Source of the DNA: a virus
DNA: 64,000 bases
IMG/VR virus record: IMGVR_UViG_3300028027_000061
Reading direction: 5' to 3' (one strand)
Shown: one piece after another, positions 1 through 64,000 of the stretch
How the letters are laid out: each line of letters begins with the position of its first letter
Position numbering within the stretch: the stretch's first letter is position 1
Made by a program: the position numbers and the translations under genes
Notes under the pieces: generated by a model
Databases searched by the model: none
What the model was told of the DNA's origin: nothing
Seen by the model: only the letters and a program-made list of their open reading frames with translations

Positions 1-143
1 ATCCAGACCCTAAACATAAATCTAACATTGCTGTTAAAGAAGCATTGGGGTATGTTAAGGGAACTACTGGTCTTGATGCTAAAATCAAACCAGATTCTTT
101 CGCAGCAACACATGCTGCTGATCACGTGGTAAGACATTAATTT

Positions 144-218
144 GCAGGATTAGCTCAGCGGTAGAGCATCTCGTTTACACCGAGGCGGTCGGCGGTTCAA
201 TCCCGTCATCCTGTACCA
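144..218 (+). tRNA. tRNA-Val (anticodon TAC)
   Basis: Cloverleaf folds by eye. Acceptor gcaggat/atcctgt, anticodon loop tttacac, T-loop ttcaatc, encoded CCA. Confidence 0.7.
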
Positions 219-219
219 G

Positions 220-295
220 TGCCCCATGGTGCAATTGGCAGCACGTCTGATTTTGATTCAGAAGGTTCCACGTTCGAGTCGTGGTGGGGCATCCA
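220..295 (+). tRNA. tRNA-Gln (anticodon TTG)
   Basis: Acceptor tgcccca/tggggca, anticodon stem tctga/tcaga with loop ttttgat, T-arm ccacg-ttcgagt-cgtgg, CCA present. Confidence 0.7.
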
Positions 296-300
296 GATTA

Positions 301-390
<90 letters not shown>

Positions 391-397
391 TAATAAA

Positions 398-434
398 AAG
401 TGCCAAGGAAAAAAACTTGGCACTTTTTTTATTT
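398..434 (+). terminator. rho-independent terminator after tRNA cluster 1
   Basis: Hairpin gtgccaag-(loop)-cttggcac followed by T7-ATTTT. Confidence 0.6.
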
Positions 435-436
435 TA

Positions 437-469
437 GGGCTTGACAATTTCTACATTTCGAGGTATAGT
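437..469 (+). promoter_or_regulatory. early sigma70-like promoter (GGGCTTGACA-N17-TATAGT)
   Basis: TTGACA at 441-446 and TATAGT at 464-469. Member of a repeated promoter family. Followed by RBS aaaggaaat and an ATG. Confidence 0.6.
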
Positions 470-496
470 GATATTATAGTTTGAAAGGAAATCGTT

Positions 497-682
497 ATGG
501 AAGTTTTTGTTTTGAAGGGTGGCATCGGGGTTCAGTTGGGCGTCTATGCATCTGAAGATGAAGCACGGGATGCCCACGGTGTATACATTCGTGACGGCGG
601 TCGGTTCCTCGATTCCTACTATATCGTGCGGCAAGTAGTTGGTGCAACTGCAGATGCCGATGCGGATCGGATCTGGATCTAA
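497..682 (+). CDS. small protein, first of three tandem paralogs (MEVFVL...GVYASEDEA)
   Basis: ORF with RBS aaaggaaatcgttATG just downstream of the promoter. Paralogous to 699-902 and 924-1100. Confidence 0.5.
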   Translation: MEVFVLKGGIGVQLGVYASEDEARDAHGVYIRDGGRFLDSYYIVRQVVGATADADADRIWI

Positions 683-698
683 AGAAAGGAAATTGGTT

Positions 699-902
699 AT
701 GGAAGTTTTTGTTTTGATGGGTGCGATGGATCACGATGCGCATTACGTTCTTGGTGTTTATGCTTCTGAACAAGAAGCAGTAGATGCTTTGGGTGTTTAC
801 CTTCGTGACCTCGATGAATCGTGGCATGATGAGTATTATGTCGATCGCCGTGTGCTCGGTGCACATGCGGAATATGATTCCGATCCTCATCGGTACCTCT
901 AA
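699..902 (+). CDS. small protein, tandem paralog 2 (MEVFVLMG...GVYASEQEA)
   Basis: Same N-terminus and same RBS (aaaggaaattggttATG) as 497-682. Confidence 0.5.
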   Translation: MEVFVLMGAMDHDAHYVLGVYASEQEAVDALGVYLRDLDESWHDEYYVDRRVLGAHAEYDSDPHRYL

Positions 903-923
903 AGTTTTTATGGAAGGTTGATT

Positions 924-1100
924 ATGCAAGTTTATGTCGTGAACAATGAATCTCCTGGTGGAGATCACTCGATTATGGTTGGTATCTACTCGACCGAAGA
1001 AAAGGCGAGAGAGATGATCAAATTCTTGGAACGTGAAACTCCTGAATGGTATCCTACCTACTCAGTTGAAGACGTTGATCCAGAAGATCCGATGTATTAA
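924..1100 (+). CDS. small protein, tandem paralog 3 (MQVYVVNN...GIYSTEEKA)
   Basis: Shares the V-hydrophobic-x-x-G-hydrophobic-Y-[AS]-[ST]-E-[DEQ]-[EK]-A motif. The track start at 918 is a TTG, so the ATG at 924 is the more likely start. Confidence 0.45.
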   Translation: MQVYVVNNESPGGDHSIMVGIYSTEEKAREMIKFLERETPEWYPTYSVEDVDPEDPMY

Positions 1101-1105
1101 AGTTT

Positions 1106-1181
1106 AGACGAGTAGCTCAATGGTTAGAGCCGACCGCTCATAACGGTTTGGTTGGGGGTTCGAGTCCCTCCTCGTCTACCA
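1106..1181 (+). tRNA. tRNA-Met (anticodon CAT)
   Basis: Acceptor agacgag/ctcgtct, anticodon loop ctcataa, three G-C pairs in the anticodon stem, T-loop ttcgagt, CCA. Confidence 0.7.
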
Positions 1182-1241
1182 GTTAGGGTTGCTACTTAAT
1201 AGGCACGCGAGGAATCACGGTTAGTTCCTCAACCAGTTTAC

Positions 1242-1317
1242 GGATCATTAGCTCAGTTGGTAGAGCAGCGGACTCTTAATCCGCTTGTCGTAGGTTCGAT
1301 CCCTACATGATCCACCA
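1242..1317 (+). tRNA. tRNA-Lys (anticodon CTT)
   Basis: Acceptor ggatcat/atgatcc, anticodon stem gcgga/tccgc, loop ctcttaa, T-loop ttcgatc, CCA. Confidence 0.7.
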
Positions 1318-1322
1318 GTTTC

Positions 1323-1398
1323 GGACGCTTAGCTCAGTAGGTAGAGCAACGGGCTTTTAACCTGTTGGTCCTGGGTTCGAGTCCCAGAGCGTCCACCA
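1323..1398 (+). tRNA. tRNA-Lys (anticodon TTT)
   Basis: Acceptor ggacgct/agcgtcc, anticodon loop cttttaa, T-arm ctggg-ttcgagt-cccag, CCA. Confidence 0.7.
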
Positions 1399-1415
1399 TT
1401 TTAAAGGAGTTTGTT

Positions 1416-1592
1416 ATGAGTAAAATGATACTTGCATTTCTGTTCATTTTTACCTGTGTGTTCTTCGGTATTCAAATTGTTCGCGATTTGAATAAATCTG
1501 AAAAATTAAGCTTGACTAAATTGCTTGCTTATAGTATAGTGTGTACTGTGATTACGATGGTCGTGATTACTTCAATTGTTTTGATTTTCTAA
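1416..1592 (+). CDS. small hydrophobic membrane protein
   Basis: RBS aaaggagtttgttATG. Two predicted TM stretches. The track's N-terminal extension overlaps the tRNA and is rejected. Confidence 0.45.
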   Translation: MSKMILAFLFIFTCVFFGIQIVRDLNKSEKLSLTKLLAYSIVCTVITMVVITSIVLIF

Positions 1593-1606
1593 GGAATAAA
1601 GTTATT

Positions 1607-2404
1607 ATGAAAAGTGTTACTAAAGTCGTTCTTCTCGCTGGTCTGATGGCAACGACTGCTGCCTGTACTCGTATTGAAACAGGTGAAGTTGGTGTTCGGC
1701 GTTCGTTCGACAAGACCATTGAAACTACTGAGTTGATGCCAGGATCAATCAACCAGACAATGTTCGGTGATGTTATGACATTCCCAACCAAGGACGTGCA
1801 GGTTGATGTTTCTGACTTGACTCCACTTGCGTCGGACAACTCGACAGTTGCTGACTTTGACATGGCAGTAATCTATTCGATTAATCCTGGTTCGGTTGCC
1901 GAACTGTATATCGAAAAGAATCGTGGTTTCCATGCTGACACTGAAGAAGGCGATACACTTTTGATGTATAATTACATTCGTCAGTTGGGTCGTAATGCTG
2001 CCTACAAGGTTGCTCGTCGTTACGAGTCATTGAAGATGGCAGACAATCGTGCTGAGATTGAGCAACTGGTTCGCCAAGAGATTGTCGCGCAACTTGCTTC
2101 TGAGAAACTCGATGGTGCTATCTCGATTTCACAGGTTCTTGTTCGTCAGGTAAAACCTGCTGCGAATATCGTAGCGTCTGCTAACCAACTTGTCCAGGCA
2201 CAAAACGCTGAGAAGCAGAAGTTGGTAGAGGTTCGTACCGCAAAGTTGGAAGCAGAACGTATTGCTGCTCTTAATGCCAACGCTGGTGCTACTAAATACA
2301 TGGAAGCAACTGCTCTCGTGACAATCGCGGAAGCAGTTAAGGAAGGTAAGGTTTCTACCATTATTGTTCCTTATGACTTCAAGGGTATCGTGAACGTCAA
2401 GTAA
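1607..2404 (+). CDS. SPFH/band-7 (prohibitin/HflKC-like) lipoprotein
   Basis: Signal peptide with lipobox (LAGLMATTAAC). Central SPFH-like region followed by a coiled-coil A/E/Q-rich tail. Confidence 0.5.
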   Translation: MKSVTKVVLLAGLMATTAACTRIETGEVGVRRSFDKTIETTELMPGSINQTMFGDVMTFPTKDVQVDVSDLTPLASDNSTVADFDMAVIYSINPGSVAELYIEKNRGFHADTEEGDTLLMYNYIRQLGRNAAYKVARRYESLKMADNRAEIEQLVRQEIVAQLASEKLDGAISISQVLVRQVKPAANIVASANQLVQAQNAEKQKLVEVRTAKLEAERIAALNANAGATKYMEATALVTIAEAVKEGKVSTIIVPYDFKGIVNVK

Positions 2405-2413
2405 GTTTGAATG

Positions 2414-2499
2414 GAAGGTGGGCAGGACGGTAATGCAACGCACTGCTAATGCGTCTACCAGAAATGGTAGAGTGGGTTCGACTCCCACACCTTCCGCCA
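2414..2499 (+). tRNA. tRNA-Ser (anticodon GCT), class II
   Basis: Acceptor ggaaggt/accttcc, anticodon loop ctgctaa, long variable arm, T-arm gtggg-ttcgact-cccac, CCA. Confidence 0.7.
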
Positions 2500-2500
2500 T

Positions 2501-2578
2501 GGTGGATGTAGCTCAGTTGGTTAGAGTGTCGGCTTGTGATGCCGAATGTCGCGGGTTCAAGTCCCGTCATTCACCCCA
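2501..2578 (+). tRNA. tRNA-His (anticodon GTG) with encoded G-1
   Basis: Extra 5' G followed by acceptor gtggatg/cattcac. C discriminator (a His identity element). Anticodon loop ttgtgat. CCA. Confidence 0.7.
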
Positions 2579-2579
2579 T

Positions 2580-2655
2580 GGGGATGTAGTCCAAAGGCAG
2601 AGACAGAGGACTTAAAATCCTTCCAGTGTGGGTTCGAGTCCCACCATCCCTACCA
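2580..2655 (+). tRNA. tRNA with anticodon TAA (Leu by anticodon) but class-I architecture, with no long variable arm
   Basis: 76 nt. Acceptor ggggatg/catccct, anticodon stem gagga/tcctt with loop cttaaaa, 5-nt variable loop, T-arm gtggg-ttcgagt-cccac, CCA. Leu/Ser/Tyr tRNAs normally have a long arm. Confidence 0.5.
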
Positions 2656-2659
2656 TTTC

Positions 2660-2735
2660 GCGTCTGTAGCTCAGTTGGTAGAGCACTCCCCTGATAAGGG
2701 AGAGGTCGCAGGATCGAGGCCTGCCAGACGCACCA
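2660..2735 (+). tRNA. tRNA-Ile (anticodon GAT)
   Basis: Acceptor gcgtctg/cagacgc, anticodon stem ctccc/gggag with loop ctgataa. T-loop atcgagg is unusual (A at position 54). CCA. Confidence 0.65.
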
Positions 2736-2737
2736 AT

Positions 2738-2809
2738 GCCAGCAGTGCAAGTGCACGACTGACTCTCATAAGGTTGGTTCGGTAGGAGCGTTACCTACTG
2801 CTGGTACCA
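2738..2809 (+). ncRNA. degenerate tRNA-like element or small stable RNA (72 nt, ends ...tgctggtACCA)
   Basis: 7-bp acceptor-like pairing gccagca/tgctggt plus ACCA, and a CAT-containing loop. The D and T arms are non-canonical. Confidence 0.3.
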
Positions 2810-2810
2810 T

Positions 2811-2888
2811 GTCACGATGGCAGAGTGGTCCAATGCACAGGTCTGCAAAACCTGAAAACCGTGGGTTCGAATCCCACTCGTGACTCCA
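2811..2888 (+). tRNA. tRNA-Cys (anticodon GCA)
   Basis: Acceptor gtcacga/tcgtgac, anticodon stem caggt/acctg with loop ctgcaaa, T-arm gtggg-ttcgaat-cccac, CCA. Confidence 0.6.
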
Positions 2889-2905
2889 TTCTAAAGGAAT
2901 ATATA

Positions 2906-3142
2906 ATGACAGATGTTATTGCAATTGATAAGTATCGTTTGTTGGTTGAGCGTATCGAAACCATTGAACAAGAAATTGATGCCAAGAAACTAGATCGTAA
3001 GAATGTTTACGCTGATGTTAAGAGCGAAGGTTACGATGTTAAGGCAACTCGCCAGATTATTCGCCTCCGCAAAAAGGAAGCGCATGTTCGGCAAGAAGAA
3101 GATATGATTCTTGAAACATATCGCACTGCTATTGGTCTATGA
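2906..3142 (+). CDS. gapR: GapR/DUF2312-family DNA-binding protein
   Basis: 78 aa. ...LLVERIETIEQEIDAKKLDRKNVYADVKSEGYDVKATRQIIRLRKKE... resembles the alphaproteobacterial nucleoid protein GapR (recalled as IERIERLEEEK...DVYAEAKGNGFD.K.LRK...LRK). RBS aaaggaatatataATG. Confidence 0.65.
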   Translation: MTDVIAIDKYRLLVERIETIEQEIDAKKLDRKNVYADVKSEGYDVKATRQIIRLRKKEAHVRQEEDMILETYRTAIGL

Positions 3143-3147
3143 TTTAT

Positions 3148-3222
3148 GGCCCCGTCGTCTACTGGCTAGGACACGTCACTTTCACTGACGAGAAGGCGGA
3201 TCGAAACCGCTCGGGGCTACCA
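3148..3222 (+). tRNA. tRNA-Glu (anticodon TTC)
   Basis: Acceptor ggccccg/cggggct, anticodon stem cgtca/tgacg with loop ctttcac, T-arm ggcgg-atcgaaa-ccgct, CCA. Confidence 0.65.
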
Positions 3223-3234
3223 TAAAGGAATGAC

Positions 3235-3987
3235 ATGGATATATTAGTCGCATTACTTACGTCAAGAGACTCTATCAAACTAACCAGATGCATCGAGAGT
3301 GTTCTTCCTCAAACCAGTAATGTGGTTGTGGTATGCAACACTCTCGATTTTTCATATGTAGAACAGGCAAGAAAAGTTGCCGATGCATATAATCTAGAGT
3401 TTTTAGTTACTGAATCTAATGGCACACCAGCGAGAGGAAAGAACTCTGTTCTAGAGATTTTCCGATCGCGATCGCACGCATATTACATGCAAGTTGATGC
3501 GGATGATTATCTTACTCCCGATGCATTGATCAAACTTGACAAGATTGTAACTGAGAATCCAGATGTTGATGTCATTGGTTTAGTCGATGGAGCGATGACG
3601 TATAATGGAAGTGCAACAACCAGTAATGCATTTTTGTCCAATGGTAATGTGTTCAAATTTGCTGACGTGCAGGGTACACATAAACTGCGATTAGTAGAAC
3701 TTGGTAAATTATTATCGAGCAATCTACAGTATAATCGAATGCTGTTGTATTCAAGCAAGGCAATAAACACCTTTGACTTTGACGAGAAATTTATTGGATC
3801 AGAAGATATTGTTGCATCTTATAAATTATACTATGATCCAGATATAAATTATGTTCTAACGGATGAGCATCTTTATGTGTATGACTTGGAAGATAGTGGC
3901 AATTTCCATACCTTCTTGAGTAATGCGTCTGAAATTAAGAAAGTACTTAAAGAATTGAAAGTCATTTTGAATGAGTCTGCAGTATAA
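3235..3987 (+). CDS. GT-A fold (family-2-like) glycosyltransferase
   Basis: N-terminal beta-alpha start with a DxD-like motif (QVDADDYL). Confidence 0.4.
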   Translation: MDILVALLTSRDSIKLTRCIESVLPQTSNVVVVCNTLDFSYVEQARKVADAYNLEFLVTESNGTPARGKNSVLEIFRSRSHAYYMQVDADDYLTPDALIKLDKIVTENPDVDVIGLVDGAMTYNGSATTSNAFLSNGNVFKFADVQGTHKLRLVELGKLLSSNLQYNRMLLYSSKAINTFDFDEKFIGSEDIVASYKLYYDPDINYVLTDEHLYVYDLEDSGNFHTFLSNASEIKKVLKELKVILNESAV

Positions 3988-4606
3988 AACAGATCTGAAA
4001 ACAGCAATAAAGATTGTGGGTAAATTGATTAAAAAACCACACAACACAATCTTTTTGTTTCAGTTACTGCATGCTACGAACGCACCTTCTTTGAAGTGGA
4101 CATATCAAAAACTACTGGAAACAGAGCAGGGTGGTGGGGTCGCATATTCATCAGAAGAAGTATACGAATACTTTCCTACTCTTGTGAATAGACCAGAAGG
4201 TTCTGTCGGTAAACACTGCTACGATATGTTCCCGAACCAAGAACTCCTGATAAAAATAAGCAAACGAAAATCTAACGATACCTGGATTGAAGCGAAGCAT
4301 CCATACAATTGGATGGCAAGAAGATACAGAGATACACACGACACATGGCACATACTAACAGGGTATGATACAACCATACTGGGGGAGATGTGTCTTGCGA
4401 TGTTCTCCTTTGCGCAAACTAAATCGCTCGGTTGGTTGCTCATTTCATTTGTTGGGTTTGTCCACAGAGGGATGAAACTGTCTGACATTGGTTTGATACG
4501 ACAAGCATATTTACGAGGAAAGAATGCCAAGTTCTTACTTGCAGAGAATTATGATAAATTGTTCGATGAGGATTTAATCGCAGCAAGAGCACGGTTGGGT
4601 CTATGA
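3971..4606 (+). CDS. COQ4-family protein (HDxxH-x11-E zinc motif)
   Basis: Motif RDTHDTWHILTGYDTTILGE matches the COQ4 signature HDxxH(x)11E. Confidence 0.45.
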   Translation: MSLQYKTDLKTAIKIVGKLIKKPHNTIFLFQLLHATNAPSLKWTYQKLLETEQGGGVAYSSEEVYEYFPTLVNRPEGSVGKHCYDMFPNQELLIKISKRKSNDTWIEAKHPYNWMARRYRDTHDTWHILTGYDTTILGEMCLAMFSFAQTKSLGWLLISFVGFVHRGMKLSDIGLIRQAYLRGKNAKFLLAENYDKLFDEDLIAARARLGL

Positions 4607-5226
4607 TTCGTATTGACAGTAATTATCCTATAGAAGAAATGTTGGAATTCTGTAAAGAATCCAAGAATGACACACGTCCTGGTGCCGTTAATATGGATTT
4701 CGTTGACTGGGAAAACAAACCACATACTCTACTATATCTTCTGTATAAAGAGAAGAGATTCGATGGCCCCACAAACGGATATGTAATCTGCAAGAAAGGT
4801 GATCGAATTGTTTGTGGTCATGGATTTTATGTCTCAGAAATAGATAGAATGGTATGCATGGGATGCCGCACCTATACTGTTCCAGGTATAAATTGTCATG
4901 CATTACAGGGCGACATCAAAGACTTCATTTTCGATATTGTTAGAAAAAATGGGATGGCAGGGTTTTTTATCTCGATGAACGAATATAATAAACGATTCGT
5001 CCATGGGTATAATAAAATTAATGATCCCGTCAATTTCAAAACTTCTTTTCGTGATGAAACTGGACAGTGGTGGGCGAGGAAAGATAGAAAAATCTCTCCG
5101 ACAGTACCATGCGACTTCCCGATTAACTTGAAAAATGTAAAACAGTGGATTATATATCATTTGTGGGATTCTTCCTATGAAGAAGAATTGAATGTGAAAT
5201 TGAAAACTTTGGAATGGATTGATTGA
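4603..5226 (+). CDS. hypothetical protein
   Basis: 207-aa ORF. Its start overlaps the upstream stop (ATGA). Confidence 0.4.
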   Translation: MIRIDSNYPIEEMLEFCKESKNDTRPGAVNMDFVDWENKPHTLLYLLYKEKRFDGPTNGYVICKKGDRIVCGHGFYVSEIDRMVCMGCRTYTVPGINCHALQGDIKDFIFDIVRKNGMAGFFISMNEYNKRFVHGYNKINDPVNFKTSFRDETGQWWARKDRKISPTVPCDFPINLKNVKQWIIYHLWDSSYEEELNVKLKTLEWID

Positions 5227-6824
5227 TGGCATTAGATGGTATCATTTTTGGTGGGATGATCAATTCAGACGAACCAACACGACCACAGGATTTGTCTGGC
5301 ATCAGTTATAGTTCTGTTCACAGAAGCGCAGGTTCTCATAGAATTGCCTCGTTCTTACGTCAACATGGACTTGACATTGAAGTCGTAGATTTCGCCCCAT
5401 CTTGGAAATTTGAAGAATTTCAAGAGTTGATTCGTTCCCGAATGACACCAACAATGAAGTTTGTTGGACTCGGTGCGGTGTTCAATATGAACACGCAAAC
5501 TCTCTTTCGGTGTTTTGCTTGGTTGAAACAGACTTATCCAGATGTACTGTTGGTAACAGGATCCACTGATTTTTATAATCTTCACTTCATTCCAGTAGAC
5601 TACATGGTGGTTGGTTATGGCGAACTCGCTATTTTGGAGATCTTAAACGGTACTGCAAAATATACTGACGAGGTTATTGATAAGGAAGGTAACAAGCGTC
5701 GAACGGTTCATGCACTTAAACAGTATCCTGCGTATCCAATGCGTAATCTTTCAATCGATTATGAAAAACGAGATTTCCTACAACCATTTGAGTTGCTTAC
5801 TATGGAAACAAGTCGTGGGTGTAGATTTAAGTGTGCGTTTTGCACTTATCCTGTTTTGGGAGTGAAAGATGATCATACCAGATGCTCTGATGACTTTCAT
5901 GATAATCTTATGCGTAACTATGATAACTATGGTGTCTATCGATATTCGATCGCAGACGAAACTTTTAATGATCACAGCGAGAAAATTGTCAAGTACGCAG
6001 ACGTTGTAGAGAAACTTCCATTTAAACCAAATTTCGGTGGATATATCAGAGCAGATTTGCTGCACACAAGACCACAAGATATAGAACAGTTAGCAAGAAT
6101 GCGATTCAACGGGCAGTTCTATGGTGTCGAATCCTTCCATCGTCCAAGTGCTGCTGCCATTGGTAAAGGGATGGATCCTGCTAAAATACAGCAAGCAATT
6201 CTTGACACCAAGGATTACTTCATGAAACACAATGGATACTATCGAGGAACCCTCAGTTTTATTGTAGGATTGCCGCACGAGACAGAAGAAACTATGAACG
6301 AAACAATTAAATGGTGTGACGAAAACTGGAAAACCAACAGTATGCAATGGACTTCATTGATTATTGCCAGCGATCACGCCAATGTTAAGCAAAACACATT
6401 ATCTACGACGTATGAAAAGCAAGGTTATACTCTTGTTGATTCAGAAGAAATTATGCTCGATGAATCTCATCCTGATCTCAAACGAATACTGCAAAGCAAT
6501 TTTGTAGTCCCGGAATTAAAGACTTACATGCAGACCATTGTCCGTAATCTAAAACCAACGGTATTGTTACATCACTGGAAAAGCAATACAGGTATGACAG
6601 AAAGAGATGCCTTGTTGTGGATTGCCAATAATGTCTGGGGTGCCGAAAAGTATATGAATTTCGGAGTAGAACATTGGAAAATGGCAGAATGGTATGTTGC
6701 AGGTAAAACTGATCAGGATATGATGGGTTCGTATCAGGATCTAGGTGGTGTTAGACCGTCACTACATACTAAAATTGATTTTATTGAAAAATATAAGCAA
6801 CAAAAACTTAATGTCACGCAGTAA
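5223..6824 (+). CDS. B12-binding (class B) radical SAM enzyme
   Basis: N-terminal Rossmann/cobalamin-binding-like region. CxxxCxxC motif TSRGCRFKCAFCTYP. 533 aa. Confidence 0.6.
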   Translation: MMALDGIIFGGMINSDEPTRPQDLSGISYSSVHRSAGSHRIASFLRQHGLDIEVVDFAPSWKFEEFQELIRSRMTPTMKFVGLGAVFNMNTQTLFRCFAWLKQTYPDVLLVTGSTDFYNLHFIPVDYMVVGYGELAILEILNGTAKYTDEVIDKEGNKRRTVHALKQYPAYPMRNLSIDYEKRDFLQPFELLTMETSRGCRFKCAFCTYPVLGVKDDHTRCSDDFHDNLMRNYDNYGVYRYSIADETFNDHSEKIVKYADVVEKLPFKPNFGGYIRADLLHTRPQDIEQLARMRFNGQFYGVESFHRPSAAAIGKGMDPAKIQQAILDTKDYFMKHNGYYRGTLSFIVGLPHETEETMNETIKWCDENWKTNSMQWTSLIIASDHANVKQNTLSTTYEKQGYTLVDSEEIMLDESHPDLKRILQSNFVVPELKTYMQTIVRNLKPTVLLHHWKSNTGMTERDALLWIANNVWGAEKYMNFGVEHWKMAEWYVAGKTDQDMMGSYQDLGGVRPSLHTKIDFIEKYKQQKLNVTQ

Positions 6825-6835
6825 TAAATATTGCC

Positions 6836-7396
6836 ATGACAGAAAAAATGAAAATCGCAATTACAGGACATACTAGTGGACTTGGGCTTAGCATATACAA
6901 CCACTTCAATCAAAAACCTGAATGCGCAGTGAGAGGAATAAGCAGGGCAACAGGATTCGATCTAACAACTGATGCAGATGAAGTTATCCAACTAATCAAA
7001 TCAAACAACTTTGATTATTTCTTCAATAATGCATATGTTGATGGTGTTCAATCTAAACTGTTGCGGGAATTGTCTGAGCATACATGCGTAATATCATCTG
7101 GGTCTATGGCAGCAGATGCAGCGCAGGTAAAACGCGAACCATATTATGTGAACAAATTTGATTTAGAGTGCACGCATAGATCGATTAAAAGAAATAATAA
7201 ATTACCTATGTTATTGCTGAAGATGGGATATCTGGAGAACTATGTGGATAAAGAACCTGTCTCATATGACACAATCGTAAGTGCTATAGATTTCTGGATG
7301 CAGAATCCTAGAGTGAGTATGATTGAATTTGACAACATAAACTATTCAAAAAACTTTCCAGAAATTAACAAATACATCGAACAAAAAAATGATTAA
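6836..7396 (+). CDS. Rossmann-fold NAD(P)-binding protein (SDR-like)
   Basis: N-terminal KIAITGHTSGLGLSIY, a TGxxxGxG-type dinucleotide-binding motif. Confidence 0.45.
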   Translation: MTEKMKIAITGHTSGLGLSIYNHFNQKPECAVRGISRATGFDLTTDADEVIQLIKSNNFDYFFNNAYVDGVQSKLLRELSEHTCVISSGSMAADAAQVKREPYYVNKFDLECTHRSIKRNNKLPMLLLKMGYLENYVDKEPVSYDTIVSAIDFWMQNPRVSMIEFDNINYSKNFPEINKYIEQKND

Positions 7397-7907
7397 GGTT
7401 ATCGGTAACATAGATATAGATCTGGTCGTTAACCAGTACAAGGCGATTGAAGACCAAATACAGTGGGTGGAGATGCCTCCACACCACAAACAAGCAGGTT
7501 TGCAGTATGCCGAAGAAACAGAAAATCTCTGGGCAGGTGGAACAGGAAAACTGACAGGTCTGGTCAATCCAGAGCATCAATATAACAATCTAAATCCATT
7601 GTTACGAGGAACTATTTTCGAAGATATTATCAATGAGCACAAATTGGTAAGAACTCGCTTTATGTGGGTAAATCGTATGAGTTGTTACAGTGTGCATAGA
7701 GATCTGAGTCCTAGAGTGCATGTTCCAATAATTACAAATCCAGAATGCTATTTCGTACTCAAACAAGGTTCAGAAGGATTGATTGAGCACCTACCAGCAG
7801 GTAAGGTTTACTGGGCTGACACACGCATACACCACACATTCATGAATTGCTCACTGGAACCAAGATTGCACCTGATTGGTGTTCCTGTCAGCGAACAAAA
7901 TTATTAG
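7389..7907 (+). CDS. cupin-type 2OG/Fe(II) oxygenase-like (Asp/Asn beta-hydroxylase-like)
   Basis: HRD...RIHH pattern (YSVHRD ... DTRIHHTF). Weak. Confidence 0.3.
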   Translation: MIKVIGNIDIDLVVNQYKAIEDQIQWVEMPPHHKQAGLQYAEETENLWAGGTGKLTGLVNPEHQYNNLNPLLRGTIFEDIINEHKLVRTRFMWVNRMSCYSVHRDLSPRVHVPIITNPECYFVLKQGSEGLIEHLPAGKVYWADTRIHHTFMNCSLEPRLHLIGVPVSEQNY

Positions 7908-7915
7908 GAGTTATT

Positions 7916-8233
7916 ATGCCAGTATATGATTTTATAAACACAGAAACAGGTGAAGAGTGGGAAGAAAAGATGTCATACGATGACATGAAAACACTCACGA
8001 ACGATGGAACAGTTAAGATTCTCTACAAGAAGATTAACTTCTTGCATGCTCCTGGTTCCGACGGTGGCGGGAAGGTTCCTGATCACTTCAAGGAAGTCAT
8101 GTCTCGCGTCGCCGATGCCAATCCCAATTCTCCTCTCGCAAAGGAGTATGGTTCTAAATCTGCCAAGGATGTTAAGACACGTGATGTGGTAGAAAAAATC
8201 AGAAAAAAAGCAGGTGGATCTCTAATTGGATGA
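7916..8233 (+). CDS. hypothetical protein
   Basis: RBS ggagttattATG. The track's N-terminal extension is rejected. Confidence 0.4.
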   Translation: MPVYDFINTETGEEWEEKMSYDDMKTLTNDGTVKILYKKINFLHAPGSDGGGKVPDHFKEVMSRVADANPNSPLAKEYGSKSAKDVKTRDVVEKIRKKAGGSLIG

Positions 8234-8237
8234 TTTA

Positions 8238-8271
8238 GGGGCTTGACATTTTCTCATTTTTAGGGTAGAAT
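8238..8271 (+). promoter_or_regulatory. early promoter (GGGGCTTGACA...TAGAAT)
   Basis: TTGACA 8243-8248, TAGAAT 8266-8271. Same family as the others. Confidence 0.55.
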
Positions 8272-8302
8272 GAAATATAAGATGAGAAAAGGAAAAGTGA
8301 AA

Positions 8303-8617
8303 ATGATTAAAGTTTACCAAATCCAGTTGACCGACGCTGAAATCGCTGCCGTAAACAACGGCGAAACTAGCGACCGCATTAAAGCGTACTTCGACCGTTC
8401 GTTTGAACGCACCTTCAAGGCGGAGAACTTCCAGCACTACACCCATGTTGCTAACGTTGATACCAATGACATGGAAGAAGCATTCGCTGCCATGAATCTT
8501 TGGGAAGGTGCTACGGTTGAGAAACTCGGTCCCTGCTCCTCGATGTCGGTTGGTGACATTCTTGAGGTTGACGGTAAACTGTTCCGTTGCGCTTCTTGTG
8601 GGTTTGATGCAATTTAA
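8303..8617 (+). CDS. hypothetical protein
   Basis: RBS aaaggaaaagtgaaaATG downstream of the promoter. C-terminal CxxC. Confidence 0.45.
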   Translation: MIKVYQIQLTDAEIAAVNNGETSDRIKAYFDRSFERTFKAENFQHYTHVANVDTNDMEEAFAAMNLWEGATVEKLGPCSSMSVGDILEVDGKLFRCASCGFDAI

Positions 8618-8628
8618 GGATATTTGAT

Positions 8629-8862
8629 ATGACTGAAGTTGTGCAAAAGAACATGTTCCTCGAAACTATGAAGTGGGCAGGCACTGCATGTGTCGTCGTC
8701 GCCGCGACCTGTCGTGCATTTGATTATCACACGGCAGATCTGTTGATCTCTATCGCTGGTGCTGGTCTCTGGGGTTATGCTGGGTTCGCTATGAAGGATA
8801 AGGCACTGATTGCAGTAAATGCGTTTGTGGTTGGTATTTTGATTGTAGGAGTTATCGTATGA
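8629..8862 (+). CDS. small membrane protein
   Basis: Hydrophobic 77 aa. Confidence 0.4.
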   Translation: MTEVVQKNMFLETMKWAGTACVVVAATCRAFDYHTADLLISIAGAGLWGYAGFAMKDKALIAVNAFVVGILIVGVIV

Positions 8863-9071
8863 GTTATTGGCTTTTAGTATTCCTGTTCACGCCAGAAGGT
8901 GAGTTCTTGGCTAAGGACGTTTATGAGACTGCGGGCAAGGAGCAATGCGTTGCCTTTGCTGGTGATGTAGCAAAGACCTTGGTGAATAGCAAAATTCAGG
9001 CCCAGTTTCATTGCGTAAGCGATGACCATTATATGGGTCGTGAACAGGATGAGGGTGTAGACTATGACTAA
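8859..9071 (+). CDS. hypothetical protein
   Basis: ATGA start/stop overlap, which suggests translational coupling. Confidence 0.35.
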   Translation: MSYWLLVFLFTPEGEFLAKDVYETAGKEQCVAFAGDVAKTLVNSKIQAQFHCVSDDHYMGREQDEGVDYD

Positions 9072-9252
9072 ATCGGATTTCTGGACTATTATGGTTCTAC
9101 AGTGGGCATTGTTTACTGCCATTCTGTTTATTGGTTGGATTATCATGTCTACAAATAATCTTGAAACAGAACTAGAATACATGAAGAATTACAATAGTGT
9201 TATTACCACGGAAAATCTACAAGATATTATGTGCAATGGGAATCCAGTATGA
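9064..9252 (+). CDS. small membrane protein
   Basis: One TM helix. Overlapping starts. Confidence 0.35.
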   Translation: MTKSDFWTIMVLQWALFTAILFIGWIIMSTNNLETELEYMKNYNSVITTENLQDIMCNGNPV

Positions 9253-9683
9253 TGACTAAATGGACTGAGCGATTTCTAGATCTTGCCGAACATATCGGCA
9301 CGTGGTCATATGACCCTCGTACCAAGCTGGGTGCAGTGATTGTTGATGACCGCAATCGTATCATTTCCATTGGTTACAACGGATTCCCTCGTGGTGTATT
9401 AGATAAGGCGGAACGATATGAAGACCGTCCCACTAAGCATCTGTTTGTAGCACACGCTGAACGTAATGCGCTGGACAATTCACCCATGAGTGTTGAGGGA
9501 TGTACGCTGTATGTCCCACTGCTCCCATGCAACGAATGCGCCAAGAGCATCATCCAACGTGGTATCTCGAAGGTGGTCAGTTACCATCCCGATCGCGAGG
9601 ACACATTCAACTGGGATATTACCAAGCAGATGTTCCACGAAGCAGCTGTTGCATTGCAATTGGTGCATAAAAATGAAGTTTGA
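9249..9683 (+). CDS. cd: dCMP (deoxycytidylate) deaminase
   Basis: Zinc-binding CDA motifs HAERNA ... PCNECAKSI. Size matches T4 Cd. The exact start (9231, 9249 or 9252) is uncertain. Confidence 0.75.
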   Translation: MMTKWTERFLDLAEHIGTWSYDPRTKLGAVIVDDRNRIISIGYNGFPRGVLDKAERYEDRPTKHLFVAHAERNALDNSPMSVEGCTLYVPLLPCNECAKSIIQRGISKVVSYHPDREDTFNWDITKQMFHEAAVALQLVHKNEV

Positions 9684-10233
9684 TGTTCTACAAAACGCAG
9701 TCGTCTTCAGGAACGTGTTTGAAGATCTTTCGGCGTTTATCGAAAACCAGAAAGAAAAAACACTCATCGAAAGCGGAATTGTTCGATCAAATAATGCTGG
9801 TTATGACAAAGACTTTCGGTATTCATCACAAGCAAATGTTAGTTCTTCAAATCCTGTAGTAGAGAAGATTCGTGAGTTGTCCAGGTATGCGAATGAAAAT
9901 CACTTTAGGATAAACATCTCGAAATATTCGCATGAGAATCATTTTGTGCAGTATGATGTGAATGGTAAGTTTGATGCACATAGTGATATTATCTGGAGGG
10001 CAGATGTCGACAATCTAGACATGTATCCTGTTCGTAAAATCACTTGTGTTACACTACTGAATGATGATTTCGCAGGTGGTAAGTTGGCACTCTGGTATAC
10101 AGGGCAGAGATACAGTTTTCCCTTCAATAAGGGCGACGTGATTCTGTTTCCCTCATATGTTCAACATAAAGTTGATCCAGTCGAGTCAGGTGTCAGATAC
10201 AGTTTAGTTTCATGGTCTTATGGTGAATTTTAA
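9673..10233 (+). CDS. 2OG-Fe(II) oxygenase (prolyl-4-hydroxylase/PhyH-like)
   Basis: HxD...H facial triad (DAHSD ... VQHKV) in a jelly-roll-like context. Confidence 0.45.
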   Translation: MKFDVLQNAVVFRNVFEDLSAFIENQKEKTLIESGIVRSNNAGYDKDFRYSSQANVSSSNPVVEKIRELSRYANENHFRINISKYSHENHFVQYDVNGKFDAHSDIIWRADVDNLDMYPVRKITCVTLLNDDFAGGKLALWYTGQRYSFPFNKGDVILFPSYVQHKVDPVESGVRYSLVSWSYGEF

Positions 10234-10244
10234 TCAAAATTCTA

Positions 10245-10273
10245 TTGACAAATACCGTGAAACAGCGTATAAT
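10245..10273 (+). promoter_or_regulatory. sigma70-like promoter TTGACA-N17-TATAAT
   Basis: Exact consensus hexamers with a 17-nt spacer. Confidence 0.55.
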
Positions 10274-10305
10274 GCTAATAATGATTGAGTCGAGGAGTAA
10301 ATAAT

Positions 10306-10476
10306 ATGGATATTCAATTGACAATGGAACGTATTCAGAATGCTCGGCGAGCGATGGTTCGTGCTCAAAATCCTGCGTTCCGAAAGTTGTGGGATGATAT
10401 TGCGAACAAGTTGTTTGCTGAACTCGAAGATTATGGGCAACCATGGTTGCGAACTTATGATGGAAAGTTGAATTAA
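10306..10476 (+). CDS. hypothetical small protein
   Basis: RBS gaggagtaaataatATG. Confidence 0.4.
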   Translation: MDIQLTMERIQNARRAMVRAQNPAFRKLWDDIANKLFAELEDYGQPWLRTYDGKLN

Positions 10477-10751
10477 TGCCAAAATATCTTGTAGAAACTG
10501 TTAGTGTATTCCGCATGCGGTATGTAGTCGAGGCGAAGACTGCATCTGATGCTAGGGATGAGGTCACCATGAGTGTTGGTGATGATTTTAAAGAGTTCTC
10601 GCAACTCCATCTCGACGAGATGATTTCATCCACTCGCGAGATTGATCAGGCAGAGTATCTTCGCATTTTTGATGAGGATAATGTTTATCTGAAAGACTGG
10701 ACTGAAGAGCAGAAACTTCAATTCGTGAATGTGATTAATTATGACGAGTGA
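10476..10751 (+). CDS. hypothetical protein
   Basis: ATGA overlap with the upstream gene. Confidence 0.4.
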   Translation: MPKYLVETVSVFRMRYVVEAKTASDARDEVTMSVGDDFKEFSQLHLDEMISSTREIDQAEYLRIFDEDNVYLKDWTEEQKLQFVNVINYDE

Positions 10752-10868
10752 TAATATTCTATTCATTATCATAATTCTATTGCTTTCTGTGACAGTTTAT
10801 AGTATATTCACCTCTAAAGTCACTGCTGAAGAGCGCGACGAAATGTTAAATGATAAGGAAATGTTCCC

Positions 10869-11270
10869 GTGATTATTCAGAATGCCGTAACATGTCTCGG
10901 TTGCGGGGACTTCATTGTCTCCAAGCATCGCCATGACTTTGTGACATGCACTTGTGGTGCCATCTCTGTAGATGGTGGGCAATCCTACCTTCGTCGTGTT
11001 GGTGATTTTGGCAATTCGATCGATCTCTCTTGGAGTCTGCCCGATGCTGTTTACGAAGATTGCGCAGAGGCAGTACAGAATGCCATGGATAGTGGTCGCA
11101 ATAAGTTTGGCATCGCTAATGCTGTGATGCGCACTCTGCGTGAGTATGAACGCATCGTCGCAGAAGGCGAGCAACGTGTGTTGGCAAAGAGCATAGGTCT
11201 CGACGAGATTATGGTCGAGGAAGCAGACGGAAGTTATAACCGTTATAAGAAGGTGAATGAAGATGACTAA
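10869..11270 (+). CDS. zinc-ribbon protein
   Basis: CxxC...CxC pattern (CLGCGD ... CTCG). Likely GTG start. Confidence 0.35.
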   Translation: MIIQNAVTCLGCGDFIVSKHRHDFVTCTCGAISVDGGQSYLRRVGDFGNSIDLSWSLPDAVYEDCAEAVQNAMDSGRNKFGIANAVMRTLREYERIVAEGEQRVLAKSIGLDEIMVEEADGSYNRYKKVNEDD

Positions 11271-11502
11271 GATTTCAGTAGAACTTGATGTTGAGCAGTT
11301 TGATAAACTAGTTGTAGAAGAATTGATCAGAACTCGCGAGGCATTTCTCAATGATCTCGGCGCAAACAATCATGTGTTTGTGTATGGTGATCAGGAAGCA
11401 GATGACATCGAGATTCAGAAGCATATTGATTCCCTTGATGATTTGATCAAGTGGTTTGGCACACCAGAGCAAGTAAAAAAGGTGTTTGGTGATGAAGACT
11501 GA
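11257..11502 (+). CDS. hypothetical protein
   Basis: Acidic 81 aa. Confidence 0.35.
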   Translation: MKMTKISVELDVEQFDKLVVEELIRTREAFLNDLGANNHVFVYGDQEADDIEIQKHIDSLDDLIKWFGTPEQVKKVFGDED

Positions 11503-11677
11503 TGAAATTAAAGGCAAGATGATTGAAGCAATCCCGTATGTTGCAGTGTTTGGCATCGCCGCACTTGCTGTATATGGGGTAACAAAACTCGTTGAGGCAA
11601 CAAAAGAACTTGACTTTCCACTTGATTTCGGGTATGATGAATATCTAGATAAAATTATTGATGAACAAGGAAAATAA
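11486..11677 (+). CDS. small membrane protein
   Basis: TM helix AIPYVAVFGIAALAVYGV. Confidence 0.35.
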   Translation: MVMKTDEIKGKMIEAIPYVAVFGIAALAVYGVTKLVEATKELDFPLDFGYDEYLDKIIDEQGK

Positions 11678-12784
11678 GTGACATATTATATTCGTAATGC
11701 AAATACCTATCGCGTAACAGATAAGAACTCTGTCGACATCGCGACATCTCTACCTGCTGGCAACTATGTTGTCAAGGCAGACCAGTTTGGTGCTCTTTTC
11801 CTCGAAACCGTTGAACCGTTCGAACCGCTGAAGAAGTATTATGGTGATACACTTCGCAATGCTGATCGCATCATGCGCACGTTCAATGACCGAACATCAT
11901 CAACTGGTGTGCTGCTGACTGGCGAGAAGGGTTCGGGTAAGACTCTGCTGGCAAAGCACCTGTCTATCATGGGTTATGCTGCAGGTATGCCGACAATCAC
12001 TATCAACTCTGCGTGGGTTGGTGACTCATTCAACAAACTTATTCAGGATATTGAGCAACCATCCATCGTTCTGTTCGATGAATTCGAAAAGGTGTATAAT
12101 CGCGAGGAGCAAGCAAAGATGCTGACTCTACTCGACGGTGTGTATGCAAGCAAGACGCTGTTCATTCTTACCTGTAATGACAAATGGCGCATCGATAATC
12201 ACATGCGTAACCGTCCTGGTCGTATCTTCTACTCGATTGACTTCAATGGTCTGTCGGAAGAGTTTATTCGCCAGTATTGCGAAGACGTTCTTGATGACAA
12301 GAGTCACATCGACCAGATTACTAAGATTGCTACGCTCTTTGGTGAGTTTAACTTTGACATGCTCAAGGCAATGGTTGAAGACATGAATCGTTATAAGGAA
12401 ACTCCACAAGAAACAATGCGTCTCTTGAATGCGAAACCTGAGTATGATCAAACCGAACCCAAGTATGACATTGAGTTGATCATCGATGGTGAAGCAATTG
12501 CAAAGGAAGATCTCGACGATTACGAGGTTGATTTCAATCCTCTGACGCGAGATGAATTCACGATTTATTATGACTTGGTCGAACCAGATGAAGACGATGA
12601 TGAAGACGATGTGTTGACAACAAAAGTTCGGAGTCGTACTACTGGGGTGCATTTTGTCCCATCTGACTTGAAGCATGTTAATGCTAAGGCAGGTACGTTC
12701 ATCTTCACAAACGCTGATGGCGCCACCGTTCAATTCACCAAGAAGTCACCTGACAAGAAGAGTTTCTACTGGGGTGCGCTGTAA
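11678..12784 (+). CDS. AAA-family ATPase
   Basis: Walker A GEKGSGKTLLAKHL, Walker B IVLFDEFEK. Acidic C-terminal tail. GTG start. Confidence 0.55.
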   Translation: MTYYIRNANTYRVTDKNSVDIATSLPAGNYVVKADQFGALFLETVEPFEPLKKYYGDTLRNADRIMRTFNDRTSSTGVLLTGEKGSGKTLLAKHLSIMGYAAGMPTITINSAWVGDSFNKLIQDIEQPSIVLFDEFEKVYNREEQAKMLTLLDGVYASKTLFILTCNDKWRIDNHMRNRPGRIFYSIDFNGLSEEFIRQYCEDVLDDKSHIDQITKIATLFGEFNFDMLKAMVEDMNRYKETPQETMRLLNAKPEYDQTEPKYDIELIIDGEAIAKEDLDDYEVDFNPLTRDEFTIYYDLVEPDEDDDEDDVLTTKVRSRTTGVHFVPSDLKHVNAKAGTFIFTNADGATVQFTKKSPDKKSFYWGAL

Positions 12785-13335
12785 TGAAAGTCAATATAGG
12801 TCCATATCCTCGCTGGTTCGGTCCATACCAGATCGCAGAAAAGATTCTGTTCTGGAAGGACAAGGACGATGATGCAGTTTTTGCATTAGGGGAATGGTTG
12901 GACAAATACACACCAATTGCCAGAATAGCACAATGGTTTTTCCATAAGAGGAAGGTCAAGATTCGTATCGACCCATATGATACATGGAGCATGGACCACA
13001 CTCTTGGTTTGATCATTGTGCCTATGCTAAAGCAACTCAAGGCGACAAAGCATGGTTCTCCTTGCGTTGATGATGAAGATGTACCTGAAGAACTTCGTTC
13101 CACCTCTGCTCCAGCAAAGGAGAATGAATGGGATGTTGATGACAACCACCATAAGCGTTGGGATTGGGTTATGGATGAGATGATCTGGGCATTCGAACAG
13201 AACATTGATGATTCTTTCCCCGATCGCTTCTGGACAGACTATGTGTATGACAGAGATGGTCACAAAAAACACGAAGAACGTATCGATAATGGCATATTGT
13301 TATTTGGGAAATATTATAGAGGACTATGGGACTGA
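12784..13335 (+). CDS. hypothetical protein
   Basis: 183-aa ORF. Confidence 0.4.
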   Translation: MKVNIGPYPRWFGPYQIAEKILFWKDKDDDAVFALGEWLDKYTPIARIAQWFFHKRKVKIRIDPYDTWSMDHTLGLIIVPMLKQLKATKHGSPCVDDEDVPEELRSTSAPAKENEWDVDDNHHKRWDWVMDEMIWAFEQNIDDSFPDRFWTDYVYDRDGHKKHEERIDNGILLFGKYYRGLWD

Positions 13336-13514
13336 TGGTTAAAGAATCAAAGGGTGGTGTCTTTGCACCGACAGATTATCCTGTAATTAAACGTGCGTTG
13401 CACTCGTATCTTATTGAGTGCATGCGAACAGAAGGTGTCAGCGAACGAGACCCACATCCAGATACAGCAATCATTTCTAATTTACTACACAGATTGGGTC
13501 GCATTCAATCATGA
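13326..13514 (+). CDS. hypothetical protein
   Basis: 62-aa ORF in an operon context. Confidence 0.3.
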   Translation: MGLMVKESKGGVFAPTDYPVIKRALHSYLIECMRTEGVSERDPHPDTAIISNLLHRLGRIQS

Positions 13515-13819
13515 TAAATAAGTCTATGATTGAACCTACTAAAGACCCCAAGTTGAGACTTAACTTTCAAGAGAGGCAGCAGAAACGCATGGCTCTCATG
13601 AGTGATGTCAGTGACTACATAAAAGAAACAATTCTATATTGTGATGATGAAGAAGAAATGATTGCCCTCGGATCTGTGTTGCAGATTCTGTCTAAAGATA
13701 TTCTTACGACAGTGATGGCACGAAATGATTGGAAAAATGCAATCACAGAATTCGCCTCTGATGTGGAAAAAGAAACAGATTACGCCAGCATTCGGAAACA
13801 ATATAGAGATTACTTGTAA
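13511..13819 (+). CDS. hypothetical protein
   Basis: 102-aa ORF. Confidence 0.35.
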   Translation: MINKSMIEPTKDPKLRLNFQERQQKRMALMSDVSDYIKETILYCDDEEEMIALGSVLQILSKDILTTVMARNDWKNAITEFASDVEKETDYASIRKQYRDYL

Positions 13820-14436
13820 TGGCATTTCAAGTTCCCAATATCGCACACGACCCAGAGTTCGAGTTCCCTAACTGGAACCACAAATGGGGTGGTGGTCTAT
13901 ACAAAGGTATCTTTACCCAACAAAATAAGAACTTTTATTCTGCATTTGAAAAACTCATTGCACAGGAGAATATTGTTCGTGTGCTAGAGATAGGTACCGC
14001 AAATGGTGGTTTTATTCGTGCAGTGAGGGATTTAACAGATGCCGAGATTATTACCTATGATGTAATAGAAACTAAGCATAAAGCGACCCTCGAAGAGAAT
14101 AATATTTCGGTAAACGTCAAAAGCGTATTCGATGATTTCGATGCTGTAGAAGAATATATCTCTGGAAAAGGGCAGGTTCTTGTCCTATGCGACGGGGGAG
14201 ATAAGAGATACGAATTTCATGTGTTCTCTAAAATGCTGAAGTCTGGGGATATTATCATGGCGCATGACTATTCCTATGATGAGGCAATGTATCGCGCATA
14301 CATACGTGAGAATGTATGGCGTTGGTGCGAACTCCAGTATAAAGACATTGCCTTCGCCGTAGAAACTCAAAATCTAGAACCGCTTATGACTGAAGATTTT
14401 CAAGAAGCAGTATGGACCTGTTGGAAAAAGGCTTGA
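13819..14436 (+). CDS. class I SAM-dependent methyltransferase-like
   Basis: Motif I-like VLEIGTANGG. Acidic motif II-like ITYD. Confidence 0.4.
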   Translation: MAFQVPNIAHDPEFEFPNWNHKWGGGLYKGIFTQQNKNFYSAFEKLIAQENIVRVLEIGTANGGFIRAVRDLTDAEIITYDVIETKHKATLEENNISVNVKSVFDDFDAVEEYISGKGQVLVLCDGGDKRYEFHVFSKMLKSGDIIMAHDYSYDEAMYRAYIRENVWRWCELQYKDIAFAVETQNLEPLMTEDFQEAVWTCWKKA

Positions 14437-14461
14437 CATTTATCCCATAATATAGTATTAT
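14431..14461 (+). promoter_or_regulatory. early promoter (GGCTTGACA ... TATTAT); the downstream ORF may be nearly leaderless
   Basis: TTGACA 14433-14438, -10 about 14456-14461. The ATG lies at 14468. Confidence 0.45.
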
Positions 14462-14467
14462 GGGAAC

Positions 14468-14737
14468 ATGACTGATAGAAGAAACCCAAAAGTTCGCCGT
14501 TCCAAGTGGGACAAAGTCCTGAAGATTCCAGGATACAATTACAAAAAATCATTTTACACAGGTTTTGTGTGGACATACACCAACTGTATGGGCAAGGATT
14601 ATCACAGTGAACTCACCGATCGTGGGTGGAAATGTGACTGTCCTGGATTCTCATTTCACGGTAAGTGCAAACATGTTCATAAATTCCACAAACAATTGAC
14701 AGGTGACATTTATGAACCAAAGTATGCAATATGTTAA
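14468..14737 (+). CDS. SWIM-type zinc-finger protein
   Basis: CxC-x(n)-CxH pattern (WKCDCPGFSFHGKCKHVH). Confidence 0.4.
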   Translation: MTDRRNPKVRRSKWDKVLKIPGYNYKKSFYTGFVWTYTNCMGKDYHSELTDRGWKCDCPGFSFHGKCKHVHKFHKQLTGDIYEPKYAIC

Positions 14738-14946
14738 TCGCTAGATTTCTAGTAGAGAATGCAATCCGAGGATTCCTATTCGCGTTGCTGTATGCTGCTG
14801 CCAAGTTTTTCATTACAGGCGAGCACATCGGTGAGATGTTGTTTCTTATCTGGTTTGTCGCTGGCACCATGTTGTCGTTATTACTCAAGTTAATTGAAGC
14901 AATCGAAATTTATCATAAACTAAAGGAAATGAATAATGATCATTAA
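14731..14946 (+). CDS. small membrane protein
   Basis: Two TM helices. Confidence 0.35.
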   Translation: MLIARFLVENAIRGFLFALLYAAAKFFITGEHIGEMLFLIWFVAGTMLSLLLKLIEAIEIYHKLKEMNNDH

Positions 14947-15139
14947 TACACAACTTTTGACCAATGAAATGCTCAACGACATGCAAGAAGAAGCAGGTGA
15001 GATGGGACTGACTGGTAACATCTATGTCGATGCTCGTGGTGCTTCACCCAAGGAACGTGATGAAGTCCGCCGCATTCTTGCTGAACATTATGATGCATTA
15101 CGCACTGCATTGAAAAATGTAGGATCTCACTGGGGTTAA
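14936..15139 (+). CDS. hypothetical protein
   Basis: 67 aa. Confidence 0.35.
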   Translation: MIINTQLLTNEMLNDMQEEAGEMGLTGNIYVDARGASPKERDEVRRILAEHYDALRTALKNVGSHWG

Positions 15140-15144
15140 ACTAA

Positions 15145-15705
15145 ATGTTTGATGATGATGAACGTATTAACATTATGTTGATCAGGGATGTGGTAAAGAG
15201 TAAGTTTCGCGAACTCTTATCCGATCTGCCTGTCGACACATATCCATATTTCAAGGATTCCATTCTAACTGGTGGGTGTTTTGCATCTTTGTTCAACGGT
15301 GAAATTACAAACGACTGGGATGTGTATCTCAGGGATGTTGATACTGCTGATCGGTTCGAATCATTTGTCATGAGTGATACTCCGACTCTGAATGTAGTCA
15401 AAGATGCGACTCCTGGGTACATGGCAGAAGTAAAGGTGCAGGGCAAGTTAGTTACTGCCAATGCAATAACGTTTAAGAATAAACTGCAGGTTATCACTCG
15501 CACATGCAAGGCACATCGTGAGACGTTCGACTTCATTCATTGCATGCCATACTTTGACATGGCAACACAGCAGTTGTTTATCTCTCGTGCGCAGTATGAC
15601 AGCATTAAGCAGAAGAAACTCGTGAAGAATCCTGCGCATGTGCAACGGTTGTCAGCGCATAGAAGAGATAAATTTTTAGAGCGTGGATGGACGTTTGGGG
15701 CTTGA
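15145..15705 (+). CDS. nucleotidyltransferase-fold protein (Pol-beta superfamily)
   Basis: h[GS]GS ... DhD pattern (ILTGGCFASL ... DWDVYLRDVD). Confidence 0.35.
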   Translation: MFDDDERINIMLIRDVVKSKFRELLSDLPVDTYPYFKDSILTGGCFASLFNGEITNDWDVYLRDVDTADRFESFVMSDTPTLNVVKDATPGYMAEVKVQGKLVTANAITFKNKLQVITRTCKAHRETFDFIHCMPYFDMATQQLFISRAQYDSIKQKKLVKNPAHVQRLSAHRRDKFLERGWTFGA

Positions 15706-15730
15706 CTTTTATCACATTTCGAGGTATAGT
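15697..15730 (+). promoter_or_regulatory. early promoter GGGGCTTGACT-N17-TATAGT
   Basis: Near-identical to the 437-469 promoter, including the downstream gtattatagtttgaaaggaa. Confidence 0.6.
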
Positions 15731-15756
15731 GGTATTATAGTTTGAAAGGAATTGTT

Positions 15757-15909
15757 ATGCCATATTTTTTGATTTTCGCTGGTTTGCTGACGATGTGTGT
15801 TCCTGAAGATGCAGGATTTCTTCAATTCGCTTTACAGGGTGCTGCTGGTCTTGCTCTGTTTCTGATTGGCACTGTCAACCTGATCAATACGCCTACTACT
15901 GTTCGTTAA
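15757..15909 (+). CDS. small membrane protein (51 aa)
   Basis: RBS aaaggaattgttATG after the promoter. Hydrophobic. Confidence 0.35.
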   Translation: MPYFLIFAGLLTMCVPEDAGFLQFALQGAAGLALFLIGTVNLINTPTTVR

Positions 15910-15924
15910 TAAGGGAATTATACT

Positions 15925-16485
15925 ATGGCAAATCATGTTACATCGCGTGTCGAAATAGATTGTAATGAAGCAGCACAAGTCCTTGTTGAGCAGTGGGCAT
16001 CTGCTATTGATGCAATGGAAGTTGATCCGCCCAATGGTAATGGTTGTAAATATGTCTGGAACATAATGGAAAATGTTCCTGCTGATGTGACACATCAGTG
16101 GACTGCTGACAACATCGGCACCAAGTGGTGTTACTTTGACGACATGTATGACAATACATTTGTCATGACATCTGCGTGGGACTGGCCGATTAAATTCATA
16201 GATTGGATGACGGCACAAATTCTAGCAATCGATGAAGATGCATGTATCACAGTCACCTTTGAAGACGAAGGTGCAAACTTTGCTGGGTATCATATCTACA
16301 CGAAACTCGGTGAACGTGGTGATACCATTGATTGGGATGACCTCGTGCAGATGGTATCTGAGGCATTACCAGAGATAACTGAACTCGAAGAAGGCAGTGA
16401 TGCATATTTTGACATGTTGTATGATAACATCTGGGATGCTATTTACAAATGGCAAGAAGAACAAATCGACCAAAAAGGAAACTGA
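15925..16485 (+). CDS. acidic hypothetical protein
   Basis: 186 aa, rich in D/E/W. Confidence 0.4.
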   Translation: MANHVTSRVEIDCNEAAQVLVEQWASAIDAMEVDPPNGNGCKYVWNIMENVPADVTHQWTADNIGTKWCYFDDMYDNTFVMTSAWDWPIKFIDWMTAQILAIDEDACITVTFEDEGANFAGYHIYTKLGERGDTIDWDDLVQMVSEALPEITELEEGSDAYFDMLYDNIWDAIYKWQEEQIDQKGN

Positions 16486-16487
16486 GT

Positions 16488-16691
16488 ATGATTCATAGTG
16501 TATTTGATATTGTTCCACGCAATGTAGCAATTTCTCTTGTTTGTGGTGATGCTGACATTTTTAATGTTGGGTATTATGATAAATTGTATGCATATTATGC
16601 ATCTGACATGCCATATGGTGTTGCCAAGGCACGGACAGGTGATCCAGATGAGTGGATTCTTAATCGACTAGAAGAAGATCTCGGTGTATGA
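16488..16691 (+). CDS. hypothetical protein
   Basis: ATG overlapping the upstream stop. The track's longer 16449 start is rejected. Confidence 0.35.
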   Translation: MIHSVFDIVPRNVAISLVCGDADIFNVGYYDKLYAYYASDMPYGVAKARTGDPDEWILNRLEEDLGV

Positions 16692-17020
16692 GGTACGAAC
16701 TCCGCCGTTGGACTGATCAGTCTAGATCTTCGTTTGTAGTCAGACAAAAGTCTGATGATTACGGTGCAATCAACCAGCAGTTTAATCGTGCGTTTTTTGC
16801 ATCCAGCGAACCAAATTTGTTACACATTGTAGATACGGAGGAAGAACATGCGATGCAGAATTAACAGTGACGATTGGGAAGATTTAGGTAAAGTATATTT
16901 CGTGCACGCACTGAACAATCGGGCAAACTCTACCGCAGTGGCACTTGTTCTAGAGGATGATGGCGGTAACATCCACAAGCGAGTCGTGGCATCGCATCAG
17001 ATTGAATGGGTTGAAGAATA

Positions 17021-17410
17021 ATGGCAATTTATAATGGACCTCCTACTGGAAATCCAGGAGCAACACCGTTCAAACCGATGGACTGGGATAGTATCAGTAT
17101 CCCATATGATCAATCGCATAGCATTACAGCGGTCAACACTCTCGGAACGACCATCAGTCTTCCAGGTGAACTGCTTGATTTCCAGATGAAGCATGATCTT
17201 GATTACATTAGAGCATCTGGTCTTCCCGAGGAAGACTTGAATAATCTTCTGAAAAAAGAAATGGCAACGAAATTGGCACAGAAGATGATGGACGATGGTC
17301 ATATCCTGTTCACCAAGCAGACAGATTTGGCAGATAATTCTATTCGCTATCGTGCATACACATGGGTGGGCAACAAAGATTTCATTGAACAGCAGAGAAA
17401 AAGAAAATAG
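17021..17410 (+). CDS. hypothetical protein
   Basis: 129 aa. Confidence 0.4.
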   Translation: MAIYNGPPTGNPGATPFKPMDWDSISIPYDQSHSITAVNTLGTTISLPGELLDFQMKHDLDYIRASGLPEEDLNNLLKKEMATKLAQKMMDDGHILFTKQTDLADNSIRYRAYTWVGNKDFIEQQRKRK

Positions 17411-17443
17411 GGGCTTGACTTTTTCGAGAAAATCGAGTATAGT
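17411..17443 (+). promoter_or_regulatory. early promoter GGGGCTTGACT-N17-TATAGT
   Basis: Consensus hexamers. Downstream gaaaaggaaaattgattATG. Confidence 0.55.
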
Positions 17444-17477
17444 GGTTATATTGATTGAGTGAAAAGGAAAATTGATT

Positions 17478-17828
17478 ATGACGATTTCGAAGTTTGACCG
17501 CACCTCGCTGAACACCCTCCGCTCTGACCTGCAGGCAGTGCTTGATGCATATGCCGCCAACCATGGTCTTGAGTTTGACATTGGCGGCATTCGCTTCAGC
17601 GAAGCAGAAGCAACCATCAAGGTTGTGTCAAAGATCAAGGGTGCTGTGACTCGCACCGACCTGAACCTTCAGCGCATGATGCAGGCATATGGTCTGGTTG
17701 CAGAAAAGAACGGTCGCAAGTTGGTTCGCTACGATGTCCGTAAACCAAAGTATCCGTTCATCTATGAAGAAAACGGCAAGCAGTTTAAGACGACTGCCGA
17801 CCGTGCTAAGTATCTTTTTGCAGCGTAA
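17478..17828 (+). CDS. hypothetical protein
   Basis: ATG at 17478. The track start at 17472 is a TTG. Confidence 0.4.
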   Translation: MTISKFDRTSLNTLRSDLQAVLDAYAANHGLEFDIGGIRFSEAEATIKVVSKIKGAVTRTDLNLQRMMQAYGLVAEKNGRKLVRYDVRKPKYPFIYEENGKQFKTTADRAKYLFAA

Positions 17829-17834
17829 GGAAGT

Positions 17835-18074
17835 TTGATTATGTTTGGATTGTATGTAATTGTTGCCATTGTTCTTGGTTTGTTTTGTGCGTATCGTATG
17901 GGACAGGTAGATGACTACACTCGCCGAGAGATTGGTCCGCTATTGTCCTTTTGTGTTTTGTTCTGGCCGCTAGTGCTTATCTTTGGTATCATAGCAGGTC
18001 CATTCGTTGGTGTCTATTACCTCGGACATAGGAAGCGTGAAGCAGCACGTGCTGCAGCAAAGGACAAGCAATGA
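17835..18074 (+). CDS. small membrane protein
   Basis: Two TM helices. Confidence 0.35.
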   Translation: MIMFGLYVIVAIVLGLFCAYRMGQVDDYTRREIGPLLSFCVLFWPLVLIFGIIAGPFVGVYYLGHRKREAARAAAKDKQ

Positions 18075-18328
18075 GCAACACTGGCATGACATTGTGTCCT
18101 CCTAGTTTTGTTCATGCCCCACCACCGCCACCAGCATGGACCATGTTTCTACCTGAGAAGATGGAACTGCGTGTTGTAGAGTATACCAAGACAGATAACA
18201 GTGGTATCGAACGCATTGTCAAGGTAGAACTGCAATATTGCATGCACAATTTCGACCAATATGGTAACAGAACACACTCAACTCCATGGGAATCAGTCGA
18301 GCGTGTGAAGATTAACATGGATGCTTGA
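18071..18328 (+). CDS. hypothetical protein
   Basis: 85 aa. Confidence 0.35.
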   Translation: MSNTGMTLCPPSFVHAPPPPPAWTMFLPEKMELRVVEYTKTDNSGIERIVKVELQYCMHNFDQYGNRTHSTPWESVERVKINMDA

Positions 18329-18599
18329 TCTGCGCGAACCACATGAGATAATTCGCCAGCGTCGACACCAGATGCTGGTGCACTCATATCTGTATTATGT
18401 CAAGGATTCTCCCGTAATCACTGATGACAAGTGGCAGCAGTGGGCAAATGAACTGACAGATCTACAAACACGACATCCAGAAGCAGCAAAACTGGACTTC
18501 TATGATGAAGTGTTTGTTGATTGGGATGGTTCAACTGGCATGCACTTACCATTTGATCCTTGGTTAGAGAAAAGAGTAAAGGAACTATATAATGTCTGA
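18321..18599 (+). CDS. hypothetical protein
   Basis: 92 aa. Confidence 0.35.
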   Translation: MLDLREPHEIIRQRRHQMLVHSYLYYVKDSPVITDDKWQQWANELTDLQTRHPEAAKLDFYDEVFVDWDGSTGMHLPFDPWLEKRVKELYNV

Positions 18600-18760
18600 G
18601 AAATTGAACTTGCTTCGTGAAGAAACACGACGCTACTATCATCGCCAAGATGGCGGTATCATCTTGAAGATTGAAGAAAAGACTTTCATCGGAATGAGAG
18701 ATGGCGAAGAAATTTGGGAAACTAAAGTAAAAACAATCCCGTTAATTGAGGAGTAATAAC

Positions 18761-19306
18761 ATGGAAAATTGGAAAGTACACCCTGACATTGTTCCCAATG
18801 TCGTATTTAAGACTCGCGTTCGCGATGACTCCATCGAGGGTCCAAATCCCTATCGTTGGCAGGAACGGACTAGTTTCGATTACTTTGCAAATAAGCGAGT
18901 AGTTCTGTTCTCCCTTCCAGGTGCATTCACACCCACCTGTTCTACTTACCAACTGCCTGATTTTGAGAAACTGCATCTGGAGTTTCATGATCATGGTATT
19001 GATGAGATCTACTGCATGTCAGTGAACGATGCATTCGTAATGAACTGCTGGGCGAAGGATCAGAATCTAGAGAATGTCAAGGTAATTCCTGATGGTTCTG
19101 GTGTCTTTACTCGTGATATGGGCATGCTGGTAAGCAAGGACAATCTTGGATTCGGTATTCGTTCATGGCGGTATGCAGTCATTGTTGACAATGGTCGCAT
19201 TGAACAGTGGTTCATCGAACCAGGAAAGACTCATGAAGCAGAGGATGATCCATATGGTGAAACTTCGCCGCAGAACATTCTAGAATGGTTAAAGAAAAAT
19301 CATTGA
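18761..19306 (+). CDS. peroxiredoxin (Prx5/AhpC-TSA family)
   Basis: Motif VVLFSLPGAFTPTCS, typical of the Prx5-type peroxidatic Cys context. RBS gaggagtaataacATG. Confidence 0.65.
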   Translation: MENWKVHPDIVPNVVFKTRVRDDSIEGPNPYRWQERTSFDYFANKRVVLFSLPGAFTPTCSTYQLPDFEKLHLEFHDHGIDEIYCMSVNDAFVMNCWAKDQNLENVKVIPDGSGVFTRDMGMLVSKDNLGFGIRSWRYAVIVDNGRIEQWFIEPGKTHEAEDDPYGETSPQNILEWLKKNH

Positions 19307-19331
19307 CTTTTGCCTAGTTTTAGGGTAGAAT
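19304..19331 (+). promoter_or_regulatory. early promoter TTGACT-N16-TAGAAT
   Basis: Same family. Downstream aaaaggaactagattATG. Confidence 0.5.
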
Positions 19332-19358
19332 GGTAATACTAAGAAAAGGAACTAGATT

Positions 19359-19646
19359 ATGATTGATATTTTGACCAATACTAAAGATGCCAGTGTTTTT
19401 GACAAGTTTGACCAACTGCGTATCTCTGAATCTCGACTAGATTCCACCATTCGTTACTTCCCTGAGAGCAGTGAGATTGCTCGGCAGAAGTTTATCATTG
19501 CAGATCTACAGTCCAACATGACCAGTGCTGAACTGGTTGAGTATGATACAATCAAGAATGCAGTTGCCACTGCTGAAGAACTCAAGAAGCAACGTGCTGC
19601 TGACATCAAGCGCATGAACGAAAACCGTGATAGTCAGAGCATCTAA
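19359..19646 (+). CDS. hypothetical protein
   Basis: 95 aa. Confidence 0.4.
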   Translation: MIDILTNTKDASVFDKFDQLRISESRLDSTIRYFPESSEIARQKFIIADLQSNMTSAELVEYDTIKNAVATAEELKKQRAADIKRMNENRDSQSI

Positions 19647-19843
19647 TGGGACACTATGATGATGAACCACGTCGTCCATGGGGGCAAACTTGGCGTGATC
19701 AGTGGCCGCACAACATCCGAGGTAAGTCGGCAGATGTTGTCATTCTGGATGAATACACTGAAAATCTAGGTGATGCACTGAATACGCACATGGCAGACTC
19801 ATACAAGCAGACTGCATTAGATAAACTGTTCGGAGTAAAATAA
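19646..19843 (+). CDS. hypothetical protein
   Basis: 65 aa. Confidence 0.3.
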   Translation: MGHYDDEPRRPWGQTWRDQWPHNIRGKSADVVILDEYTENLGDALNTHMADSYKQTALDKLFGVK

Positions 19844-19928
19844 TGACTGAGCAAGAATGGAAGAAACTACCACTACCAACTGAATCACCACTGATTCCGT
19901 ATAAGCGATATCGTGGTAGCAAGGTAAC

Positions 19929-20207
19929 ATGGTCGAGTGGCAAGACTGCCTACTACTGGGTGGAGTATCACTTTTGATTGTAACTTACCTACCATGGTTG
20001 ATGTCTGCCATGACTATCTGGATGACGTTGCTGGCAGGTAACAATCATCCACGTGCATGGGCAGTTGGACTGATCAATCAGGTGTTCTGGGTAACATGGA
20101 TTATTGCCAGTCAGACGTGGGGACTGATTCCCATGAGCATTGCACTGGGCATTGTCTATGCTCGTAATCATTTTAAATGGAATACAAAGGAGAAATCTAA
20201 TGCTTGA
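19929..20207 (+). CDS. small multi-TM membrane protein
   Basis: Three hydrophobic helices. Confidence 0.35.
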   Translation: MVEWQDCLLLGGVSLLIVTYLPWLMSAMTIWMTLLAGNNHPRAWAVGLINQVFWVTWIIASQTWGLIPMSIALGIVYARNHFKWNTKEKSNA

Positions 20208-20616
20208 ATGTTTAATTATGGGTGACAGTATCGCAGTTGGCACCAAGATGTTTGCACCCACTGAGTGCGTATCCTACTCCAAGGGTGGATACAACACGTG
20301 GCAGTGGAACAAACGCTGGGGTAGCACACCACTGGAAGCAAAGACTGTAGTAATCAGTCTGGGTACCAATGATCACAACGGTGTGAATACCTTCAAAGAA
20401 CTGTCGAAGGTTCGATATCGTATTCGCTCCGTGAAGGTCGTATGGATTATGCCTCCGTGTAACAGTGGATTCTGCAAACCCAAGGTAAATGCCGTCGTAA
20501 AGCAGATTGCTGCACAATACAATGATGTCACTATCTCTACATCCTATGTCCAACCTGACAAAATCCATCCATCATGGCGTGGATACAAGGATCTGGTAAA
20601 GAAGTCTGGTATCTGA
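20200..20616 (+). CDS. SGNH/GDSL-type hydrolase
   Basis: Block I MGDSIAVG and block III GTNDH. Confidence 0.5.
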   Translation: MLECLIMGDSIAVGTKMFAPTECVSYSKGGYNTWQWNKRWGSTPLEAKTVVISLGTNDHNGVNTFKELSKVRYRIRSVKVVWIMPPCNSGFCKPKVNAVVKQIAAQYNDVTISTSYVQPDKIHPSWRGYKDLVKKSGI

Positions 20617-20744
20617 CATGAATCAGAAGGAAAAACTCCTTCAACGATATAAAGAGGCACTCGAGCGTATCGAAAGGTTCGGACACTCACATGGACACGG
20701 ACATGGATACACCTGTGCAAATATAGCAGAGAAGGCACTGAAGA

Positions 20745-20948
20745 ATGAGTGATGCACCATATCTCGGTCGAACACTTGAGGATGCACTGAATCGTGCTGA
20801 TCTAGACAAGAAAATCCTACCACAATTTGCACAGGTATTTCCAGCAGACTATGATTGTATTATCCTTGCTGAGTATATACGTATACTCGAGGCAGTCTGC
20901 GGTCCACATCTAAAACTTGGCAATGCTGGGTATCCTGTGGATGACTAG
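20745..20948 (+). CDS. hypothetical protein
   Basis: 67 aa. Confidence 0.3.
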   Translation: MSDAPYLGRTLEDALNRADLDKKILPQFAQVFPADYDCIILAEYIRILEAVCGPHLKLGNAGYPVDD

Positions 20949-21489
20949 AGAGGAAAAGATCCAAGCAGCAATAGAAGCAGCAATGGAACGTGCTCGCAAT
21001 GATCCTGTGAATCGCGAAGCATTTGTATATCTCTGGTATGATGGTAACACACATAAATTCTATCTCGGTTGGCATCTTGGAACTCCTAATGATGGATATA
21101 CCCATTCCTCAACTGTAATGCCAAAATTTACTGCTGACAACATTCCTCCTGGATTTCGCAGACGCATTCTTGCGTATGGAACACGTGATGAGATGATTGC
21201 ACTAGAAGAACGATTATTGACTGATCGATACTTCCATGGTAAAAAGATGAAAGATCTGAATGAGGCAGAAACAAACCGAATCTTAGAGAAACACTATGGT
21301 ATAAAATCCAAGGAAGATAAACATAAACCTACTTCTCGCTGGCACAAGTATTACAACGAAGGAATCGAGTGGAAATTTAAAAAGAAGCACCAGTATGATA
21401 GTGACAAGGATCGCGAAGTAAGAGCATTTAAAAAGTGGCGTCGTGTAGGTGGCATGAGTGCTAGTAAAGCAATGAAGAATGTGTGGTAA
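20941..21489 (+). CDS. GIY-YIG family homing-endonuclease-like protein
   Basis: N-terminal FVYLWYDGNTHKFYLGWH fits the GIY-(x10)-YIG spacing. Lys-rich C-terminal DNA-binding-like tail. Confidence 0.45.
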   Translation: MTREEKIQAAIEAAMERARNDPVNREAFVYLWYDGNTHKFYLGWHLGTPNDGYTHSSTVMPKFTADNIPPGFRRRILAYGTRDEMIALEERLLTDRYFHGKKMKDLNEAETNRILEKHYGIKSKEDKHKPTSRWHKYYNEGIEWKFKKKHQYDSDKDREVRAFKKWRRVGGMSASKAMKNVW

Positions 21490-21495
21490 AAACAA

Positions 21496-21524
21496 TTGAC
21501 TTTTGTGTAGATTTTTAGTATAAT
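21496..21524 (+). promoter_or_regulatory. early promoter TTGACT-N17-TATAAT
   Basis: Consensus. Confidence 0.55.
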
Positions 21525-21562
21525 GTATGAATAATGGTGAAACAATAAGGAGTGATTATATT

Positions 21563-21838
21563 ATGAAACGTAGCAAAACACACGGTGTTGTATATCGCAA
21601 AACAGTCAGTGAACGGCATCTAACATTACCATTCGAGGGTGTCCCAAAACTCGTAGTAACAACTAAGTACTGCCCATGCTGTGATAGTCATCTACCACTG
21701 GCACACTTTTATCTGAAGTCTGAATTTCCTGGTGATGAACGACTGCGCAATCAATGCGTAGAGTGCTGGGATGAACATAATGGACGCAATCGCGAAAAAT
21801 CTCCTGATGCATCTGCCTCTCTGGTAGCGCTGTTCTAA
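21563..21838 (+). CDS. zinc-ribbon protein (CPCC ... CVEC), possible HNH-like
   Basis: RBS aaggagtgattatattATG. Two CxxC pairs. Confidence 0.35.
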   Translation: MKRSKTHGVVYRKTVSERHLTLPFEGVPKLVVTTKYCPCCDSHLPLAHFYLKSEFPGDERLRNQCVECWDEHNGRNREKSPDASASLVALF

Positions 21839-22107
21839 ATGACTGATGAACAACTAATCGCCCATGCGCTGTATGTATACTGGCAACAGGCACAGTATAC
21901 CCCAGAACATAAACTCGCTACTCGTGCGTATGAATTATATGAAAAATATAGCAACAATCCCACTCGATAAGAACAATCGTATGCTGCGTATCGGATTCGG
22001 TAAGCACAATGGCAGATGGTTTGCACGTATAGATCTATGGTATATTGGAGTAAGAATCTCATGATAAAATACATAGTTGAAAACATCAGTGAATATGGTC
22101 CACTGGA

Positions 22108-22536
22108 ATGGAGCATGGTAGTATCAATCCTAGTAGCACTGATACTCCTGGCATGATATTTCACGCTGATAGAACAACACCCAAGGACGGTCGCATCTTT
22201 GTATTCGGATCGAATCGAGGCGGCAAGCATGGTGCAGGTGCTGCACTGGAAGCAAGACTACGATTCGGTGCATTGCTAGGTCATGGTGAAGGTTTGGTGG
22301 GTAATTCATATGCAATCCCCACCAAGACTGCGAACTTCGAATGCCTGTCACTGGAAGAAATCGAGCAATATGTGGAAACATTTGTTCTATTCACGCTGGA
22401 GAATCCAGACATGCAGTTCTTCGTAACACGTGTCGGATGCGGTCTGGCAGGCAATAAAGACGAGGACGTTGCACCCATGTTCCGTGGTGCAATCAACTGT
22501 TCATTCCCAGAGAACTGGAGGAGTTATCTGACATGA
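22108..22536 (+). CDS. Rossmann-like (SLOG/DprA/LOG-like) nucleotide-binding protein
   Basis: Motif IFVFGSNRGGKHGAGAALEA. Weak family call. Confidence 0.3.
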   Translation: MEHGSINPSSTDTPGMIFHADRTTPKDGRIFVFGSNRGGKHGAGAALEARLRFGALLGHGEGLVGNSYAIPTKTANFECLSLEEIEQYVETFVLFTLENPDMQFFVTRVGCGLAGNKDEDVAPMFRGAINCSFPENWRSYLT

Positions 22537-22856
22537 CTGATGATGGTTACCCAACTGATGAAGAACTGCGGTTAATCTCTAACTGGTCTGTGAAGGATAT
22601 TCCTGGATGGTTTGCATTTGTTCAATCTCTCTGGGCATTGACTGACTGGAAGATCGAAGATGCAGTAGATGATATATCCGAACGTCCTGTAACTCGCTAC
22701 ACAATAAGCACTGGTGGATGGTCTGGTAATGAGGAACTGATTGGTGCAATGCAACGTAACTGGTTGCTGTGGAGTCTTACATGGGTGCAGTCTCGCCGTG
22801 GTGGACAGTATATTTTTGAAGAATACCCATTGTTTCCTGCGAGTAAACAAAAATGA
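22533..22856 (+). CDS. hypothetical protein
   Basis: 107 aa. Confidence 0.35.
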   Translation: MTDDGYPTDEELRLISNWSVKDIPGWFAFVQSLWALTDWKIEDAVDDISERPVTRYTISTGGWSGNEELIGAMQRNWLLWSLTWVQSRRGGQYIFEEYPLFPASKQK

Positions 22857-23508
22857 ATAATTTTCTCATCGAAAAAGACCTAGGATATACGAACTACACC
22901 AATGGTAAGTATGTCACTGAGGATAATGCTACACACATTGCAGTGCATGAACATGGTGCATTAGTAATAAAGGAATATGAGAGAGCATCATTGGAGTCAG
23001 TGATACTGGAGGTGATGAATGGGTGATGATTATAAAGATGCACTGATAGAGAAAATCCACACATGGACGTATGATACACTGAATGATGATGCTAAACTTG
23101 CTGCGTGGAAGGCATATGGTAACTTCCGTATTCCATCTGAGAAAGAAATCGCATTAGATGAACTGTTCGAGGGAGTAAAGTAAATGATAATGATTGGTGT
23201 AGCATTATTGTTATTGAATGTAATGTTTGTAGTGATTGATGTAAAGAATGAGCGTATACGTAAGGGAACACTAATGAATGCAGCAGCAGTTGGTTGTATA
23301 TTGACTACTCTATTGCATTTGGTATTATAAAGTTAGTACTTTTCGCTAACTTTTAGTGTTTTGCACGTCTTGAACTGGTCTTGAATTAGGTGGATGTGTG
23401 GATGCCTGTAGTGACCTGTGGAGACTGGTATAAAAGGACACCCAAAGAAATCCCACACATCGCGCCACACTGATTTAAAAAATTAATCACACAGTCACCA
23501 CATTTCCC

Positions 23509-23537
23509 TTGACATTTCTCCATAAATACGGTATAAT
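23509..23537 (+). promoter_or_regulatory. early promoter TTGACA-N17-TATAAT
   Basis: Consensus. Downstream aggagaactgctATG, 56-aa ORF at 23561-23731. Confidence 0.55.
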
Positions 23538-23560
23538 GGTTACTTAATAGGAGAACTGCT

Positions 23561-23731
23561 ATGCGTGACTACACAATTACTAAGATCCGTCCTGGTACCT
23601 ACGAACTGGACCTATATGTCAATGGTTCATGGGTGGACACCAAGCGTGGCACCAAGGGTGAGGTGGAGCAATTCGCCTCGAACTACATCAACAAGCGCAT
23701 GCCTCGTGCGTTTCGCGCAATCATGTCCTAG
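23561..23731 (+). CDS. small hypothetical protein (56 aa)
   Basis: Promoter plus RBS. Followed by a terminator. Confidence 0.4.
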   Translation: MRDYTITKIRPGTYELDLYVNGSWVDTKRGTKGEVEQFASNYINKRMPRAFRAIMS

Positions 23732-23754
23732 ACTTTATCCTTTTCACTAGGGCA

Positions 23755-23793
23755 AAGAAGCACCCTGCCAGCGATGGTGGGGTGTTTTTTTTT
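23755..23793 (+). terminator. rho-independent terminator
   Basis: Stem caccc ... ggggtg followed by T9. Confidence 0.45.
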
Positions 23794-23800
23794 AATTTTA

Positions 23801-23832
23801 GGCTTGACAACTGTCCTGTTTCGAGGTATAAT
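23801..23832 (+). promoter_or_regulatory. early promoter GGCTTGACA-N17-TATAAT
   Basis: Consensus. Downstream gaaaaggaaataaagcttATG, 48-aa ORF at 23868-24014. Confidence 0.55.
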
Positions 23833-24027
23833 GACTATGTCGTATTGATGAAAAGGAAATAAAGCTTATGACTAATAATTACGTTTACACCCTTCAAGAC
23901 CTTTATAAGATATTTCAACAGGCAGAGGATAAGGTAGCGCAACTCAAAGAGTTTCAATCACTCAACCTAGAGTACCGCATCAACTGGGATAAATTAATTT
24001 CACTTTATTCATAAAAAAGCGATTTAG

Positions 24028-24059
24028 GGGCTTGCTATTTCTGCAGTTTCAGGTATAGT
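24028..24059 (+). promoter_or_regulatory. early promoter GGGGCTTGCTA-N16-TATAGT (degenerate -35)
   Basis: Downstream block gaattatagtttgaaaggaattgattATG identical to the 437/15697 promoters. Confidence 0.5.
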
Positions 24060-24086
24060 GGAATTATAGTTTGAAAGGAATTGATT

Positions 24087-24326
24087 ATGACCAAGTTTGA
24101 AGTTCGCAAAACCCTCGCTCCCTACGGTTTCCAGGTGATTGATAACACCACTGGCACCGTTCTTGACACGTTCAAGCGTAAGTACCAAGCGAATGCCCAT
24201 GCGTTCTACCTTGGTCAGACCACCATGAAGACGGTTACCAACCTGATGACTGGTAAGGAAATCGAGATCGCTGAGAACACTCCTTGGCATTGCAATCCTG
24301 CCTCTGAATCATACTGGAGCATGTAA
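24087..24326 (+). CDS. hypothetical protein
   Basis: ATG 24087 after the promoter and RBS. Confidence 0.4.
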   Translation: MTKFEVRKTLAPYGFQVIDNTTGTVLDTFKRKYQANAHAFYLGQTTMKTVTNLMTGKEIEIAENTPWHCNPASESYWSM

Positions 24327-24592
24327 TGAATATTCTTTACGACGCAGAAGATATAGCAGAATTCCACCGTCTTGAAAAGATCAAGTCTGAAAAGGAAGTA
24401 GAAAATATGACTGATGCTGATCTGACTCAGTTCCTCGTGAATGATGCAATTCCTCAGGACATTGGTAATGCTCGTATGGCATATGCCGCTGGATACTTCG
24501 AGTCCACCATTCTCTCACTGATGGCACGTTTCCCAGAGGTGCGTAAAGAGATCGAAGACCGTGTAAACTTTCGTAAAGGAGAAGCAGTATGA
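24326..24592 (+). CDS. hypothetical protein
   Basis: 88 aa. Confidence 0.35.
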   Translation: MNILYDAEDIAEFHRLEKIKSEKEVENMTDADLTQFLVNDAIPQDIGNARMAYAAGYFESTILSLMARFPEVRKEIEDRVNFRKGEAV

Positions 24593-24822
24593 TGGACATG
24601 ATAGGTTTTGACAATGAATTCATGAGTGATCCATGCACTCACTCGAAGATTCTCCTCCCGATCCCTGAGAATGCACGAGAAATTCCGTGTGATGGATGTG
24701 CACGTGAGAATGAATGTGCGATGCGTATGACCGAATGTGTCGCGTTTCGCGTGTGGAGTGCCACTGGAGATTTCCTCGATAAGGATGTGACTCGTTTGAT
24801 GCGTGTCCCTCGTGGTGTCTGA
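24589..24822 (+). CDS. Cys-rich hypothetical protein
   Basis: 77 aa with six Cys. Confidence 0.35.
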   Translation: MMDMIGFDNEFMSDPCTHSKILLPIPENAREIPCDGCARENECAMRMTECVAFRVWSATGDFLDKDVTRLMRVPRGV

Positions 24823-24975
24823 TTGCTGAATGATGAGTAGTTGAGACCCATGTGAGATTTGAGCTATGGTTTTGAAATTCGGGTCCCCTCTCCATAAAAT
24901 GGGTTTAGCGTCGACTTGTTTTAACATCGACCAACAGTTCACGACACATACCCTGCACATATAAAAGGATTCAAA

Positions 24976-25212
24976 ATGCCAAGAAAAAAAATTGCTGCGG
25001 CCAACACAGAGTCTCCAGAGGTCGCACAGGAAACTGTGGTGGAAACTGCACCTACATACTACGAATACATAACACCTGATGGTATCTCTGTGCTGCTCGA
25101 CCGCTATGAATGGTCAAGGGGTCTTGGTCTATCAGATAAGAACGTAAAGAAAGCGCAAGCAGCACGGCATCGTGAGGTTGCCAAGGGGTTTGCCAGAACT
25201 GAGGAAGCATAA
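24976..25212 (+). CDS. hypothetical protein
   Basis: 78 aa. Confidence 0.35.
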   Translation: MPRKKIAAANTESPEVAQETVVETAPTYYEYITPDGISVLLDRYEWSRGLGLSDKNVKKAQAARHREVAKGFARTEEA

Positions 25213-25820
25213 TGGAATACCAACAATATATCGACTCTAATGGAAACATCATAAGAATGCTAAGTCATGATGCCACATACACTGCATCAACTACAGATTA
25301 TCTAATGGATAATGGTTATGGTCACGTAACTGGACAGATATCTGATCATGACACATTGGCATTTAGAGCGATTATTGAAAAAATGCCACAGCATTTTCGT
25401 ATGGTAGAACTGGGTTCAATGTATGGTGCATCAGCAGTTACATTTGCACTACTTGCTTATGAGATGCGTAAGACCTGCGAAATTCTTTGTATTGATTGCT
25501 TTGGATTGCCAAACCAACTGGAAACATTCAAACAAAACACTATGGACTTCAGTAATATCAGTTATCGAGCAGAATACTTTAATGATGCTTTTGAGTACGA
25601 TGGTGGGCCGATTGACTTATACTTTGACGATGCGAGTCATATCGAAAGACCTACATATAAGCAGTTGGTGTATTGGAGTCAGTATGCCAAGAACATTGCG
25701 GTTCATGACTACACTGCAGAGTGGGAAGGTAACATTGCCGCAGTGGATAAATTTGCTTCCGAGCGAGCAGCGACTGTGCAGCGATTTGATGAATCGAGTG
25801 TCGTGTTACTGGAGTTGTAA
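25212..25820 (+). CDS. class I SAM-dependent methyltransferase-like
   Basis: Motif I-like VELGSMYGASAV. Motif post-I LYFDDASH. Confidence 0.4.
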   Translation: MEYQQYIDSNGNIIRMLSHDATYTASTTDYLMDNGYGHVTGQISDHDTLAFRAIIEKMPQHFRMVELGSMYGASAVTFALLAYEMRKTCEILCIDCFGLPNQLETFKQNTMDFSNISYRAEYFNDAFEYDGGPIDLYFDDASHIERPTYKQLVYWSQYAKNIAVHDYTAEWEGNIAAVDKFASERAATVQRFDESSVVLLEL

Positions 25821-25864
25821 ATGGAGTTGGGCCCTGCCCTTCGGTATCTTAGGAAAGACAAGTA

Positions 25865-26383
25865 ATGTTTATCCACAATAATGGTAATTGTGCTGTTATG
25901 GCAAACCTACGTTGTGGATCAACGAACATGTTTAATTACTTTGAAACGGAAGTAAATAATTTTGGACTGCGGGGTTGGTTGAACCACCGCAATCCCATTG
26001 TAGTTCTTCGTAACCCGATAGACCGTGTTGTTTCTTCGATGGCATTCTTCTGGAGTGATAAAGGAACACCAGAGTTTCGACTCGCTGAGTTTGCTCGACA
26101 TTCAGCCCCATATCTACACAATCTAACAATAAGTAACTTTCGCATCATAGATTTCAACATTCTCGAGCAGTATATTCCAAGGAAGGATACTGTGCGACTG
26201 CAGTCTGTTCGTACTGACACACGCTGCCATCCTTTCACAGCGGCAGAAGATGCTTATGTGCCGAATCCTCTATACACACTGGAAGACTTGCAAAAATGCG
26301 TCGAGGACTATAAAGATTTTATCGCGAATAAAGAACGAGTTACGGTTGATGAGTGGAAAGAACTTACAATCGAAAGGGCTTGA
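25865..26383 (+). CDS. sulfotransferase-family protein
   Basis: 5'-PSB-like NLRCGSTNM and 3'-PB-like RNPIDRVVSS motifs. Confidence 0.4.
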   Translation: MFIHNNGNCAVMANLRCGSTNMFNYFETEVNNFGLRGWLNHRNPIVVLRNPIDRVVSSMAFFWSDKGTPEFRLAEFARHSAPYLHNLTISNFRIIDFNILEQYIPRKDTVRLQSVRTDTRCHPFTAAEDAYVPNPLYTLEDLQKCVEDYKDFIANKERVTVDEWKELTIERA

Positions 26384-26408
26384 CTTTCACTGTGTTTTTT
26401 AGTATAAT
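26380..26408 (+). promoter_or_regulatory. early promoter GGGCTTGACT-N17-TATAAT
   Basis: Consensus. Drives the 56-aa membrane ORF at 26419-26589. Confidence 0.55.
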
Positions 26409-26418
26409 GGATTTATTA

Positions 26419-26589
26419 TGAATATTGGTTTGTTTTTACTCTTCGCAGTCCTAGCATGGATAATCTTTGCAGTGGTTATTTTTCCGCTGCTCGTAATGTT
26501 TATTTTTGCCATACCTATTATCCTCCCATATGTTCTGGGTGCAGCAGCGCTGTATCTTTTATGGAAGTTTGTGAAAAAGAGGGCTTGAC
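26419..26589 (+). CDS. small membrane protein (56 aa)
   Basis: Two TM helices. Its last codons (KKRA*) are encoded by the GGGCTTGA of the next promoter. Confidence 0.4.
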
Positions 26590-26613
26590 ATTTGCATCAT
26601 TTTAGGGTATAGT
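26585..26613 (+). promoter_or_regulatory. early promoter GGGCTTGACA-N17-TATAGT
   Basis: Consensus. Overlaps the 3' end of the previous ORF. Confidence 0.55.
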
Positions 26614-26619
26614 GGAACT

Positions 26620-27111
26620 ATGATGATGAAGGATGTGAATATGAATATCACGGTTACAGGTTTGATTGGTCGTCGTGCTGACAAGAAGAAGTTGATTGAG
26701 GCAGCAGAGTTCTTTGCTGCGCAACTAATGGACCCTCGCATGGTTCGCAATCTGACGTTGGATATCGAAGTCTGGAAAGACTTTGACCTTGAGGGTGAGT
26801 GCGTCGATGAGGATGGCACGAAGAACCCTCGGTGGTTCACGATCGGTCTTAAGAACCAAGACGTGAATGAAATGATCAAGGTGCTTGGTCACGAAATGGT
26901 TCATGTCAAGCAACATGCCAAGAACGAACTCCAGACTGGTCATGCGGTTGCTGCTCGTGGTGGTCTTAAGATCTTCAGCAAGTGGATGGGTCAAATCTGG
27001 AAACCCAAGGGCAAGGAAGATGCCTATTTCGATGCTCCTTGGGAGATCGAAGCATATGGTCGCGAAGTCGGTCTTTATCACAAGTGGTGTGCAACACAGG
27101 AGGCAGCATGA
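26620..27111 (+). CDS. HExxH zinc metallopeptidase-like protein (SprT/WLM-like)
   Basis: Motif VLGHEMVHVKQH. Confidence 0.4.
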   Translation: MMMKDVNMNITVTGLIGRRADKKKLIEAAEFFAAQLMDPRMVRNLTLDIEVWKDFDLEGECVDEDGTKNPRWFTIGLKNQDVNEMIKVLGHEMVHVKQHAKNELQTGHAVAARGGLKIFSKWMGQIWKPKGKEDAYFDAPWEIEAYGREVGLYHKWCATQEAA

Positions 27112-27410
27112 TGGTAACTGAGTATTGGGTAGTTCGCATCAATTATAATCAAATTGACCGTGATCATGTTCTTGTAGATGCTGCAACAGCAAAAGAAGCA
27201 GAGCAACGTCTCCGTGATAATGGATGTAATGCTCCTTATATTAAGGCGATGTATAAAGCAAAGGTTTCGAAGTAATGAATTTAAGTCGTAAAGAACGTAT
27301 CACTGCATACATCGCCAAGTGGATTGTTTTGAACATCGCTTGTCGTATCAATGCAACTGCCGTATTGTCGCTCAGTATGGAAGCGACCCGAATATACATT
27401 GGAAAGCAAA

Positions 27411-27932
27411 ATGCCAGCTAGATTTCTAATCAGTGATACCCATTTTGGTCATGCCAGCACATGGGAAAAGTTTACTCTAGAGGATGGTAGTCCTCTCCGT
27501 CCGTTCACCTCCACTGAGGAGATGGACGAGACAATGGTAGACAACTGGAACAAGACAGTTCGTCCGCAAGATACAGTGTATCATCTTGGGGATGTAGTAA
27601 TCGCCCGACGCCATCTGGAAACAGTGAAGCGTCTGAATGGGCGGAAAATCCTTATCCGTGGAAACCATGACATTTACAAGGATAAGGACTATTATGGGGC
27701 AGGATTCGAGCAGATTCATGGCGTTCGCGTGTTTGTGGATCAGTTCATCCTGTCTCATATTCCCCTTCACCCAGACTGTGTAGGTGAGCGGTTCAAACGT
27801 AACGTCCACGGTCACCTGCACGGTAATCGGATTATGCTTTATAATCAAGTCGATCCTCGGTACCTGTGTGTATGCGTGGAGCAGATTAACTACACACCGA
27901 TTTCTTTTGACGATGTGTTGAAAATGACTTGA
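27411..27932 (+). CDS. calcineurin-like metallophosphoesterase
   Basis: Motifs ISDTHFGH, GNHD, GHLHG. Confidence 0.6.
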   Translation: MPARFLISDTHFGHASTWEKFTLEDGSPLRPFTSTEEMDETMVDNWNKTVRPQDTVYHLGDVVIARRHLETVKRLNGRKILIRGNHDIYKDKDYYGAGFEQIHGVRVFVDQFILSHIPLHPDCVGERFKRNVHGHLHGNRIMLYNQVDPRYLCVCVEQINYTPISFDDVLKMT

Positions 27933-27957
27933 CAAACCATACAACTTATAGTATAAT
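27929..27957 (+). promoter_or_regulatory. early promoter TTGACA-N17-TATAAT
   Basis: Consensus. Confidence 0.5.
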
Positions 27958-27983
27958 GGTTCTTTATTATGAAAGGTGAAATT

Positions 27984-28535
27984 ATGATTGATACGAGCAA
28001 GATTATCCATGTTTCTGAATGGCGTAAGGTTTCGGAACTTCCGTCGACTCCTGCGCGACAGACTGCTCTAGATGAGAAGTATAGCAAGTATGGTGTGTAT
28101 CAGGTTGCCGAGGAAGCAGATATTGACTTGATTGGTGATGACTTAGTAAGTCCCCACATCGGTTATACTGGTAAGTCAGGAAATATCCACGATCGAACTT
28201 ATCATATCCGAATGACGGCAAATTCTAAGACTGCTACTTCGCATGGCGCAGGAGTGTTCATTCGTAAAAATCTTGATATTGATAACTGTTATGTTCGCTG
28301 TTTGTATACCGACGAAAATTCATTTGCGTTGTTGGAGCAAGATATTCAACAAGAAACTATGAAGCAATTCGGATACACGTTTAAGTGGCGTGAAGCATCA
28401 GGTGGAACAGATGGCAATTACACTAATGCTACTGTTCTCGCTGAGAAACTTTCAAACGAAGAACGTAAGAATCTTATCTTTTATCTCAACGAACTGATCA
28501 AAGAAGATTTACTTGCTGAATTTATGTCTCGTTGA
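27984..28535 (+). CDS. hypothetical protein
   Basis: RBS gaaaggtgaaattATG. 183 aa. Confidence 0.4.
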   Translation: MIDTSKIIHVSEWRKVSELPSTPARQTALDEKYSKYGVYQVAEEADIDLIGDDLVSPHIGYTGKSGNIHDRTYHIRMTANSKTATSHGAGVFIRKNLDIDNCYVRCLYTDENSFALLEQDIQQETMKQFGYTFKWREASGGTDGNYTNATVLAEKLSNEERKNLIFYLNELIKEDLLAEFMSR

Positions 28536-28575
28536 CCCTGTCTATATACTAGGTAGGTTTTAATAAGGAGTTTAT

Positions 28576-29913
28576 ATGGTTAAAGTTATTGTCGCCGATT
28601 CTAAACTAGATTGCGAGCATCTGCTCGGTCAATATCTAGATGAGAGTCATTTCGACATTGTGGTCAATGAAGATACAGACTGTTATAAAGAGTCTGATTC
28701 TCTGCTCGATACAGAGTTGACTGAAAACAGGATTGCATTTAAGTTTCGTAAGAACTTCTTCTCGCCAGAAGAACAGGAGCAGGCATACATTGGTCTGCGC
28801 GAAGCAGCAACCGAATCACAGAATCGTGGTCTGGCAGCAGGTCCACGTGGTGAGTTGCTAGGCGTAGAAGGTCGCGGTGGTCGCGACTGGGTAACTGATT
28901 ACGAACTCGAGATTCTTGATTTTCTGATGACAGATAAGGGTCGACTGATCGACGAACTTAGTATCGAGAGCATTCGTGCTAAGCATGCAGGTGCACCACG
29001 ATCTAATGCAGATGAAACTCGAGGCGCAGTCTGGTTGCGCAGTCAAGTATGTAAAGTATATCCAGAATATTTTGGTTGGTTCGACGTATGGGTCGACAGT
29101 CTAGAAACAAAGAGTAAAGAAGATGTTGCAAAGGAAGCGCGAAATATCGCAGAGAACTGGATTTCAACAACCAACTATGCTAAGTCGGTTTTCTCAGGCG
29201 TTGCTGGATGGTATGACCGATATCCTAGAATTCCTTTCGGTCGTGCTACTACTTACACTCGTGACAATTTTGATAAGTTTAAGTTGGCCTTTCCTTTTCT
29301 ACAATCTCTTAATCGCGGGTTTAAAGAACTCCTCCCTCGGCGTTGGTCTAACCAAAAGAGTGCCGTGGATACAATCGATAGTCGATTCGTGGTCCCAGAA
29401 ACAGTATTCACCACGATCACCGTCAACAAGTCTTTCCGAACGGCAGCGCATCGTGACGCAGGCGATTTTGCTGATGGTCTCAGTAATCTTCTGGTCGTTG
29501 GTAGTGGTGACTATACTGGCGGTTATCTAATCTTTCCTGAGTATCGCATCGCAGTGAATGTTCGTCCAGGTGACTTGTTGCTAGTCAGCAATCATGAGAT
29601 CATTCACGGTAACACCGAGATTAAACTGACAAGTCCAGATGCTGAGCGTATTTCGTTGGTTTGCTATTTGCGCGAGAACATGCTAGAACTTGGTTCATAT
29701 GAATATGAAACAACTCGCGAGCAATATGTCATTGACCGCAGAACTAATAGAGAACACCACCACTATCGTCCACTCTGGAATGGCGTATCTCCAGGAATGT
29801 GGGACGAACAAGAATGGTATGACTACCTCGAAACTAAACTTGGTCGAGATACAGTTGCCAAGTATCATCCTAAAGCATACCAAACAACATCAACACTTGG
29901 AGATCTATTTTAA
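28576..29913 (+). CDS. TET/JBP-family 2OG-Fe(II) dioxygenase (nucleobase hydroxylase-like)
   Basis: HxD ... H core: TAAHRDAGDFADG ... GGYLIFPEY ... GDLLLVSNHEIIHG. 445 aa. Sits directly upstream of a GT-A glycosyltransferase. Confidence 0.5.
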   Translation: MVKVIVADSKLDCEHLLGQYLDESHFDIVVNEDTDCYKESDSLLDTELTENRIAFKFRKNFFSPEEQEQAYIGLREAATESQNRGLAAGPRGELLGVEGRGGRDWVTDYELEILDFLMTDKGRLIDELSIESIRAKHAGAPRSNADETRGAVWLRSQVCKVYPEYFGWFDVWVDSLETKSKEDVAKEARNIAENWISTTNYAKSVFSGVAGWYDRYPRIPFGRATTYTRDNFDKFKLAFPFLQSLNRGFKELLPRRWSNQKSAVDTIDSRFVVPETVFTTITVNKSFRTAAHRDAGDFADGLSNLLVVGSGDYTGGYLIFPEYRIAVNVRPGDLLLVSNHEIIHGNTEIKLTSPDAERISLVCYLRENMLELGSYEYETTREQYVIDRRTNREHHHYRPLWNGVSPGMWDEQEWYDYLETKLGRDTVAKYHPKAYQTTSTLGDLF

Positions 29914-30722
29914 TGGAATATAGTATTGCTATTCCGTCTTATCATCGTGAACATACTATTCAGAATAAGACGTTGAAAGTTCTTGAATCATATAACATCG
30001 ATCCTGCTAAAATCACGATCTTTGTTAATGATCAGGATGAAGGCGAATATGATCGATATGCTAATGCGTTGAAGGAAAACCCTTACGCAAAGGATATCCA
30101 GATTGTTCGTGGTGTTCCAACTATCGGAAAACAACGTAACTTTATTGAACGTTGGTATCCGGAAGGCACACGACTGATGATGTTCGATGATGATATTGAA
30201 GAAGTTCAAGTCAAAGTCAGTGAACAGAAGTTGGGTCGTGTCGAAGATCTCGAGCGAGAAATCTTTATTCGTGGATTTGAGGAATGCGAGAAGGTAGGTG
30301 CTAAGACCTTTGGTATCTACGCAGCATCGAATGCATTCTTTATGAAAGATCGAGTATACAATGACATTTGCTATATCATTGCCTCGATGTTTGGTGTGAT
30401 TGTTGAACATGATGATTTTCTCGCTCGAGTAACCAACCATGGTGAAGACTACGAATATTCTATTCGCCAGTATATTAAGAATGGTGTTCTTGCTCGCCTT
30501 GACAACTACACAGTCAAGTCTCGGTACTACAAGGAAGAAGGTGGACTTCAAGATGTTCGCACTAAGGAATATGTGTATGACAGTGTGAAGATTATTGCGG
30601 ACGAGTTCCCCGACCTTTGCACGATGTATATCCGCGAAACTACTGGACATGCTGAATTGAAACTGCATGACCGCAACAAGAAGTATCGTAAAGTAGAATC
30701 TTCACTAGAGGATCTATTTTAG
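29913..30722 (+). CDS. GT-A glycosyltransferase (TET-associated-like)
   Basis: IAIPSYHRE start and DxD-like MFDDDIEE. ATGG overlap with the upstream gene. Confidence 0.45.
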   Translation: MEYSIAIPSYHREHTIQNKTLKVLESYNIDPAKITIFVNDQDEGEYDRYANALKENPYAKDIQIVRGVPTIGKQRNFIERWYPEGTRLMMFDDDIEEVQVKVSEQKLGRVEDLEREIFIRGFEECEKVGAKTFGIYAASNAFFMKDRVYNDICYIIASMFGVIVEHDDFLARVTNHGEDYEYSIRQYIKNGVLARLDNYTVKSRYYKEEGGLQDVRTKEYVYDSVKIIADEFPDLCTMYIRETTGHAELKLHDRNKKYRKVESSLEDLF

Positions 30723-30759
30723 TATTGACTTATCCCTGTAAATGTAGTATAGTCAGTTA

Positions 30760-31878
30760 ATGATACTAGAAAAAACAGATGCAGAATACATTGGTCGTCG
30801 ATTTATTGATTATATGTCAAACTATAATCGTATCGACGACCACATGCGTATGAAAAAACTTGAGCGATTAAAAACTCTTCCTTCCACACTTCCAGGATAT
30901 GAACCAGAGAATATGTTGTTCTCTGATTTTAGTATGCACCCAGAAGATATGGAATTTGAGATCTTTGAACCAACTGCCAGCGAGTTCTCGACTATGGTTG
31001 AGATTACTTCTTCTTTCTGCAACGAGAACTCATTCGGCAAAGAAATTAAATTTATTGTTCGCGAGAAGAACAGTGGTAAGTATGTTGGTTTCTGTCGAGT
31101 CGCAAGCCCATTCATCAATTCTAGACCGAGGAATGAATGGTTCGGGCAAGTCCCCGATCTAAAGTCATTCAACAAGCATGCAGTAATGGGATTCATTATT
31201 GTTCCAACACAACCGTTCGGTTTTAATTATCTCGGCGGTAAACTGCTTGCACTTCTTTGCGCATCTCATGAATTTCGTGAAATGTTCAATAAGAAGTATG
31301 ATATGGAAACTTGTCTCTTTGAAACGACATCATTATACGGAAATATCAAGCAAGCATCGCAGTATGATGGTCTTAAACCATTTTTACGGTACACTGGCGA
31401 CACTGTTAGCAATTTTCTCCTCTCATTCTCCGATGATTTTTGGTTTGAGACCTTAAATTGGTTTGCAAGCAAAAATAATGGCGAACCTTTGTTCGGCAGA
31501 GAGGGAATTGCGTCGTATAAGATGAAAATGCAAAATAAAATGATGTCAATTATCAAAAATTCGCTAAAATATCATAATTCTAGCGAACTTTTGGCGTTTA
31601 CAGACGCAATTCAGGCGAACAAAGACGTTACGACGCAAAAAAGATTTTATATTTCAACTTATGGGTACGAAAATTCGAAAAATTACATCCTCGGAACCGA
31701 TAAAACGCTGATCAAGAGCAAAGAAAACTTCGACAAGCACTATTCAGATAATATTATTCGCTGGTGGAAGAAAAAAGCGTCTTCAAGATACGAAAATCTG
31801 AAGTCAGACGGAAGATTGCGTAACAATCTTGAAATTTGGAACAATGACACCATTGATACAATTGATATCATCCGTTGA
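30760..31878 (+). CDS. hypothetical protein (372 aa)
   Basis: Long ORF in the same operon. No confident family. Confidence 0.4.
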   Translation: MILEKTDAEYIGRRFIDYMSNYNRIDDHMRMKKLERLKTLPSTLPGYEPENMLFSDFSMHPEDMEFEIFEPTASEFSTMVEITSSFCNENSFGKEIKFIVREKNSGKYVGFCRVASPFINSRPRNEWFGQVPDLKSFNKHAVMGFIIVPTQPFGFNYLGGKLLALLCASHEFREMFNKKYDMETCLFETTSLYGNIKQASQYDGLKPFLRYTGDTVSNFLLSFSDDFWFETLNWFASKNNGEPLFGREGIASYKMKMQNKMMSIIKNSLKYHNSSELLAFTDAIQANKDVTTQKRFYISTYGYENSKNYILGTDKTLIKSKENFDKHYSDNIIRWWKKKASSRYENLKSDGRLRNNLEIWNNDTIDTIDIIR

Positions 31879-31886
31879 TATAAATA
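31879..31886 (+). promoter_or_regulatory. T4-type late promoter candidate (TATAAATA)
   Basis: Exact TATAAATA octamer 14 nt upstream of ATG 31900. Confidence 0.35.
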
Positions 31887-31899
31887 CTACATAACATAT

Positions 31900-33177
31900 G
31901 TGAGTATAACAATGGCAACAATAGAGCAACTCAATAATATTAAACAAATCATCGAGGGTGTAGATGGGTTCTCTATAAGAACCTCTACACCCTCAAAGAT
32001 TGTAGTCGATTGCGACAAAGACAGACAAGAAGCAAAAACTCTTCTTGAGTCTACATTCAAAGACAACGACATTAAATTTAAAGAACAGATTGTTTCTGGT
32101 TCTTCTTTTCCTGCAACAGTGATTGATGGGCAAAGTCTCAATATCATTTACAAGAACAAACGTGGTGGAGGGATGCAAGAAACAACACTAAATTCTTCGA
32201 TCACCGAACTGTTTCCTTGTATTGCATTCTTGACAAAGATTGAAAATCAAGATTTAAGCACGATTGATAAGTTTTACGCTGCAATATTAAAAAATAACAG
32301 CACAGATCTAAGTTGTTACATTAGAAATGACAATATTGCTGGAAAAGAATTCGTAGATAAAGCAGAAACCTCTTCGAAGTTCAAACAGAAAACAACTGGC
32401 GCACTTGCTGTCCTAAAATTCATCCGAGAACAAGATAAAGGTAAACCAATAACTGATGTTTATTGGGGATATAGAAACAAACCAACTGGTGTTCTTCCAA
32501 ACCACAAAGGTGACATATTTTTAAAGTTCAATGATAACTCTATGGTTGGTGTCTCGATAAAATCAGGCGGTGCCAAAACACAAGAACCTAAATTGAACAC
32601 ATATGTAAATCCTATTATGGAGTGGTTTGGTAAAAAAGCAGAATTCGATAAAATGAAAGTAGAAGCATTTAATCTGTTCTATACTGATATTCCAGGAATG
32701 CCGAAAGATCCCAAGAAAGTTGGATCTAGAGAGTTCTACGATTCACTGGGTAAATACGAACTTTCCAACAAACAAGATTATGATAAGAAGTATGATGCTG
32801 TGTTGGAGTATATGCGTTCTAAACTGGTAGAACTATTATCAGCGAATGATGCTAAAACAAAGAAATGGTTGACGGAAGTCGTTGCTGGTGAACAAGAGGG
32901 TGTTCCTCTGGTCGTGGTAAAGGCAATCGAAACAACAGGCGACTTTGAGTTGCAGACAGATGAAGATGTTATTAAATCATGCGTAGTCAGATCTAAAAAG
33001 ACGGGTGGATTGAAGATAGAGAAATCCACTACATCAAAACAGAATTTTGACATATCATTGACTTGCAATCTCAGAGTTACTAAACTTAATTTCAGTATAA
33101 GATCGAACAAGGTGGGTGTTCAACATAAGTTGGGGCAATTCCTAAATTTGGCAGTTAAATTTAACGGTGCCAAGTAA
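31900..33177 (+). CDS. putative PD-(D/E)xK-type nuclease
   Basis: Candidate D-x(n)-[ES]xK core (HKGDIFLKF ... VGVSIKSGG). Weak family call. Confidence 0.3.
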   Translation: MSITMATIEQLNNIKQIIEGVDGFSIRTSTPSKIVVDCDKDRQEAKTLLESTFKDNDIKFKEQIVSGSSFPATVIDGQSLNIIYKNKRGGGMQETTLNSSITELFPCIAFLTKIENQDLSTIDKFYAAILKNNSTDLSCYIRNDNIAGKEFVDKAETSSKFKQKTTGALAVLKFIREQDKGKPITDVYWGYRNKPTGVLPNHKGDIFLKFNDNSMVGVSIKSGGAKTQEPKLNTYVNPIMEWFGKKAEFDKMKVEAFNLFYTDIPGMPKDPKKVGSREFYDSLGKYELSNKQDYDKKYDAVLEYMRSKLVELLSANDAKTKKWLTEVVAGEQEGVPLVVVKAIETTGDFELQTDEDVIKSCVVRSKKTGGLKIEKSTTSKQNFDISLTCNLRVTKLNFSIRSNKVGVQHKLGQFLNLAVKFNGAK

Positions 33178-33183
33178 AATCTT

Positions 33184-33191
33184 ATAAATAG
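33184..33191 (+). promoter_or_regulatory. T4-type late promoter candidate (TATAAATA)
   Basis: Exact octamer 7 nt upstream of ATG 33198. Confidence 0.35.
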
Positions 33192-33197
33192 TCGTAT

Positions 33198-33485
33198 ATG
33201 ACATACGATGCAATATTTAAATTAATTGGAGACGTGGGTTTCCCAATCGCAGGCGCTTTACTTGCGGGTGTCTTTGTGTATTTTGTAATCAACTACATTC
33301 TGGAGAGCGTTGTTAAGGCGCTCAAGGGAATGCAGGGTATTATTATGGGACTCGACAATCGAGTCAAGACAATGAACCATGATATTATTCGCGTTGATGC
33401 AGTTGTTAGTTCCGCTTTAGGTCTTAAACCAGATCTAGATAGAATAGCACGAGCAGACGGGAAAAACGATGCTCGGAAAGATTAA
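33198..33485 (+). CDS. small membrane protein, tandem paralog A (holin-like?)
   Basis: One N-terminal TM helix (FPIAGALLAGVFVYFVINYIL). Paralogous to the next ORF. Both end in ...KD. Confidence 0.4.
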   Translation: MTYDAIFKLIGDVGFPIAGALLAGVFVYFVINYILESVVKALKGMQGIIMGLDNRVKTMNHDIIRVDAVVSSALGLKPDLDRIARADGKNDARKD

Positions 33486-33751
33486 TGGACCCATTAATTA
33501 TAACAGAACTAGTTAAACAATATGGATTCCCGATCGTCGCCTCTGTCGGCATGGGTTACTTTGTTTGGTTCATTTATAAGTTCGTAACTGATAAATTAAT
33601 GCCGTTGATTAGTGAAACCAATGTGATTTTGATTGCGTTGATTGACCGTGTTCGCATGCTTGACAACGATTTAATTAGATTAAACCAGAAGGTGAGCGTA
33701 GTTTTACAAATAAAAGAGGATCATAGCAATGACAATCAACCTAAAGATTGA
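33485..33751 (+). CDS. small membrane protein, tandem paralog B
   Basis: Same architecture (GFPIVASVGMGYFVWFIY). ATGG overlap. Confidence 0.4.
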   Translation: MDPLIITELVKQYGFPIVASVGMGYFVWFIYKFVTDKLMPLISETNVILIALIDRVRMLDNDLIRLNQKVSVVLQIKEDHSNDNQPKD

Positions 33752-33819
33752 ATTACTAAAGGTCTTCACAATTGATTTTAATTTTTCTTCTGACAACAAA
33801 AACAAAAAGGAAGAGAAAA

Positions 33820-34269
33820 ATGCTAAAACGAGCGATGATGCTCCTGACGCTACTAAGTCTAAGTAGTCCAGCATACGCAGATCCTATAGTCCAACAGTTT
33901 AAATCACCTTCCTTTACAGGTTACGGGTGGTCTTCACACGTGCAGTCAATCGACGCACAAGAGCGTTCGCGAGAGCAGGCAATTAAAGATGCTGAGGCAG
34001 CAAAGGCAGCATTAGCAAGAGCAGAGGCATCTAATACGCCACTCGCCAAATTCATGGCGCTGTTTACCTCTCAGGTATATGCCCAACTTGCTACACAACT
34101 TTCGAACAATTTGTTCGCAGAAGGTGGGAATGCCAGTGCTGGAACATTTAACCTCGACGGTAACTCTGTGAGTTATGTAAAGACTGGGACAGAAGTTAGA
34201 CTAACAGTTGTCGATAAGAATGGCAATACTACAGTTGTTGTCGTTCCTATTGCTACATTCGCGTTTTAA
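33820..34269 (+). CDS. csgF: CsgF-like curli assembly protein
   Basis: Signal peptide (MLKRAMMLLTLLSLSSPAYA). The C-terminal ...SYVKTGTEVRLTVVDKNGNTTVVVVP resembles the CsgF beta-rich C-terminus. Immediately upstream of csgG. Confidence 0.45.
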   Translation: MLKRAMMLLTLLSLSSPAYADPIVQQFKSPSFTGYGWSSHVQSIDAQERSREQAIKDAEAAKAALARAEASNTPLAKFMALFTSQVYAQLATQLSNNLFAEGGNASAGTFNLDGNSVSYVKTGTEVRLTVVDKNGNTTVVVVPIATFAF

Positions 34270-34278
34270 GGCAGAGTT

Positions 34279-35103
34279 ATGAAAAAAATAATTCTCCTTC
34301 CAATTCTACTAGCAACTTCTGGTTGTGTTGGTGCGCTTCATCCTACTGCCAACCAATCATATCTGTTCAGAGATGATGCAGAAGTCAAACGTTTTGCGAA
34401 TCCAAAATTGTTCAAGAATCTTCCTGAATTAGATGGCCAACCAATTCCTATCGCGCTGTATTCATTTACTGATAGAACTGGTCAACGTAAACCATCTTCA
34501 ACTCTTGCAAGTTTCTCGACTGCAGTAACTCAAGGTGCAGATGCTTATCTGATCAAAACACTGCAAGATACAGGAGACGGTAAGTGGTTTACACCAGTCG
34601 AGCGTGTTGGTATTGATTCGCTGATCAAAGAACGTCAACTTGTTCGTCAAATGCGCGAACAACTTTCTGGCGAGAGTGCTGAACCTCTTCCACCACTCAA
34701 GGTTGCTGGTATCATCTTAGAAGGTGGTATTATTGACTATAACTCGAATATTAAAACAGGTGGTACTGGTGCTAGATTCCTTGGCATCGGTCCATATCAA
34801 CAATACACCCAAGATCAGGTAACAATTAGTCTTCGTCTGGTTTCTGTCCAAACTGGCGAAGTTCTAAATTCAGTTACAGTGGAAAAGACAGTTCTCTCGA
34901 CTTCCGAGGGGGTGACTGCGTTCACATTCTTCGACATGGCGACTAGAGCATTTGAATTTGATGGACAACAAACAAGTAATGAAGCAGGTAGTTATGCGAT
35001 CCGTTCTGCCATAGAAACGGCCGTTGTTGAGTTGATCAAGGATGGTGAAAGAAAGAATCTATGGAGATTCAAACAAAAGGAAACGACAAATGAAACTAAG
35101 TAA
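34279..35103 (+). CDS. csgG: CsgG-family curli secretion channel lipoprotein
   Basis: Lipoprotein signal with lipobox LLATSGC. 274 aa. CsgG-like central region (...IDSLIKERQLVRQM ... ILEGGIIDYNSNIKTGG...). Confidence 0.6.
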   Translation: MKKIILLPILLATSGCVGALHPTANQSYLFRDDAEVKRFANPKLFKNLPELDGQPIPIALYSFTDRTGQRKPSSTLASFSTAVTQGADAYLIKTLQDTGDGKWFTPVERVGIDSLIKERQLVRQMREQLSGESAEPLPPLKVAGIILEGGIIDYNSNIKTGGTGARFLGIGPYQQYTQDQVTISLRLVSVQTGEVLNSVTVEKTVLSTSEGVTAFTFFDMATRAFEFDGQQTSNEAGSYAIRSAIETAVVELIKDGERKNLWRFKQKETTNETK

Positions 35104-35863
35104 GTTTTTATTAGTTGGTGCTGCTCTTTGTTATGGAACATCTGTGATTGCACAAACTGTACTGCCAACAGCACCAACTCCTCCAGCAATTGTAACAACT
35201 TCGCCAAATGAAACAGAGGCAAATACTGTTGCAACTACAAATAAGGTATATATCGATCAAGAAGGGGGCAACGTAGATGTTAACATCGTTCAAACTGGCA
35301 CTGCTAACGTTATCGGTTCTTCTATTGATCCTATTTACCTACGTGGTGATAACCAAAGCGTTATCGCAATACAAACAGGCAATGGAAACCAACTTTATAT
35401 GGGTGTCGTATCCGACACAGGAGCACAAGGAATCGCCGATGTAACAATTCGTCAAATTGGCGATTTAAACACTGCTACTATTCGTTGTGGGACAGAAGTA
35501 ACTGACTCCTCATGTAATCAACTCGACATGAATGCCAAGTTCACTGGTAATAACAACTCGTTTGTTTTCCGTGGTTCGGGTGCTAATATCCGTAACTCTA
35601 TGGATTTCAACGGTAACAATAACACAATCAACATGGATGCACTATCACCAAATGCGTCACAAACTATTCTGGTGACAGGAAACTACAATGACTTTGATGT
35701 TACACAAACTGGTACTGGTGGAACATTCGGTCACTCGCTTTATGTTAATCTAACAGGTTCATTAAACACTATAACAACACAACAGTATGGTGTTTCTGAG
35801 ACTGTGATCAATATTAATAGTGTGGGATCAAATGGCACGTTTAATATCAAAACTGGTCACTAA
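35090..35863 (+). CDS. secreted curlin-repeat (CsgA/CsgB-like) amyloid subunit candidate
   Basis: Signal peptide. Imperfect ~22-aa repeats of the form x-Q-x-G-x-G/N-N-x-(A/V)-x-I, e.g. IDQEGGNVDVNIVQTGTANVI, IAIQTGNGNQLYM, FNGNNNTINM. N/Q/G/T-rich. Confidence 0.5.
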   Translation: MKLSKFLLVGAALCYGTSVIAQTVLPTAPTPPAIVTTSPNETEANTVATTNKVYIDQEGGNVDVNIVQTGTANVIGSSIDPIYLRGDNQSVIAIQTGNGNQLYMGVVSDTGAQGIADVTIRQIGDLNTATIRCGTEVTDSSCNQLDMNAKFTGNNNSFVFRGSGANIRNSMDFNGNNNTINMDALSPNASQTILVTGNYNDFDVTQTGTGGTFGHSLYVNLTGSLNTITTQQYGVSETVININSVGSNGTFNIKTGH

Positions 35864-36977
35864 TCTTCTACTGATATTTCTGTTATCGACTCCTGCCTTT
35901 GCGGATATTGGGTCGATAACAGATTTCAGAGGAGGTGGTGCCATTAAGCGTGGCGCCAAGACTACAGTTGCATCTAAGGGTGCAAGAGTTCAAAAGATGG
36001 ACACTGTTTCAACAAACAGTCAAGGCAGATTTAGGATAACATTTAATGACTCGACTACCGTCAATATTACAGAAAACTCTCGCCTTCTTGTGGATGACTT
36101 TGTGTATGATGGGGGAGGGAACACGAAGGGCAAACTTGGACTTCGGGTCGCGCTTGGCACCGTCAGATACGCATCAGGTAAAGTCGCAAAAACAAATCCA
36201 CGAGGCGTAAACATTCGCACACCGACTGCCACTATCGCAGTCCGTGGCACAGACTTCGTTATGTCGGTTGATGAAGCAGGTCGTTCTACGGTCGTGCTGG
36301 TTCCCGAATGTTATAACGAACTAGACATTACAAAACAAACTGCGGAATGTCCGAATGGAATGATAGATGTCATTACAGCATCTGGCGTAGTTACATTAAC
36401 ACAACCATTCCAAGCAACAGTTGTGGAAAACAACTTTGCGCCACCTGCTCCGCCAGTAGTTATCAATCCATTAGTTAAGACATTAGATAACAATGTTCAA
36501 ATTGTTCCGTTGGAAACAGATGATGGTCAGAGTTTGCTCCAACTTGCCAGAGATAGTCTAAAGAAATTTACGAATCCCGCAAAAGCAGCATCGGATGATA
36601 ACAAAGACCCAGATGCAGGCACAAACGATAACGTGGAACAAGTTACAGTTGCTATGCTTCGCCAAGCAACACCGCAAGAACTTCTGGATGTTTATGCCGA
36701 GTTCAACGAAGGAACCAAACCAGCAGAAACAATCTATACTAATGTATCGCCAACATTCAAGAAGAACGTTCAGGTTGGTTGGGTGTATACTCGATTATCG
36801 GACGACAAACAACAAGCAATTACTGTTTGGTTAGAAAAAGGAACAGAAGCGCAAGTCGTATCTGTTCAAAATGGATTAGTAGATGTTTACAACTTTATGG
36901 ACGACAAGTGGACAACATCGGGAACTGGTAGACCACAGGGCAATATCACAGTGATGCAAGAAACAGGTGCAAGATGA
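35832..36977 (+). CDS. secreted FecR-domain-like protein
   Basis: Signal peptide (LLLIFLLSTPAFA). Central beta-rich region RFRITFNDSTTVNITENSRLLVDDF ... LRVALGTVRYASGK. Confidence 0.35.
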   Translation: MARLISKLVTNLLLIFLLSTPAFADIGSITDFRGGGAIKRGAKTTVASKGARVQKMDTVSTNSQGRFRITFNDSTTVNITENSRLLVDDFVYDGGGNTKGKLGLRVALGTVRYASGKVAKTNPRGVNIRTPTATIAVRGTDFVMSVDEAGRSTVVLVPECYNELDITKQTAECPNGMIDVITASGVVTLTQPFQATVVENNFAPPAPPVVINPLVKTLDNNVQIVPLETDDGQSLLQLARDSLKKFTNPAKAASDDNKDPDAGTNDNVEQVTVAMLRQATPQELLDVYAEFNEGTKPAETIYTNVSPTFKKNVQVGWVYTRLSDDKQQAITVWLEKGTEAQVVSVQNGLVDVYNFMDDKWTTSGTGRPQGNITVMQETGAR

Positions 36978-38428
36978 AAAAACTAATCGCTCTATTCCTA
37001 CTATTCTTTGCAATTCCAGCATTCGCACAAGTTACAAACTATGGATTTGAGAATGGCGACTATGCTGGGTGGACAGCAAGTAATGGTAGCACAACACTAA
37101 GAACATCTTGGAGCGATTCAGGTAATGGCGTCCAAGTAACTACTGGTGTGCAAAATTATTGTCCAGGTGGTGGTAAGTGTTGGACAATTACACCATACGG
37201 TTCATACATGGTTTCTCTGCAAGCAGGCGGTAGTTCTCCACAATTTAATGCTGCAATGACAACACTTGGTCTGCAAAGTTCTACCATCACAACAATTAGA
37301 AATACCATTTACTCCAATGGTAACATGTATCCAACTAATGCTACTTCGATTAGTAGAACAGTCTTTCTTCAGGCAGGTGTTACATACACCTATGCTTGGC
37401 AATATCTTTCAACTGATTATGTTCCATACAATGATGGATCGATGATCACTGTTACTGGTGGACCTGGAACTGCGACTATTAATGGTCAGACACAAGACTA
37501 TGCTCTACTCGGATTTACGAACCAAGGTACTGGTAATTATTCGGTAGGATCTTATGGTGCTACTGGTTGGCAGGTCGCAGTGTTTACTGTTCCTACTGAT
37601 GGTAACTATCTTCTAGGATTTGCTTCGTTCAATCTAGGTGATACTGCATTGTCACCAATTCTATTCATCGACCAGATGCAAGGAACAACTTCACTGAATG
37701 GCACAACATTTACACCTGTTGCACCAAACGCTGGTTCTACTGCGCCACCGCCTCCTGCACCTGAACCACCTGCTCCAACATATCCTCTCGCTTCTATCAG
37801 CGCAAACCAATCATTGAAGATTAATCAAACAAATGCGATTACACAAAACTCTATCTATATCAATGTAACGGGCTCTAGCAATTCTGTTTACATCGAACAG
37901 TTCTCTAAGCAGAACCAAATCCGTGGTGTGAATGGCGCACAAGCAATGACGATTAATGGCAACAGCAACAGCGTAACTATTAATCAGGGAACAGCGACAA
38001 CACCAATTGGTAAGAACTTAGCAGAAGTTTCCGTTACTGGTAATAACAACATAGTCTCATTGACGCAACAACAAGGTAGCAAATACGCCGAGATTATCAC
38101 TAATGGTCTCGGTAATCAAATCTCAGCGCAACAAAAAGATGCTGGAGGAAAATCGTTGTTTATCAATGCTTTAGGAAACTCTAATAATATCAGTACCTTA
38201 CAACAGGGAACTGCTAACCATTTTCTAGATATCAGCGCACCATTTGGTGGAGTTACTGCATCCGTCACTCAATTAGGTTCTTCGATGAAGCAATTTCAAC
38301 TTTTACTAAATAGTCCTGGAATTGGTGTAACTGTCACGCAAAATAACTTGACCGCTGCCGACTCTGCGAAAATGGAAATAACATGCACGACTGGACCATG
38401 TAATGGATACTCTTATACAAAAAACTAA
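36974..38428 (+). CDS. secreted protein with N-terminal beta-sandwich/lectin-like domain and C-terminal curlin-type repeats
   Basis: Signal peptide. Pro-rich linker (APPPPAPEPPAPT). C-terminal repeats SIYINVTGSSNSVYIEQ / AMTINGNSNSVTINQG / EVSVTGNNNIVSLTQQ / LFINALGNSNNISTLQQG. Confidence 0.45.
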   Translation: MKKLIALFLLFFAIPAFAQVTNYGFENGDYAGWTASNGSTTLRTSWSDSGNGVQVTTGVQNYCPGGGKCWTITPYGSYMVSLQAGGSSPQFNAAMTTLGLQSSTITTIRNTIYSNGNMYPTNATSISRTVFLQAGVTYTYAWQYLSTDYVPYNDGSMITVTGGPGTATINGQTQDYALLGFTNQGTGNYSVGSYGATGWQVAVFTVPTDGNYLLGFASFNLGDTALSPILFIDQMQGTTSLNGTTFTPVAPNAGSTAPPPPAPEPPAPTYPLASISANQSLKINQTNAITQNSIYINVTGSSNSVYIEQFSKQNQIRGVNGAQAMTINGNSNSVTINQGTATTPIGKNLAEVSVTGNNNIVSLTQQQGSKYAEIITNGLGNQISAQQKDAGGKSLFINALGNSNNISTLQQGTANHFLDISAPFGGVTASVTQLGSSMKQFQLLLNSPGIGVTVTQNNLTAADSAKMEITCTTGPCNGYSYTKN

Positions 38429-40457
38429 AAAAGTTCTACTCTCGCCTTGGTTGGCACTAATTACTTTTGCGGTATTGTTAACAGTAAAACTAGCAAACCC
38501 ATACTTGGTTGAATCCACAAGATTGAAGTTTTATGATTATTTGATGCTCGGTTCACCGACGCAATCCGAACAAATTGTAACTGTTAATATTGGGGAGAAA
38601 GCAATTGAAAAATATGGACAGTGGCCTTTCCCTCGCGAAGTCCACGCTAAAATTATTAGCGATATTTATGGCAGAGGGGCTGCTCTTGTTGGTAGCACTA
38701 TACTTATGCCTGAGCCTGATCGTCTCGGCACTGACGGAGCTCTTGCTGATGCTCTGAGCAAGTATCCAGTAGTCCTGAGTCAGACAGTAACCGATTCATG
38801 TAAGGCAGGGAACCAGAATATCGCTCGGACTGGCGTTGCCGTCGTCGGCGACGGAGAAGCAACTGAATTTCTTCCTCAATACCCGTGCGTTCTAAGTAAT
38901 ATTCCACCTCTGCAAGAAGCAGCCGTCGGTGTAGGGATAACGTCGACTCTACCCGAGACTGATGGGGTTGTGAGGCGAGTTCCTCTTCTATCTCAATCAA
39001 AAGGCGAATACTATCCTGCATTTGCGATAGAGATGCTGCGTGTAGCTGCAGGAGACTCTTCGTATCAAGCGAAGATAAATCAGACTGGGGTCGAAGCATT
39101 ACGAATTCCTTCTTTTGAAACTATTAACACAGATGAATATGGAAGAACGTTCATTAATCCTAACTACCAATTTCCGTCATACGAAATTGGAGAGGATCCT
39201 TTACCTGTCCTGAGTGGTAAAATCGTGATTGTTGGCGTAACTGCTGCTGGTATTTCGAATCCTGTAGCGACTCCTTCAGGTGCGCAACATCCCCATCAAC
39301 TCCAGGCGAGTATTCTTGAAACTCTGATAAATGGGGATTCTGTTTCGGTTCCGAACTGGTCAGCAATTGCGGATCTTGCTGCATTTCTTGGTCTTGCTCT
39401 GGCATTGATCATTCTTTCTCGTTTTAGATTCTCTATAATTTATATTGCTATTTTACTCGGTGGATATTTCTATCTACCTGTTTATCTGTTCGCGAGCAAA
39501 GGTATTCTGTTCGATGTAACATTTAACATATTTGCTATTGCTCTCATCTATATTCACATCTTTACCGCAAAGTATATTTCTGAATATCTACAGAAGCAAC
39601 AAATTAAGAAACAGTTCGGAACCTATCTGTCACCAGATCTTGTTGCTCAGTTACAGAGACAACCAGAACTTCTGGCGCTTGGTGGCGACTCCCGAGAACT
39701 ATCAATTATGTTTACAGACGTTCGTGGATTCACTACAATCAGTGAACACTACGGCGAAGATGTTCAAGGTCTTACTAAGATTATGAACCGCTACATGACA
39801 GTGATGACAAGAGCAATCCTCGAGAACAAGGGGACACTAGACAAGTATATCGGCGATGCTCAAATGGCATTCTGGAATGCACCATTAGATAATAATAAAC
39901 ATGCCGTAGACGCAGTAAGAACTGCTTTTCAGATGTTAAAAGATTTGGAGACTTTCAATGAAGATATTAAAGAAGAAGGCATTCCAGCTTTCGGTATGGG
40001 TCTTGGTATTAACACTGCCACTGTGGTTGTTGGTAATATGGGCAGCGATCAGCGTTTCGATTATACTTGTTTGGGCGATGGCGTTAATCTGGCTGCTCGT
40101 CTCGAAGGTCAATCCAAACCTTATGGCGTCAAACTCGTCCTCGGACCACAAACTGCCGAATTGGTTGGGGATGTATACCAAGTAGTAGAACTTGACTTGA
40201 TTGCAGTTAAAGGTAAGACAGAACCTGCTAGAATATATACGGCATTCCCGTTCTTTGATGCAGCAGGACATTTACAACATGATAAGTTCTTACAACTGTA
40301 TCGTGAAGGTAAATGGGAAACTGCTAAAAAGTTTGCCAGCGACTTAAAGAAGTGCTGGCAAGGGGAGTTGGTAAATTACTATGACATGATGCTCGAGCGC
40401 ATGGAGGGTGAACCTCCTGCTAACTTCGACGGAATATATCGTGCAACGTCCAAGTAA
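38403..40457 (+). CDS. CHASE2-domain class III adenylate/guanylate cyclase
   Basis: N-terminal TM plus a large periplasmic domain. About four TM helices. C-terminal CYCc catalytic core (FTDVRGFTTISE ... YIGDAQMAFWNAP ... GLGINTATVVVGNMGS ... DYTCLGDGVNLAARLEG). Confidence 0.6.
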   Translation: MDTLIQKTKKVLLSPWLALITFAVLLTVKLANPYLVESTRLKFYDYLMLGSPTQSEQIVTVNIGEKAIEKYGQWPFPREVHAKIISDIYGRGAALVGSTILMPEPDRLGTDGALADALSKYPVVLSQTVTDSCKAGNQNIARTGVAVVGDGEATEFLPQYPCVLSNIPPLQEAAVGVGITSTLPETDGVVRRVPLLSQSKGEYYPAFAIEMLRVAAGDSSYQAKINQTGVEALRIPSFETINTDEYGRTFINPNYQFPSYEIGEDPLPVLSGKIVIVGVTAAGISNPVATPSGAQHPHQLQASILETLINGDSVSVPNWSAIADLAAFLGLALALIILSRFRFSIIYIAILLGGYFYLPVYLFASKGILFDVTFNIFAIALIYIHIFTAKYISEYLQKQQIKKQFGTYLSPDLVAQLQRQPELLALGGDSRELSIMFTDVRGFTTISEHYGEDVQGLTKIMNRYMTVMTRAILENKGTLDKYIGDAQMAFWNAPLDNNKHAVDAVRTAFQMLKDLETFNEDIKEEGIPAFGMGLGINTATVVVGNMGSDQRFDYTCLGDGVNLAARLEGQSKPYGVKLVLGPQTAELVGDVYQVVELDLIAVKGKTEPARIYTAFPFFDAAGHLQHDKFLQLYREGKWETAKKFASDLKKCWQGELVNYYDMMLERMEGEPPANFDGIYRATSK

Positions 40458-40620
40458 GTAGGAATGTATTTGGATTCTTAAAATCAAAATACACAGTATC
40501 TTCTGTCGGTTCTTCCTTTAGTGAATAGAGTTCGCTCTCAACTCGACCGAAGTGTTGATCGAGTTCCTGATCGTGAATTGATGTAGACATTAAAAACTTC
40601 TCCCAATTGTATGTCGGCAA
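40420..40620 (-). CDS. hypothetical small protein (doubtful)
   Basis: ORF overlaps the cyclase 3' end by 37 nt. Confidence 0.2.
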   Translation of the reverse strand: MPTYNWEKFLMSTSIHDQELDQHFGRVESELYSLKEEPTEDTVYFDFKNPNTFLLTWTLHDIFRRS

Positions 40621-40805
40621 AATTGCCGAAATAGTTCCTCAAAATCGCCTCTCTTGTAGACCCATGCATCATAAAGACTCTGTGCGACAGGAATATCGCT
40701 ACTTGACTTACTAACGTAGTAACCTCGATCTGTGAGTTCTTCGATCAGATCCTGATCATCAAAGTCATCCATATAAACTTCGACTTCTGTAGTAATGCTA
40801 ACCAT
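40590..40805 (-). CDS. hypothetical acidic protein
   Basis: 71-aa ORF on the minus strand. Confidence 0.35.
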   Translation of the reverse strand: MVSITTEVEVYMDDFDDQDLIEELTDRGYYVSKSSSDIPVAQSLYDAWVYKRGDFEELFRQFCRHTIGRSF

Positions 40806-41011
40806 TATGCTGCAATCCTTTTCTTATATTCAAGACGACCTTCAAGGTATTCCTCGAAAGATTTATAAGTGGGAACACCGTTCGCTTCGAGTTCGAAGTT
40901 TATTTGAGCGAACTCTTCAAGTTCGTATCCCCAACCATTCCACGGAATCCCGAGGAGTTCCAACAATTCTTCTTCACGAGAAATTATTTCAACAGTCATC
41001 ATATTCTCCAT
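40805..41011 (-). CDS. hypothetical acidic protein (start MENMMTVEI...)
   Basis: The minus-strand promoter gggcttgactttt ... tatagt lies directly upstream (41015-41055). The track's longer 149-aa version would run through that promoter, so it is rejected. Confidence 0.4.
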   Translation of the reverse strand: MENMMTVEIISREEELLELLGIPWNGWGYELEEFAQINFELEANGVPTYKSFEEYLEGRLEYKKRIAA

Positions 41012-41014
41012 CAC

Positions 41015-41055
41015 AATATATTCACTATACCCTAGTTTATGGTAAAAGTCAAGCC
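41015..41055 (-). promoter_or_regulatory. minus-strand early promoter (GGGCTTGACT-N-TATAGT)
   Basis: The reverse complement reads ttagggcttgacttttaccataaactagggtatagtgaat. Confidence 0.5.
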
Positions 41056-41060
41056 CTAAA

Positions 41061-41339
41061 TTACATTCGGTAATATTTTTGTCGATAATATAGGGCGGAC
41101 TCAAGATGAAATTCGTCGTGGCGTTCCCAGAAAGACATTTTCCGTTCAGCGATTTCAATTTCTTTTCCGGCTTGAATTTTCTCTTTAGGATCAGGCGAAT
41201 TCCCAAAAATGTGACGCAGAACAAAATGGTTATAGGAATGATTCGCCCAAGCACTATTAGGGTTCATTTTACGAATCAGGAACGGATCAAAATCCTTTTT
41301 GTTCTTGGCATTACCAGACGTTTCATAAAAAATAGACAT
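41061..41339 (-). CDS. hypothetical protein
   Basis: Minus-strand ORF with RBS ggagg. Preceded by a minus-strand promoter. Confidence 0.4.
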   Translation of the reverse strand: MSIFYETSGNAKNKKDFDPFLIRKMNPNSAWANHSYNHFVLRHIFGNSPDPKEKIQAGKEIEIAERKMSFWERHDEFHLESALYYRQKYYRM

Positions 41340-41354
41340 TATTTTTCCTCCAAT

Positions 41355-41394
41355 CGTGAATGTTCATTCTACTCCATTTTAATCAAATTGTCAA
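41355..41394 (-). promoter_or_regulatory. minus-strand early promoter GGGGCTTGACA-N17-TAGAAT
   Basis: Reverse complement ggggcttgacaatttgattaaaatggagtagaatg. Back-to-back with the plus-strand promoter at 41400-41437. Confidence 0.5.
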
Positions 41395-41399
41395 GCCCC

Positions 41400-41437
41400 T
41401 ATTTTTAGCTTGACATTTTCCATTAGATAAGGTATAA
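41400..41437 (+). promoter_or_regulatory. plus-strand early promoter TTGACA-N17-TATAAG (divergent pair)
   Basis: agcttgacattttccattagataaggtataagagt. Confidence 0.45.
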
Positions 41438-41468
41438 GAGTATGTTGAGTTAGAAAAAGGATTTTGTT

Positions 41469-41870
41469 ATGACTATGCACCTGATGTCTCATGCGTATAC
41501 CACCACTAATACGAAGAAGCGCAAGACTTCTAATAAGGGTGTGACTGCCAAGTATGCACAGGACTGGGTGGATTACAACAAGCAGATGAAGCGGATTGGT
41601 TGTAAGACCAAAACGTTCGACGAGTATGTCCAATATCGTCAAGGCAATTACAAACCCAAGTTGCGTGGCACACCTCTCCCTGACTACCAAGTCAGCGACC
41701 ATCGTCAGAAGTATCCTTCTGGTGACGGTATTGGCGTAACCTTCGCTCGCAAAGAGAATACATATACAGGTACGCTGATCAAAGGAATCGCCACCATGCA
41801 TAAATCTAATGCAGTTCCCATTATAAATGATGAGCAAGCAATTGAAGTAGCAAGGATGCGACGAGGATGA
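41469..41870 (+). CDS. basic hypothetical protein (first gene of the radical-SAM operon)
   Basis: 133 aa. K/R/T-rich N-terminus. Confidence 0.4.
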   Translation: MTMHLMSHAYTTTNTKKRKTSNKGVTAKYAQDWVDYNKQMKRIGCKTKTFDEYVQYRQGNYKPKLRGTPLPDYQVSDHRQKYPSGDGIGVTFARKENTYTGTLIKGIATMHKSNAVPIINDEQAIEVARMRRG

Positions 41871-43186
41871 ATGTACGGGAAACATTAGATTCCGTTGGTA
41901 AGGGATTTTGTCCACAGAAATGGAGATGGCTTGGTCTCTCTTTACATACAGGACAATCTCATAGTTGTTATCATCCTCCATTTTTAACAGTTCCACTCGA
42001 TGAGATTAAATTAGATCCGTCTGCTCTACATAACAATTCTTCTGCAAAACAAGATCGAAAGAAAATGCTCGAGGGCGGAAGACCTGACGGGTGCACATTT
42101 TGTTGGAACATCGAGGATATCGGAGGAAAAAGCGATCGTATTTTACGAAACTATCCGTCAAAAAATAGTATGCTCGATTACATGTCCGAAACAGAAGTTC
42201 TACGCAATACTCCATGGGATTCTAATGTAAATCCATACATGGTAGAAGTTAGTTTTTCTAACTCCTGTAATTTTAAGTGTGGTTACTGTTGTCCGTCGGT
42301 CTCTTCTCTGTGGGAAGATGAAGTAAACCAACATGGTAATTATGATTTACAGTACGACCAATATGGGATAAACGGTAAGATATATTCTGAGAAAGAATAC
42401 AATCCATATGTTGAAGCATTCTGGAAATGGTGGCCTGATTTAAAAAATGATTTGAGGATTTTTCGAATTACTGGCGGTGAACCTCTGATGACAACAAACA
42501 CATTCAAACTATTAGATATGCTGAAGGAAGACGGTAATCCTGAATTATCGCTCCAAATAAACACAAATCTGGGAGTGAGTAATCGCAAAGTTAAAGATTT
42601 CTGTGGGCGAGTGCAGGAATTGGTTGAAATAAACCATATTAAAAATTTTAGACTATTCACCAGTCTTGAGTGCACAGATAAGCAAGCAGAATATATTCGT
42701 CGTGGTCTAAACTATGAATTGTTCTTGGAAAATGTTAACACTGTTCTAGAAACGGTGCCGACTGCATATCTAAGTTTCATGTCAACATATAACGTTCTTA
42801 CGGTTCCCTACTTCAAAGATTTTTTGCAGTTAATTGTAGAACTTCGCAAAAAGTGGGGTGATCGGATTCTTATGGATATTCCGCACCTTAAAGAACCACC
42901 TCATTGGACAATGAATATTCTTCCAAAATCATGGGGTGTGCACATAGATAATGACGTTGAATTTATGCTCCTGGATGGAGGATTTCGAGATGTTGAGATT
43001 GCTAAAATGAAACGGGTGCGTGATTATTTTTATAATGACACACATAACATAACAGAAGAATATAGATTGAATGCTAGAAAAGATTTTGCCAAGTTCTTTC
43101 CGGAATATGACCGTAGAAGCAACAGTAATTTGGCAGAAACGTTTCCCGAATTTATAGAATTTTTAGAATGGTGTAAGGAATTATAA
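41867..43186 (+). CDS. radical SAM enzyme, paralog 1 (N-terminal Cys motif read as SPASM-like)
   Basis: CxxxCxxC SNSCNFKCGYCCP. GGEP motif FRITGGEPLM. N-terminal FCPQKW ... SCYHP ... GCTFCW Cys motif. Confidence 0.6.
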   Translation: MNVRETLDSVGKGFCPQKWRWLGLSLHTGQSHSCYHPPFLTVPLDEIKLDPSALHNNSSAKQDRKKMLEGGRPDGCTFCWNIEDIGGKSDRILRNYPSKNSMLDYMSETEVLRNTPWDSNVNPYMVEVSFSNSCNFKCGYCCPSVSSLWEDEVNQHGNYDLQYDQYGINGKIYSEKEYNPYVEAFWKWWPDLKNDLRIFRITGGEPLMTTNTFKLLDMLKEDGNPELSLQINTNLGVSNRKVKDFCGRVQELVEINHIKNFRLFTSLECTDKQAEYIRRGLNYELFLENVNTVLETVPTAYLSFMSTYNVLTVPYFKDFLQLIVELRKKWGDRILMDIPHLKEPPHWTMNILPKSWGVHIDNDVEFMLLDGGFRDVEIAKMKRVRDYFYNDTHNITEEYRLNARKDFAKFFPEYDRRSNSNLAETFPEFIEFLEWCKEL

Positions 43187-43189
43187 GAC

Positions 43190-43774
43190 ATGGTTAATTT
43201 TGATGTTGTAATGTTATGGATGCAATACATCCGTAATAATCCAGAGAATGCATATCGTTTCTCGGAAAACTTTTGGCCGAGTCAGATCGAAAGTAAGAAA
43301 TGGTTGCTTGAACACGTAACTCCAATGGATCGATCTATCGTAATTTTCGGTGGATGGTATGGAGTTCTTGCACAGTTTATTGCACATAAATTTCCAGATG
43401 CCCGAATTCTAACCACAGATTTAGATTCTAGTTGTAGGCATGTATTCGCTGCTATCGACGAATGTTATCACGATATTGTCTTCCGTCAACATGACATGAA
43501 AAATGGTATGCCAATCAACGTACACCCCGATCTGGTGATCAATACCAGCAGCGAGCATGTTACGCAAGAAGTTTACGATGCTTGGTGGGACTCTATCCCT
43601 AGCACGACTAAATATATCGTCCAAGGAAATAATCTAGAAAATCCTGAGCATGTTCGTCTTGCTAATAGTCTAGAGGAATTCTTAAAAATCAACAACATTG
43701 AAGATCCGCAATATGCAGGTATGTTGAAGTGTGGGCATTTCTATAGATACATGGCAGTGGGTTATAAAAAATGA
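43190..43774 (+). CDS. small class I SAM-dependent methyltransferase-like
   Basis: Rossmann motif VIFGGWYGVLAQ. Acidic TTDLD. Later VINTSSEH. Confidence 0.4.
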   Translation: MVNFDVVMLWMQYIRNNPENAYRFSENFWPSQIESKKWLLEHVTPMDRSIVIFGGWYGVLAQFIAHKFPDARILTTDLDSSCRHVFAAIDECYHDIVFRQHDMKNGMPINVHPDLVINTSSEHVTQEVYDAWWDSIPSTTKYIVQGNNLENPEHVRLANSLEEFLKINNIEDPQYAGMLKCGHFYRYMAVGYKK

Positions 43775-45195
43775 GTGATAGTGCGCACGAAGAGCATAAT
43801 CTAGACGTCCATTCAGTAGATTCATACTGGAATTTTCTCAAAGAAAAACGAGAAGTAATCAACGCAGTTAGTCCATCTTTTTGTGCAGCAAAATGGAAAC
43901 AATCAACCATTCTTTTGTATAGCGGTGAGACACATAGTTGCCACCATCCCTCGCGACACAAGATTACTCTAGAAGATATTAAAGATAATCCACGTGGTAT
44001 TCACAATACTGCTGTTAAAAAGGCAGCACGTATTGACATGCTTAATGGCGTACAAACCAAAGAATGCGATTATTGTTGGAAGATTGAGAATCTAAACAAA
44101 GATTGGATGAGTGATCGGATATACAAATCCACATATTCGTGGGCGCTACCGCACATTGATGAAATTGTCAAATCTGGCGATGGTGCGAATATCGATCCGT
44201 CATATCTGGAAGTTGCATTCGAATCTACTTGCAATTTTAAATGCGTATATTGTAGTCCAGAAAGTTCTTCTAGATGGCAAGAAGAAATCGAAACTCATGG
44301 TCCGATCGAACTAGAAGATTTCAAATTACACGATCTTGAATGGTTGAAGGAAGTTGGAAAACTTCCAATTCATCGCAAAGAACAAAATCCATATATTGAT
44401 GCTTTCTGGGAGTGGTGGCCTGACCTCTATCCCAATTTACATACGTTTAGAATAACTGGTGGTGAACCCTTGCTCAGTAAACATACTTGGCGAGTTCTTG
44501 ATTATATCGCGGAGAACCCAAATCCTAATTTGACACTCGCGATTAATACTAATCTCAATGTTCCTGATAAATTAGTCGAGAAATTGGTGGAATACATCAA
44601 TAGAATCTCTTGCAATATTAAACTGTTTGACGTATACACATCATTAGAGAGCACTGGTAAACATGCTGAGTATTCTAGATTTGGTATGCAATTTGATGAG
44701 TTTAAGAAGAACTGTAAGTATGTCTTAGATAATACGCCGAATACAACACGGTTGCATTACATGACAACCATAAATTTAACAAGCGCACCAACTCTTCTGG
44801 AATATTTGGAATATATCAGAGAAATGCGATTGAAATATTACAGTAAGATACATGAATTTAGAGTAAGAACTCATCTGTCATATCTACGGTGGCCGAGAAT
44901 GTTATGCTTAACCTTACTTTCAGAAGAAGATAAAAAACGATTTGGCGATTCTTGGATAGAATATGTTGACAAACATAAATTAACTTCTAGAAAATCAATC
45001 GAGGAAACGTTTTACTTAGAAGAAGTTGATCAAGTAAAGCGATTAGTTGACTACATGAGATCGACAAAAGAATCGCAGTCTTTATATAAAGATTTTAGAA
45101 ACTATACTCGCAGTTTGGATAAACGCAGGAAAACATCTTTCGTAGACACCTTCCCAGAACTTGCATATTTGATGGATGATGACTATTATGGATGA
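43771..45195 (+). CDS. radical SAM enzyme, paralog 2
   Basis: STCNFKCVYCSP. FRITGGEPLL. N-terminal FCAAKW ... SCHHP ... ECDYCW. Confidence 0.6.
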   Translation: MSDSAHEEHNLDVHSVDSYWNFLKEKREVINAVSPSFCAAKWKQSTILLYSGETHSCHHPSRHKITLEDIKDNPRGIHNTAVKKAARIDMLNGVQTKECDYCWKIENLNKDWMSDRIYKSTYSWALPHIDEIVKSGDGANIDPSYLEVAFESTCNFKCVYCSPESSSRWQEEIETHGPIELEDFKLHDLEWLKEVGKLPIHRKEQNPYIDAFWEWWPDLYPNLHTFRITGGEPLLSKHTWRVLDYIAENPNPNLTLAINTNLNVPDKLVEKLVEYINRISCNIKLFDVYTSLESTGKHAEYSRFGMQFDEFKKNCKYVLDNTPNTTRLHYMTTINLTSAPTLLEYLEYIREMRLKYYSKIHEFRVRTHLSYLRWPRMLCLTLLSEEDKKRFGDSWIEYVDKHKLTSRKSIEETFYLEEVDQVKRLVDYMRSTKESQSLYKDFRNYTRSLDKRRKTSFVDTFPELAYLMDDDYYG

Positions 45196-46513
45196 CGGAT
45201 TACTTCAATTCAGAAACAGTATACTAAATTCTAAATCTGCATCGTTTTGCGGCGCAAAATGGGGCAATAGTACACTGTGGTTAAACAGTGGAGAAACCAG
45301 CAGCTGCCATCTTCCTCCTGTTCATAAAATAGATCCAGAGCAAATTTTATCAGATCCAGCAAAACTGCATAATACTGATCATAAAAGTAAGATGCGACAA
45401 CTTATGAAAGATGGGCATAAACCTTCTGAGTGCGATTACTGCTGGAAGATCGAGAGCATGGGACCCGATTATATTTCAGATCGTGTTTTTAAGTCGTTGC
45501 AGTTTACACCAGAAGAAATGCAATCTTGGTTTGATAAACCAGCAGATGCTCGTATTATCCCGCCTACATTAGAAGTTATGTTTGATAGAACCTGTAATTT
45601 TGCATGCAGTTATTGTAATGCAAATTTTAGCACAACTTGGGAACGAGATATAAAGAAGCACGGACATTATAATCTTGAAACTGCAGGTGGTGGGGCGTTC
45701 AAGCATGATGGTACTACAAATAATTGTCACGAGAAAACAGAAAATCCATATATCAAAGCATTTTGGGAATGGTGGCCAGAACTTAGTAAAGAACTTCGCA
45801 CACTAAGAGTTACTGGTGGTGAACCGCTGATGAGCACAGATGTTTGGAAATTAATAGATCTGTTTGCAGAAGAGAAATACAAATTCGAATTAGGAATCAA
45901 TAGCAACCTTGGTGCAAAAAAATCCATCATAGATAGACTAATAGAGAGATCGCACGATATTAATAATCTTACTATCTTCACAAGTATGGAAACTACGGGT
46001 GCGCAAGCAGAGTATATTCGTGATGGATTAGATTATAACTCTTGGTGCGATAATGTTGAGCGGATTCTTGGAGAATCTAATGTGAAACGTATCGTTGTTA
46101 TGATGACGATTAATGCATTGTGTCTCTTCAACGTAACTGAAATTATGGATCAAATTATGCTATGGAAACGTCGTTATGGAAATCGTATAAGCATGAGTAT
46201 AAACTTTCTTCGGTTTCCTGCGTTTCAGAGTCTAACTGTTTTGCCAGATTCTATTAGGGAAACTGCTTACCAGAATCTTAGTGATTGGATCCAGAAAAAT
46301 AGAGACAATCCCGATCTTATGTTTACCGAGAAGAGTGATGTTGAACGATTAATTTCGTATGTAAATATCATTGAAACACCGCATTCTTACGATACTGATC
46401 TTGAGAAGAATCGCAAAGATTTTAAAAAGTTTTATTCTCAATATAGTTATCGTAGGAATAAACCAATAGATGTATTTCCACAGGAGTTTTTACAATGGTT
46501 CAATACTCTTTAA
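45176..46513 (+). CDS. radical SAM enzyme, paralog 3
   Basis: RTCNFACSYCNA. LRVTGGEPLM. N-terminal FCGAKW ... SCHLP ... ECDYCW. Confidence 0.6.
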   Translation: MMTIMDDGLLQFRNSILNSKSASFCGAKWGNSTLWLNSGETSSCHLPPVHKIDPEQILSDPAKLHNTDHKSKMRQLMKDGHKPSECDYCWKIESMGPDYISDRVFKSLQFTPEEMQSWFDKPADARIIPPTLEVMFDRTCNFACSYCNANFSTTWERDIKKHGHYNLETAGGGAFKHDGTTNNCHEKTENPYIKAFWEWWPELSKELRTLRVTGGEPLMSTDVWKLIDLFAEEKYKFELGINSNLGAKKSIIDRLIERSHDINNLTIFTSMETTGAQAEYIRDGLDYNSWCDNVERILGESNVKRIVVMMTINALCLFNVTEIMDQIMLWKRRYGNRISMSINFLRFPAFQSLTVLPDSIRETAYQNLSDWIQKNRDNPDLMFTEKSDVERLISYVNIIETPHSYDTDLEKNRKDFKKFYSQYSYRRNKPIDVFPQEFLQWFNTL

Positions 46514-47688
46514 GAAATGACGGGTATTGTGCCCTGCCATTCAATCACATGAATCTTCATCCGAACGGAAACGTTTCTGTTTGTTGTGTTTCTAAGATGG
46601 ATGGACCTGACAGTGGATTTGCTAAGGATCAGGATGGAAACTTATTCAACCTAAAAACGCATACGCTTGATGAAATTTTTAATAGTTATTCTACGAATAA
46701 AATTCGTTCAGAAATGTTAACACAACAGTATCCCTCTGCGTGTGAAGGTTGTTACAAGATTGAGCAATATGGCGGAAAGTCGCGACGAATTACTGAAAAT
46801 AATCGATGGGAAAATATTGAGAAACCTAAATTAGAATTTCTAGATATTAGATTAAGCAACCTTTGTAATTTAAAGTGTTTGATGTGTTATCCTGATTCTA
46901 GTTCTTCTCTAGTCTCAGACTACAAAGAATGGTCAGACCAACTTCCGTTTATGACAAAAAACAGTGCCGATTATGAGTTATTCCAGTGGTTCGACGAAAG
47001 TATTATTGATCAACTATATGCACATAAAGACACTCTGAAGTATCTCTATATTAATGGTGGTGAACCTTTTATTATGCCGATGCATTGGAAATTACTCGAA
47101 AAACTAATAGAATGGGGTGTTGCTAGTAACATTCATATTAGTTACAACACCAATTGCACAACTTACGATGAATCGTTTAGTGATTATTGGAAACACTTTA
47201 AGGTTGTTACTGTTGGTTGTAGTATGGATGCAGTAGGAGATAGAAATAAGTTTATCCGATACCCAAATGATTGGGAAAAGGCAAATACGAATATTCGAAA
47301 GTTGTTAGAAAATCCCCATATCGCTGCCTTAAACATTACATGTAGCATCCAATGGTTGAATGCACCTTATTTACCTGAGTTTTATGAATGGGCAGTTCCA
47401 CTCACAAAACTCAAACCCCACACAACTATCAATCAGAACTTTATTGTGTTTCCTGAGTATCTCTCGCTAAACTGTGCATCGAAACAATTCAAAGAAGATT
47501 TGAAAATGCTATATGAAGAATCACCACATTCAAACTGGATTCTTACTGAAACAATGAAATCATATCTTCGCACAGAGTCACAGGACAATGATCTTTGGAT
47601 CAAGGGCAATAAATACTTAGACGTTGTTCAACTGAGTAGAAAAATGGGACCGTGGAAAGACATATTTAACTATGACTATCAATACTGA
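46495..47688 (+). CDS. radical SAM enzyme, paralog 4
   Basis: SNLCNLKCLMCYP. YINGGEPF. N-terminal CALPFNHMNLHPNGNVSVCC ... CEGCYKIE. Confidence 0.6.
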   Translation: MVQYSLRNDGYCALPFNHMNLHPNGNVSVCCVSKMDGPDSGFAKDQDGNLFNLKTHTLDEIFNSYSTNKIRSEMLTQQYPSACEGCYKIEQYGGKSRRITENNRWENIEKPKLEFLDIRLSNLCNLKCLMCYPDSSSSLVSDYKEWSDQLPFMTKNSADYELFQWFDESIIDQLYAHKDTLKYLYINGGEPFIMPMHWKLLEKLIEWGVASNIHISYNTNCTTYDESFSDYWKHFKVVTVGCSMDAVGDRNKFIRYPNDWEKANTNIRKLLENPHIAALNITCSIQWLNAPYLPEFYEWAVPLTKLKPHTTINQNFIVFPEYLSLNCASKQFKEDLKMLYEESPHSNWILTETMKSYLRTESQDNDLWIKGNKYLDVVQLSRKMGPWKDIFNYDYQY

Positions 47689-48961
47689 AAATAACAAAAG
47701 TATTTGTAAATATCCATGGGATCATAGTTACATAGGATCGCAGTACGAGCGGAAACTTTGCTGTATATCAGATGACATTGTCTCACAGGAAAAGACGGAA
47801 ACCAAAGATTTCTGGAATTCTGATGTGATGAAAGATGTTCGAAAAAAGATGCTCGCTGGAGAAAAGGTTGATGCCTGTTCAGTTTGTTATAAAAACGAAG
47901 AACAGAACATTGAATCTTTACGTCAACAGAGTTGGAAGAGTCCCTGTAGCGAAGAAGAAATGATCTCTGAGGTCATAAGCAAGACTAATGAAGATGGTTC
48001 TACGGTAGAACTTCCCACATATTTTGACTATCGAACCATTCACTGTAATTTGCAGTGTATAAGTTGTGGATCGCTATACAGTTCGAAACATGCCTCATTA
48101 TATTCCGAAATGTGGAACAGTCGCCCTAAAATGTTTCCTTCTGGTAAAGAATTTGTCATTGATTATGAGTTCGAAGATTCGATGGCGGAGGAAATTATTG
48201 AATGTCTTGATACGCGAAGGTTGACAAAAATTTATTGGGCTGGTGGTGAACCAATGATGTCAGGCGTGCATTGGAAAGTAGTCGACAAATTGTTGGAGAT
48301 TCAATCAACAGATCCACAATATATATTCAGTATCTTTGTTCATTACAATACCAATCTAACACGCCTTCACTGGAAGGGAAAGATTATTCCTGAGTTATTG
48401 GAGTTTTACCAACCAAGCATACAGGCAAGTTTAGATGGGACGCATGAAACTTTTGAATTTTGTCGAGATGGTGCATCCTGGGAAACAGTTTCTACTAACT
48501 GGAAAGAATATCATTCTAGACTGAACAAGAGAAATCAATTTGGTCTTTCTAGTATTATGTCTGCGCCAGTTCTTATGGATATAGACAGATGGTTTGAATT
48601 TTATGAACCGTATGACCCAGAACTGCATTCGCACAAATTATTTAATCATATTAATCGAAAAACTCAACAAGGATTCCTAGACATTCGGTTATACCCACAA
48701 CAAATTTTTGACCGAATAATTGATCATGCCATTAAGCGGTTTGAAGAGTGTTCTTTGAGAGGAAAAGAAAGAACGATTGCAATATTAAAATCGTATAGAT
48801 TGGACAAAAGCAATAACCCGATTTATTCGGATCTGGAAATGTTAAAACTGATGAAGAAAAACTGGCAATACAGAGAAAAGTTTCTTCTAGGAAAACACAC
48901 CTTTGAGAGTCTAACTGCAATTATTGACCCAGAGGTAAGAGATTGGTATTTGTCAATATGA
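47672..48961 (+). CDS. radical SAM enzyme, paralog 5
   Basis: IHCNLQCISCGS. YWAGGEPMM. N-terminal ICKYPW ... LCCIS ... CSVCYK. Confidence 0.6.
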   Translation: MTINTENNKSICKYPWDHSYIGSQYERKLCCISDDIVSQEKTETKDFWNSDVMKDVRKKMLAGEKVDACSVCYKNEEQNIESLRQQSWKSPCSEEEMISEVISKTNEDGSTVELPTYFDYRTIHCNLQCISCGSLYSSKHASLYSEMWNSRPKMFPSGKEFVIDYEFEDSMAEEIIECLDTRRLTKIYWAGGEPMMSGVHWKVVDKLLEIQSTDPQYIFSIFVHYNTNLTRLHWKGKIIPELLEFYQPSIQASLDGTHETFEFCRDGASWETVSTNWKEYHSRLNKRNQFGLSSIMSAPVLMDIDRWFEFYEPYDPELHSHKLFNHINRKTQQGFLDIRLYPQQIFDRIIDHAIKRFEECSLRGKERTIAILKSYRLDKSNNPIYSDLEMLKLMKKNWQYREKFLLGKHTFESLTAIIDPEVRDWYLSI

Positions 48962-50103
48962 GCGAAACTAAAATTTATTGTCCATCTATGTGGAAATCAG
49001 TGCATGTTGATACCGATGGTTACCTTACTCCATGTTGCCTTTTCATCCACAGAGAAGATAAAAAAAGTAAACTTGTAGATATACAACATGCTGAGAGTGT
49101 CCTACAAGAAGAATTCCAGGAATATCGTGATCAACTATCGAACGGTGTTTGGCCGAGCGGGTGCAACCAGTGTAAATTCGCAGAAGACGAAGGGCGAGAT
49201 AGCAAACGTCAACAAGATATGTGGATGTTACACAATGGAACGATGAAAACGCCACCCGAAGACGTTTCTCTTGAATATTTACAGTTAAAAACTGGAAGAT
49301 TATGTAATCTCCGTTGCACGATTTGCACTCCTGCATGCTCAACTGCAATTTCAACCGAACTTTTACGCATAGGAAAATTGGATCGAGCAACATATGATCG
49401 TCTCAATGAAGAGATTGCTTGGTCTTATGATTTAGAACAGTATAAAAAACTTAATCCTGGTGATGATGGTTACTTTAGAATTGATATTGCTGGTGGCGAA
49501 CCTCTACTAAATAAGACACACTTTGAGTGGTTGGATCAATTATCTAATCCAGAAAAAACAATATTACAATACAATACGAATGGAACACAAAGACCAACCA
49601 GGAAAGAGATTGATATCTGGAAAAAATTCAAAGGTATAGTTTTGTCTTTCAGTATAGATTCTTATGGCGATAAGTTCGAGAAACTTAGAGTTGGTGCTAA
49701 GTGGGATCAAGTTCTGGATAATTTAAAATACTGCCAAGAAGAAATTATTACAAAGGAATTTGATTTACAAACATCAAATGTTTCTATCGTTATGACAGTA
49801 AGTAAAATGAACGTTAGAGACCCAATTACCCTTTATAAGATATTGACTCAATATGTGCAGTTTACTAATTCAGAACCATTAAATTTCAACTATTTGTATT
49901 ATCCCGATCACATGGCATGCCACAATATGTCTCGCCAGGAACTTGAAGAAGTAATTGCATTGTATGATGCTGAAATACCTTCGTTACCCGAAAATAGTAA
50001 GATGCGAAAACAATGTTTGGATTTACGAAACAGTCTATTTACCTTCTTAGATGGAAAGGAAGTAGAAAACCCAAGACCAATGCCGAAAGATCATAGAGAA
50101 TGA
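48943..50103 (+). CDS. radical SAM enzyme, paralog 6
   Basis: GRLCNLRCTICTP. IDIAGGEPLL. N-terminal YCPSMW ... PCCLF ... CNQCKF. Confidence 0.6.
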   Translation: MVFVNMSETKIYCPSMWKSVHVDTDGYLTPCCLFIHREDKKSKLVDIQHAESVLQEEFQEYRDQLSNGVWPSGCNQCKFAEDEGRDSKRQQDMWMLHNGTMKTPPEDVSLEYLQLKTGRLCNLRCTICTPACSTAISTELLRIGKLDRATYDRLNEEIAWSYDLEQYKKLNPGDDGYFRIDIAGGEPLLNKTHFEWLDQLSNPEKTILQYNTNGTQRPTRKEIDIWKKFKGIVLSFSIDSYGDKFEKLRVGAKWDQVLDNLKYCQEEIITKEFDLQTSNVSIVMTVSKMNVRDPITLYKILTQYVQFTNSEPLNFNYLYYPDHMACHNMSRQELEEVIALYDAEIPSLPENSKMRKQCLDLRNSLFTFLDGKEVENPRPMPKDHRE

Positions 50104-50930
50104 AACTCGAAGGAAAAACACGACTAATTTCATTTGGATGCTCATTTACTTCTGGTGCTGAATTAATAGACCATGAAATACTTGGTATTAGTTTTGAAGA
50201 CTGCAATAAAATGAAGCGTCAGTGGACTGCAGATAAAAAACAACTGGTTGAGTTTGAAAACTATGTTGTTCGTGCGGGTAAGACTAACTGGAAAGAGTAT
50301 ATTAATAATTGTTCGAAAAGAAGTTATGCTGCCAAATTAGCAACTAAACTCGGTTTAGAACATGTTAATTGCGCTATACCTGGATCTGCGGTGGATCACA
50401 TGGTTTTAGATTTATTTCGAGAACACTATACTGAGAAATTGAATTCGACAACAGACCTACTATTATTAGGAATGACGATGCCACATAGATACCTGTGTTT
50501 TACAGAACGTGGCATCCCTGTTTCTAGAGTCTTGAGTGAGCGTGATTTTATAACGAGCGACGAGCATTATAATGATTATAAAGTTATGCAAACTTATATG
50601 TGTGCGCTGCAAAATTTTAAGAATTTTTGCATTGTAAATAACTATGATTTTTATATACAACCAATTCTGCCAAAGGAACTTCTTTTTTATAATGCTCCGG
50701 AATCAAAGCATGGTAATATTTTTCCAGATATGCATTTTAACTGGCAATATTTACCGACGTTCAAAAAAACATTTCAAGAGTTACTAGATTGTAGTATTGA
50801 TGGAAACATATCTTTGTTTAGTAGGTCTGAAGAATACGGGATGGTGTGTGGATTTAAACACCCACCTGAACAAGCCCATGTGTTTTTTGCGGAGGCATTA
50901 TATGATAAAATTATTAATACAAAAAATTAG
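50100..50930 (+). CDS. SGNH-hydrolase-like protein (non-canonical block I, GCSFT)
   Basis: ISFGCSFTSG near the N-terminus. HP..QAH near the C-terminus. Confidence 0.35.
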   Translation: MKLEGKTRLISFGCSFTSGAELIDHEILGISFEDCNKMKRQWTADKKQLVEFENYVVRAGKTNWKEYINNCSKRSYAAKLATKLGLEHVNCAIPGSAVDHMVLDLFREHYTEKLNSTTDLLLLGMTMPHRYLCFTERGIPVSRVLSERDFITSDEHYNDYKVMQTYMCALQNFKNFCIVNNYDFYIQPILPKELLFYNAPESKHGNIFPDMHFNWQYLPTFKKTFQELLDCSIDGNISLFSRSEEYGMVCGFKHPPEQAHVFFAEALYDKIINTKN

Positions 50931-50998
50931 AACTTATTTTGTTAAACGTTCGCACATCCGCCGAATGAAGAAAATAAGAAAACTAGATCCCTTTATCT

Positions 50999-52423
50999 AT
51001 GATTGAGTGGGGGATATCTGCTGCAGCGCATGATGCTGCTCTTACTGTAGTTGATGGTGAACAAATTTTATTTGCTTCGCACGCAGAACGGTATAGTGGA
51101 ATAAAAAATGACAAACATCTAAATGCCGATCTGATCAACGCAGCGTTGAAGTTCGGTAAACCAGAGAAGATACATTGGTATGAAAAACCAAAACTTAGAG
51201 GTATGCGTAGATTTCTTTCTGGACAGGGTTTGGTTCGATTTAGCGTAAGGCAGTATCTTAAAGAATTTGGTCTTGACGTTCCTGTTGAGTTTGCTTCACA
51301 CCATGAGTCACATGCCGCTGCAGGTTTCTATACTTCTCAGTTCGAATCTGCGACTGCTCTTGTAATCGATGCGATCGGTGAATTTGACACTGTATCTATT
51401 TGGTTGTGTGATGGTGAAGGGATGATGAAGAAGTGGAGTATGGATTATCCGAAATCTCTCGGATTGTTTTATTCTGCTATAACAGACAGAGTTGGATTGA
51501 AACCAAACGAAGATGAGTATATCCTCATGGGTATGGCAGCGTATGGTAATCCCGACAAATATTATTGGGACATGCGCGAACTCTATGAGAAAGTAAATCT
51601 ACATCGTGGATGTAAGTGGTGGTTGAAAGACGAAGATCCTGATCACTACGATCTTGCCGCATCAGCGCAGAAGATTTATGAGGAAGAATTCGACAAATTA
51701 CTCGTTCGCGCAAAGATGAAAGACACTTTCCAAAATAATCTAGTATTATCAGGGGGTTGCGCACTTAATTGCTCTGCCAATCATATTGCTAAAAAATACT
51801 TTAAGAACGTTTGGATTATTCCGAATCCTGGAGATGCAGGTAGTTCCCTCGGTGCTATTGCTGCAAACAACCGCCGAAAACTAAACTGGCAGGGTCCATA
51901 TCTTGGCGAGAATATTGATACCGAATATCCTGTAGAAAATCTATTGACTTCTTTGCTTAAAGAGGGTATAGTTGGAGTTGCTAGTGGAAGAGCGGAGTTC
52001 GGTCCGAGAGCATTCGGTAACCGAAGTCTCCTTGCCGATCCAACTAGAACAGACATTAAGGACAGAGTAAATGCAATCAAACGCAGACAAAAGTTTAGAC
52101 CATTCGCACCAGTCATCCTTGAGCAACATGCAGCAGAGTATTTTGACATGCCAGTTGAAGTATCCCCTTACATGCAGTTTACTGCAAGATGTAAATTTCC
52201 TACAAAGTTCCCTGCTATCGTTCACGTTGATGGCACATCTCGCGTCCAAACTGTAAACAAGCAACAGCATCCAGGATTGTTTGAATTACTAACTCGATGG
52301 TATGAAGAAACAGGTTGTCCGATGTTACTTAATACTAGTCTGAACATTAAAGGGTTTCCGATGGTAAATGATGAAAAGGATGCTGCCATGTTCCAAGGTA
52401 TGTATAATGTGGACGTATTTTAA
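50999..52423 (+). CDS. NodU/CmcH-family carbamoyltransferase
   Basis: Motifs HHESHAAAGFY and GGCALNCSAN. About 474 aa, typical of O-carbamoyltransferases. Confidence 0.65.
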   Translation: MIEWGISAAAHDAALTVVDGEQILFASHAERYSGIKNDKHLNADLINAALKFGKPEKIHWYEKPKLRGMRRFLSGQGLVRFSVRQYLKEFGLDVPVEFASHHESHAAAGFYTSQFESATALVIDAIGEFDTVSIWLCDGEGMMKKWSMDYPKSLGLFYSAITDRVGLKPNEDEYILMGMAAYGNPDKYYWDMRELYEKVNLHRGCKWWLKDEDPDHYDLAASAQKIYEEEFDKLLVRAKMKDTFQNNLVLSGGCALNCSANHIAKKYFKNVWIIPNPGDAGSSLGAIAANNRRKLNWQGPYLGENIDTEYPVENLLTSLLKEGIVGVASGRAEFGPRAFGNRSLLADPTRTDIKDRVNAIKRRQKFRPFAPVILEQHAAEYFDMPVEVSPYMQFTARCKFPTKFPAIVHVDGTSRVQTVNKQQHPGLFELLTRWYEETGCPMLLNTSLNIKGFPMVNDEKDAAMFQGMYNVDVF

Positions 52424-52434
52424 TAAATAAACAT

Positions 52435-52722
52435 ATGGCGGATATACTGAAATTCCCTGATAAGTTTATTAACGGAAAGCGGTTATACCGAATACCGTTA
52501 TATTCGGACATGGACATTGATGTTGTTTTATTTTGTGTTAATGCATTTGGCGAAACTGATAACCGTGTAATTATCGACGATTTAATTAAAATGGATCCTG
52601 TTGATGTCATAAAATGTATTGACTTTTCACTTGAATCAGAGTATATTTCTAATACTACGAAAGCGCATATCGAATGCATTCGTAAGTCAATCGAGGAAAT
52701 TCCCTTTAAACTTGAGAACTAA
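52435..52722 (+). CDS. hypothetical protein
   Basis: 95 aa. Confidence 0.35.
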   Translation: MADILKFPDKFINGKRLYRIPLYSDMDIDVVLFCVNAFGETDNRVIIDDLIKMDPVDVIKCIDFSLESEYISNTTKAHIECIRKSIEEIPFKLEN

Positions 52723-52728
52723 TATATT

Positions 52729-53271
52729 ATGAATATTTTTTACCTTGACCGTGACGTCAAAACTTGTGCTACATATCACAACGATAAGCATGTTGTTAAA
52801 ATGATTTTAGAGTATGCCCAATTACTGTCAACAGCACATCGCATGCTCGACGGCAAAGAATATATTGATGCCTCTTCTGGGCGTCGAATCAAGCGTTGGC
52901 GACTTGAAGATGATAAGATGGAAAATATGCTTTACAAAGCATCACATATTAATCACCCCAGTGCTATTTGGGCGCGACAGTCCAACAATAATTACAATTG
53001 GTTGATGTGTTTATTTCAGGAACTGTTACAAGAATATACGTATCGCTACGGTAAGATTCATGCAACCGATCGTCTAGTATACTGGTTACGTCAACCACCT
53101 GCTAATATTCCTATTGGATATCTGACACAACCTACACCTGCTATGCCAGACGAATACAAGGTGCAGGGTGACTCTCTACAGTCATATCGTAACTATTATA
53201 TCGGCGCAAAAAAAACTATGGCAAAGTGGAAAAATCGTCCTATTCCAGAGTGGTGGAGGGATACAGTTTAA
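52729..53271 (+). CDS. pyrimidine-dimer DNA glycosylase (DenV/Pyr_excise)-like protein
   Basis: N-terminal CATYHNDKHVVKMILEYAQLLS resembles the LCDKHLLGEHRELH region of that family. Tentative. Confidence 0.3.
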   Translation: MNIFYLDRDVKTCATYHNDKHVVKMILEYAQLLSTAHRMLDGKEYIDASSGRRIKRWRLEDDKMENMLYKASHINHPSAIWARQSNNNYNWLMCLFQELLQEYTYRYGKIHATDRLVYWLRQPPANIPIGYLTQPTPAMPDEYKVQGDSLQSYRNYYIGAKKTMAKWKNRPIPEWWRDTV

Positions 53272-53344
53272 TAAATACCTGTATGAGATTAAAAAGAACA
53301 ATCCCCATTCCAATTTCAGATACCGAGATCGTTCGGTAACAATA

Positions 53345-53377
53345 GGCGACTCCACCTTATGTGGGGTCGCCTTTTTT
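53345..53377 (+). terminator. rho-independent terminator
   Basis: Strong hairpin ggcgactccac-cttat-gtggggtcgcc followed by T6. Confidence 0.65.
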
Positions 53378-53409
53378 GTATTCACTCTAGACAAGATTAA
53401 GGACTGTTT

Positions 53410-54162
53410 ATGACAAGAAGAAAAAACAATCTCCAAGTTGTATCGAATTCTGAACCAAAAGTAACAATCGAAAAGAGTAAACTGTGCAAAGTTAAATATG
53501 AAGATCTAAAACACATTCAACCAAAAACTCAGAATCAACGACTCTTCTTCGATCTTTACAATCAACAGTCCAATGCAATTCTACTACACGGTGTAGCAGG
53601 AACAGGTAAAACATTTATTTCCATGTATAAGGCACTTGAAGAAGTTCTGGACCCAACAACAGATTATGAACGTGTTGTTGTTGTGCGTTCAGCAGTACCA
53701 TCAAGAGATATCGGACACCTTCCAGGTGACGAGAAGGAAAAAACAGAGGTCTATACTTTACCATATGTTGAGATATGTGATGATTTACTCAATCACATTC
53801 AACCATTCCTGCGGTTACAGGAACAAAAGACCGTTCATTTCCTAATCACCTCGTTCGTGCGTGGTATCACACTTGATAATTCAGTGATCATTGTTGATGA
53901 ATGTCAGAATATGACTGACATGGAACTGAACTCTATTATGACACGTATCGGTAAGAACTCCAAGATTATCTTCTGTGGAGACTTCCGACAAACAGACCTA
54001 TATAAAAAGAACGATATGTCTGGTTTGCAAAAGTTTATAACAATTGCTGACATGATGCCTTCGTTTAAAACAGTTGAGTTCTCTGTTAACGACATCGTCC
54101 GTTCTAAACTGGTCAAGGAGTATATCATTGCTCGTTTGGAATACGAAGAAAAATATAATTAG
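53410..54162 (+). CDS. phoH: PhoH-family ATPase
   Basis: Walker A LLHGVAGTGKTF. Walker B IIVDECQNMT. Confidence 0.7.
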   Translation: MTRRKNNLQVVSNSEPKVTIEKSKLCKVKYEDLKHIQPKTQNQRLFFDLYNQQSNAILLHGVAGTGKTFISMYKALEEVLDPTTDYERVVVVRSAVPSRDIGHLPGDEKEKTEVYTLPYVEICDDLLNHIQPFLRLQEQKTVHFLITSFVRGITLDNSVIIVDECQNMTDMELNSIMTRIGKNSKIIFCGDFRQTDLYKKNDMSGLQKFITIADMMPSFKTVEFSVNDIVRSKLVKEYIIARLEYEEKYN

Positions 54163-54165
54163 GGC

Positions 54166-54193
54166 TTGACTTTTCTGTAGAATATAGTATAAT
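54166..54193 (+). promoter_or_regulatory. early promoter GGGCTTGACT-N16-TATAAT
   Basis: Consensus. Confidence 0.55.
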
Positions 54194-54199
54194 GGATTT

Positions 54200-54883
54200 A
54201 TGATGTTTGAAACAATATATGAGTATGAAGATTTTGCCCAGTCAACTACGAGCGAAGATGGTGGTAGAGTTTATGTAAATGCCAGCGGCACTGCATATCC
54301 CTCTGCCACCACCGTTCTTGGTGTTCTCTCTCGCGACTCTATCGCTGCTTGGCGAAAGCGTGTTGGCGAAGAGGAAGCGGATAAGATTTCTAGACAAGCA
54401 TCAACTCGTGGAACTAAAATCCACACGCTAACTGAAGCATATCTTAAAAACGAAAACGTTAGCGACAAGATCGATGAAGTCAAGGCATCGATGCTCGACG
54501 TCGAGATGTTCAACAAATTTAAATCTATCTTAGATCCAATCAGCAACATTCATTGCCAGGAACTCGCGCTTTACAGTGATCACCTGCGTATGGCAGGTCG
54601 AGTAGACTGTATTGCTGAGTATCATGGTAAACGTGCTGTTATCGATTTTAAAACGTCAAATAGACCAAAGTCAAAATCATACATTGAGAGTTACTTTATG
54701 CAGACAGCAGCATATGCTATTATGTATGAAGAACGAACTGGTATTCCTGTTCCATGGTTAGTAATTCTAATCGCAGTTGAAGATGATGTTCCTCAGGTAT
54801 TCATCGAAAAGCGTGACGACTGGGTAAAGAAACTTCTTCGCACCCGCGACTATTATGAAAATGGATATTACACCAGTGAGTGA
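54200..54883 (+). CDS. PD-(D/E)xK (RecB/Cas4/YqaJ-like) exonuclease
   Basis: Core GRVDCIAEY ... AVIDFKTS ... QTAAYAIMY. Confidence 0.45.
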   Translation: MMFETIYEYEDFAQSTTSEDGGRVYVNASGTAYPSATTVLGVLSRDSIAAWRKRVGEEEADKISRQASTRGTKIHTLTEAYLKNENVSDKIDEVKASMLDVEMFNKFKSILDPISNIHCQELALYSDHLRMAGRVDCIAEYHGKRAVIDFKTSNRPKSKSYIESYFMQTAAYAIMYEERTGIPVPWLVILIAVEDDVPQVFIEKRDDWVKKLLRTRDYYENGYYTSE

Positions 54884-55052
54884 ACTGTCCGAACAACGGA
54901 TGAAAATATGCATGGAATGCGAACATCTAATACATAAGCGTATATGTAATCAATGTGGATGTTTGATGCCCGTAAAAACAAAACTTAATCGTGCATCCTG
55001 CCCCAAAGGTAAGTGGGGTCCAGTAGGAAAAAAACTTCCCTGGGAAGCATGA
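54855..55052 (+). CDS. zinc-ribbon protein
   Basis: CMECEH ... CNQCGC ... CPKG. Confidence 0.35.
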   Translation: MKMDITPVSELSEQRMKICMECEHLIHKRICNQCGCLMPVKTKLNRASCPKGKWGPVGKKLPWEA

Positions 55053-55074
55053 CAATTAATAAGAAGAACGTATT

Positions 55075-55989
55075 ATGCAAATTAAAAGATTAGATTATGG
55101 TGCAGTAGAAGTTTTGGGATTTGATATCACAAACTTCACACAGGAAGACAGTAATTATATCCGAGAATTGCTGTTAAAAGAATTAATTGTAGTGTTTAGA
55201 GAACAGGATACTAACACTTTAAATTTCGCAAGAATGATTCACGAGATTGGTGACATTGCTAATTGGAATCAATTAAGATTTGACTTTGATGGTAATATGC
55301 GCCCAATGCTTACAGAGTATCCTGACATACATAACTGGGATAAATCGGAATTTTTCCCAATACAGGCAGTGACTGGTAAGAAATCGAAAGATGGACAATT
55401 CACTGGGATTTTCCCTCTCGGTAAACTAGATTGGCATTGTAATCTCAATGGTCCAGATCGTGCCGATGGTGTTGCATTGCAAGGCATCAAAGGCGTAGAA
55501 GGAACTCGAACATCTTGGATGAACACTGCTATCGCATTAGCAGAAATGCCAGATGAATTGTATGAACGAGTAAAAGGTAAGTATGCGAACTTTCGGTATA
55601 ACTTCTTAAAATGGTCTGATGTAATGGACGAACGTCAGCGACAATACATGCTAAAGAATCAGCATGAATATAAGATGTGGTTAGAGCAAGAAAATGCTGG
55701 TGGTATCAAGGGTATCTATCTCTACACCAATAATGATTGTGAGATCGAAGGTGATGATGGATCATTGTTCCAAGATTTACAAGACTACTTCTTTCAAGAA
55801 AAGTTTTTATATCATCACGACTGGAAAGTTGGTGACATTGTTCTTAGCGACCAGTTATTGACATTACACAAGCGTCGACAAGAGGTTGATCAGGTTTTTG
55901 AGAATAGACTACTAAATCGACTGACATTTAAACTCTCCAATACGGGCGATCCACTGTATATCGTGGAAAGAAATAAGTTTGATGTTTGA
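55075..55989 (+). CDS. TauD/TfdA-like 2OG-Fe(II) oxygenase (tentative)
   Basis: WHCNLNG ... D ... H spacing reminiscent of TauD. Weak. Confidence 0.3.
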   Translation: MQIKRLDYGAVEVLGFDITNFTQEDSNYIRELLLKELIVVFREQDTNTLNFARMIHEIGDIANWNQLRFDFDGNMRPMLTEYPDIHNWDKSEFFPIQAVTGKKSKDGQFTGIFPLGKLDWHCNLNGPDRADGVALQGIKGVEGTRTSWMNTAIALAEMPDELYERVKGKYANFRYNFLKWSDVMDERQRQYMLKNQHEYKMWLEQENAGGIKGIYLYTNNDCEIEGDDGSLFQDLQDYFFQEKFLYHHDWKVGDIVLSDQLLTLHKRRQEVDQVFENRLLNRLTFKLSNTGDPLYIVERNKFDV

Positions 55990-56197
55990 AACTAAAACAC
56001 GAACTTTAGTTAGAGGTATTTCATATAGAGTATCTGCATGGTTATTCACAATTCTGTGGACATATCTGTTCACTGGAAATATTGGTGAAGCGACAGGATT
56101 TTCAACTATCCTACATTTGATGTTGAGTATAGACTACTACGTTCACGAAAGAATTTGGTTGAAAATTAAATGGGGAACTTTAGGAAAAAATACTTGA
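55979..56197 (+). CDS. small membrane protein
   Basis: 72 aa, two TM helices. Confidence 0.3.
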   Translation: MMFETKTRTLVRGISYRVSAWLFTILWTYLFTGNIGEATGFSTILHLMLSIDYYVHERIWLKIKWGTLGKNT

Positions 56198-56222
56198 CTT
56201 TCAAAGAAATCTATAGTATAAA
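56194..56222 (+). promoter_or_regulatory. promoter TTGACT-N17-TATAAA driving the tmRNA precursor
   Basis: Same family as the early promoters. No ORF follows. A structured RNA follows. Confidence 0.5.
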
Positions 56223-56225
56223 TAA

Positions 56226-56727
56226 TATATCAGTTGTTGATACAATCTGAATGCTGCGTAGGACAGGGGTGCAACTCCCCTCGCCTCCACCATAGATAAA
56301 GCAACAGGGACTATACAGCGTACGTAATATAGGAACTGGCTGACCGCATGGCTTGCCCCAAGGGATAATGTTTGGGGGCGTCGTAACTGGATGGGAGTCA
56401 TGACCTTGGATGTTACTTCAAGTTGGTGCTTTATCTATGATGGGGGCGTACTTAGGATTCGACTGCGAGTTGAAGGCGAGAGTAGACTGATTGACTGGGT
56501 AAAGTGCCCACAAAAAGTAAATGCAAACGATAACGTTGCCTTTGCAGGATATGCGCTAGCCGCATGATCCCATTGGGTTTTTGATAGTTTTTCCTCGAAA
56601 CAGAATAAAACTATCAACCGTTCGATTAAACGGGTGGACCGAGTTGCTCTGCGGTTCTATGCTTATAAATATTTGCATAACCCACTACGCCTCTACTTGA
56701 AAAAGCACGCATAGTGGGTTTTTTTTG
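56226..56727 (+). ncRNA. ssrA: circularly permuted (two-piece) tmRNA gene: acceptor piece about 56230-56292, intervening segment, coding piece from 56442. Tag ORF 56523-56567 (ANDNVAFAGYALAA*).
   Basis: 3' piece ...ggacaggggtgcaactcccctCGCCTCCaCCA (T-arm plus acceptor 3' strand plus ACCA, ending at 56292). 5' piece GGGGGCGtacttaGGATTCGAC (56442-). This gives a 7-bp acceptor stem with a G3:U70 wobble, the AlaRS identity element. Resume codon GCA and a tag ending ALAA-stop. Terminator at 56681-56727. Confidence 0.7.
56681..56727 (+). terminator. rho-independent terminator of the tmRNA transcript
   Basis: Hairpin cccactacgc ... gcatagtggg followed by T8. Confidence 0.6.
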
Positions 56728-56797
56728 TCTTCGGGCAACCAGTGTGGGGAGTCACTGGATAATACCCTCTCAAGTTTAACAAGTATTAGGAAATAAG

Positions 56798-57403
56798 ATG
56801 ACTTCCTTTAACAAGAAGTTTTTCAAGTTTCTTTCGATTTTTACAGTATTAGTATATAGTTTATATGGAATCAATTCATATGCTGAAGATGCTATCGAGA
56901 GAGATACGAGGGAATATTCCCTCGGCTTTGTAGAAGTAATCCAAGAGATTAAAGAAGATGCGGCAGAAGAAAAGAAGAAAACCGCACTAAGAAAAATTGA
57001 AACCCAAAACATACATTTAGCAAATAATCGCGAATTGAAGTGTCTAGCAGACAATATTTACTACGAGGCAGGAAACCAGTCAACTCAAGGAAAGTTGGCG
57101 GTTGCTGCAGTAACTATCAATCGCGTAAAAAGTCCCAAGTTCCCGAAGTCTGTATGCGCAGTCGTGTATCAGAGAACTAAGCGTGTTTGCCAGTTCTCAT
57201 GGGTATGCGAAGGTAAAAAAACTGTGCGCAGTGCCCAGCAATATTCAGAATCTAAAAAAGTTGCTGAAAAAGTATTGCTTTCTGGGGCAAATCACGGTAT
57301 ACTTGGACGTAACGTGCTATTCTACCATGCGGATTATGTAAATCCAAGATGGAACTTGAGGCGTGTTGCGAAAATCGGTGATCACATTTTTTATGCAGGA
57401 TAA
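56798..57403 (+). CDS. secreted SleB/Hydrolase_2-family cell-wall hydrolase (endolysin candidate)
   Basis: Signal peptide. Domain LAVAAVTINRVKSPKFPKSVCAVVYQ ... QFSWVCEG typical of SleB-like lytic transglycosylase/amidase_2. Confidence 0.6.
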   Translation: MTSFNKKFFKFLSIFTVLVYSLYGINSYAEDAIERDTREYSLGFVEVIQEIKEDAAEEKKKTALRKIETQNIHLANNRELKCLADNIYYEAGNQSTQGKLAVAAVTINRVKSPKFPKSVCAVVYQRTKRVCQFSWVCEGKKTVRSAQQYSESKKVAEKVLLSGANHGILGRNVLFYHADYVNPRWNLRRVAKIGDHIFYAG

Positions 57404-57408
57404 TAACT

Positions 57409-57684
57409 TTGAATATGGTAATGGATGGTTCTGAAGTAACCAATGAATTTTTAATTACGAAAGAGTATAATTCAGCAACTGAGTTCTCTCAATTTATTGA
57501 GAAACAATCATTCGAGAATGGTATTCCTTGTTTGGATATTCTTCTTGACTATTGTGTCAAAAAAGATATTGAGATGGAATCAGTTGCTGTTTTACTCACC
57601 ACTTCTCTCAAAGAGAAGATTCGAGCAGAAGCAGAAGAACTAAATATGTTAAAGCGCAAATCTGGTGGGAAATTACCTCTTTAA
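57409..57684 (+). CDS. small protein upstream of gp59 (gp33/DsbA-position protein)
   Basis: 91 aa. Same position as T4 33/dsbA next to gene 59. Sequence not diagnostic. Confidence 0.3.
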   Translation: MNMVMDGSEVTNEFLITKEYNSATEFSQFIEKQSFENGIPCLDILLDYCVKKDIEMESVAVLLTTSLKEKIRAEAEELNMLKRKSGGKLPL

Positions 57685-58286
57685 TGCAAGCATATGAAGT
57701 TTATCGCCTCTACATGGCACTTAAACTACACTTCACTACTGAGTCATATGACGTCACTGTTACTAAAGGTGCCGTCAAGTCATCAGAATCTGCCTTCTTA
57801 AAACGAAGAGATGTTTTCCTATTCAGGAAACTGGCGAAGAAGTTCGTCGCTCGTCAAGAAATTATCAACTACTTTGTTGCAAACTTTGCAGCAGGAGATA
57901 AGAACGGCGGCATCTTTAATGCAGATTCTGATGACATCTATGAAAAGTGGAAGGGTAGACAAGACAGATTGTCTTACATGTTCACAAACGATATTAATCG
58001 TTTACTCTTAGAAGCAGAGAAGGCAGAACAAGATCCCTTTGTATCTGTCAACAATCAACATCCAATAATTATTAAGATGTTATTGGGAAATAAAATTTCA
58101 CTAGAAACAGTTATTATACTTGACAAACTACTAGATTTCAGGTATAATGTAAATACTGAATTGTTGAATGATTTTATCTGGAATGATTTAAATCTTTTGA
58201 TAATTAAGTATCGTCCGTTCGTTCGTTTCGATCGGTCGAAATTCTCTCAACTATGGATCAAGGAGAAAGGCCAAGTGGTCTGTTAA
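57684..58286 (+). CDS. 59: gp59-like helicase loading protein
   Basis: N-terminal YEVYRLYMALKLHFT...YDV ... LKRRDVFLFRKLAKKF parallels T4 gp59 (VYKLYLMIKQHMNGKYDV ... QKRRDKYFFQKLSEKY). Directly upstream of gene 32. Confidence 0.6.
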   Translation: MQAYEVYRLYMALKLHFTTESYDVTVTKGAVKSSESAFLKRRDVFLFRKLAKKFVARQEIINYFVANFAAGDKNGGIFNADSDDIYEKWKGRQDRLSYMFTNDINRLLLEAEKAEQDPFVSVNNQHPIIIKMLLGNKISLETVIILDKLLDFRYNVNTELLNDFIWNDLNLLIIKYRPFVRFDRSKFSQLWIKEKGQVVC

Positions 58287-58463
58287 ATGGGTAACTCAAG
58301 AAGTAGGGACTATTGGGGAAATGATGAACCAAAAGTAAGAGAAGTACGTAAAGGTGTTGATAAATCAAATAAACACCGCAAGAACCTGTATAAATACTCA
58401 GGTAGTAATGATGCTGAAGAGTATGACGACTACGATGATTATGATACAAATCGCAAATACTAA
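58286..58463 (+). CDS. small acidic protein (58 aa)
   Basis: ORF between 59 and 32. Confidence 0.3.
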
Positions 58464-58492
58464 CATACAACGCAAATATAAGGACAATACAT

Positions 58493-59416
58493 ATGTCAAT
58501 TAATTCACTATCAGAACTCCGCAAAAATCGCGGAAACTTCGACTCACTCATGAAGGCAGTTGAGTCAATCGCAAACCCATCAAATGAAAAGCGTGGCGAC
58601 GACGATCGCTTCTGGAAACCGACTGTCGATAAGGCAGGTAACGGTCAAGCAGTGCTTCGTTTCCTCCCTGCTCCTGCAGGTGAAGAACTTCCTTGGGTTC
58701 GCGTCTTTGATCATGGTTTCCAGGGTCCAACTGGAAAGTGGTATATCGAAAACTCGTTGACCACAATCAACAAACCAGATCCCGTTGGCGAACTGAATTC
58801 CGAACTTTGGAACTCGGGTATCGAAGCGAATAAGGAAATTGCTCGTAAGCAGAAGCGTCGTCTTTCTTACATCTCAAATGTGCTGGTCGTTCGTGACCCT
58901 GCCAATCCTGAGAATGAAGGTAAGGTCTTCCTCTACAAGTATGGTAAGAAAATCTTTGACAAGATCAAGGATGTAATGCAACCAACCTTTGAAGATGAAA
59001 AACCAGTCAACCCATTTGACCTTTGGGAAGGTGCTAACTTCAAGTTGCGCATTCGTCAGGTTGAAGGTTATCGTAACTACGATAAGTCAGAATTCGATGG
59101 TCCAATGCCTCTTGATGATGATGAAGATAAGTTGGAGAAGATTTGGAAGAATGCGCATTCGCTTGCCACTTTCCTAGATCCTTCGAACTTTAAGTCATAT
59201 GATGAATTGAAGGCGAAGATGAATGCTGTTCTCACAGGTGGTGCTCGTATGGCAACTGCTGAGAAGGTTAATCCGCTTGATGCTGAGGATGAACTGTTCG
59301 TTGAAACCAAGATGCGCAATGCACCTGCTGCTAAGGCAACGGATGACACTCCACCTTGGAAAGAAGACAGTGACGATGACACGATGAATTACTTCTCGAG
59401 TCTCGCTGATGACTAA
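58493..59416 (+). CDS. 32: gp32 single-stranded DNA-binding protein
   Basis: Clear similarity to T4 gp32 blocks: DKAGNGQAVLRFLP, HGFQGPTGKWYIE, NVLVVRDPANPENEGKVFLYKYGKKI, WEGANFKLRIRQV, acidic C-terminal tail. Confidence 0.85.
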   Translation: MSINSLSELRKNRGNFDSLMKAVESIANPSNEKRGDDDRFWKPTVDKAGNGQAVLRFLPAPAGEELPWVRVFDHGFQGPTGKWYIENSLTTINKPDPVGELNSELWNSGIEANKEIARKQKRRLSYISNVLVVRDPANPENEGKVFLYKYGKKIFDKIKDVMQPTFEDEKPVNPFDLWEGANFKLRIRQVEGYRNYDKSEFDGPMPLDDDEDKLEKIWKNAHSLATFLDPSNFKSYDELKAKMNAVLTGGARMATAEKVNPLDAEDELFVETKMRNAPAAKATDDTPPWKEDSDDDTMNYFSSLADD

Positions 59417-59419
59417 AAA

Positions 59420-59450
59420 CTTGGGGGAGCGTTTCGCTCCCCCATTTCAT
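59420..59450. terminator. bidirectional rho-independent terminator between convergent genes
   Basis: Perfect hairpin gggggagcg-tttc-cgctccccc flanked by A-run and T-run. Confidence 0.6.
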
Positions 59451-61954
59451 TATGCTACTGCTCTTTTTTCCTGGAATCTCAACCACGTGCTATCAGTTGG
59501 TCTTGCGTTGATATAATCTCTACCAGAACCAAACACAGGAGATTGCTGCGTATTGGCAGGTGCTTGAATTACTGTTGGTGGTGGCACGTTTATTACTGGT
59601 GCAGCAGATTTAGCAGTCATATCAGTACCACGTTCAATTACTGCGCCATCTAGATTTCTTCCAGTTTCCAATCCTGCAGTCTTACCGACTGGTTTAATTT
59701 GTGAACCAGAATATTCACCAGATGCCATTTTTTCTTCAGTACTATCAACCAACCCAAAGGTCAACCCACTCGCAATATTTCTTCCTGCGTTGAGGAATTT
59801 TTGCCCTGTTGTTGCCTTTTCGTCTGCATTAAAACCTTTATAAGCATCGTATGCTGCCATACCTGCTGCGAGTGGTAAAGCAACTTTACCCAATACTCTA
59901 CCAGCAAATCTTCCTGCAGTTCCTAACCGTCTTCCAGCGGAACCAAGGAACGAAGATGCTTTAGCAGGCATTTTTTTCGCAGAACCCATAACTCTATTGA
60001 ACATGCTCGGTTTTTTCGCAGCACCAGCAGCAGTAGCACCAACAGCGCCTGTTGCCGCAGTAGATGCTAAAGAAGAAGTAGGTGCAGATGTAGGTGCAGA
60101 TGTAGGTGCAGATGTAGGTGCAGATGTAGGTGCAGATGTAGGTGTGTCGCCAGGAAGCGCATTGAGATCTCTCGCTGCCAAACCAGCATCAATTCCTAGT
60201 GAAGCTGCAGTTCCCAAAAACGGAACAGTTCCTGCTGCTCCTGATGCAACTTCTAATCCTGCGCCAACAAAGTCTCCCTGCAATGCTCTTTGTGCGCCAA
60301 AACCAAGGCCAGCAAGTATACTTACGCCTGGAATTTTTTTCAGTAGTGACTTACCTGCTGCCTTTGCACCGAGTTTACTTGCGCCAGATTTACCTATCCC
60401 AGTAGCACCCTTTACTTTATCCCATGCGTTGGACCAGAAACCACCTTTTGGTTTTGCTGATGGGACATCATTTGCAGCAGGAGGAATATTTGGTCTAGTT
60501 CTTGTAGAAGGTTCCGCAGTTCCTGGTTTTTTGGGTGGAGTTTTTTCTTCTGTTTCTGGACCTTGATATGTTGGGCGTTCGTTTACTCTCTTTTTTTGTT
60601 CCTCAACCATTCTGTCATCATCATTGGCAGCCGGAGGAATTTTTACTCCAGGATCATTCGCAGGAGTTGGTAAGGTTCTACTTGGTGTTTGTCCTGGAAC
60701 AGTTTTGGGTGCTTGACCTGGAACAGTTTTGGGTGCTTGACCTGGAACTCGAGTTACATCGTTCGCTGGGGCGTTTGGTGTGGTTCTTGTTCCTGGCATA
60801 GATTCGGGTGCACCGACACTCGATTTGCCGAACCCAAGTTTATCCTTTGCCCAATCCCAAGCACCAACTGCACCTGCTGCTAAACCAGCGGCTGCAGCAG
60901 CACCAGCAGCAAGAATACCAGTTCCTCTGCCTCTCACTCTTGCTCTTTGACTTTGTCCAGGTCTTCTTCGTGGGTCCGGAAGATCTATATCCGGAACAGG
61001 ACTATCACCCGTGCATTGACATGAACAAACACAATCTTTAATTTTGTTCAACATATCCATGAGGTCTGACCAACGAGTTTCCCATGGATCCATGGCGTCA
61101 GTAGCACTTCTGCTAAATGCAGGATCAGTTTCTCGGATTCCGGATTTTAATTCTTCTATATCGCTTCTTGATACCGCATCGGGTTTATTATCAGGATTTG
61201 ATAGACTTGTTGTTTGTTCTCCACCACCAGTTTCAAACTTATCTTGATCGGGCGAATTGGTATTCGATGAATTGACAGAATCTAATATTTTTCCAAAATC
61301 ACTGGCGCTGGACTCAGCGAGAGCAACTTTTTTGTTTTCGTAATCTGCCTTTGCTCGTATTCTTTCTCTTCTCTCTTCATCCTTAACAAAACTGCCACCA
61401 AGACCTTTTCTGAACCCATATGAAAAGTCTTTCAAGACGGATCCAAATATGCTAGTCCCTTGCACCTTTGCCTCGGCAGGCGTCTTCCCTGTGACATTAC
61501 GCATAAAGCGATTTTTGAATGTATCCTGATCACCCGTAAGCGTGGCGTTTGCGTCCTGGAATTTTTCTTGTAGAACAGATTCTTTTAATCGTTCACCAAC
61601 ACTCTTTAGTTGTTCATTGCCAGATTTATCTGCAGAAAGCATTATCTTTTCAGCAAGTTCTGCGAGACGCTTTAACTCTTCAGAATTTTTACCTTGAAGT
61701 TTGCTGATTTCTTTTACTACATCTTTCAATAATGTTTTGTCTTCATCAACAAGATTTTCTACTAGATCTTTGTTTGCAAGTTCTATTGATTTTGCAAAAT
61801 CAGTTACGATTCTTGCAACTGATGTATCAGAAACAGATTTCATTGACTCCGTGCTAACAGATGCAAGAACTTTAACGAGAATTTCGTCTCGTTGTTCAGG
61901 TGTCAGTTTCTGCGCACCCTTTTTAGTATTTTCTTGTTCAATATTAGGCAACAT
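59450..61954 (-). CDS. large virion protein with helical N-terminus and Gly/Ala/Pro-rich repeat region (tape-measure-like)
   Basis: 834 aa. Coiled-coil N-terminal third. Hydrophobic G/A stretches (GILAAGAAAAAGLAAGAVGAW). Tandem peptide repeats (TSAP)x5 and (QAPKTVPG)x3 encoded by nucleotide tandem repeats. Confidence 0.45.
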   Translation of the reverse strand: MLPNIEQENTKKGAQKLTPEQRDEILVKVLASVSTESMKSVSDTSVARIVTDFAKSIELANKDLVENLVDEDKTLLKDVVKEISKLQGKNSEELKRLAELAEKIMLSADKSGNEQLKSVGERLKESVLQEKFQDANATLTGDQDTFKNRFMRNVTGKTPAEAKVQGTSIFGSVLKDFSYGFRKGLGGSFVKDEERRERIRAKADYENKKVALAESSASDFGKILDSVNSSNTNSPDQDKFETGGGEQTTSLSNPDNKPDAVSRSDIEELKSGIRETDPAFSRSATDAMDPWETRWSDLMDMLNKIKDCVCSCQCTGDSPVPDIDLPDPRRRPGQSQRARVRGRGTGILAAGAAAAAGLAAGAVGAWDWAKDKLGFGKSSVGAPESMPGTRTTPNAPANDVTRVPGQAPKTVPGQAPKTVPGQTPSRTLPTPANDPGVKIPPAANDDDRMVEEQKKRVNERPTYQGPETEEKTPPKKPGTAEPSTRTRPNIPPAANDVPSAKPKGGFWSNAWDKVKGATGIGKSGASKLGAKAAGKSLLKKIPGVSILAGLGFGAQRALQGDFVGAGLEVASGAAGTVPFLGTAASLGIDAGLAARDLNALPGDTPTSAPTSAPTSAPTSAPTSAPTSSLASTAATGAVGATAAGAAKKPSMFNRVMGSAKKMPAKASSFLGSAGRRLGTAGRFAGRVLGKVALPLAAGMAAYDAYKGFNADEKATTGQKFLNAGRNIASGLTFGLVDSTEEKMASGEYSGSQIKPVGKTAGLETGRNLDGAVIERGTDMTAKSAAPVINVPPPTVIQAPANTQQSPVFGSGRDYINARPTDSTWLRFQEKRAVA

Positions 61955-62136
61955 GGAGTTTAATTATCCTTGATTCTGTTCTTCTTGTTTTTTCTTCAAG
62001 TGGGTCAGCAATAAACCAATATACACTTCCCTTTCCCAAGGTATCATATTCTCTAATTCGGTTAAACTATATTTATGCTCGTGCATCAATATGAAATTAG
62101 TTTTATAGAAATTCATCAAATTGTCATGAGAAAGGG

Positions 62137-62835
62137 TTACCCGAAAAAACTTTCTAGTCCATCAATTACCACGACATTTTCAGTCTCACATTTCGGGCAT
62201 TTGTATTCAATAACTTTCTCAACTCTTGGTGCAGTTTTGAAGAATTCTGAAATTTTTTCAAACTGTTCAGAGGTCAGACCGTCAACAAATTTAATCACTT
62301 CTTCGATTGGTTCATCGTTTGTTGAGAAAATTTCTTCTTTAGTATAAATCGCATCAATCGCCGCGACCATGATGTCGAATACCTTTAAGTCATCCTGGAT
62401 TAATGTCTCAGCGGCAGGATACTTCATGATCACACCAATATCATCTGTTAATTGGATCTTGTTGCTATGATTTTCTGTTATCTGTAGTTCTATGGTTGAT
62501 AGATCGAGTTCGAATGGAGTTCTGTGACTGCACTCACCACAAATTAAATTGAATTCAGAACTACCACCAATAGATTGCGAGCGCAATTTTACAAATATGT
62601 TTTGTAAATCAAAGAATGGAAGTTCTTTACCATTAACTGCCCCTTTACTGCAAGCAGTAATCACATCTTGCATTGCTTTAAGAATATCTGATTTATTACC
62701 AGATTCTTGCGCCATTATTAGAAGTTTTTCTTCTTTGACGAGGAATGGTCGAAATTCGACCTTTAGATTTTTTGAATAAATTTCAATTTCAAAAGTAGGT
62801 GTTTCTAACACGGGAATCATTATTATATTCTCCAA
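62137..62835 (-). CDS. structural/assembly protein with zinc-ribbon (CGEC ... CPKC)
   Basis: 232 aa in the late structural block. Confidence 0.4.
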   Translation of the reverse strand: MENIIMIPVLETPTFEIEIYSKNLKVEFRPFLVKEEKLLIMAQESGNKSDILKAMQDVITACSKGAVNGKELPFFDLQNIFVKLRSQSIGGSSEFNLICGECSHRTPFELDLSTIELQITENHSNKIQLTDDIGVIMKYPAAETLIQDDLKVFDIMVAAIDAIYTKEEIFSTNDEPIEEVIKFVDGLTSEQFEKISEFFKTAPRVEKVIEYKCPKCETENVVVIDGLESFFG

Positions 62836-62848
62836 ATAATTATATTGT

Positions 62849-63496
62849 TTAAATTACGACGTCGTCTTCTTCAGTTATATCTTCCGGAAATCCATCTGGT
62901 TGATCTTCCGCTGAAAATTGCATTGGATTACCTTCTGGGTCATATCCGCCAATTGCTCTCCAATTTTTATATGTGAAAGTCACAGGCATGCGTAAAACTT
63001 GCGCATTTGTTCCAGATGCTTGAATTGGTGCCAATGATCTCGGGAATGCGCCCTCAATTCTCCATTGCACAACAACTTCATCTTTGTTGTTCAGGGCGAC
63101 CAAGTCAATATCAGCAACATAATCGTCTGGGTATTCGACATATCTTGTTACTGGGTTAACAATTTGCCGCATCCAGTCTCCAAAAAAGTCTTTAACAGTC
63201 CACGATGCATCAACCAAAAATGTCATTGAGATCGAATCTCCACCGAAGTCAATAGACGTTGCACGTGGATAATTTAAATTGTTCAATCTATATGCTCTCG
63301 TTCCGATAAGCAATCCAGGAAAAATTATATCTTCCACCATCATGGAGATTATTTTTGGAGATTCTCCCTGTGAAGTATAATGACTTTGCATAATTTGTGG
63401 ATAATTGAACATTACCTCAAATCTATTAGATCTTGCTAAGTCAGTTTTCTTGACTTGTGAGATGAAATCTGATATACTGTGGAATGCCTGCACCAT
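62849..63496 (-). CDS. tail tube / baseplate tube family protein (gp19/gp48/gp54-like)
   Basis: N-terminal DLARSNRFEVMFNYP resembles T4 gp19 DFARPNLFQVEISY and gp48 NLFQCQLF. Confidence 0.5.
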   Translation of the reverse strand: MVQAFHSISDFISQVKKTDLARSNRFEVMFNYPQIMQSHYTSQGESPKIISMMVEDIIFPGLLIGTRAYRLNNLNYPRATSIDFGGDSISMTFLVDASWTVKDFFGDWMRQIVNPVTRYVEYPDDYVADIDLVALNNKDEVVVQWRIEGAFPRSLAPIQASGTNAQVLRMPVTFTYKNWRAIGGYDPEGNPMQFSAEDQPDGFPEDITEEDDVVI

Positions 63497-63993
63497 TAAA
63501 ATTTGCTCCTAGAATCTCTGAATACCTGTTCTTTTGTGGCACCCACAAAGTTCTCGATCGGCAAGAATATTGCTGCTTGCCAATCTTCAGGGTTGACTTT
63601 CATGAATTGTGAATTAACGTGGTTGGTCAAGTAATGTTTGATACACGGTTTGACCTCATTCGCATTCTTCAAGTTGTTTAATAGATTGTATGACATACGT
63701 AACTTGGTTGTTTCAGAATATGTCTTGGTTGTCTTGTAATCTAACAATTCGCCCAGAACTTGTGCTCGTAGCAGGTAAGGCAGGTAATGTAAGTTGATTC
63801 CATAGAATCCACCTTTTGCTGGACCGAATGGTAACACCAACGGAAAGGTGTCATAGAAAGGAAGTTCTTCCTTCAACTTTGGGTCGTAGAAATACAGATA
63901 CATTGAACCAATCTCGATATTGGTTTTCAATTCACCAATATCTGATTTCATTACGCTGCTCTGAGACAACCTCGCGCCAACGAGGTTTTTCAC
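63496..63993 (-). CDS. structural protein, probably 5'-truncated by the window edge
   Basis: Open frame continues to the end of the window. ATGA overlap with the downstream tube gene. Confidence 0.35.
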   Translation of the reverse strand: MKNLVGARLSQSSVMKSDIGELKTNIEIGSMYLYFYDPKLKEELPFYDTFPLVLPFGPAKGGFYGINLHYLPYLLRAQVLGELLDYKTTKTYSETTKLRMSYNLLNNLKNANEVKPCIKHYLTNHVNSQFMKVNPEDWQAAIFLPIENFVGATKEQVFRDSRSKF

Positions 63994-64000
63994 ATTGTTC

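Follow-up and report, generated by a model that had tools for sequence, protein, structure and literature searches.

The small gene at positions 2906-3142 of the 64,000-nt stretch of viral DNA studied here (the window) encodes a member of the GapR family (PF10073/UPF0335), and our analyses show it, within the reach of sequence comparison, to be a functional, phage-resident gene of a T4-like myovirus. A tblastn search found GapR homologues in 128 deposited phage genomes, T4-like ones among them, so phage GapR is already a known kind. What is new here is another lineage of phage GapR in an unusual location.

Identity and structure of the GapR-like protein

The gene and its immediate neighbors are as follows:

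2811-2888, plus strand: tRNA-Cys (GCA), called by ARAGORN, Rfam tRNA score 65.4 bits, CCA encoded
2889-2905, plus strand: gapR leader, 17 nt, TTCTAAAGGAATATATA, with a Shine-Dalgarno-like motif AAGGA at 2894-2898
2906-3142, plus strand: gapR-like coding sequence (GapR/DUF2312/UPF0335 family), ATG start, 78 amino acids and a TGA stop
3143-3147, plus strand: gapR trailer, 5 nt (TTTAT), from the TGA stop to tRNA-Glu
3148-3222, plus strand: tRNA-Glu (TTC), called by ARAGORN, Rfam score 49.8 bits

The leader begins at the 3' end of tRNA-Cys, leaving gapR 17 nt from the upstream tRNA-Cys and 5 nt from the downstream tRNA-Glu. ARAGORN and Rfam agreed on both tRNA genes, confirming the flanks proposed in the initial annotation. 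Its description of the gene as leaderless had to be abandoned: the AAGGA motif of the leader is spaced 7 nt from the ATG, and relatives have homologous leaders of 17-20 nt with a purine-rich AGGAG, AAGGAA or AAGAAAG. Two longer gene models were rejected as gene-calling artefacts, namely a 105-aa ORF that starts from GTG at 2825 and reads across tRNA-Cys, and, likewise, the 109-aa database entry P0008.

The GapR-family identity of the 78-aa protein is secure at the level of profiles and alignments. Pfam PF10073 (GapR_DNA-bd, formerly DUF2312) matched it with E=6.1e-23 and 80.7 bits (gathering score 22.6), spanning positions 3-72 of the 72 model positions. A phmmer search of PDB chains aligned residues 1-77 of Bosea GapR (6cfy/6cfx) with residues 1-77 of the window protein (E=5e-15), and returned Caulobacter GapR (6cg8/6jyk/6ozx) with E of about 1e-12. 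The proposal of a GapR/DUF2312 homologue was thus borne out by the family profile and by full-length alignment with solved GapR chains; both checks named in the initial annotation, a DUF2312 match and an alignment with Caulobacter GapR, were positive, and the lack of a DUF2312 hit that it had named as counter-evidence was not observed. Two narrower NCBIfam models scored below their cut-offs, the GapR equivalog NF052541 with 60.4 (cut-off 140) and the subfamily NF010247/PRK13694 with 79.3 (cut-off 94). The window protein is a divergent family member and not an equivalog of cellular GapR. A profile search of the window ORFs found no second GapR.

We mapped the functional residues of Caulobacter GapR onto the window protein. 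In the Caulobacter protein, the channel-lining lysines are K34, K42, K49, K56, K59 and K66, and E28-R65 forms a structural pair (PMC7373187, PMC6853979); H3 (A77-I86), a hydrophobic helix at the C terminus, links the dimers of the tetramer (PMC7373187). Five of the six channel-lining basic positions were kept in the alignment: K42, K49, K56, K59 and K66 correspond to K32, K39, K46, R49 and K56 of the window protein. The position of K34 is occupied by I24, near which K28 and R31 are invariant across the phage lineage. The structural pair corresponds to E18 and R55. For H3, window residues 67-76 (MILETYRTAI) align with Caulobacter residues 77-86 (AILDLYLSAI), with I68, L69, Y72, A75 and I76 retained, and this helix is the most conserved part of the phage-lineage GapR. 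An AlphaFold2 monomer model (pLDDT 85; helices at 2-27, 36-40 and 45-75) was unlike the GapR crystal protomer, and a Foldseek search with it against the PDB returned no solved GapR and no significant match of any kind. Both results are uninformative, because GapR folds as an intertwined tetramer and the protomer is meaningful only within it.

The tRNA array and the gapR locus

The gene lies in a tRNA array that holds the following further features:

144-3222, plus strand: tRNA array, 12 called tRNAs in four blocks, with small ORFs between them
395-428, plus strand: strong terminator-like hairpin just past tRNA-Ser(UGA), with a 13-bp stem and then a T run
441-469, plus strand: best sigma70-like promoter match, TTGACA-17-TATAGT, 11/12 (consensus scan only)
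497-682, 700-902 and 918-1100, plus strand: three tandem paralogous small ORFs, each of about 60 aa
1416-1592, plus strand: predicted membrane protein of 58 aa, between tRNA blocks
1604-2404, plus strand: SPFH/Band 7 protein (PF01145, E=6e-14), between tRNA blocks

The ORFs embedded in the array are therefore three DUF7336-like paralogues, the 58-aa membrane protein, the SPFH/Band 7 protein and gapR. The tandem paralogues have in common the motif MxVaVl...aGVYaSxxEA...Y, and the third of them (918-1100) matches Pfam DUF7336 with E=2e-7. The pairing of the membrane protein with the SPFH protein (1416-2404) resembles NfeD-SPFH pairs.

The hairpin and the promoter match together (395-469) likely mark a transcription-unit boundary within the array. 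The match at 441-469 is a tentative candidate for the start of a long tRNA/ORF transcript that would include gapR, and a scan found no terminator-like site on the plus strand between 469 and 4200. We treat this promoter as tentative because the total of promoter-like matches in the scan equalled, and did not exceed, the shuffled expectation. A dedicated gapR promoter, GTGACT-16-TATAAT at 2880-2907, was considered and read as a chance match, since it runs into the ATG and relatives do not share it. On this arrangement, gapR would share an early polycistronic precursor with the tRNAs of the array and would be translated from its own Shine-Dalgarno site. Processing at the 3' end of tRNA-Cys and the 5' end of tRNA-Glu would set the ends of the gapR mRNA, and RNase P cleavage of tRNA-Glu would leave nearly no 3' UTR.

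A separate observation concerns positions 2737-2809 (plus strand), between tRNA-Ile (2660-2735) and tRNA-Cys, which encode a conserved 75-nt cloverleaf-like RNA that was not called by ARAGORN and had no Rfam match even at E<=10. It consists of a 7-bp acceptor stem followed by A-CCA, a 4-bp D stem with the 4-nt loop AAGU, an 8-bp anticodon stem with the loop CUCAUAA (anticodon CAU), a 2-nt variable region and a 5-bp T stem, whose loop AGCGUUA lacks the T-psi-C consensus. The RNA occurs at the same place in five related contigs (L001, L002, L006, L016 and L023). All 120 pair cells (100%) were paired, compared with 17-47% in slid controls, and compensatory double changes were present at four pairs. 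Its features suggest an atypical tRNA or a small RNA of tRNA origin.

The setting between tRNAs recurs in the lineage: tRNA genes bound gapR in 23 of 25 related IMG/VR loci. The order is Cys|gapR|Glu in close relatives and Gln|gapR|Ser(UGA) in relatives whose protein is 72-79% identical. The corresponding junctions also occur empty, with the tRNAs 3-5 nt apart: the window has such a Gln|Ser(UGA) junction, and L006 a Cys|Ser(GCU) junction. The ORF is accompanied by its leader (17-20 nt, TTyT...purine-rich...ATATT) and by its trailer (5-6 nt, ...TTTA), so gapR has moved as a unit between inter-tRNA spacers and kept its tight packing. In two relatives, insertions of 556 and 706 nt lie 3' of gapR, so tRNA adjacency on this side is not obligatory. 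In the sublineage L018-L022, the upstream tRNA-Gln is cut down to its last ten or so nucleotides, and a promoter-like site, TTGACT-17-TATATT, stands about 50-95 nt upstream of gapR (locus coordinates about 4905-4950). With this site in place of tRNA-Gln, the tRNA array unit would begin with gapR there.

The gene is under purifying selection, as judged from its codons. Measured against the relatives that are 72-79% identical in protein, dN/dS was 0.14-0.26 with dS of 0.7-0.9, and for codons 46-78, which cover helices 2 and 3, dN/dS was only about 0.02-0.1. Over 31 homologues, 24 columns are invariant. The 78-codon frame, the length and the Shine-Dalgarno motif were kept in all copies examined (23 IMG/VR contigs), and a large protein database holds homologues in 31 clusters with 56-100% identity, on contigs of up to 168 kb. 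In composition gapR resembles the phage (GC 39.7% and GC3 0.32, versus 40.8% and 0.34), its full-length identity to the nearest cellular proteins found is about 45-54%, and the window lineage forms its own cluster. A recent capture from a host was ruled out by the composition and by the distance of the cellular matches, which together argue that gapR has long been resident in the phage.

The phage and its probable host

Two further features concern the phage itself:

56200-56658, plus strand: permuted two-piece tmRNA, called by ARAGORN, Rfam RF04321 score 83.9 bits, tag ANDNVAFAGYALAA
57409-59416: T4-type gp33, gp59 and gp32, with gp33 at 57409-57684

Both the T4-like character and the permuted tmRNA of the initial annotation were upheld, the former by gp33, gp59, gp32 and the cultured relatives and the latter by ARAGORN and Rfam. 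PhoH, a PD-(D/E)XK exonuclease and the tmRNA precede gp33-gp59-gp32, in the same order as in Methylophilales phage Melnitz, whose tmRNA has been reported with a glutamine riboswitch (PMC9004378). Melnitz and Pelagibacter phage HTVC008M each encode a counterpart, 39% identical, of a 684-aa cyclase-like protein of the window. By gene content, the window phage is a T4-like myovirus related to HTVC008M and Melnitz, and its relatives are classified in Kyanoviridae. The GC content of the window is 40.8%, versus 33.4% for HTVC008M and 37.6% for Melnitz. Described pelagimyophages were recovered with a 30-35% GC filter (PMC7029224), outside which the window falls, and that paper does not mention GapR/UPF0335. 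When all ORFs of HTVC008M and Melnitz were searched by hmmsearch with phage-lineage and bacterial GapR profiles, no GapR was found. In this group, gapR is therefore an accessory gene of an uncultured sublineage and not part of the core.

Several other regions of the window deserve mention. A SleB-like cell-wall hydrolase lies between the tmRNA and gp33 (region 56798-59416). On the plus strand, 41867-52423 is a run of large ORFs, of which 41867-43186 and 43771-45195 match phage radical-SAM families and a Nol-like carbamoyltransferase (50999-52423) closes the run; this is possibly a modification or biosynthesis cluster. Close to another radical SAM protein (5223-6824) are a GT2 glycosyltransferase and a Coq4-family protein (3235-4606). 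On the minus strand, 59450-61954 encodes an 834-aa protein with a peptidase/endolysin-like segment at residues 515-610 or thereabouts, low-complexity repeats (five PTSA and three VPGQ[AT]P units) and long Ala/Gly-rich stretches. Its position corresponds to that of a tape-measure-like gene of HTVC008M.

The initial annotation had taken gapR, alongside the tmRNA, as an independent indication of an alphaproteobacterial host. Such a host is likely on the present comparisons. The named hosts of GapR-carrying phages are nearly all Alphaproteobacteria, including Rhizobium, Agrobacterium, Sinorhizobium, Caulobacter, Brevundimonas, Rhodobacter, Ruegeria, Zymomonas and Acetobacter. Among cellular matches, 37 of 38 were alphaproteobacterial, the exception (L061) being a Solirubrobacterales MAG. 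A pattern-limited contig scan returned no Pelagibacterales or Methylophilales, which is not evidence of their absence. A literature search on GapR in Pelagibacter gave nothing useful. On the other side, four Microcystis phages (Mwe-JY25, Mwe-JY07, Mwe-JY08 and vB_MweS-yong2) have a GapR homologue, as do several metagenomic phages. Contamination, prophages, non-axenic host cultures or a true spread of the family might each explain the GapR occurrences beyond Alphaproteobacteria and their phages. The cultured relatives HTVC008M, whose host is the alphaproteobacterial SAR11, and Melnitz, whose host OM43 is not alphaproteobacterial, are both without gapR. The tmRNA is no guarantee of an alphaproteobacterial host in this phage group either, since Melnitz keeps an alpha-type tmRNA and tRNAs with its non-alphaproteobacterial host (PMC9004378). 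Overall, the host assignment stood as a likely one, and gapR proved a useful, not a decisive, marker for host prediction in this uncultured T4-like group at 41% GC. The tRNAs give a further indication. The related contig L006 has 22 tRNAs, and most array tRNAs have T at the first anticodon position. This hints at a host more GC-rich than the phage, which would be a poor fit with SAR11.

Possible roles and comparison with known systems

GapR is a DNA-encircling tetramer that stimulates the removal of positive supercoils, and Caulobacter GapR prefers overtwisted and AT-rich DNA and stimulates gyrase and topo IV (PMC13408042). The best explanation of the window gene, and one that we hold to be reasonably probable, is a GapR DNA clamp that manages supercoils in phage replication and late transcription and is made from a tRNA-processed mRNA. 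For the window protein itself, we infer the oligomeric state, the DNA preference and the stimulation of topoisomerases. The 78-aa protomers would dimerise through the long N-terminal coiled-coil helix, and the C-terminal helix would pair dimers into a tetrameric ring encircling double-stranded DNA. The ring would touch the phosphate backbone through K32, K39, K46, R49 and K56, with a salt bridge between E18 and R55. In the manner of Caulobacter GapR, the clamp would favour overtwisted and AT-rich stretches in front of replisomes and RNA polymerases, where it would assist host type II topoisomerases in clearing positive supercoils. Both the rapid replication of the 41%-GC phage genome and its late transcription, which is coupled to replication, would benefit. 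A link to replication is suggested by Caulobacter phage Cr30, whose homologue (gp140) is encoded two genes upstream of those for the gp45 sliding clamp and clamp loaders, and by the annotated genes of HTVC008M and Melnitz, which include no topoisomerase. The window is part of a phage genome, and a phage topoisomerase may lie elsewhere in it.

A different role is suggested by T4 DsbA (PF11126), a small double-stranded-DNA-binding enhancer of late transcription that Iyer et al. (2021) described as a GapR-family homologue (PMC7824862). The window protein may be the functional counterpart of DsbA, an enhancer of late-promoter transcription rather than a topology sensor, with DsbA carried by T4-like phages of Gammaproteobacteria and canonical GapR by those of Alphaproteobacteria. 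In addition to the stated homology, T4 DsbA gave a weak in-register match to PF10073 (E=0.026), and hhalign aligned GapR 28-76 with DsbA 36-87 (P=0.0012). A tblastn search with T4 DsbA returned 1474 records dominated by Gammaproteobacteria phages, to which the ten commonest organism names and all listed rows belonged. The window has gp33-gp59-gp32 but no DsbA next to gp33, a phmmer search with T4 DsbA found no match among all window ORFs, and a GapR homologue in a Rhodobacter phage is annotated as 'DsbA-like protein'. The distributions of DsbA and GapR are thus suggestively complementary as far as these searches go, which would support a role in replication or late transcription. Nevertheless, the homology signal is weak: the HH probability was 20%, BLASTP found no similarity between window GapR and T4 DsbA, and PF11126 did not match the window protein at E<=1. 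The rnh-dsbA-33 order is conserved in eight Straboviridae, whereas gapR lies outside this position and gp33 of the window is preceded by the cell-wall hydrolase and the tmRNA. Both GapR and DsbA are missing from HTVC008M and Melnitz, which argues that the group can carry out late transcription with neither. We consider a DsbA-like role fairly unlikely as the alternative, and it overlaps with the clamp explanation without excluding it.

It is very unlikely, in our judgment, that the protein serves as a host-takeover factor, which would co-assemble or compete with host GapR or coat the host nucleoid, and so disturb host replication and chromosome organisation or divert host topoisomerases to phage DNA. 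Mixed tetramers are conceivable, because H2 and the tetramerisation helix are the most conserved parts and closely resemble those of bacterial GapR; sigma70-like promoters probably drive early expression of gapR together with the tRNA array, and homologues are almost confined to phages whose hosts have GapR. However, this reading is purely inferential, and the strong purifying selection on DNA-contact residues is easier to reconcile with an active clamp than with a poison subunit. A functionless passenger or a miscalled ORF in the spacer DNA of the tRNA array might be suspected from the small size of the gene, its unusual place and its absence from the nearest cultured relatives. Against this stand the Pfam match (E=6e-23), a dN/dS well below 1 with dS of up to 0.9, the frame, length and Shine-Dalgarno motif kept in 23 IMG/VR loci together with the 31 database clusters, and the retention of gapR through array rearrangement. 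The gene is almost certainly no such passenger, and we regard this alternative as refuted as far as sequence analysis allows. Returning to the clamp, we also considered a broader scheme, in which T4-type phages would all use a GapR-superfamily clamp, present as derived DsbA in phages of Gammaproteobacteria and as canonical GapR in those of Alphaproteobacteria (Cr30, the phiM9 group and the window lineage). Here the clamp would come from a tRNA-punctuated early mRNA, act on host type II topoisomerases or host GapR, and shift supercoil management to phage DNA. As a whole, this scheme is quite unlikely to hold.

GapR is a well-studied sensor of positive supercoiling, yet the literature found contains no functional characterisation of its phage copies. 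The one paper found that names a phage GapR, a 2025 study listing it as an auxiliary gene of Erythrobacter phages, including R34L1, provides annotation only (PMC12185513). The window lineage is abundant in metagenomes, as its protein clusters and long contigs indicate, and since its GapR is compact and strongly conserved, it could be used to investigate why phages have such a clamp. The tight tRNA-ORF-tRNA packing would also provide an example of a protein gene whose mRNA ends come from tRNA processing. Current understanding is not overturned by the finding of a phage gapR.

Compared with the cellular proteins, the window protein is 38% identical over the full length to Caulobacter GapR (CCNA_03428; 6CG8, 6OZX and 6JYK) and 45% identical over the full length to Bosea GapR (6CFX and 6CFY), with which it has the 78-80-aa format in common. 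All three have a common three-helix design, and the 10-residue N-terminal extension of Caulobacter GapR is missing from the window protein. Cellular GapR is encoded by an essential chromosomal gene, whereas the window gapR is phage-encoded and AT-rich like its phage. Many of the phage homologues already bear the annotation DUF2312, UPF0335 or 'Azospirillum phage Cd Gp10 family'. Cd gp10, phiM9 gp194, Cr30 gp140 and R34L1 GapR are single-domain proteins like that of the window, and phage homologues are 31-49% identical to it over the full length and up to 55% over partial matches. Cr30, the phiM9/RHph group and the window lineage are all T4-superfamily myoviruses, and T4 DsbA is, like the window GapR, a small helical DNA-binding protein of a T4-type phage. 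The difference lies in the location. In Sinorhizobium phage phiM9 (gp194) and Rhizobium phage RHph_I1_9, gapR is found among small early genes beside a RecBCD inhibitor; these copies and that of Cr30 lie elsewhere, whereas in the window lineage the gene is inside a large tRNA array. Protein genes are co-transcribed with tRNAs in the E. coli thrU-tyrU-glyT-thrT-tufB operon, and the tRNA cluster of T4 contains small ORFs and stable RNAs. As in these two systems, the mRNA ends of the window gapR would come from tRNA processing within a polycistronic transcript. Unlike in them, the window ORF is flanked by tRNAs on both sides, at distances of 17 and 5 nt.

Follow-up and report, generated by a model that had tools for sequence, protein, structure and literature searches.

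We found that a family 2 glycosyltransferase (GT2) and a GNAT-fold acyltransferase-like protein form one evolutionary unit, because a phage protein exists in which the two are fused and a GNAT gene accompanies the GT2 gene wherever this could be assessed. The unit recurs with a third gene for a Coq4-family protein or for a fatty-acid desaturase; in the 64,000-nucleotide stretch of viral DNA analysed here (the window; IMG/VR record IMGVR_UViG_3300028027_000061) this third gene encodes Coq4. The window cassette is that of an uncultured marine, pelagimyophage-like T4-type phage and is probably expressed early or mid-infection. We tentatively propose that it remodels host membrane lipids and quinones, a reading that we regard as a serious possibility rather than an expectation.

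Six coupled genes and their products

An earlier note on this DNA had described six genes directly after the tRNA block, and their positions and translational coupling were borne out; all six are plus-strand open reading frames. The first ATG lies 12 nt beyond the end of a tRNA-Glu gene (position 3222), 12 tRNA genes adjoin the cluster, and the junctions are, in order, a 17-nt overlap, an ATGA overlap, a TGATG overlap, an 11-nt spacer and an 8-nt overlap. Nothing resembling a terminator was found within the cluster. The T4 late-promoter motif was absent near it, with a whole-window count not above chance, and sigma-70-like sites showed no enrichment. A plus-strand gene for a phrog_385 protein (7916..8233, 105 aa; PHROG E 3e-12) marks the edge of the cassette, being downstream of it here and upstream of GT2 in most relatives. 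The window is T4-like (gp59, gp32 and a curli operon of the pelagimyophage type), and it carries a TET/JBP gene paired with a TET-associated glycosyltransferase (TAGT) gene at 28.6-30.7 kb. A dCMP deaminase gene lies near the cluster. A defence-system reading was dropped, PADLOC having given just a generic radical SAM candidate.

The first core gene (3235..3987, plus strand) encodes a GT-A fold glycosyltransferase of 250 aa, as originally proposed, with a match to PF00535 above cutoff (29.4 bits, cutoff 23.3; E 8.9e-7) and a DADD (DxD) motif, D88-A-D90-D91. D88, D90 and D91, together with E190-D191, are conserved without exception in 10 phage homologues. Among solved structures the closest are those of generic GT-A enzymes (3bcv, GalT1, TarS and TarP), and the acceptors of the solved relatives are polysaccharide, teichoic acid or protein and not lipid, which we count against a lipid reading. 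Comparison with the lipid-acceptor GT2 subfamilies (ArnC, GtrB, DPM1, HpnI and MgdA type) gave no NCBIfam match and no membrane anchor. A weak match (E 0.0017) is the sole PHROG match among the six cluster genes.

The second core gene (3971..4606, plus strand; 211 aa) encodes a Coq4-family protein whose metal motif is not fortuitous. PF05019 was matched over its full length (51.8 bits, cutoff 22.9; E 8.3e-14), with residues 21-210 aligned to profile positions 25-216 of 221, and the HDxxH-x11-E site is intact as HDTWH-x11-E (HDTWHILTGYDTTILGE), beginning at residue 123. H123, D124, H127 and E139 do not vary among 32 sequences of phage and cellular origin, and the C-terminal 100 residues match the solved structures 3msq (E 1.7e-7) and 6e12 (Alr8543; E 5e-7). 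The phage proteins form one clade, which is phage-only, and are at most 43% identical to cellular homologues (best 80 loci from 185,579 species genomes). Cellular Coq4 has N- and C-terminal extensions that the window protein lacks, and the proteins are otherwise of similar size. The supposition that Coq4 is normally mitochondrial or alphaproteobacterial did not hold, as the family is widespread in proteobacteria and cyanobacteria. In ubiquinone biosynthesis, the Zn-dependent COQ4 acts at C1 of polyprenyl-hydroxybenzoate by decarboxylation or oxidative decarboxylation, a function established for eukaryotic COQ4 only (PMC10680789, PMC13457866).

The third core gene (4603..5226, plus strand; 207 aa), first listed as unknown, could be resolved: its product has a GNAT fold and is acyltransferase-like. 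No Pfam family matched the window protein, 10 distant members or the GNAT part of the fusion protein, and one relative carries PF00583. The acyl-CoA motif (Q/R-x-x-G-x-G/A) is degenerate in the sub-branch of the window protein, and distant members retain P-x-Y-R-G/N. A scan of 185,579 species genomes with one single pattern found no relatives of the family.

The fourth gene (5226..6824, plus strand; 532 aa), a frequent and dispensable tail gene, starts at an ATG at 5226, with an alternative TTG at 5223, and encodes a radical SAM enzyme with a putative N-terminal Rossmann domain of the B12-binding type. Of the proposed B12-binding radical SAM identity, the radical SAM half stood: PF04055 was matched at 44.5 bits (cutoff 29.5; E 2.5e-11), and the three cysteines of CRFKCAFC (CxxxCxxC; residue 199) are invariant in 35 homologues. 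The fold matches the class-B enzymes TsrM, MgmA, CysS and TokK, but scores are as good for RimO/MiaB and for AprD4, which is not known to use cobalamin. The B12-binding half is less firm, the match to PF02310 falling below cutoff (17.7 bits, cutoff 32.1), and several homologues have PF02310 on record; judged from sequence, cobalamin use is plausible. Among curated families, the highest scores went to class-B families that modify lipids (ladderane, HpnJ, HpnR), all far below threshold. The protein differs from class B enzymes (TsrM, CysS, TokK, MgmA and HpnR/HpnJ-type) in that its curated family scores lie 5-10x below the cutoffs and its C-terminal 160 residues are unmatched.

The two remaining tail genes are rare. 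The fifth (6836..7396, plus strand) encodes a short SDR-like Rossmann protein of 186 aa, compared with about 250 aa for a normal SDR. This assignment holds on motifs, namely TGHTSGLG at residue 10, NNAY at 64 and YYVNK (YxxxK) at 103; no profile match was above threshold (Pfam Epimerase, E 0.075; NF005436, E 0.003; PDB, E 0.44). The sixth (7389..7907, plus strand; 172 aa) encodes, in line with its first description as a cupin oxygenase, a 2OG/Fe(II) cupin of the Asp/Asn beta-hydroxylase family, which scored just below cutoff against PF05118 (Asp_Arg_Hydrox; 21.7 bits, cutoff 22.6). It is homologous to Cpz10 (PDB 7V4F; E 1.3e-15, residues 33-163), a 2OG/Fe(II) beta-hydroxylase with a small-molecule substrate in caprazamycin biosynthesis (PMC9814697). 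Both are small cupins, of about 180 aa, with HRD iron ligands aligned to each other over 130 residues. The caprazamycin system differs in that no other caprazamycin-type gene is present here and the phage cupin occurs in two phage loci only.

GT2 and the GNAT-fold protein form one evolutionary unit

We compared gene neighbourhoods across 64 IMG/VR loci encoding a Coq4 relative. The earlier note had treated the six genes as one set, and this did not survive the comparison: just GT2-Coq4-GNAT is constant, the trio being intact in 17 of the 64 loci while the genes downstream of it vary. Orthologues of the SDR (81% identity) and cupin (91% identity) genes were found together in one other locus only (L028), with a 30% SDR relative in L191. 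The order of the triad is held down to 35-46% identity, in the 360-kb contig L079. That contig was set aside as proof of independent triad transfer, its flanks resembling those of other relatives.

Full-length GT2 relatives (at least 30% identity) with enough downstream DNA defined 34 assessable loci, and GNAT is present in all of them. The third partner is Coq4 in 19 of the 34 and a fatty-acid desaturase instead in the other 15; one locus (L205) has both. The coupling is closest in a GT2::GNAT fusion protein (P0416), found on 17 contigs and followed by an overlapping FA_desaturase gene. Of the 17 loci without Coq4, 10 have the GNAT gene next to an FA_desaturase gene that is significant in Pfam, and a distant GNAT relative has two desaturase genes among its neighbours, together with genes for a fatty-acid hydroxylase and a B12-type radical SAM protein.

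Coq4 behaves differently from this pair. In 46 of the 64 loci, belonging to another T4-like lineage, it stands alone in the structural module between gp17 (terminase) and gp18 (tail sheath), which implies that it does not need neighbouring genes; taken with a SPASM gene that separates Coq4 from GNAT in L163, this suggests that Coq4 may be functionally independent of its neighbours. GT2 and GNAT genes flank it in the window, whereas around the 80 closest cellular Coq4 genes neither was found at a distance of up to 5 kb.

The regions around the triad are fluid. The slot next to the tRNA block has undergone insertions and rearrangements among relatives, and a UDP-glucose dehydrogenase-like gene lies ahead of the cassette in L009 and L071. 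Downstream of the triad, the radical SAM gene is frequent, yet several triad loci lack it; a relative of it stands alone in another phage (L164), and one variant occurs on more than 125 contigs. The variable tails also include GDSL/SGNH-like and sulfotransferase-like genes, and in relatives the triad is followed by genes for an AMP-binding ligase and for a class I methyltransferase. A QueC-like PP-loop gene in relatives was rejected as a link to 7-deazaguanine: its similarity to QueC is confined to the C-terminal 55 residues, the Zn-ribbon part, and the neighbours scanned included no transglycosylase gene and nothing else from the queuosine pathway.

A proposed role in membrane lipids and quinones, and the alternatives

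The earlier note had pointed to a sugar or isoprenoid/quinone-like tailoring pathway. Its lipid/quinone direction gains independent support, because GT2 and GNAT recur paired with fatty-acid desaturase genes, whereas its single six-gene pathway does not stand. If the cassette does act on host membranes, GT2 would transfer a sugar from a host nucleotide-sugar to a hydrophobic, membrane-resident acceptor, and the GNAT-fold enzyme would add an acyl group to the glycosylated product. By analogy with its characterised relatives, Coq4 would carry out Zn-dependent removal, or oxidative replacement, of the C1 carboxyl of a prenylated hydroxybenzoate, a step that would keep the quinone pool of the host supplied or divert it. 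The tail genes of the window would then supply phage-specific decorations: a radical reaction (C-methylation or other) by the radical SAM enzyme, keto/hydroxyl redox by the SDR and Cpz10-like beta-hydroxylation by the cupin.

Counted for the lipid reading are the invariant Coq4 metal ligands, the desaturase pairing, the GDSL/SGNH-like tail genes, the alternative oxidase, lipid, Fe-S assembly and cobalamin-related genes reported for pelagimyophages, and the persistence of the trio above changing downstream genes; DNA glycosylation, moreover, is already covered by the TET/TAGT pair. The best curated matches of the radical SAM enzyme, lipid-modifying though sub-threshold, were counted on the same side, and the dependence of that link on sub-threshold scores on the other. 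Also against it are the lack of TM helices (none in the six cluster proteins), of a gene in the cluster able to build a lipid scaffold and of a desaturase gene in the window, the GNAT protein without recognisable acyl-CoA motif or Pfam family, and the solitary Coq4 of 46 loci. No further ubi or coq genes were found among the window ORFs scanned. Where a phage region is hypervariable, moreover, neighbouring genes give little ground for assuming a common pathway.

Several other readings have to be weighed against remodelling of lipids and quinones. It is rather unlikely, if worth keeping in view, that superinfection is blocked through changes which the GT2, GNAT, SDR, hydroxylase and methylase make to the O-antigen, LPS core or capsule of the host, with Coq4 an unrelated passenger. 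The dehydrogenase-like gene ahead of the cassette in two loci, the sulfotransferase-like and SGNH-like genes in tails, and the inclusion of TarS, TarP and chondroitin synthase among solved GT2 relatives would suit such a role, as would the O-chain modification proposed for clusters of glycosyltransferase and LPS-type genes in pelagimyophages (PMC7029224). It would leave the recurrent coupling of GT2-GNAT to desaturases, and the fusion followed by a desaturase, without explanation, and the cassette offers no flippase, polymerase or sugar-nucleotide pathway, all its proteins being cytoplasmic and soluble. We doubt that all six enzymes work towards one tailored product, a glycoside or a quinone-like metabolite such as a phenolic glycoside or a liponucleoside-like compound. 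Against this stand the lack of conservation of the six genes as a set, the dispensable radical SAM gene, the replacement of Coq4 by a desaturase in 15 loci and the absence of a scaffold-forming enzyme; for it stand the translational coupling, the homology of the cupin to a small-molecule beta-hydroxylase and the ligase and methyltransferase genes of relatives. Decarboxylation of a hydroxybenzoate followed by glycosylation is coherent chemistry of the arbutin type, and this too was counted for a small-molecule pathway.

That the genes are independent and merely share a hypervariable slot by the tRNA block, Coq4 alone boosting ubiquinone and the others having targets of their own, is improbable. 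Lone Coq4 genes, the lone radical SAM relative, the instability of the slot and the tight packing normal in phages agree with independence, but the unbroken association of GT2 with GNAT, their fusion in one lineage and the retention of triad order at low identity do not. Post-translational modification of a RiPP-like peptide or of a virion or host protein is less probable again, given that no small precursor ORF lies in or beside the cluster, that desaturase and Coq4 partners are lipid enzymes and that the solved protein nearest to the cupin has a small-molecule substrate. Modification of tRNA or DNA, whether by glycosylation, acylation or methylation, is very improbable. The adjoining tRNA genes, the nearby dCMP deaminase and the QueC-like gene of relatives would suggest it; the separate TET/TAGT pair, the confinement of the QueC similarity to a short C-terminal part and the absence from the cluster of a transglycosylase or base-modifying kinase argue against it, and no link is known between nucleic acids and Coq4 or desaturases.

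A narrower version of the lipid and quinone proposal, which we think unlikely, would make GT2-Coq4-GNAT one phage-specific pathway in which the host's prenylated hydroxybenzoate, from which ubiquinone is made, is decarboxylated by Coq4, the quinol is glycosylated and acylated, and the product is, in this phage, further C-methylated, reduced and hydroxylated. Were this so, a virus-made quinol glycolipid would drain electrons or quinone from host respiration or mark the infected membrane, and GT2-GNAT of sister phages would act with a desaturase on acyl lipids instead.

Well-known phage auxiliary genes serve photosynthesis, nucleotide metabolism and, in a few cases, lipid desaturation. Neither a quinone-biosynthesis enzyme in phages nor a conserved glycosyltransferase-acyltransferase unit with a Coq4 or desaturase partner appears in the literature searched. 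Marine and freshwater metagenomes commonly contain the cassette genes, with 126 Coq4 protein clusters (90% identity) and 322 representative GNAT clusters (50% identity); the names of cluster members pointed to no function. The cassette may thus be a widespread means by which T4-like phages of abundant oligotrophic bacteria rewire respiratory membranes in the course of infection. Phage Coq4, a small soluble protein of bacterial type, would also be useful for biochemistry on an enzyme with a debated mechanism.

Comparison with known phage and bacterial systems

The earlier remark that this is not a described auxiliary-metabolic set was upheld in GenBank phages, by the near-absence of the genes from PHROGs and in the pelagimyophage table of auxiliary genes. 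DNA and protein searches of GenBank phages gave no match for the cluster, the radical SAM protein or Coq4; the set was found in no cultured phage and in none of the literature searched, the papers on COQ4 together with phages or auxiliary metabolic genes included. The pelagimyophage genes reported in Table S5 include ubiquinol oxidase (AOX), stearoyl-CoA desaturase, FabF and ACP, with Fe-S assembly genes, CobS/CobT and a B12 receptor also listed (PMC7029224). That paper reports many glycosyltransferase and LPS-type genes, UDP-glucose dehydrogenase among them, in small clusters, and radical SAM cassettes (PMC7029224). It thus concerns the same phage group and a variable, enzyme-rich region like that of the window. 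The difference is that its discussion centres on GT8 enzymes and O-antigen, the conserved GT2-Coq4-GNAT triad not being described; term searches of its main text and the supplements consulted found neither the GT2-GNAT partners nor Coq4 (PMC7029224). Phage lipid desaturases, known from cyanophages and listed for pelagimyophages in Table S5, are likewise O2-dependent enzymes acting on host membrane lipids (PMC5776448, PMC7029224). A desaturase takes the place of Coq4 beside GT2-GNAT in 15 loci, whereas the window itself has none, and a term search of the main text of the cyanophage paper found neither GT2-GNAT partners nor Coq4 (PMC5776448).

The Nod-factor, Arn-pathway and arbutin-type analogies were not kept as evidence, being analogies of chemistry that no homology supports. 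Profile searches detected no similarity to NodA, NodB or NodC, Coq4 is not a CE4 deacetylase, and the phage GT2, compared with NodC, is short, soluble and probably non-processive. The order of Nod-factor genes is NodC (a GT2), NodB (a metal enzyme) and NodA (an acyltransferase of ~200 aa), followed by variable tailoring genes for strain-specific methyl-, sulfo- and carbamoyl-type enzymes, which act on an acylated glycoconjugate. By analogy, the cassette may be read in the same order: GT2, metal enzyme, small acyltransferase and then variable tailoring genes.

A six-gene cassette in a T4-like phage

Six plus-strand ORFs were called directly after a block of 12 tRNA genes whose last member, tRNA-Glu, ends at 3222, as had been described from the sequence: a GT2 glycosyltransferase (gene 1, 3235-3987), Coq4 (gene 2, 3971-4606), a GNAT-fold acyltransferase-like protein (gene 3, 4603-5226), a radical SAM enzyme (gene 4, 5226-6824), an SDR-like protein (gene 5, 6836-7396) and a cupin (gene 6, 7389-7907). 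Genes 1 and 2 overlap by 17 nt, genes 2 and 3 at ATGA, and genes 3 and 4 at TGATG; 11 nt separate genes 4 and 5, and genes 5 and 6 overlap by 8 nt. We found no terminator-like hairpin within the cluster, and its G+C content (35-41%) is slightly lower than that of the flanks. ORFs are also interspersed among the tRNA genes (144-3222), including three small paralogs sharing a VGVYASE.EA-type motif (497-1100), an SPFH/Band-7 protein (1604-2404) and a GapR-like DNA-binding protein (2903-3142).

The window is part of a T4-like phage genome and encodes gp59, gp32 and PhoH. It carries a pelagimyophage hallmark set at 33772-40457, consisting of CsgF, CsgG, a curlin-repeat protein, a FecR-like protein and a CHASE2-adenylate/guanylate cyclase; the curli genes CsgF/CsgG are a pelagimyophage marker (PMC7029224), and the cyclase is 39% identical to its counterparts in Pelagibacter phage HTVC008M and Methylophilales phage Melnitz. 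Further tailoring-type enzymes are dispersed outside the cassette: a 2OG-Fe(II) oxygenase (9673-10233), a GDSL-like lipase/acylhydrolase (20140-20616), a Methyltransf_24 protein (25212-25820) and a TauD-family dioxygenase (55075-55989). Six consecutive radical SAM genes, two with N-terminal SPASM domains, occupy 41867-52423 together with the genes that follow; a 194-aa ORF comes after the first, and a 276-aa ORF and a carbamoyltransferase (50999-52423) after the run, which is probably the earlier reader's "first cluster". A permuted (two-piece type) tmRNA lies at 56200-56658 (Rfam RF04321, 83.9 bits at 56232-56567), with the tag ANDNVAFAGYALAA predicted by ARAGORN and T4-late-like TATAAATA motifs at 56217 and 56664.

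Gene 1 passes the Pfam threshold and its DADD motif is invariant, in keeping with the GT-A glycosyltransferase originally called. The earlier note had allowed that the COQ4 motif of gene 2 might be fortuitous; a full-length PF05019 match (E 8e-14), HDxxH-x11-E ligands invariant in 32 phage and cellular homologs, and sequence matches to the solved proteins 3MSQ and 6E12 instead mark it, by sequence, as a genuine Coq4. The small 2OG/Fe cupin encoded by gene 6 is homologous to Cpz10 (E 1.3e-15), the beta-hydroxylase of caprazamycin biosynthesis, which bears out the proposed cupin oxygenase. Gene 4, put forward as a B12-binding radical SAM enzyme, does belong to the radical SAM enzymes (motif CRFKCAFC), but its use of cobalamin is plausible and unproven because the N-terminal Rossmann domain resembles AprD4 and RimO as much as the cobalamin-dependent TsrM, MgmA, CysS and TokK. 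Gene 5 has the SDR motifs expected of the suggested reductase, but profile scores are weak and the protein is short (186 aa). No TM helix was found in any of the six proteins.

Distribution of the triad and its variable tail

Metagenomic relatives fell into 126 clusters for Coq4, >315 for radical SAM and, in an initial pass, 48 for GNAT. Neighborhoods were compared at 64 IMG/VR loci, each encoding a Coq4 relative. At 17 of these, GT2, Coq4 and GNAT follow one another in this order and occupy the genome slot that they have in the window; at 46, Coq4 stands by itself, flanked by the large terminase (gp17) and tail sheath (gp18) genes of another, uncultured T4-like lineage, whose TerL is ~55% identical to that of cyanomyophages, and one locus fits neither arrangement. 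The lone-Coq4 loci are among L033-L081, with L015 (8001-8765) as an example.

Phage Coq4s form a single clade, the triad and lone groups sharing 50% identity with each other and 32-36% with cellular proteins. Among the best 80 cellular loci, the closest Coq4s come from Caulobacterales and Sphingomonadales (≤43% identical), and no cassette genes were found within 5 kb of these 80. At the cellular locus L017 (6234-8783), a Coq4 (37% identical) lies divergent beside genes for a type III polyketide synthase and for an ICMT-type methyltransferase, an arrangement suggesting that the substrates of some bacterial Coq4s are alkyl-resorcylic-type acids and not ubiquinone precursors.

Genes 3' of the triad differ among loci. 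Some encode B12-type radical SAM or other radical SAM/SPASM enzymes, and others a second cupin, a QueC-like PP-loop protein, sulfotransferase-like or SGNH-like proteins, or a class I methyltransferase accompanied by an AMP-binding ligase; a fatty-acid desaturase gene appears there once. Among the loci compared, the window's SDR and cupin recur in L028 only. A 105-aa phrog_385 gene (7916-8233) lies 3' of the cassette in the window and in one relative (L020) and directly 5' of GT2 in most others, so the cassette occurs on either side of it.

A GT2-GNAT unit with lipid-enzyme partners

GNAT was present at all 34 loci where the GT2 relative was full-length and the sequence downstream was long enough to assess. 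The partner of the pair was Coq4 at 19 loci and a fatty-acid desaturase at 15, with both at one locus. P0416, a natural 458-aa GT2::GNAT fusion found on 17 contigs of one T4-like phage lineage, matches the window's GT2 (E 3e-31) and GNAT (E 4e-13), and a desaturase gene overlaps its stop codon. Where GNAT occurs without GT2 or Coq4, a Pfam-significant FA_desaturase adjoins it at 10/17 loci, and a distant member has two desaturase genes as neighbors, along with genes for a fatty-acid hydroxylase and a B12-type radical SAM enzyme. GT2 and GNAT form one unit whose partner is a lipid enzyme. As evidence on function, this co-occurrence, fusion and desaturase adjacency weigh most, and they direct attention to membrane lipids.

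In the fusion loci (L192-L194, with the gene at 8001-9377 in L192, and L222-L227), P0416 is followed by the desaturase, two ORFs without an assigned family, a cytidylyltransferase-like gene and a second GT2. L189 (4225-9900) has five paralogous fatty-acid desaturase-like genes around GNAT and a B12-type radical SAM relative.

[quoted passage not shown] Proteins already credited to pelagimyophages are ubiquinol oxidase (AOX), cytochrome c, stearoyl-CoA desaturase, FabF, ACP, Fe-S assembly proteins, a B12 receptor and CobS/CobT (PMC7029224 Table S5). On these grounds, with the gene associations above, we tentatively interpret the cassette as a unit for remodeling membrane lipids and quinone, a possibility we favor while giving it somewhat less than an even chance. 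The further pocket of 6E12 reportedly holds a bound isoprenoid. The gene associations are observed; for the chemistry we infer that GT2 and GNAT would build or alter a glycoconjugate that is acylated and sits on a hydrophobic acceptor, that Coq4 would supply or divert quinone, and that the tail enzymes would diversify the product.

The main rival, modification of envelope glycans, has already been proposed for pelagimyophage glycosyltransferases, and we hold it to be unlikely here. The earlier note saw all six genes as one small-molecule tailoring pathway, a view that now seems rather improbable, as four of the six vary across loci. That the genes are independent passengers seems more doubtful again, and protein or peptide modification slightly more so. 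Nucleic-acid modification is very improbable. A separate TET/TAGT pair in the window already covers DNA glycosylation: at 28576-31878, consecutive genes encode a TET/JBP 2OG oxygenase, a TET-associated glycosyltransferase and a DruA-like protein, in what looks like a set for cytosine-C5 DNA hypermodification.

Comparison with described phage genes

GenBank phages gave no match similar to the cassette, and no paper joining COQ4 with phages or auxiliary metabolic genes was found in the literature searched, in agreement with the initial impression that this is not a described auxiliary-metabolic set. Term searches of the cyanophage desaturase paper (PMC5776448, main text) and the pelagimyophage paper (PMC7029224, main text and supplements) returned neither GT2-GNAT partners nor Coq4 in those texts, and Coq4 is absent from the pelagimyophage gene list (PMC7029224 Table S5). 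Phage auxiliary genes acting on host membranes are of an already known kind, and there is a modest chance that the cassette hides a new, virus-specific lipid pathway.

Follow-up and report, generated by a model that had tools for sequence, protein, structure and literature searches.

A TET/JBP dioxygenase and a TAGT glycosyltransferase encoded by overlapping genes of a marine T4-like phage: a candidate pair for hypermodification of thymine in DNA

Phage gene clusters that combine 5mYOX dioxygenases with glycosyltransferases (GTs) have been described previously (Burke 2021, PMC8256090; Pyle 2024, bioRxiv 10.1101/2023.12.21.572611; O'Toole 2026, PMC13229309). Phage 5mYOXs without a neighboring C5-methyltransferase (C5-MT) are T-dioxygenases, with clade C2 being linked to GTs and clade C1 to GATase, P-loop kinase, and AADT. 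A C5-MT co-occurs with just 6% of such T-dioxygenase pathways, the characterized phage T-dioxygenases comprise approximately 290 to 300 amino acids, and, when assayed in E. coli, certain clade C1 enzymes lacking ParB showed no activity (PMC13229309). For the TAGT family (PF20691), the only biochemically characterized member named in the literature that we found is the beta-glucosyl-HMC-alpha-glucosyltransferase of phages T2 and T6, which adds glucose onto an existing glucose, not onto the base (PMC13216743).

The stretch of DNA analyzed here (the window, 64 kb in full) is the visible part of the genome of a marine T4-like phage, which probably measures 140 to 200 kb in total. It contains a TET/JBP dioxygenase gene (TET) followed directly by a TAGT gene, a pair that belongs to this already known kind of phage system, and two further genes downstream. 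The four open reading frames (ORFs) are present where the original prediction, which had joined them into a single module for DNA hypermodification and counter-defence, placed them. They and their surroundings are as follows.

27929..27957, + strand: sigma-70-type promoter-like site TTGACA-17-TATAAT (12/12, a consensus match only)
27969..28535, + strand: 188-aa gene directly 5' of TET, function unassigned
28576-29913, + strand: gene 1, TET/JBP dioxygenase, 445 aa
29913-30722, + strand: gene 2, TAGT glycosyltransferase, 269 aa
30725..30753, + strand: sigma-70-type promoter-like site TTGACT-17-TATAGT (10/12 match), within the 37 nt that separate genes 2 and 3
30760-31878, + strand: gene 3, DruA/DUF4338-family GNAT-fold protein, 372 aa
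31879..31886, + strand: TATAAATA, T4-type late-promoter-like box directly after the stop codon of gene 3
31900-33177 (GTG start, 425 aa) or 31912-33177 (ATG start, 421 aa), + strand: gene 4

The 445-aa protein matched the Pfam family Tet_JBP (PF12851) at amino acids 240-367 with an E value of 1.1e-23 and a score of 83.7 bits, above the gathering cut-off of 34.9 bits. Residues H292 and D294 (as H292-R-D294), H344, and R358 were invariant across 23 TET orthologues, and the HxD…H region aligned with CcTet and NgTet, with the HxD and H matching those of CcTet. The protein retains the HxD…H facial triad for Fe(II) as well as the Arg that binds 2-oxoglutarate. The TET/JBP-like 2OG-Fe(II) core that had been proposed was thus borne out by the profile match and the invariant residues, and we assign the protein to the TET/JBP (5mYOX) Fe(II)/2-oxoglutarate dioxygenases. 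It is a predicted 5-methylpyrimidine hydroxylase, which most likely converts thymine to 5-hydroxymethyluracil (5hmU). The catalytic domain, at approximately amino acids 240-367, is preceded by a conserved, uncharacterized NH2-terminal region of about 240 residues. In GenBank, the TET orthologues of phages DLP6 and Cr30 are labeled 'SNF2 DNA repair protein', a label that probably stems from a BLAST match to JBP2.

The stop codon of TET and the start codon of the following gene overlap as TAATG. The 269-aa product of this second gene matched Pfam TAGT (PF20691) over the entire profile (positions 1-205 of 205; E value of 1.2e-12, 48.6 bits versus a gathering cut-off of 27.5 bits) as well as phrog_842, 'beta-glucosyl-HMC-alpha-glucosyltransferase' (1.2e-13), and the DDD at residues 92-94, corresponding to the DxD of GT-A enzymes, was invariant among 21 TAGT homologues sharing 26-97% identity. 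Overlap, profile match, and invariant DDD together bear out the original prediction of a GT-A glycosyltransferase translationally coupled to TET, and we assign the protein as a TET-associated glycosyltransferase (TAGT) of GT-A fold.

We identified 196 relatives of TET in IMG/VR and examined the loci of 80. In 20 of these 80 loci, with TET identities of 58-92%, the TET orthologue is immediately followed by a TAGT gene. The recurrent adjacency supports the view that TET and TAGT form a real unit, a pair that would hydroxylate and then glycosylate DNA. In 67 related loci, the sequence extends 3 kb or more past TET in the 3' direction; 40 of them contain a thymidine-hypermodification cassette (AADT and/or P-loop kinase) downstream of TET, a tally that includes loci showing just the cut-off GATase/GNAT part of the cassette. 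TAGT is found downstream in 18 of the 67 loci and a GT1 glycosyltransferase in 8. Pfam matches within the cassettes were to ADDT (PF18724, 4.5e-20) and Ploopntkinase3 (PF18751, 8.8e-12), and GATase and GNAT were also present. None of the 67 loci combines TAGT with the AADT/kinase cassette; this mutual exclusivity is not absolute, however, given that Caulobacter phage Cr30 has an AADT-like gene together with TET and, at a distance, a TAGT-like gene as well.

The occupation of the same position by thymidine cassettes in 40 of the 67 loci suggests that cassettes and TAGT act on the same TET product. We also screened ORFs for the C5-MT motif set (FxGxG, PC[QK], and ENV), in a motif screen as distinct from a profile search, and found none with this set in the 64-kb window; the 80 related loci likewise had none up to about 8 kb from TET. 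Because the orthologous TET precedes 5hmU cassettes and no C5-MT-like ORF was found, gene context favors thymine over 5-methylcytosine as the most likely TET substrate. The original prediction of a hydroxylated and glycosylated pyrimidine retains its enzyme pair, while its choice of '5hmC or 5hmU' is narrowed, with the evidence favoring 5hmU. The TET protein, at 445 aa, is longer than the characterized phage T-dioxygenases, a difference that speaks against the thymine reading. The window contains no AADT, kinase, or ParB-like homologue; the ParB-like candidate in relatives (cluster c27, 11 loci) showed a weak match to ParB_N (E = 0.052).

We consider it probable that TET and TAGT constitute a two-enzyme system for post-replicative DNA hypermodification on thymine, and that genes 3 and 4 are separate accessory genes. 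In the pathway that we infer, with regard to substrate, sugar, and protective role alike, the TET/JBP enzyme would act on a pyrimidine after its incorporation into DNA, hydroxylating its C5-methyl group and most likely turning thymine into 5hmU, and TAGT would then move a sugar from a nucleotide-sugar onto the hydroxyl of 5hmU. This would yield a glycosyl-5hmU resembling base J, and such sugar-bearing thymines would hinder host restriction and other DNA-targeting nucleases.

A route through cytosine, in which a C5-MT encoded elsewhere in the phage genome or supplied by the host makes 5-methylcytosine, TET oxidizes it to 5hmC, and TAGT glycosylates the latter, seems unlikely. Such a route has been established experimentally for phage TET clades A and B and their GTs (PMC8256090; bioRxiv 10.1101/2023.12.21.572611), the characterized TAGT of T2 and T6 works in an hmC pathway (PMC13216743), and a C5-MT gene could sit elsewhere, given that the visible 64 kb is part of a larger genome. 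In the characterized cases, however, the C5-MT gene adjoins TET (PMC13229309), whereas the motif screen revealed no C5-MT-like ORF either in the window or around TET in its relatives, and most relatives carry 5hmU-specific kinase and AADT genes after the orthologous TET.

A dCMP deaminase ORF, which had been cited in favor of base modification, is present at 9231-9683 (Pfam dCMP_cyt_deam_1, 3.7e-20), but it offers no evidence for such modification, and we take it to be an ordinary T4-like gene of nucleotide metabolism. The 188-aa gene upstream of TET matched no Pfam or NCBIfam entry, is retained in this position only in loci L004 and L007 (92% identity), and is separated from TET by a hairpin and T-run at 28537-28557; it probably lies outside the TET-TAGT pathway. 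The promoter-like site at 27929..27957 could serve as an early promoter for TET, TAGT, and the 188-aa gene. Sigma-70-type sites are not enriched in the region, with 18 found versus 16.5 expected.

The 372-aa product of gene 3 had been described as an unknown protein; the ORF is present, but its family can be assigned. The protein matched Pfam DruA (6.7e-12, 45.6 bits, cut-off of 27) at profile positions 75-183 of 297 only, and PADLOC DruA at 6.2e-8. With an AF2 model of the protein (pLDDT of 82) as the Foldseek query, the top PDB matches were all GNAT acetyltransferases, and DUF4338 has been described as a GNAT domain (PMC10853773). Profiles and model identify gene 3 as encoding a DruA/DUF4338-family protein of predicted GNAT fold that is acyltransferase-like. 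PADLOC gave no match to DruB, DruC, DruD, or DruE for the neighbors of gene 3 (TAGT and the 421-aa protein); a Druantia type I system was ruled out because these operon partners are absent, and we therefore refer to a DruA-like protein, not to a Druantia system. Membership in the Mom family was also rejected, with no match to PF25680 at E <= 1 (Mu Mom itself matches at 2.4e-75) and an hhalign probability of 0.4% against Mu Mom. DruA-like proteins from Synechococcus phages, S-PRM1 among them, have been reported before (bioRxiv 10.1101/2025.08.05.668817).

For gene 4, the ATG at 31912 is the more likely start, since a relative sharing 99% identity (P0001) has 421 residues. The product belongs to PHROG 2496 and matched no Pfam family and no nuclease profile. 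Residues E99, D201, S215-x-K217, and E225 are invariant, and the topology predicted for the protein agrees with an alpha-beta-beta-beta core; the second acidic position, however, is occupied by Ser. On this basis, the protein may tentatively be said to carry a HinP1I/MspI-type PD-(D/E)xK core. Support for the proposed nuclease that tells modified from unmodified DNA extends no further than the position of the gene. The late-promoter-like TATAAATA box that had been noted ahead of gene 4 is present at 31879-31886, 25 nt upstream of the ATG and outside long ORFs. Another such box, at 33183-33190, lies ahead of the following gene, and its counterpart is the only one of the two retained in locus L054, which has no gene 4. 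The window contains five TATAAATA boxes, all of them on the + strand and none inside a long ORF, versus 3.2 expected by chance, a count that is not significant.

That the four genes form one module, with gene 3 elaborating the adduct further, such as through acylation of the sugar, and gene 4 supplying a nuclease that cuts unmodified DNA and spares modified DNA, appears quite improbable. All four genes run in one direction with little space between them, locus L090 has the same four-gene order, and L085, an otherwise different contig, has a divergent TAGT (Pfam, 1e-42) followed by the gene 3-gene 4 pair; in addition, GNATs and endonucleases recur beside phage 5mYOX genes (PMC13229309), and relatives of this locus place decoration genes downstream of TET. 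Homologues of gene 3, however, number more than 6,900 and are present in TET-less cyanophages and pelagiphages, and a sample of 80 gene 3 loci yielded none in which TET, TAGT, or gene 4 lies within 6 kb. The gene 4 family, with approximately 900 members, occurs in TET-less T4-like cyanophages adjoining gp41/MazG; TET lies nearby in only 1 of 84 gene 4 loci, and none of the 80 TET-related loci has a gene 4 homologue, including the otherwise collinear L054 with its TET-TAGT-gene 3 order. Of 18 TET-TAGT loci tallied, 14 have neither gene 3 nor gene 4. The two genes also have separate promoter-like elements, early-type for gene 3 and late-type for gene 4. Given these scattered homologues, TET-less loci, and individual promoter-like boxes, we judge genes 3 and 4 to be separate and the four-gene module to be unsupported: gene 3 is an accessory neighbor of TET-TAGT in the same variable region, and gene 4 a widespread T4-like cyanophage accessory gene inserted here.

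Some functional tie among TAGT, gene 3, and gene 4 is nevertheless possible because of the run in L085 and the recurrent adjacency of genes 3 and 4. Gene 3 lies directly 5' of gene 4 in at least seven loci (the window, L090, L085, L099, L100, L154, and L157) despite identities of just 39-73% for gene 4 and 45-70% for gene 3. A longer DruA-like gene is located three genes upstream of gene 4 in L087-L089, and in these loci and L097 gene 4 adjoins a probable N6/N4 DNA methyltransferase gene (SPPY; weak Pfam match of 1.4e-3, below the cut-off). Together with a cyanophage homologue 50% identical to gene 3 that was annotated as structurally Mom-like (PMC12801897), these arrangements would fit an independent modification-restriction-like pair, in which the GNAT, much like Mu Mom, attaches an acyl or aminoacyl group to DNA as a mark and the nuclease-like protein acts on DNA that lacks it. 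We regard this scenario as very doubtful: the layout is a minority one (roughly 10 of the 84 gene 4 loci and none of the 80 gene 3 loci in the sample), the adjacency may be no more than T4-like synteny passed down next to gp41, gene 3 falls outside the Mom family, and the nuclease fold of gene 4 is insecure.

An action of the TET-like protein on RNA, protein, or a small molecule, with the glycosyltransferase modifying a host or virion glycan, might be suggested by the uncharacterized NH2-terminal 240 residues and by the several other oxygenases, one GT2, and radical-SAM enzymes with non-DNA roles also encoded in the window, but it is extremely improbable in view of the Pfam matches to DNA-modifying families well above cut-offs and of the orthologues lying within DNA thymidine-hypermodification cassettes among clamp and clamp loader genes.

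Compared with known systems, gene 3 resembles DruA in its Pfam and PADLOC matches and GNAT fold but differs from Druantia type I in having no DruB-E; to Mu Mom, a GNAT-fold phage protein that modifies DNA (PMC13219725), it is similar in fold only, without sequence or profile similarity. The nearest named systems for gene 4 are, tentatively, the monomeric type II restriction endonucleases R.HinP1I and R.MspI. With the glucosylation of hmC in T-even phages, the TET-TAGT pair shares a GT family (PF20691, GT-A) and the shielding of phage DNA (PMC13216743). T-even phages, however, form hmC before replication with dCMP hydroxymethylase and possess alpha-GT and beta-GT, whereas TET here would act on the polymer and TAGT is solitary, with no alpha-GT, beta-GT, or thymidylate-synthase-type (dCMP hydroxymethylase-type) motif in the window. 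Thymidine-hypermodification cassettes (5hmdU DNA kinase, amino-acid:DNA transferase/aGPT-Pplase, GATase, and amidoligase) take the same slot after TET in the 40 relatives, but this phage has a glycosyltransferase as the alternative and none of the cassette genes. In the base J system of kinetoplastids, a TET/JBP enzyme (JBP1 or JBP2) likewise converts thymine to 5hmU in DNA before a glycosyltransferase (JGT) acts. JGT was reportedly assigned to the TAGT family by Iyer et al. in 2013. That system operates in eukaryotic chromatin, however, and the J-binding and SNF2 domains of JBP1 and JBP2 are absent here. The closest counterparts are the phage 5mYOX-GT clusters, which likewise combine a TET/JBP dioxygenase with an adjacent GT for post-replicative modification. 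As in phage T-dioxygenase clades, the motif screen revealed no neighboring C5-MT, and the association of orthologues with GATase, P-loop kinase, and AADT, or with GTs, resembles clades C1 and C2 by gene context only. The pair differs from the ParB-dependent subclass of T-dioxygenases, with no ParB-like gene in the window, from the tested enzymes in its 445-aa dioxygenase with a conserved NH2-terminal region, and from the characterized 5mYOX clusters in its T4-like marine myophage setting.

As the original prediction had described, four open reading frames run in one direction through 28576–33177, with a late-promoter-like box before the last of them:

28576–29913, co-directional, TET, the TET/JBP-like dioxygenase, 445 amino acids
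29913–30722, co-directional, TAGT, a GT-A glycosyltransferase, 269 amino acids
30760–31878, co-directional, gene 3, DruA/DUF4338-like, 372 amino acids
31879–31886, TATAAATA late-promoter-like box, directly after the gene 3 stop codon
31900–33177, co-directional, gene 4 (PHROG 2496), 425 amino acids as an open reading frame; likely start ATG 31912, 421 amino acids
33183–33190, TATAAATA box before two proteins of ~90 amino acids

The start codon of gene 4 is most likely ATG 31912, giving 421 instead of 425 amino acids, because a 99%-identical database relative has 421. Enrichment of TATAAATA in the window, as support for late promoters, was not significant.

The 445-residue protein had been proposed to be a TET/JBP enzyme with an HxD…H core. 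The Tet_JBP profile (PF12851) matched residues 240–367 with an E value of 1.1e-23, far over the curated Pfam cut-off, and its HxD…H region could be aligned with those of fungal and Naegleria TET enzymes of solved structure. Residues H292, D294, H344, and R358 were invariant in an alignment of 23 orthologues. The NH2-terminal 240 amino acids are also conserved among orthologues; a sequence-profile search of this part against PDB sequences found nothing, and such searches gave no informative match for TET, gene 3, or gene 4. The TET/JBP dioxygenases (5mYOX enzymes) tested in the literature comprise ~300 amino acids (PMC13229309), compared with 445 for TET, and this long form with its uncharacterised NH2-terminal half is a modest point of interest. 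Most orthologues carry a Cys-rich, zinc-finger-like insert (C…C…C..C) in the NH2-terminal region (alignment A3); the window protein lacks it, the position of the insert being after residue ~37 ("EDTDCY").

The nearest isolates by TET protein are both T4-like, Stenotrophomonas phage DLP6 (48% identity; 7001–8347 of locus L001) and Caulobacter phage Cr30 (45%; 7001–8329 of L002). The orthologues of DLP6, Cr30, S-CBWM1, and HTVC112P are labelled "SNF2 DNA repair protein" in GenBank. This label seems to have been transferred wrongly, probably from JBP2; a profile scan of the window protein, which shares 45–48% identity with its DLP6 and Cr30 orthologues, found the Tet_JBP match and no SNF2 match.

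The stop codon of TET overlaps the start codon of TAGT in the sequence TAATG, in agreement with the proposed translational coupling. The TAGT protein matched the Pfam family TAGT ("TET-associated glycosyltransferase," PF20691) along the whole profile (E = 1.2e-12) as well as a PHROG annotated as beta-glucosyl-HMC-alpha-glucosyltransferase, and its DDD motif, which corresponds to the GT-A DxD, was invariant. By these matches the two proteins belong to the TET/JBP and TAGT families, and the TET-TAGT pair is predicted to be a functional unit. A scan of IMG/VR yielded 196 loci with relatives of TET, the best 80 of which (58–92% identity) were examined with all open reading frames clustered. TAGT directly followed TET in 20 of these 80 loci, over the whole identity range.

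What follows TET was tallied in the 67 of the 80 loci that had at least 3 kb downstream. An AADT/kinase-type cassette, where AADT (ADDT in Pfam) is an amino-acid:DNA transferase, was present in 40, TAGT in 18, GT1 in 8, and another cassette in 1. The commonest alternative to TAGT encodes a GATase, an amidoligase-like protein, a GNAT protein, sometimes a weakly ParB_N-like protein, an AADT (Pfam ADDT, 4.5e-20), and a P-loop kinase (Ploopntkinase3, 8.8e-12). Further TET loci combine AADT and kinase with myo-inositol-1-phosphate synthase and a small unassigned protein (L033, for example) or with an N6/N4 methyltransferase, and others carry a GT1 glycosyltransferase in the slot after TET. In a single locus, L003, TET is followed by a UDP-glucose-4-epimerase-like protein, a 341-residue unknown protein, and UDP-galactopyranose mutase. 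The L033-type and L003 cassettes hint at DNA adducts containing inositol or galactofuranose, respectively. None of the 67 tallied loci held both TAGT and AADT/kinase; an exception outside that set is the isolate Cr30, which has an AADT-like gene as well as TET and, at a distance, a TAGT-like gene. Cassette swapping after one orthologous dioxygenase is very clear in this T4-like lineage and is a second modest point of interest. It amounts to a natural experiment, with one "priming" dioxygenase and swappable decoration (TAGT, GT1, kinase plus amino-acid transferase, inositol-related, or galactofuranose-related), and its comparison should be useful for new DNA adducts, for DNA-labelling enzymes, and for the study of marine phage diversification in the face of host nucleases.

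The combination of kinase and AADT is a known route of thymidine hypermodification that starts from 5hmU in DNA. In the recent phage literature, thymine-oxidising TET/JBP enzymes are linked to kinase/AADT machinery or glycosyltransferases and lack a neighbouring C5-cytosine methyltransferase, which occurs in only 6% of 5mYOX pathways (PMC13229309). A motif screen found no open reading frame with the C5-methyltransferase motif set in the 64-kb window, which is part of the genome, or in the 80 TET loci, and the window contained no homologue of AADT, the kinase, or the ParB-like protein. The original prediction had left the base as 5hmC or 5hmU. The 5hmU option is the most economical reading, whereas the cytosine route would lack its methyltransferase in the window and these loci. 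The orthologous dioxygenase would oxidise thymine in DNA to 5hmU, sister phages would decorate this 5hmU in different ways, and in the window phage TAGT would add a sugar to give a base-J-like glycosyl-5hmU. The dCMP deaminase, also cited as a sign of base modification, is present (9231–9683); we take it to be an ordinary T4-like nucleotide-metabolism gene and have discounted it as such a sign. A 2OG-FeII_Oxy_3 open reading frame (9490–10233) overlaps its end, and the real start of that frame is therefore probably later than 9490.

The observation underlying the original prediction was correct, given that the reading frames, profile matches, overlap, box, and deaminase were all confirmed. For a single hypermodification and counter-defence module of all four genes there is no support: the distribution of gene 4 across loci is decisive, and that of gene 3 also speaks against it. 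Gene 4 was absent from all 80 TET-related loci, and of 84 gene 4 loci just one, from a near-identical relative of the window (L090), contained TET. In locus L054, otherwise collinear, gene 4 is missing and the late-promoter box of the next gene comes immediately after gene 3. Gene 4 has about 900 homologues, which in the T4-like cyanophages S-RIM2, ACG-2014b, S-SSM7, and Bellamy are neighbours of gp41 and MazG within the replication module. It had no Pfam match; its structure model (pLDDT 87.8) has an alpha-beta-beta-beta core bearing the invariant residues E99, D201, S215-x-K217, and E225. Gene 4 looks like an accessory gene with a putative late promoter inserted at this site. In L004, L005, and L007, a comparable slot holds a 366-residue gene without a Pfam match (cluster c53); BLASTP found no relation between it and gene 4.

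Gene 3 was present in only the five closest of the 80 TET loci, and none of TET, TAGT, and gene 4 lay within 6 kb of its relatives in 80 IMG/VR loci (49–79% identity). Its family exceeds 6,900 clusters, with homologues in pelagiphage HTVC008M and many T4-like cyanophages devoid of TET; earlier work had drawn attention to DruA-like proteins in Synechococcus phages (bioRxiv 10.1101/2025.08.05.668817). A TTGACT-17-TATAGT promoter-like site fills the gap upstream of gene 3. The protein matched Pfam DruA/DUF4338 partially (E = 6.7e-12) and the PADLOC DruA model; this domain was the only PADLOC result, and NCBIfam gave nothing meaningful for defence systems. The top PDB matches in a Foldseek search with its AlphaFold model, built from 27 homologues (pLDDT 82), were GNAT acetyltransferases only, consistent with the published assignment of DUF4338 to the GNAT domains (PMC10853773). 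A structure-based annotation calls one homologue "mom" (PMC12801897); gene 3 is not a Mom-family member, given that it had no PF25680 match and an hhalign probability of 0.4%. The DruA-like GNAT and PHROG 2496 proteins are better studied as independent T4-like accessory genes.

A pairing of these two genes would have gene 3 mark DNA or the glycosyl-hmU adduct with an acyl or aminoacyl group, and gene 4, as a putative HinP1I-like nuclease expressed late, would destroy host or competitor DNA that carries no such mark. Gene 3 lies immediately before gene 4 in at least seven loci that differ widely in sequence and surroundings, including contig L085, where a divergent TAGT (Pfam 1e-42) and a GT1 lie upstream of the pair. 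Elsewhere (L087 7760–9022, L088, L089, and L097), a gene 4 homologue adjoins a probable N6/N4 methyltransferase of 420 amino acids, which contains the motifs DxSxGxG and SPPY and matched N6_N4_Mtase weakly (1.4e-3); this juxtaposition is restriction-modification-like. We keep the pairing in view because of these arrangements and rate it as very improbable; each is found in a minority of loci and may be a matter of inherited synteny. If the pairing is real, a function would be assigned to the DruA/DUF4338 fold for the first time, and a hypermodification would be the cue for a restriction-like enzyme.

Upstream of TET, a 188-residue gene (27969–28535) with a GIY…YIG-like pattern by eye and no profile match is preceded by a perfect sigma-70 consensus, TTGACA-17-TATAAT (region 27929–28557), and a hairpin with a T-run lies at 28537–28557, immediately ahead of TET. 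Downstream of gene 4, two adjacent paralogous proteins of ~90 amino acids (33198–33485 and 33485–33751), hydrophobic and membrane-protein-like by eye and 83–98% conserved in relatives, are possibly holin-like. They lie just upstream of a phage-borne curli-type (type VIII) secretion block (33772–40457) encoding CsgF, CsgG, a curlin-repeat protein, a FecR-domain protein, a 484-residue unknown protein, and a CHASE2 plus adenylate/guanylate cyclase protein; in the relatives L004, L005, L054, L087, and L090, this block likewise comes after the region. The window also carries 12 clustered tRNA genes (144–3222), a permuted tmRNA (56200–56658; ARAGORN) with the tag ANDNVAFAGYALAA and with TATAAATA boxes at 56217 (within it, close to the 5' end) and at 56664 (shortly beyond the 3' end), and many auxiliary metabolic genes. 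Those at 1541–20616 and 41867–43186 encode SPFH/Band 7, GapR-like DNA-binding, GT2, and Coq4-like proteins, two radical-SAM proteins, two further 2OG/Asp-Arg hydroxylase-like oxygenases, an AAA ATPase, a peroxiredoxin, and a GDSL lipase. Megablast against 50,697 phage records found no near-identical genome for the region and, for the rest of the window, only a DNA match to cyanophage gp32. The window is from a marine T4-like myophage.

If the prediction of glycosyl-5hmU holds, this lineage places a base-J-like sugar on thymine, and the modification is made on the DNA polymer, whereas T-even phages modify the nucleotide pool. The characterised TAGT of T2 and T6 transfers glucose onto glucose (PMC13216743), in contrast to the transfer onto 5hmU predicted here. 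In its predicted mode of action, the TET-TAGT pair resembles JBP and JGT of the kinetoplastid base J pathway, as well as the 5mYOX-GT clusters of phages that have been characterised from 2021 onward.
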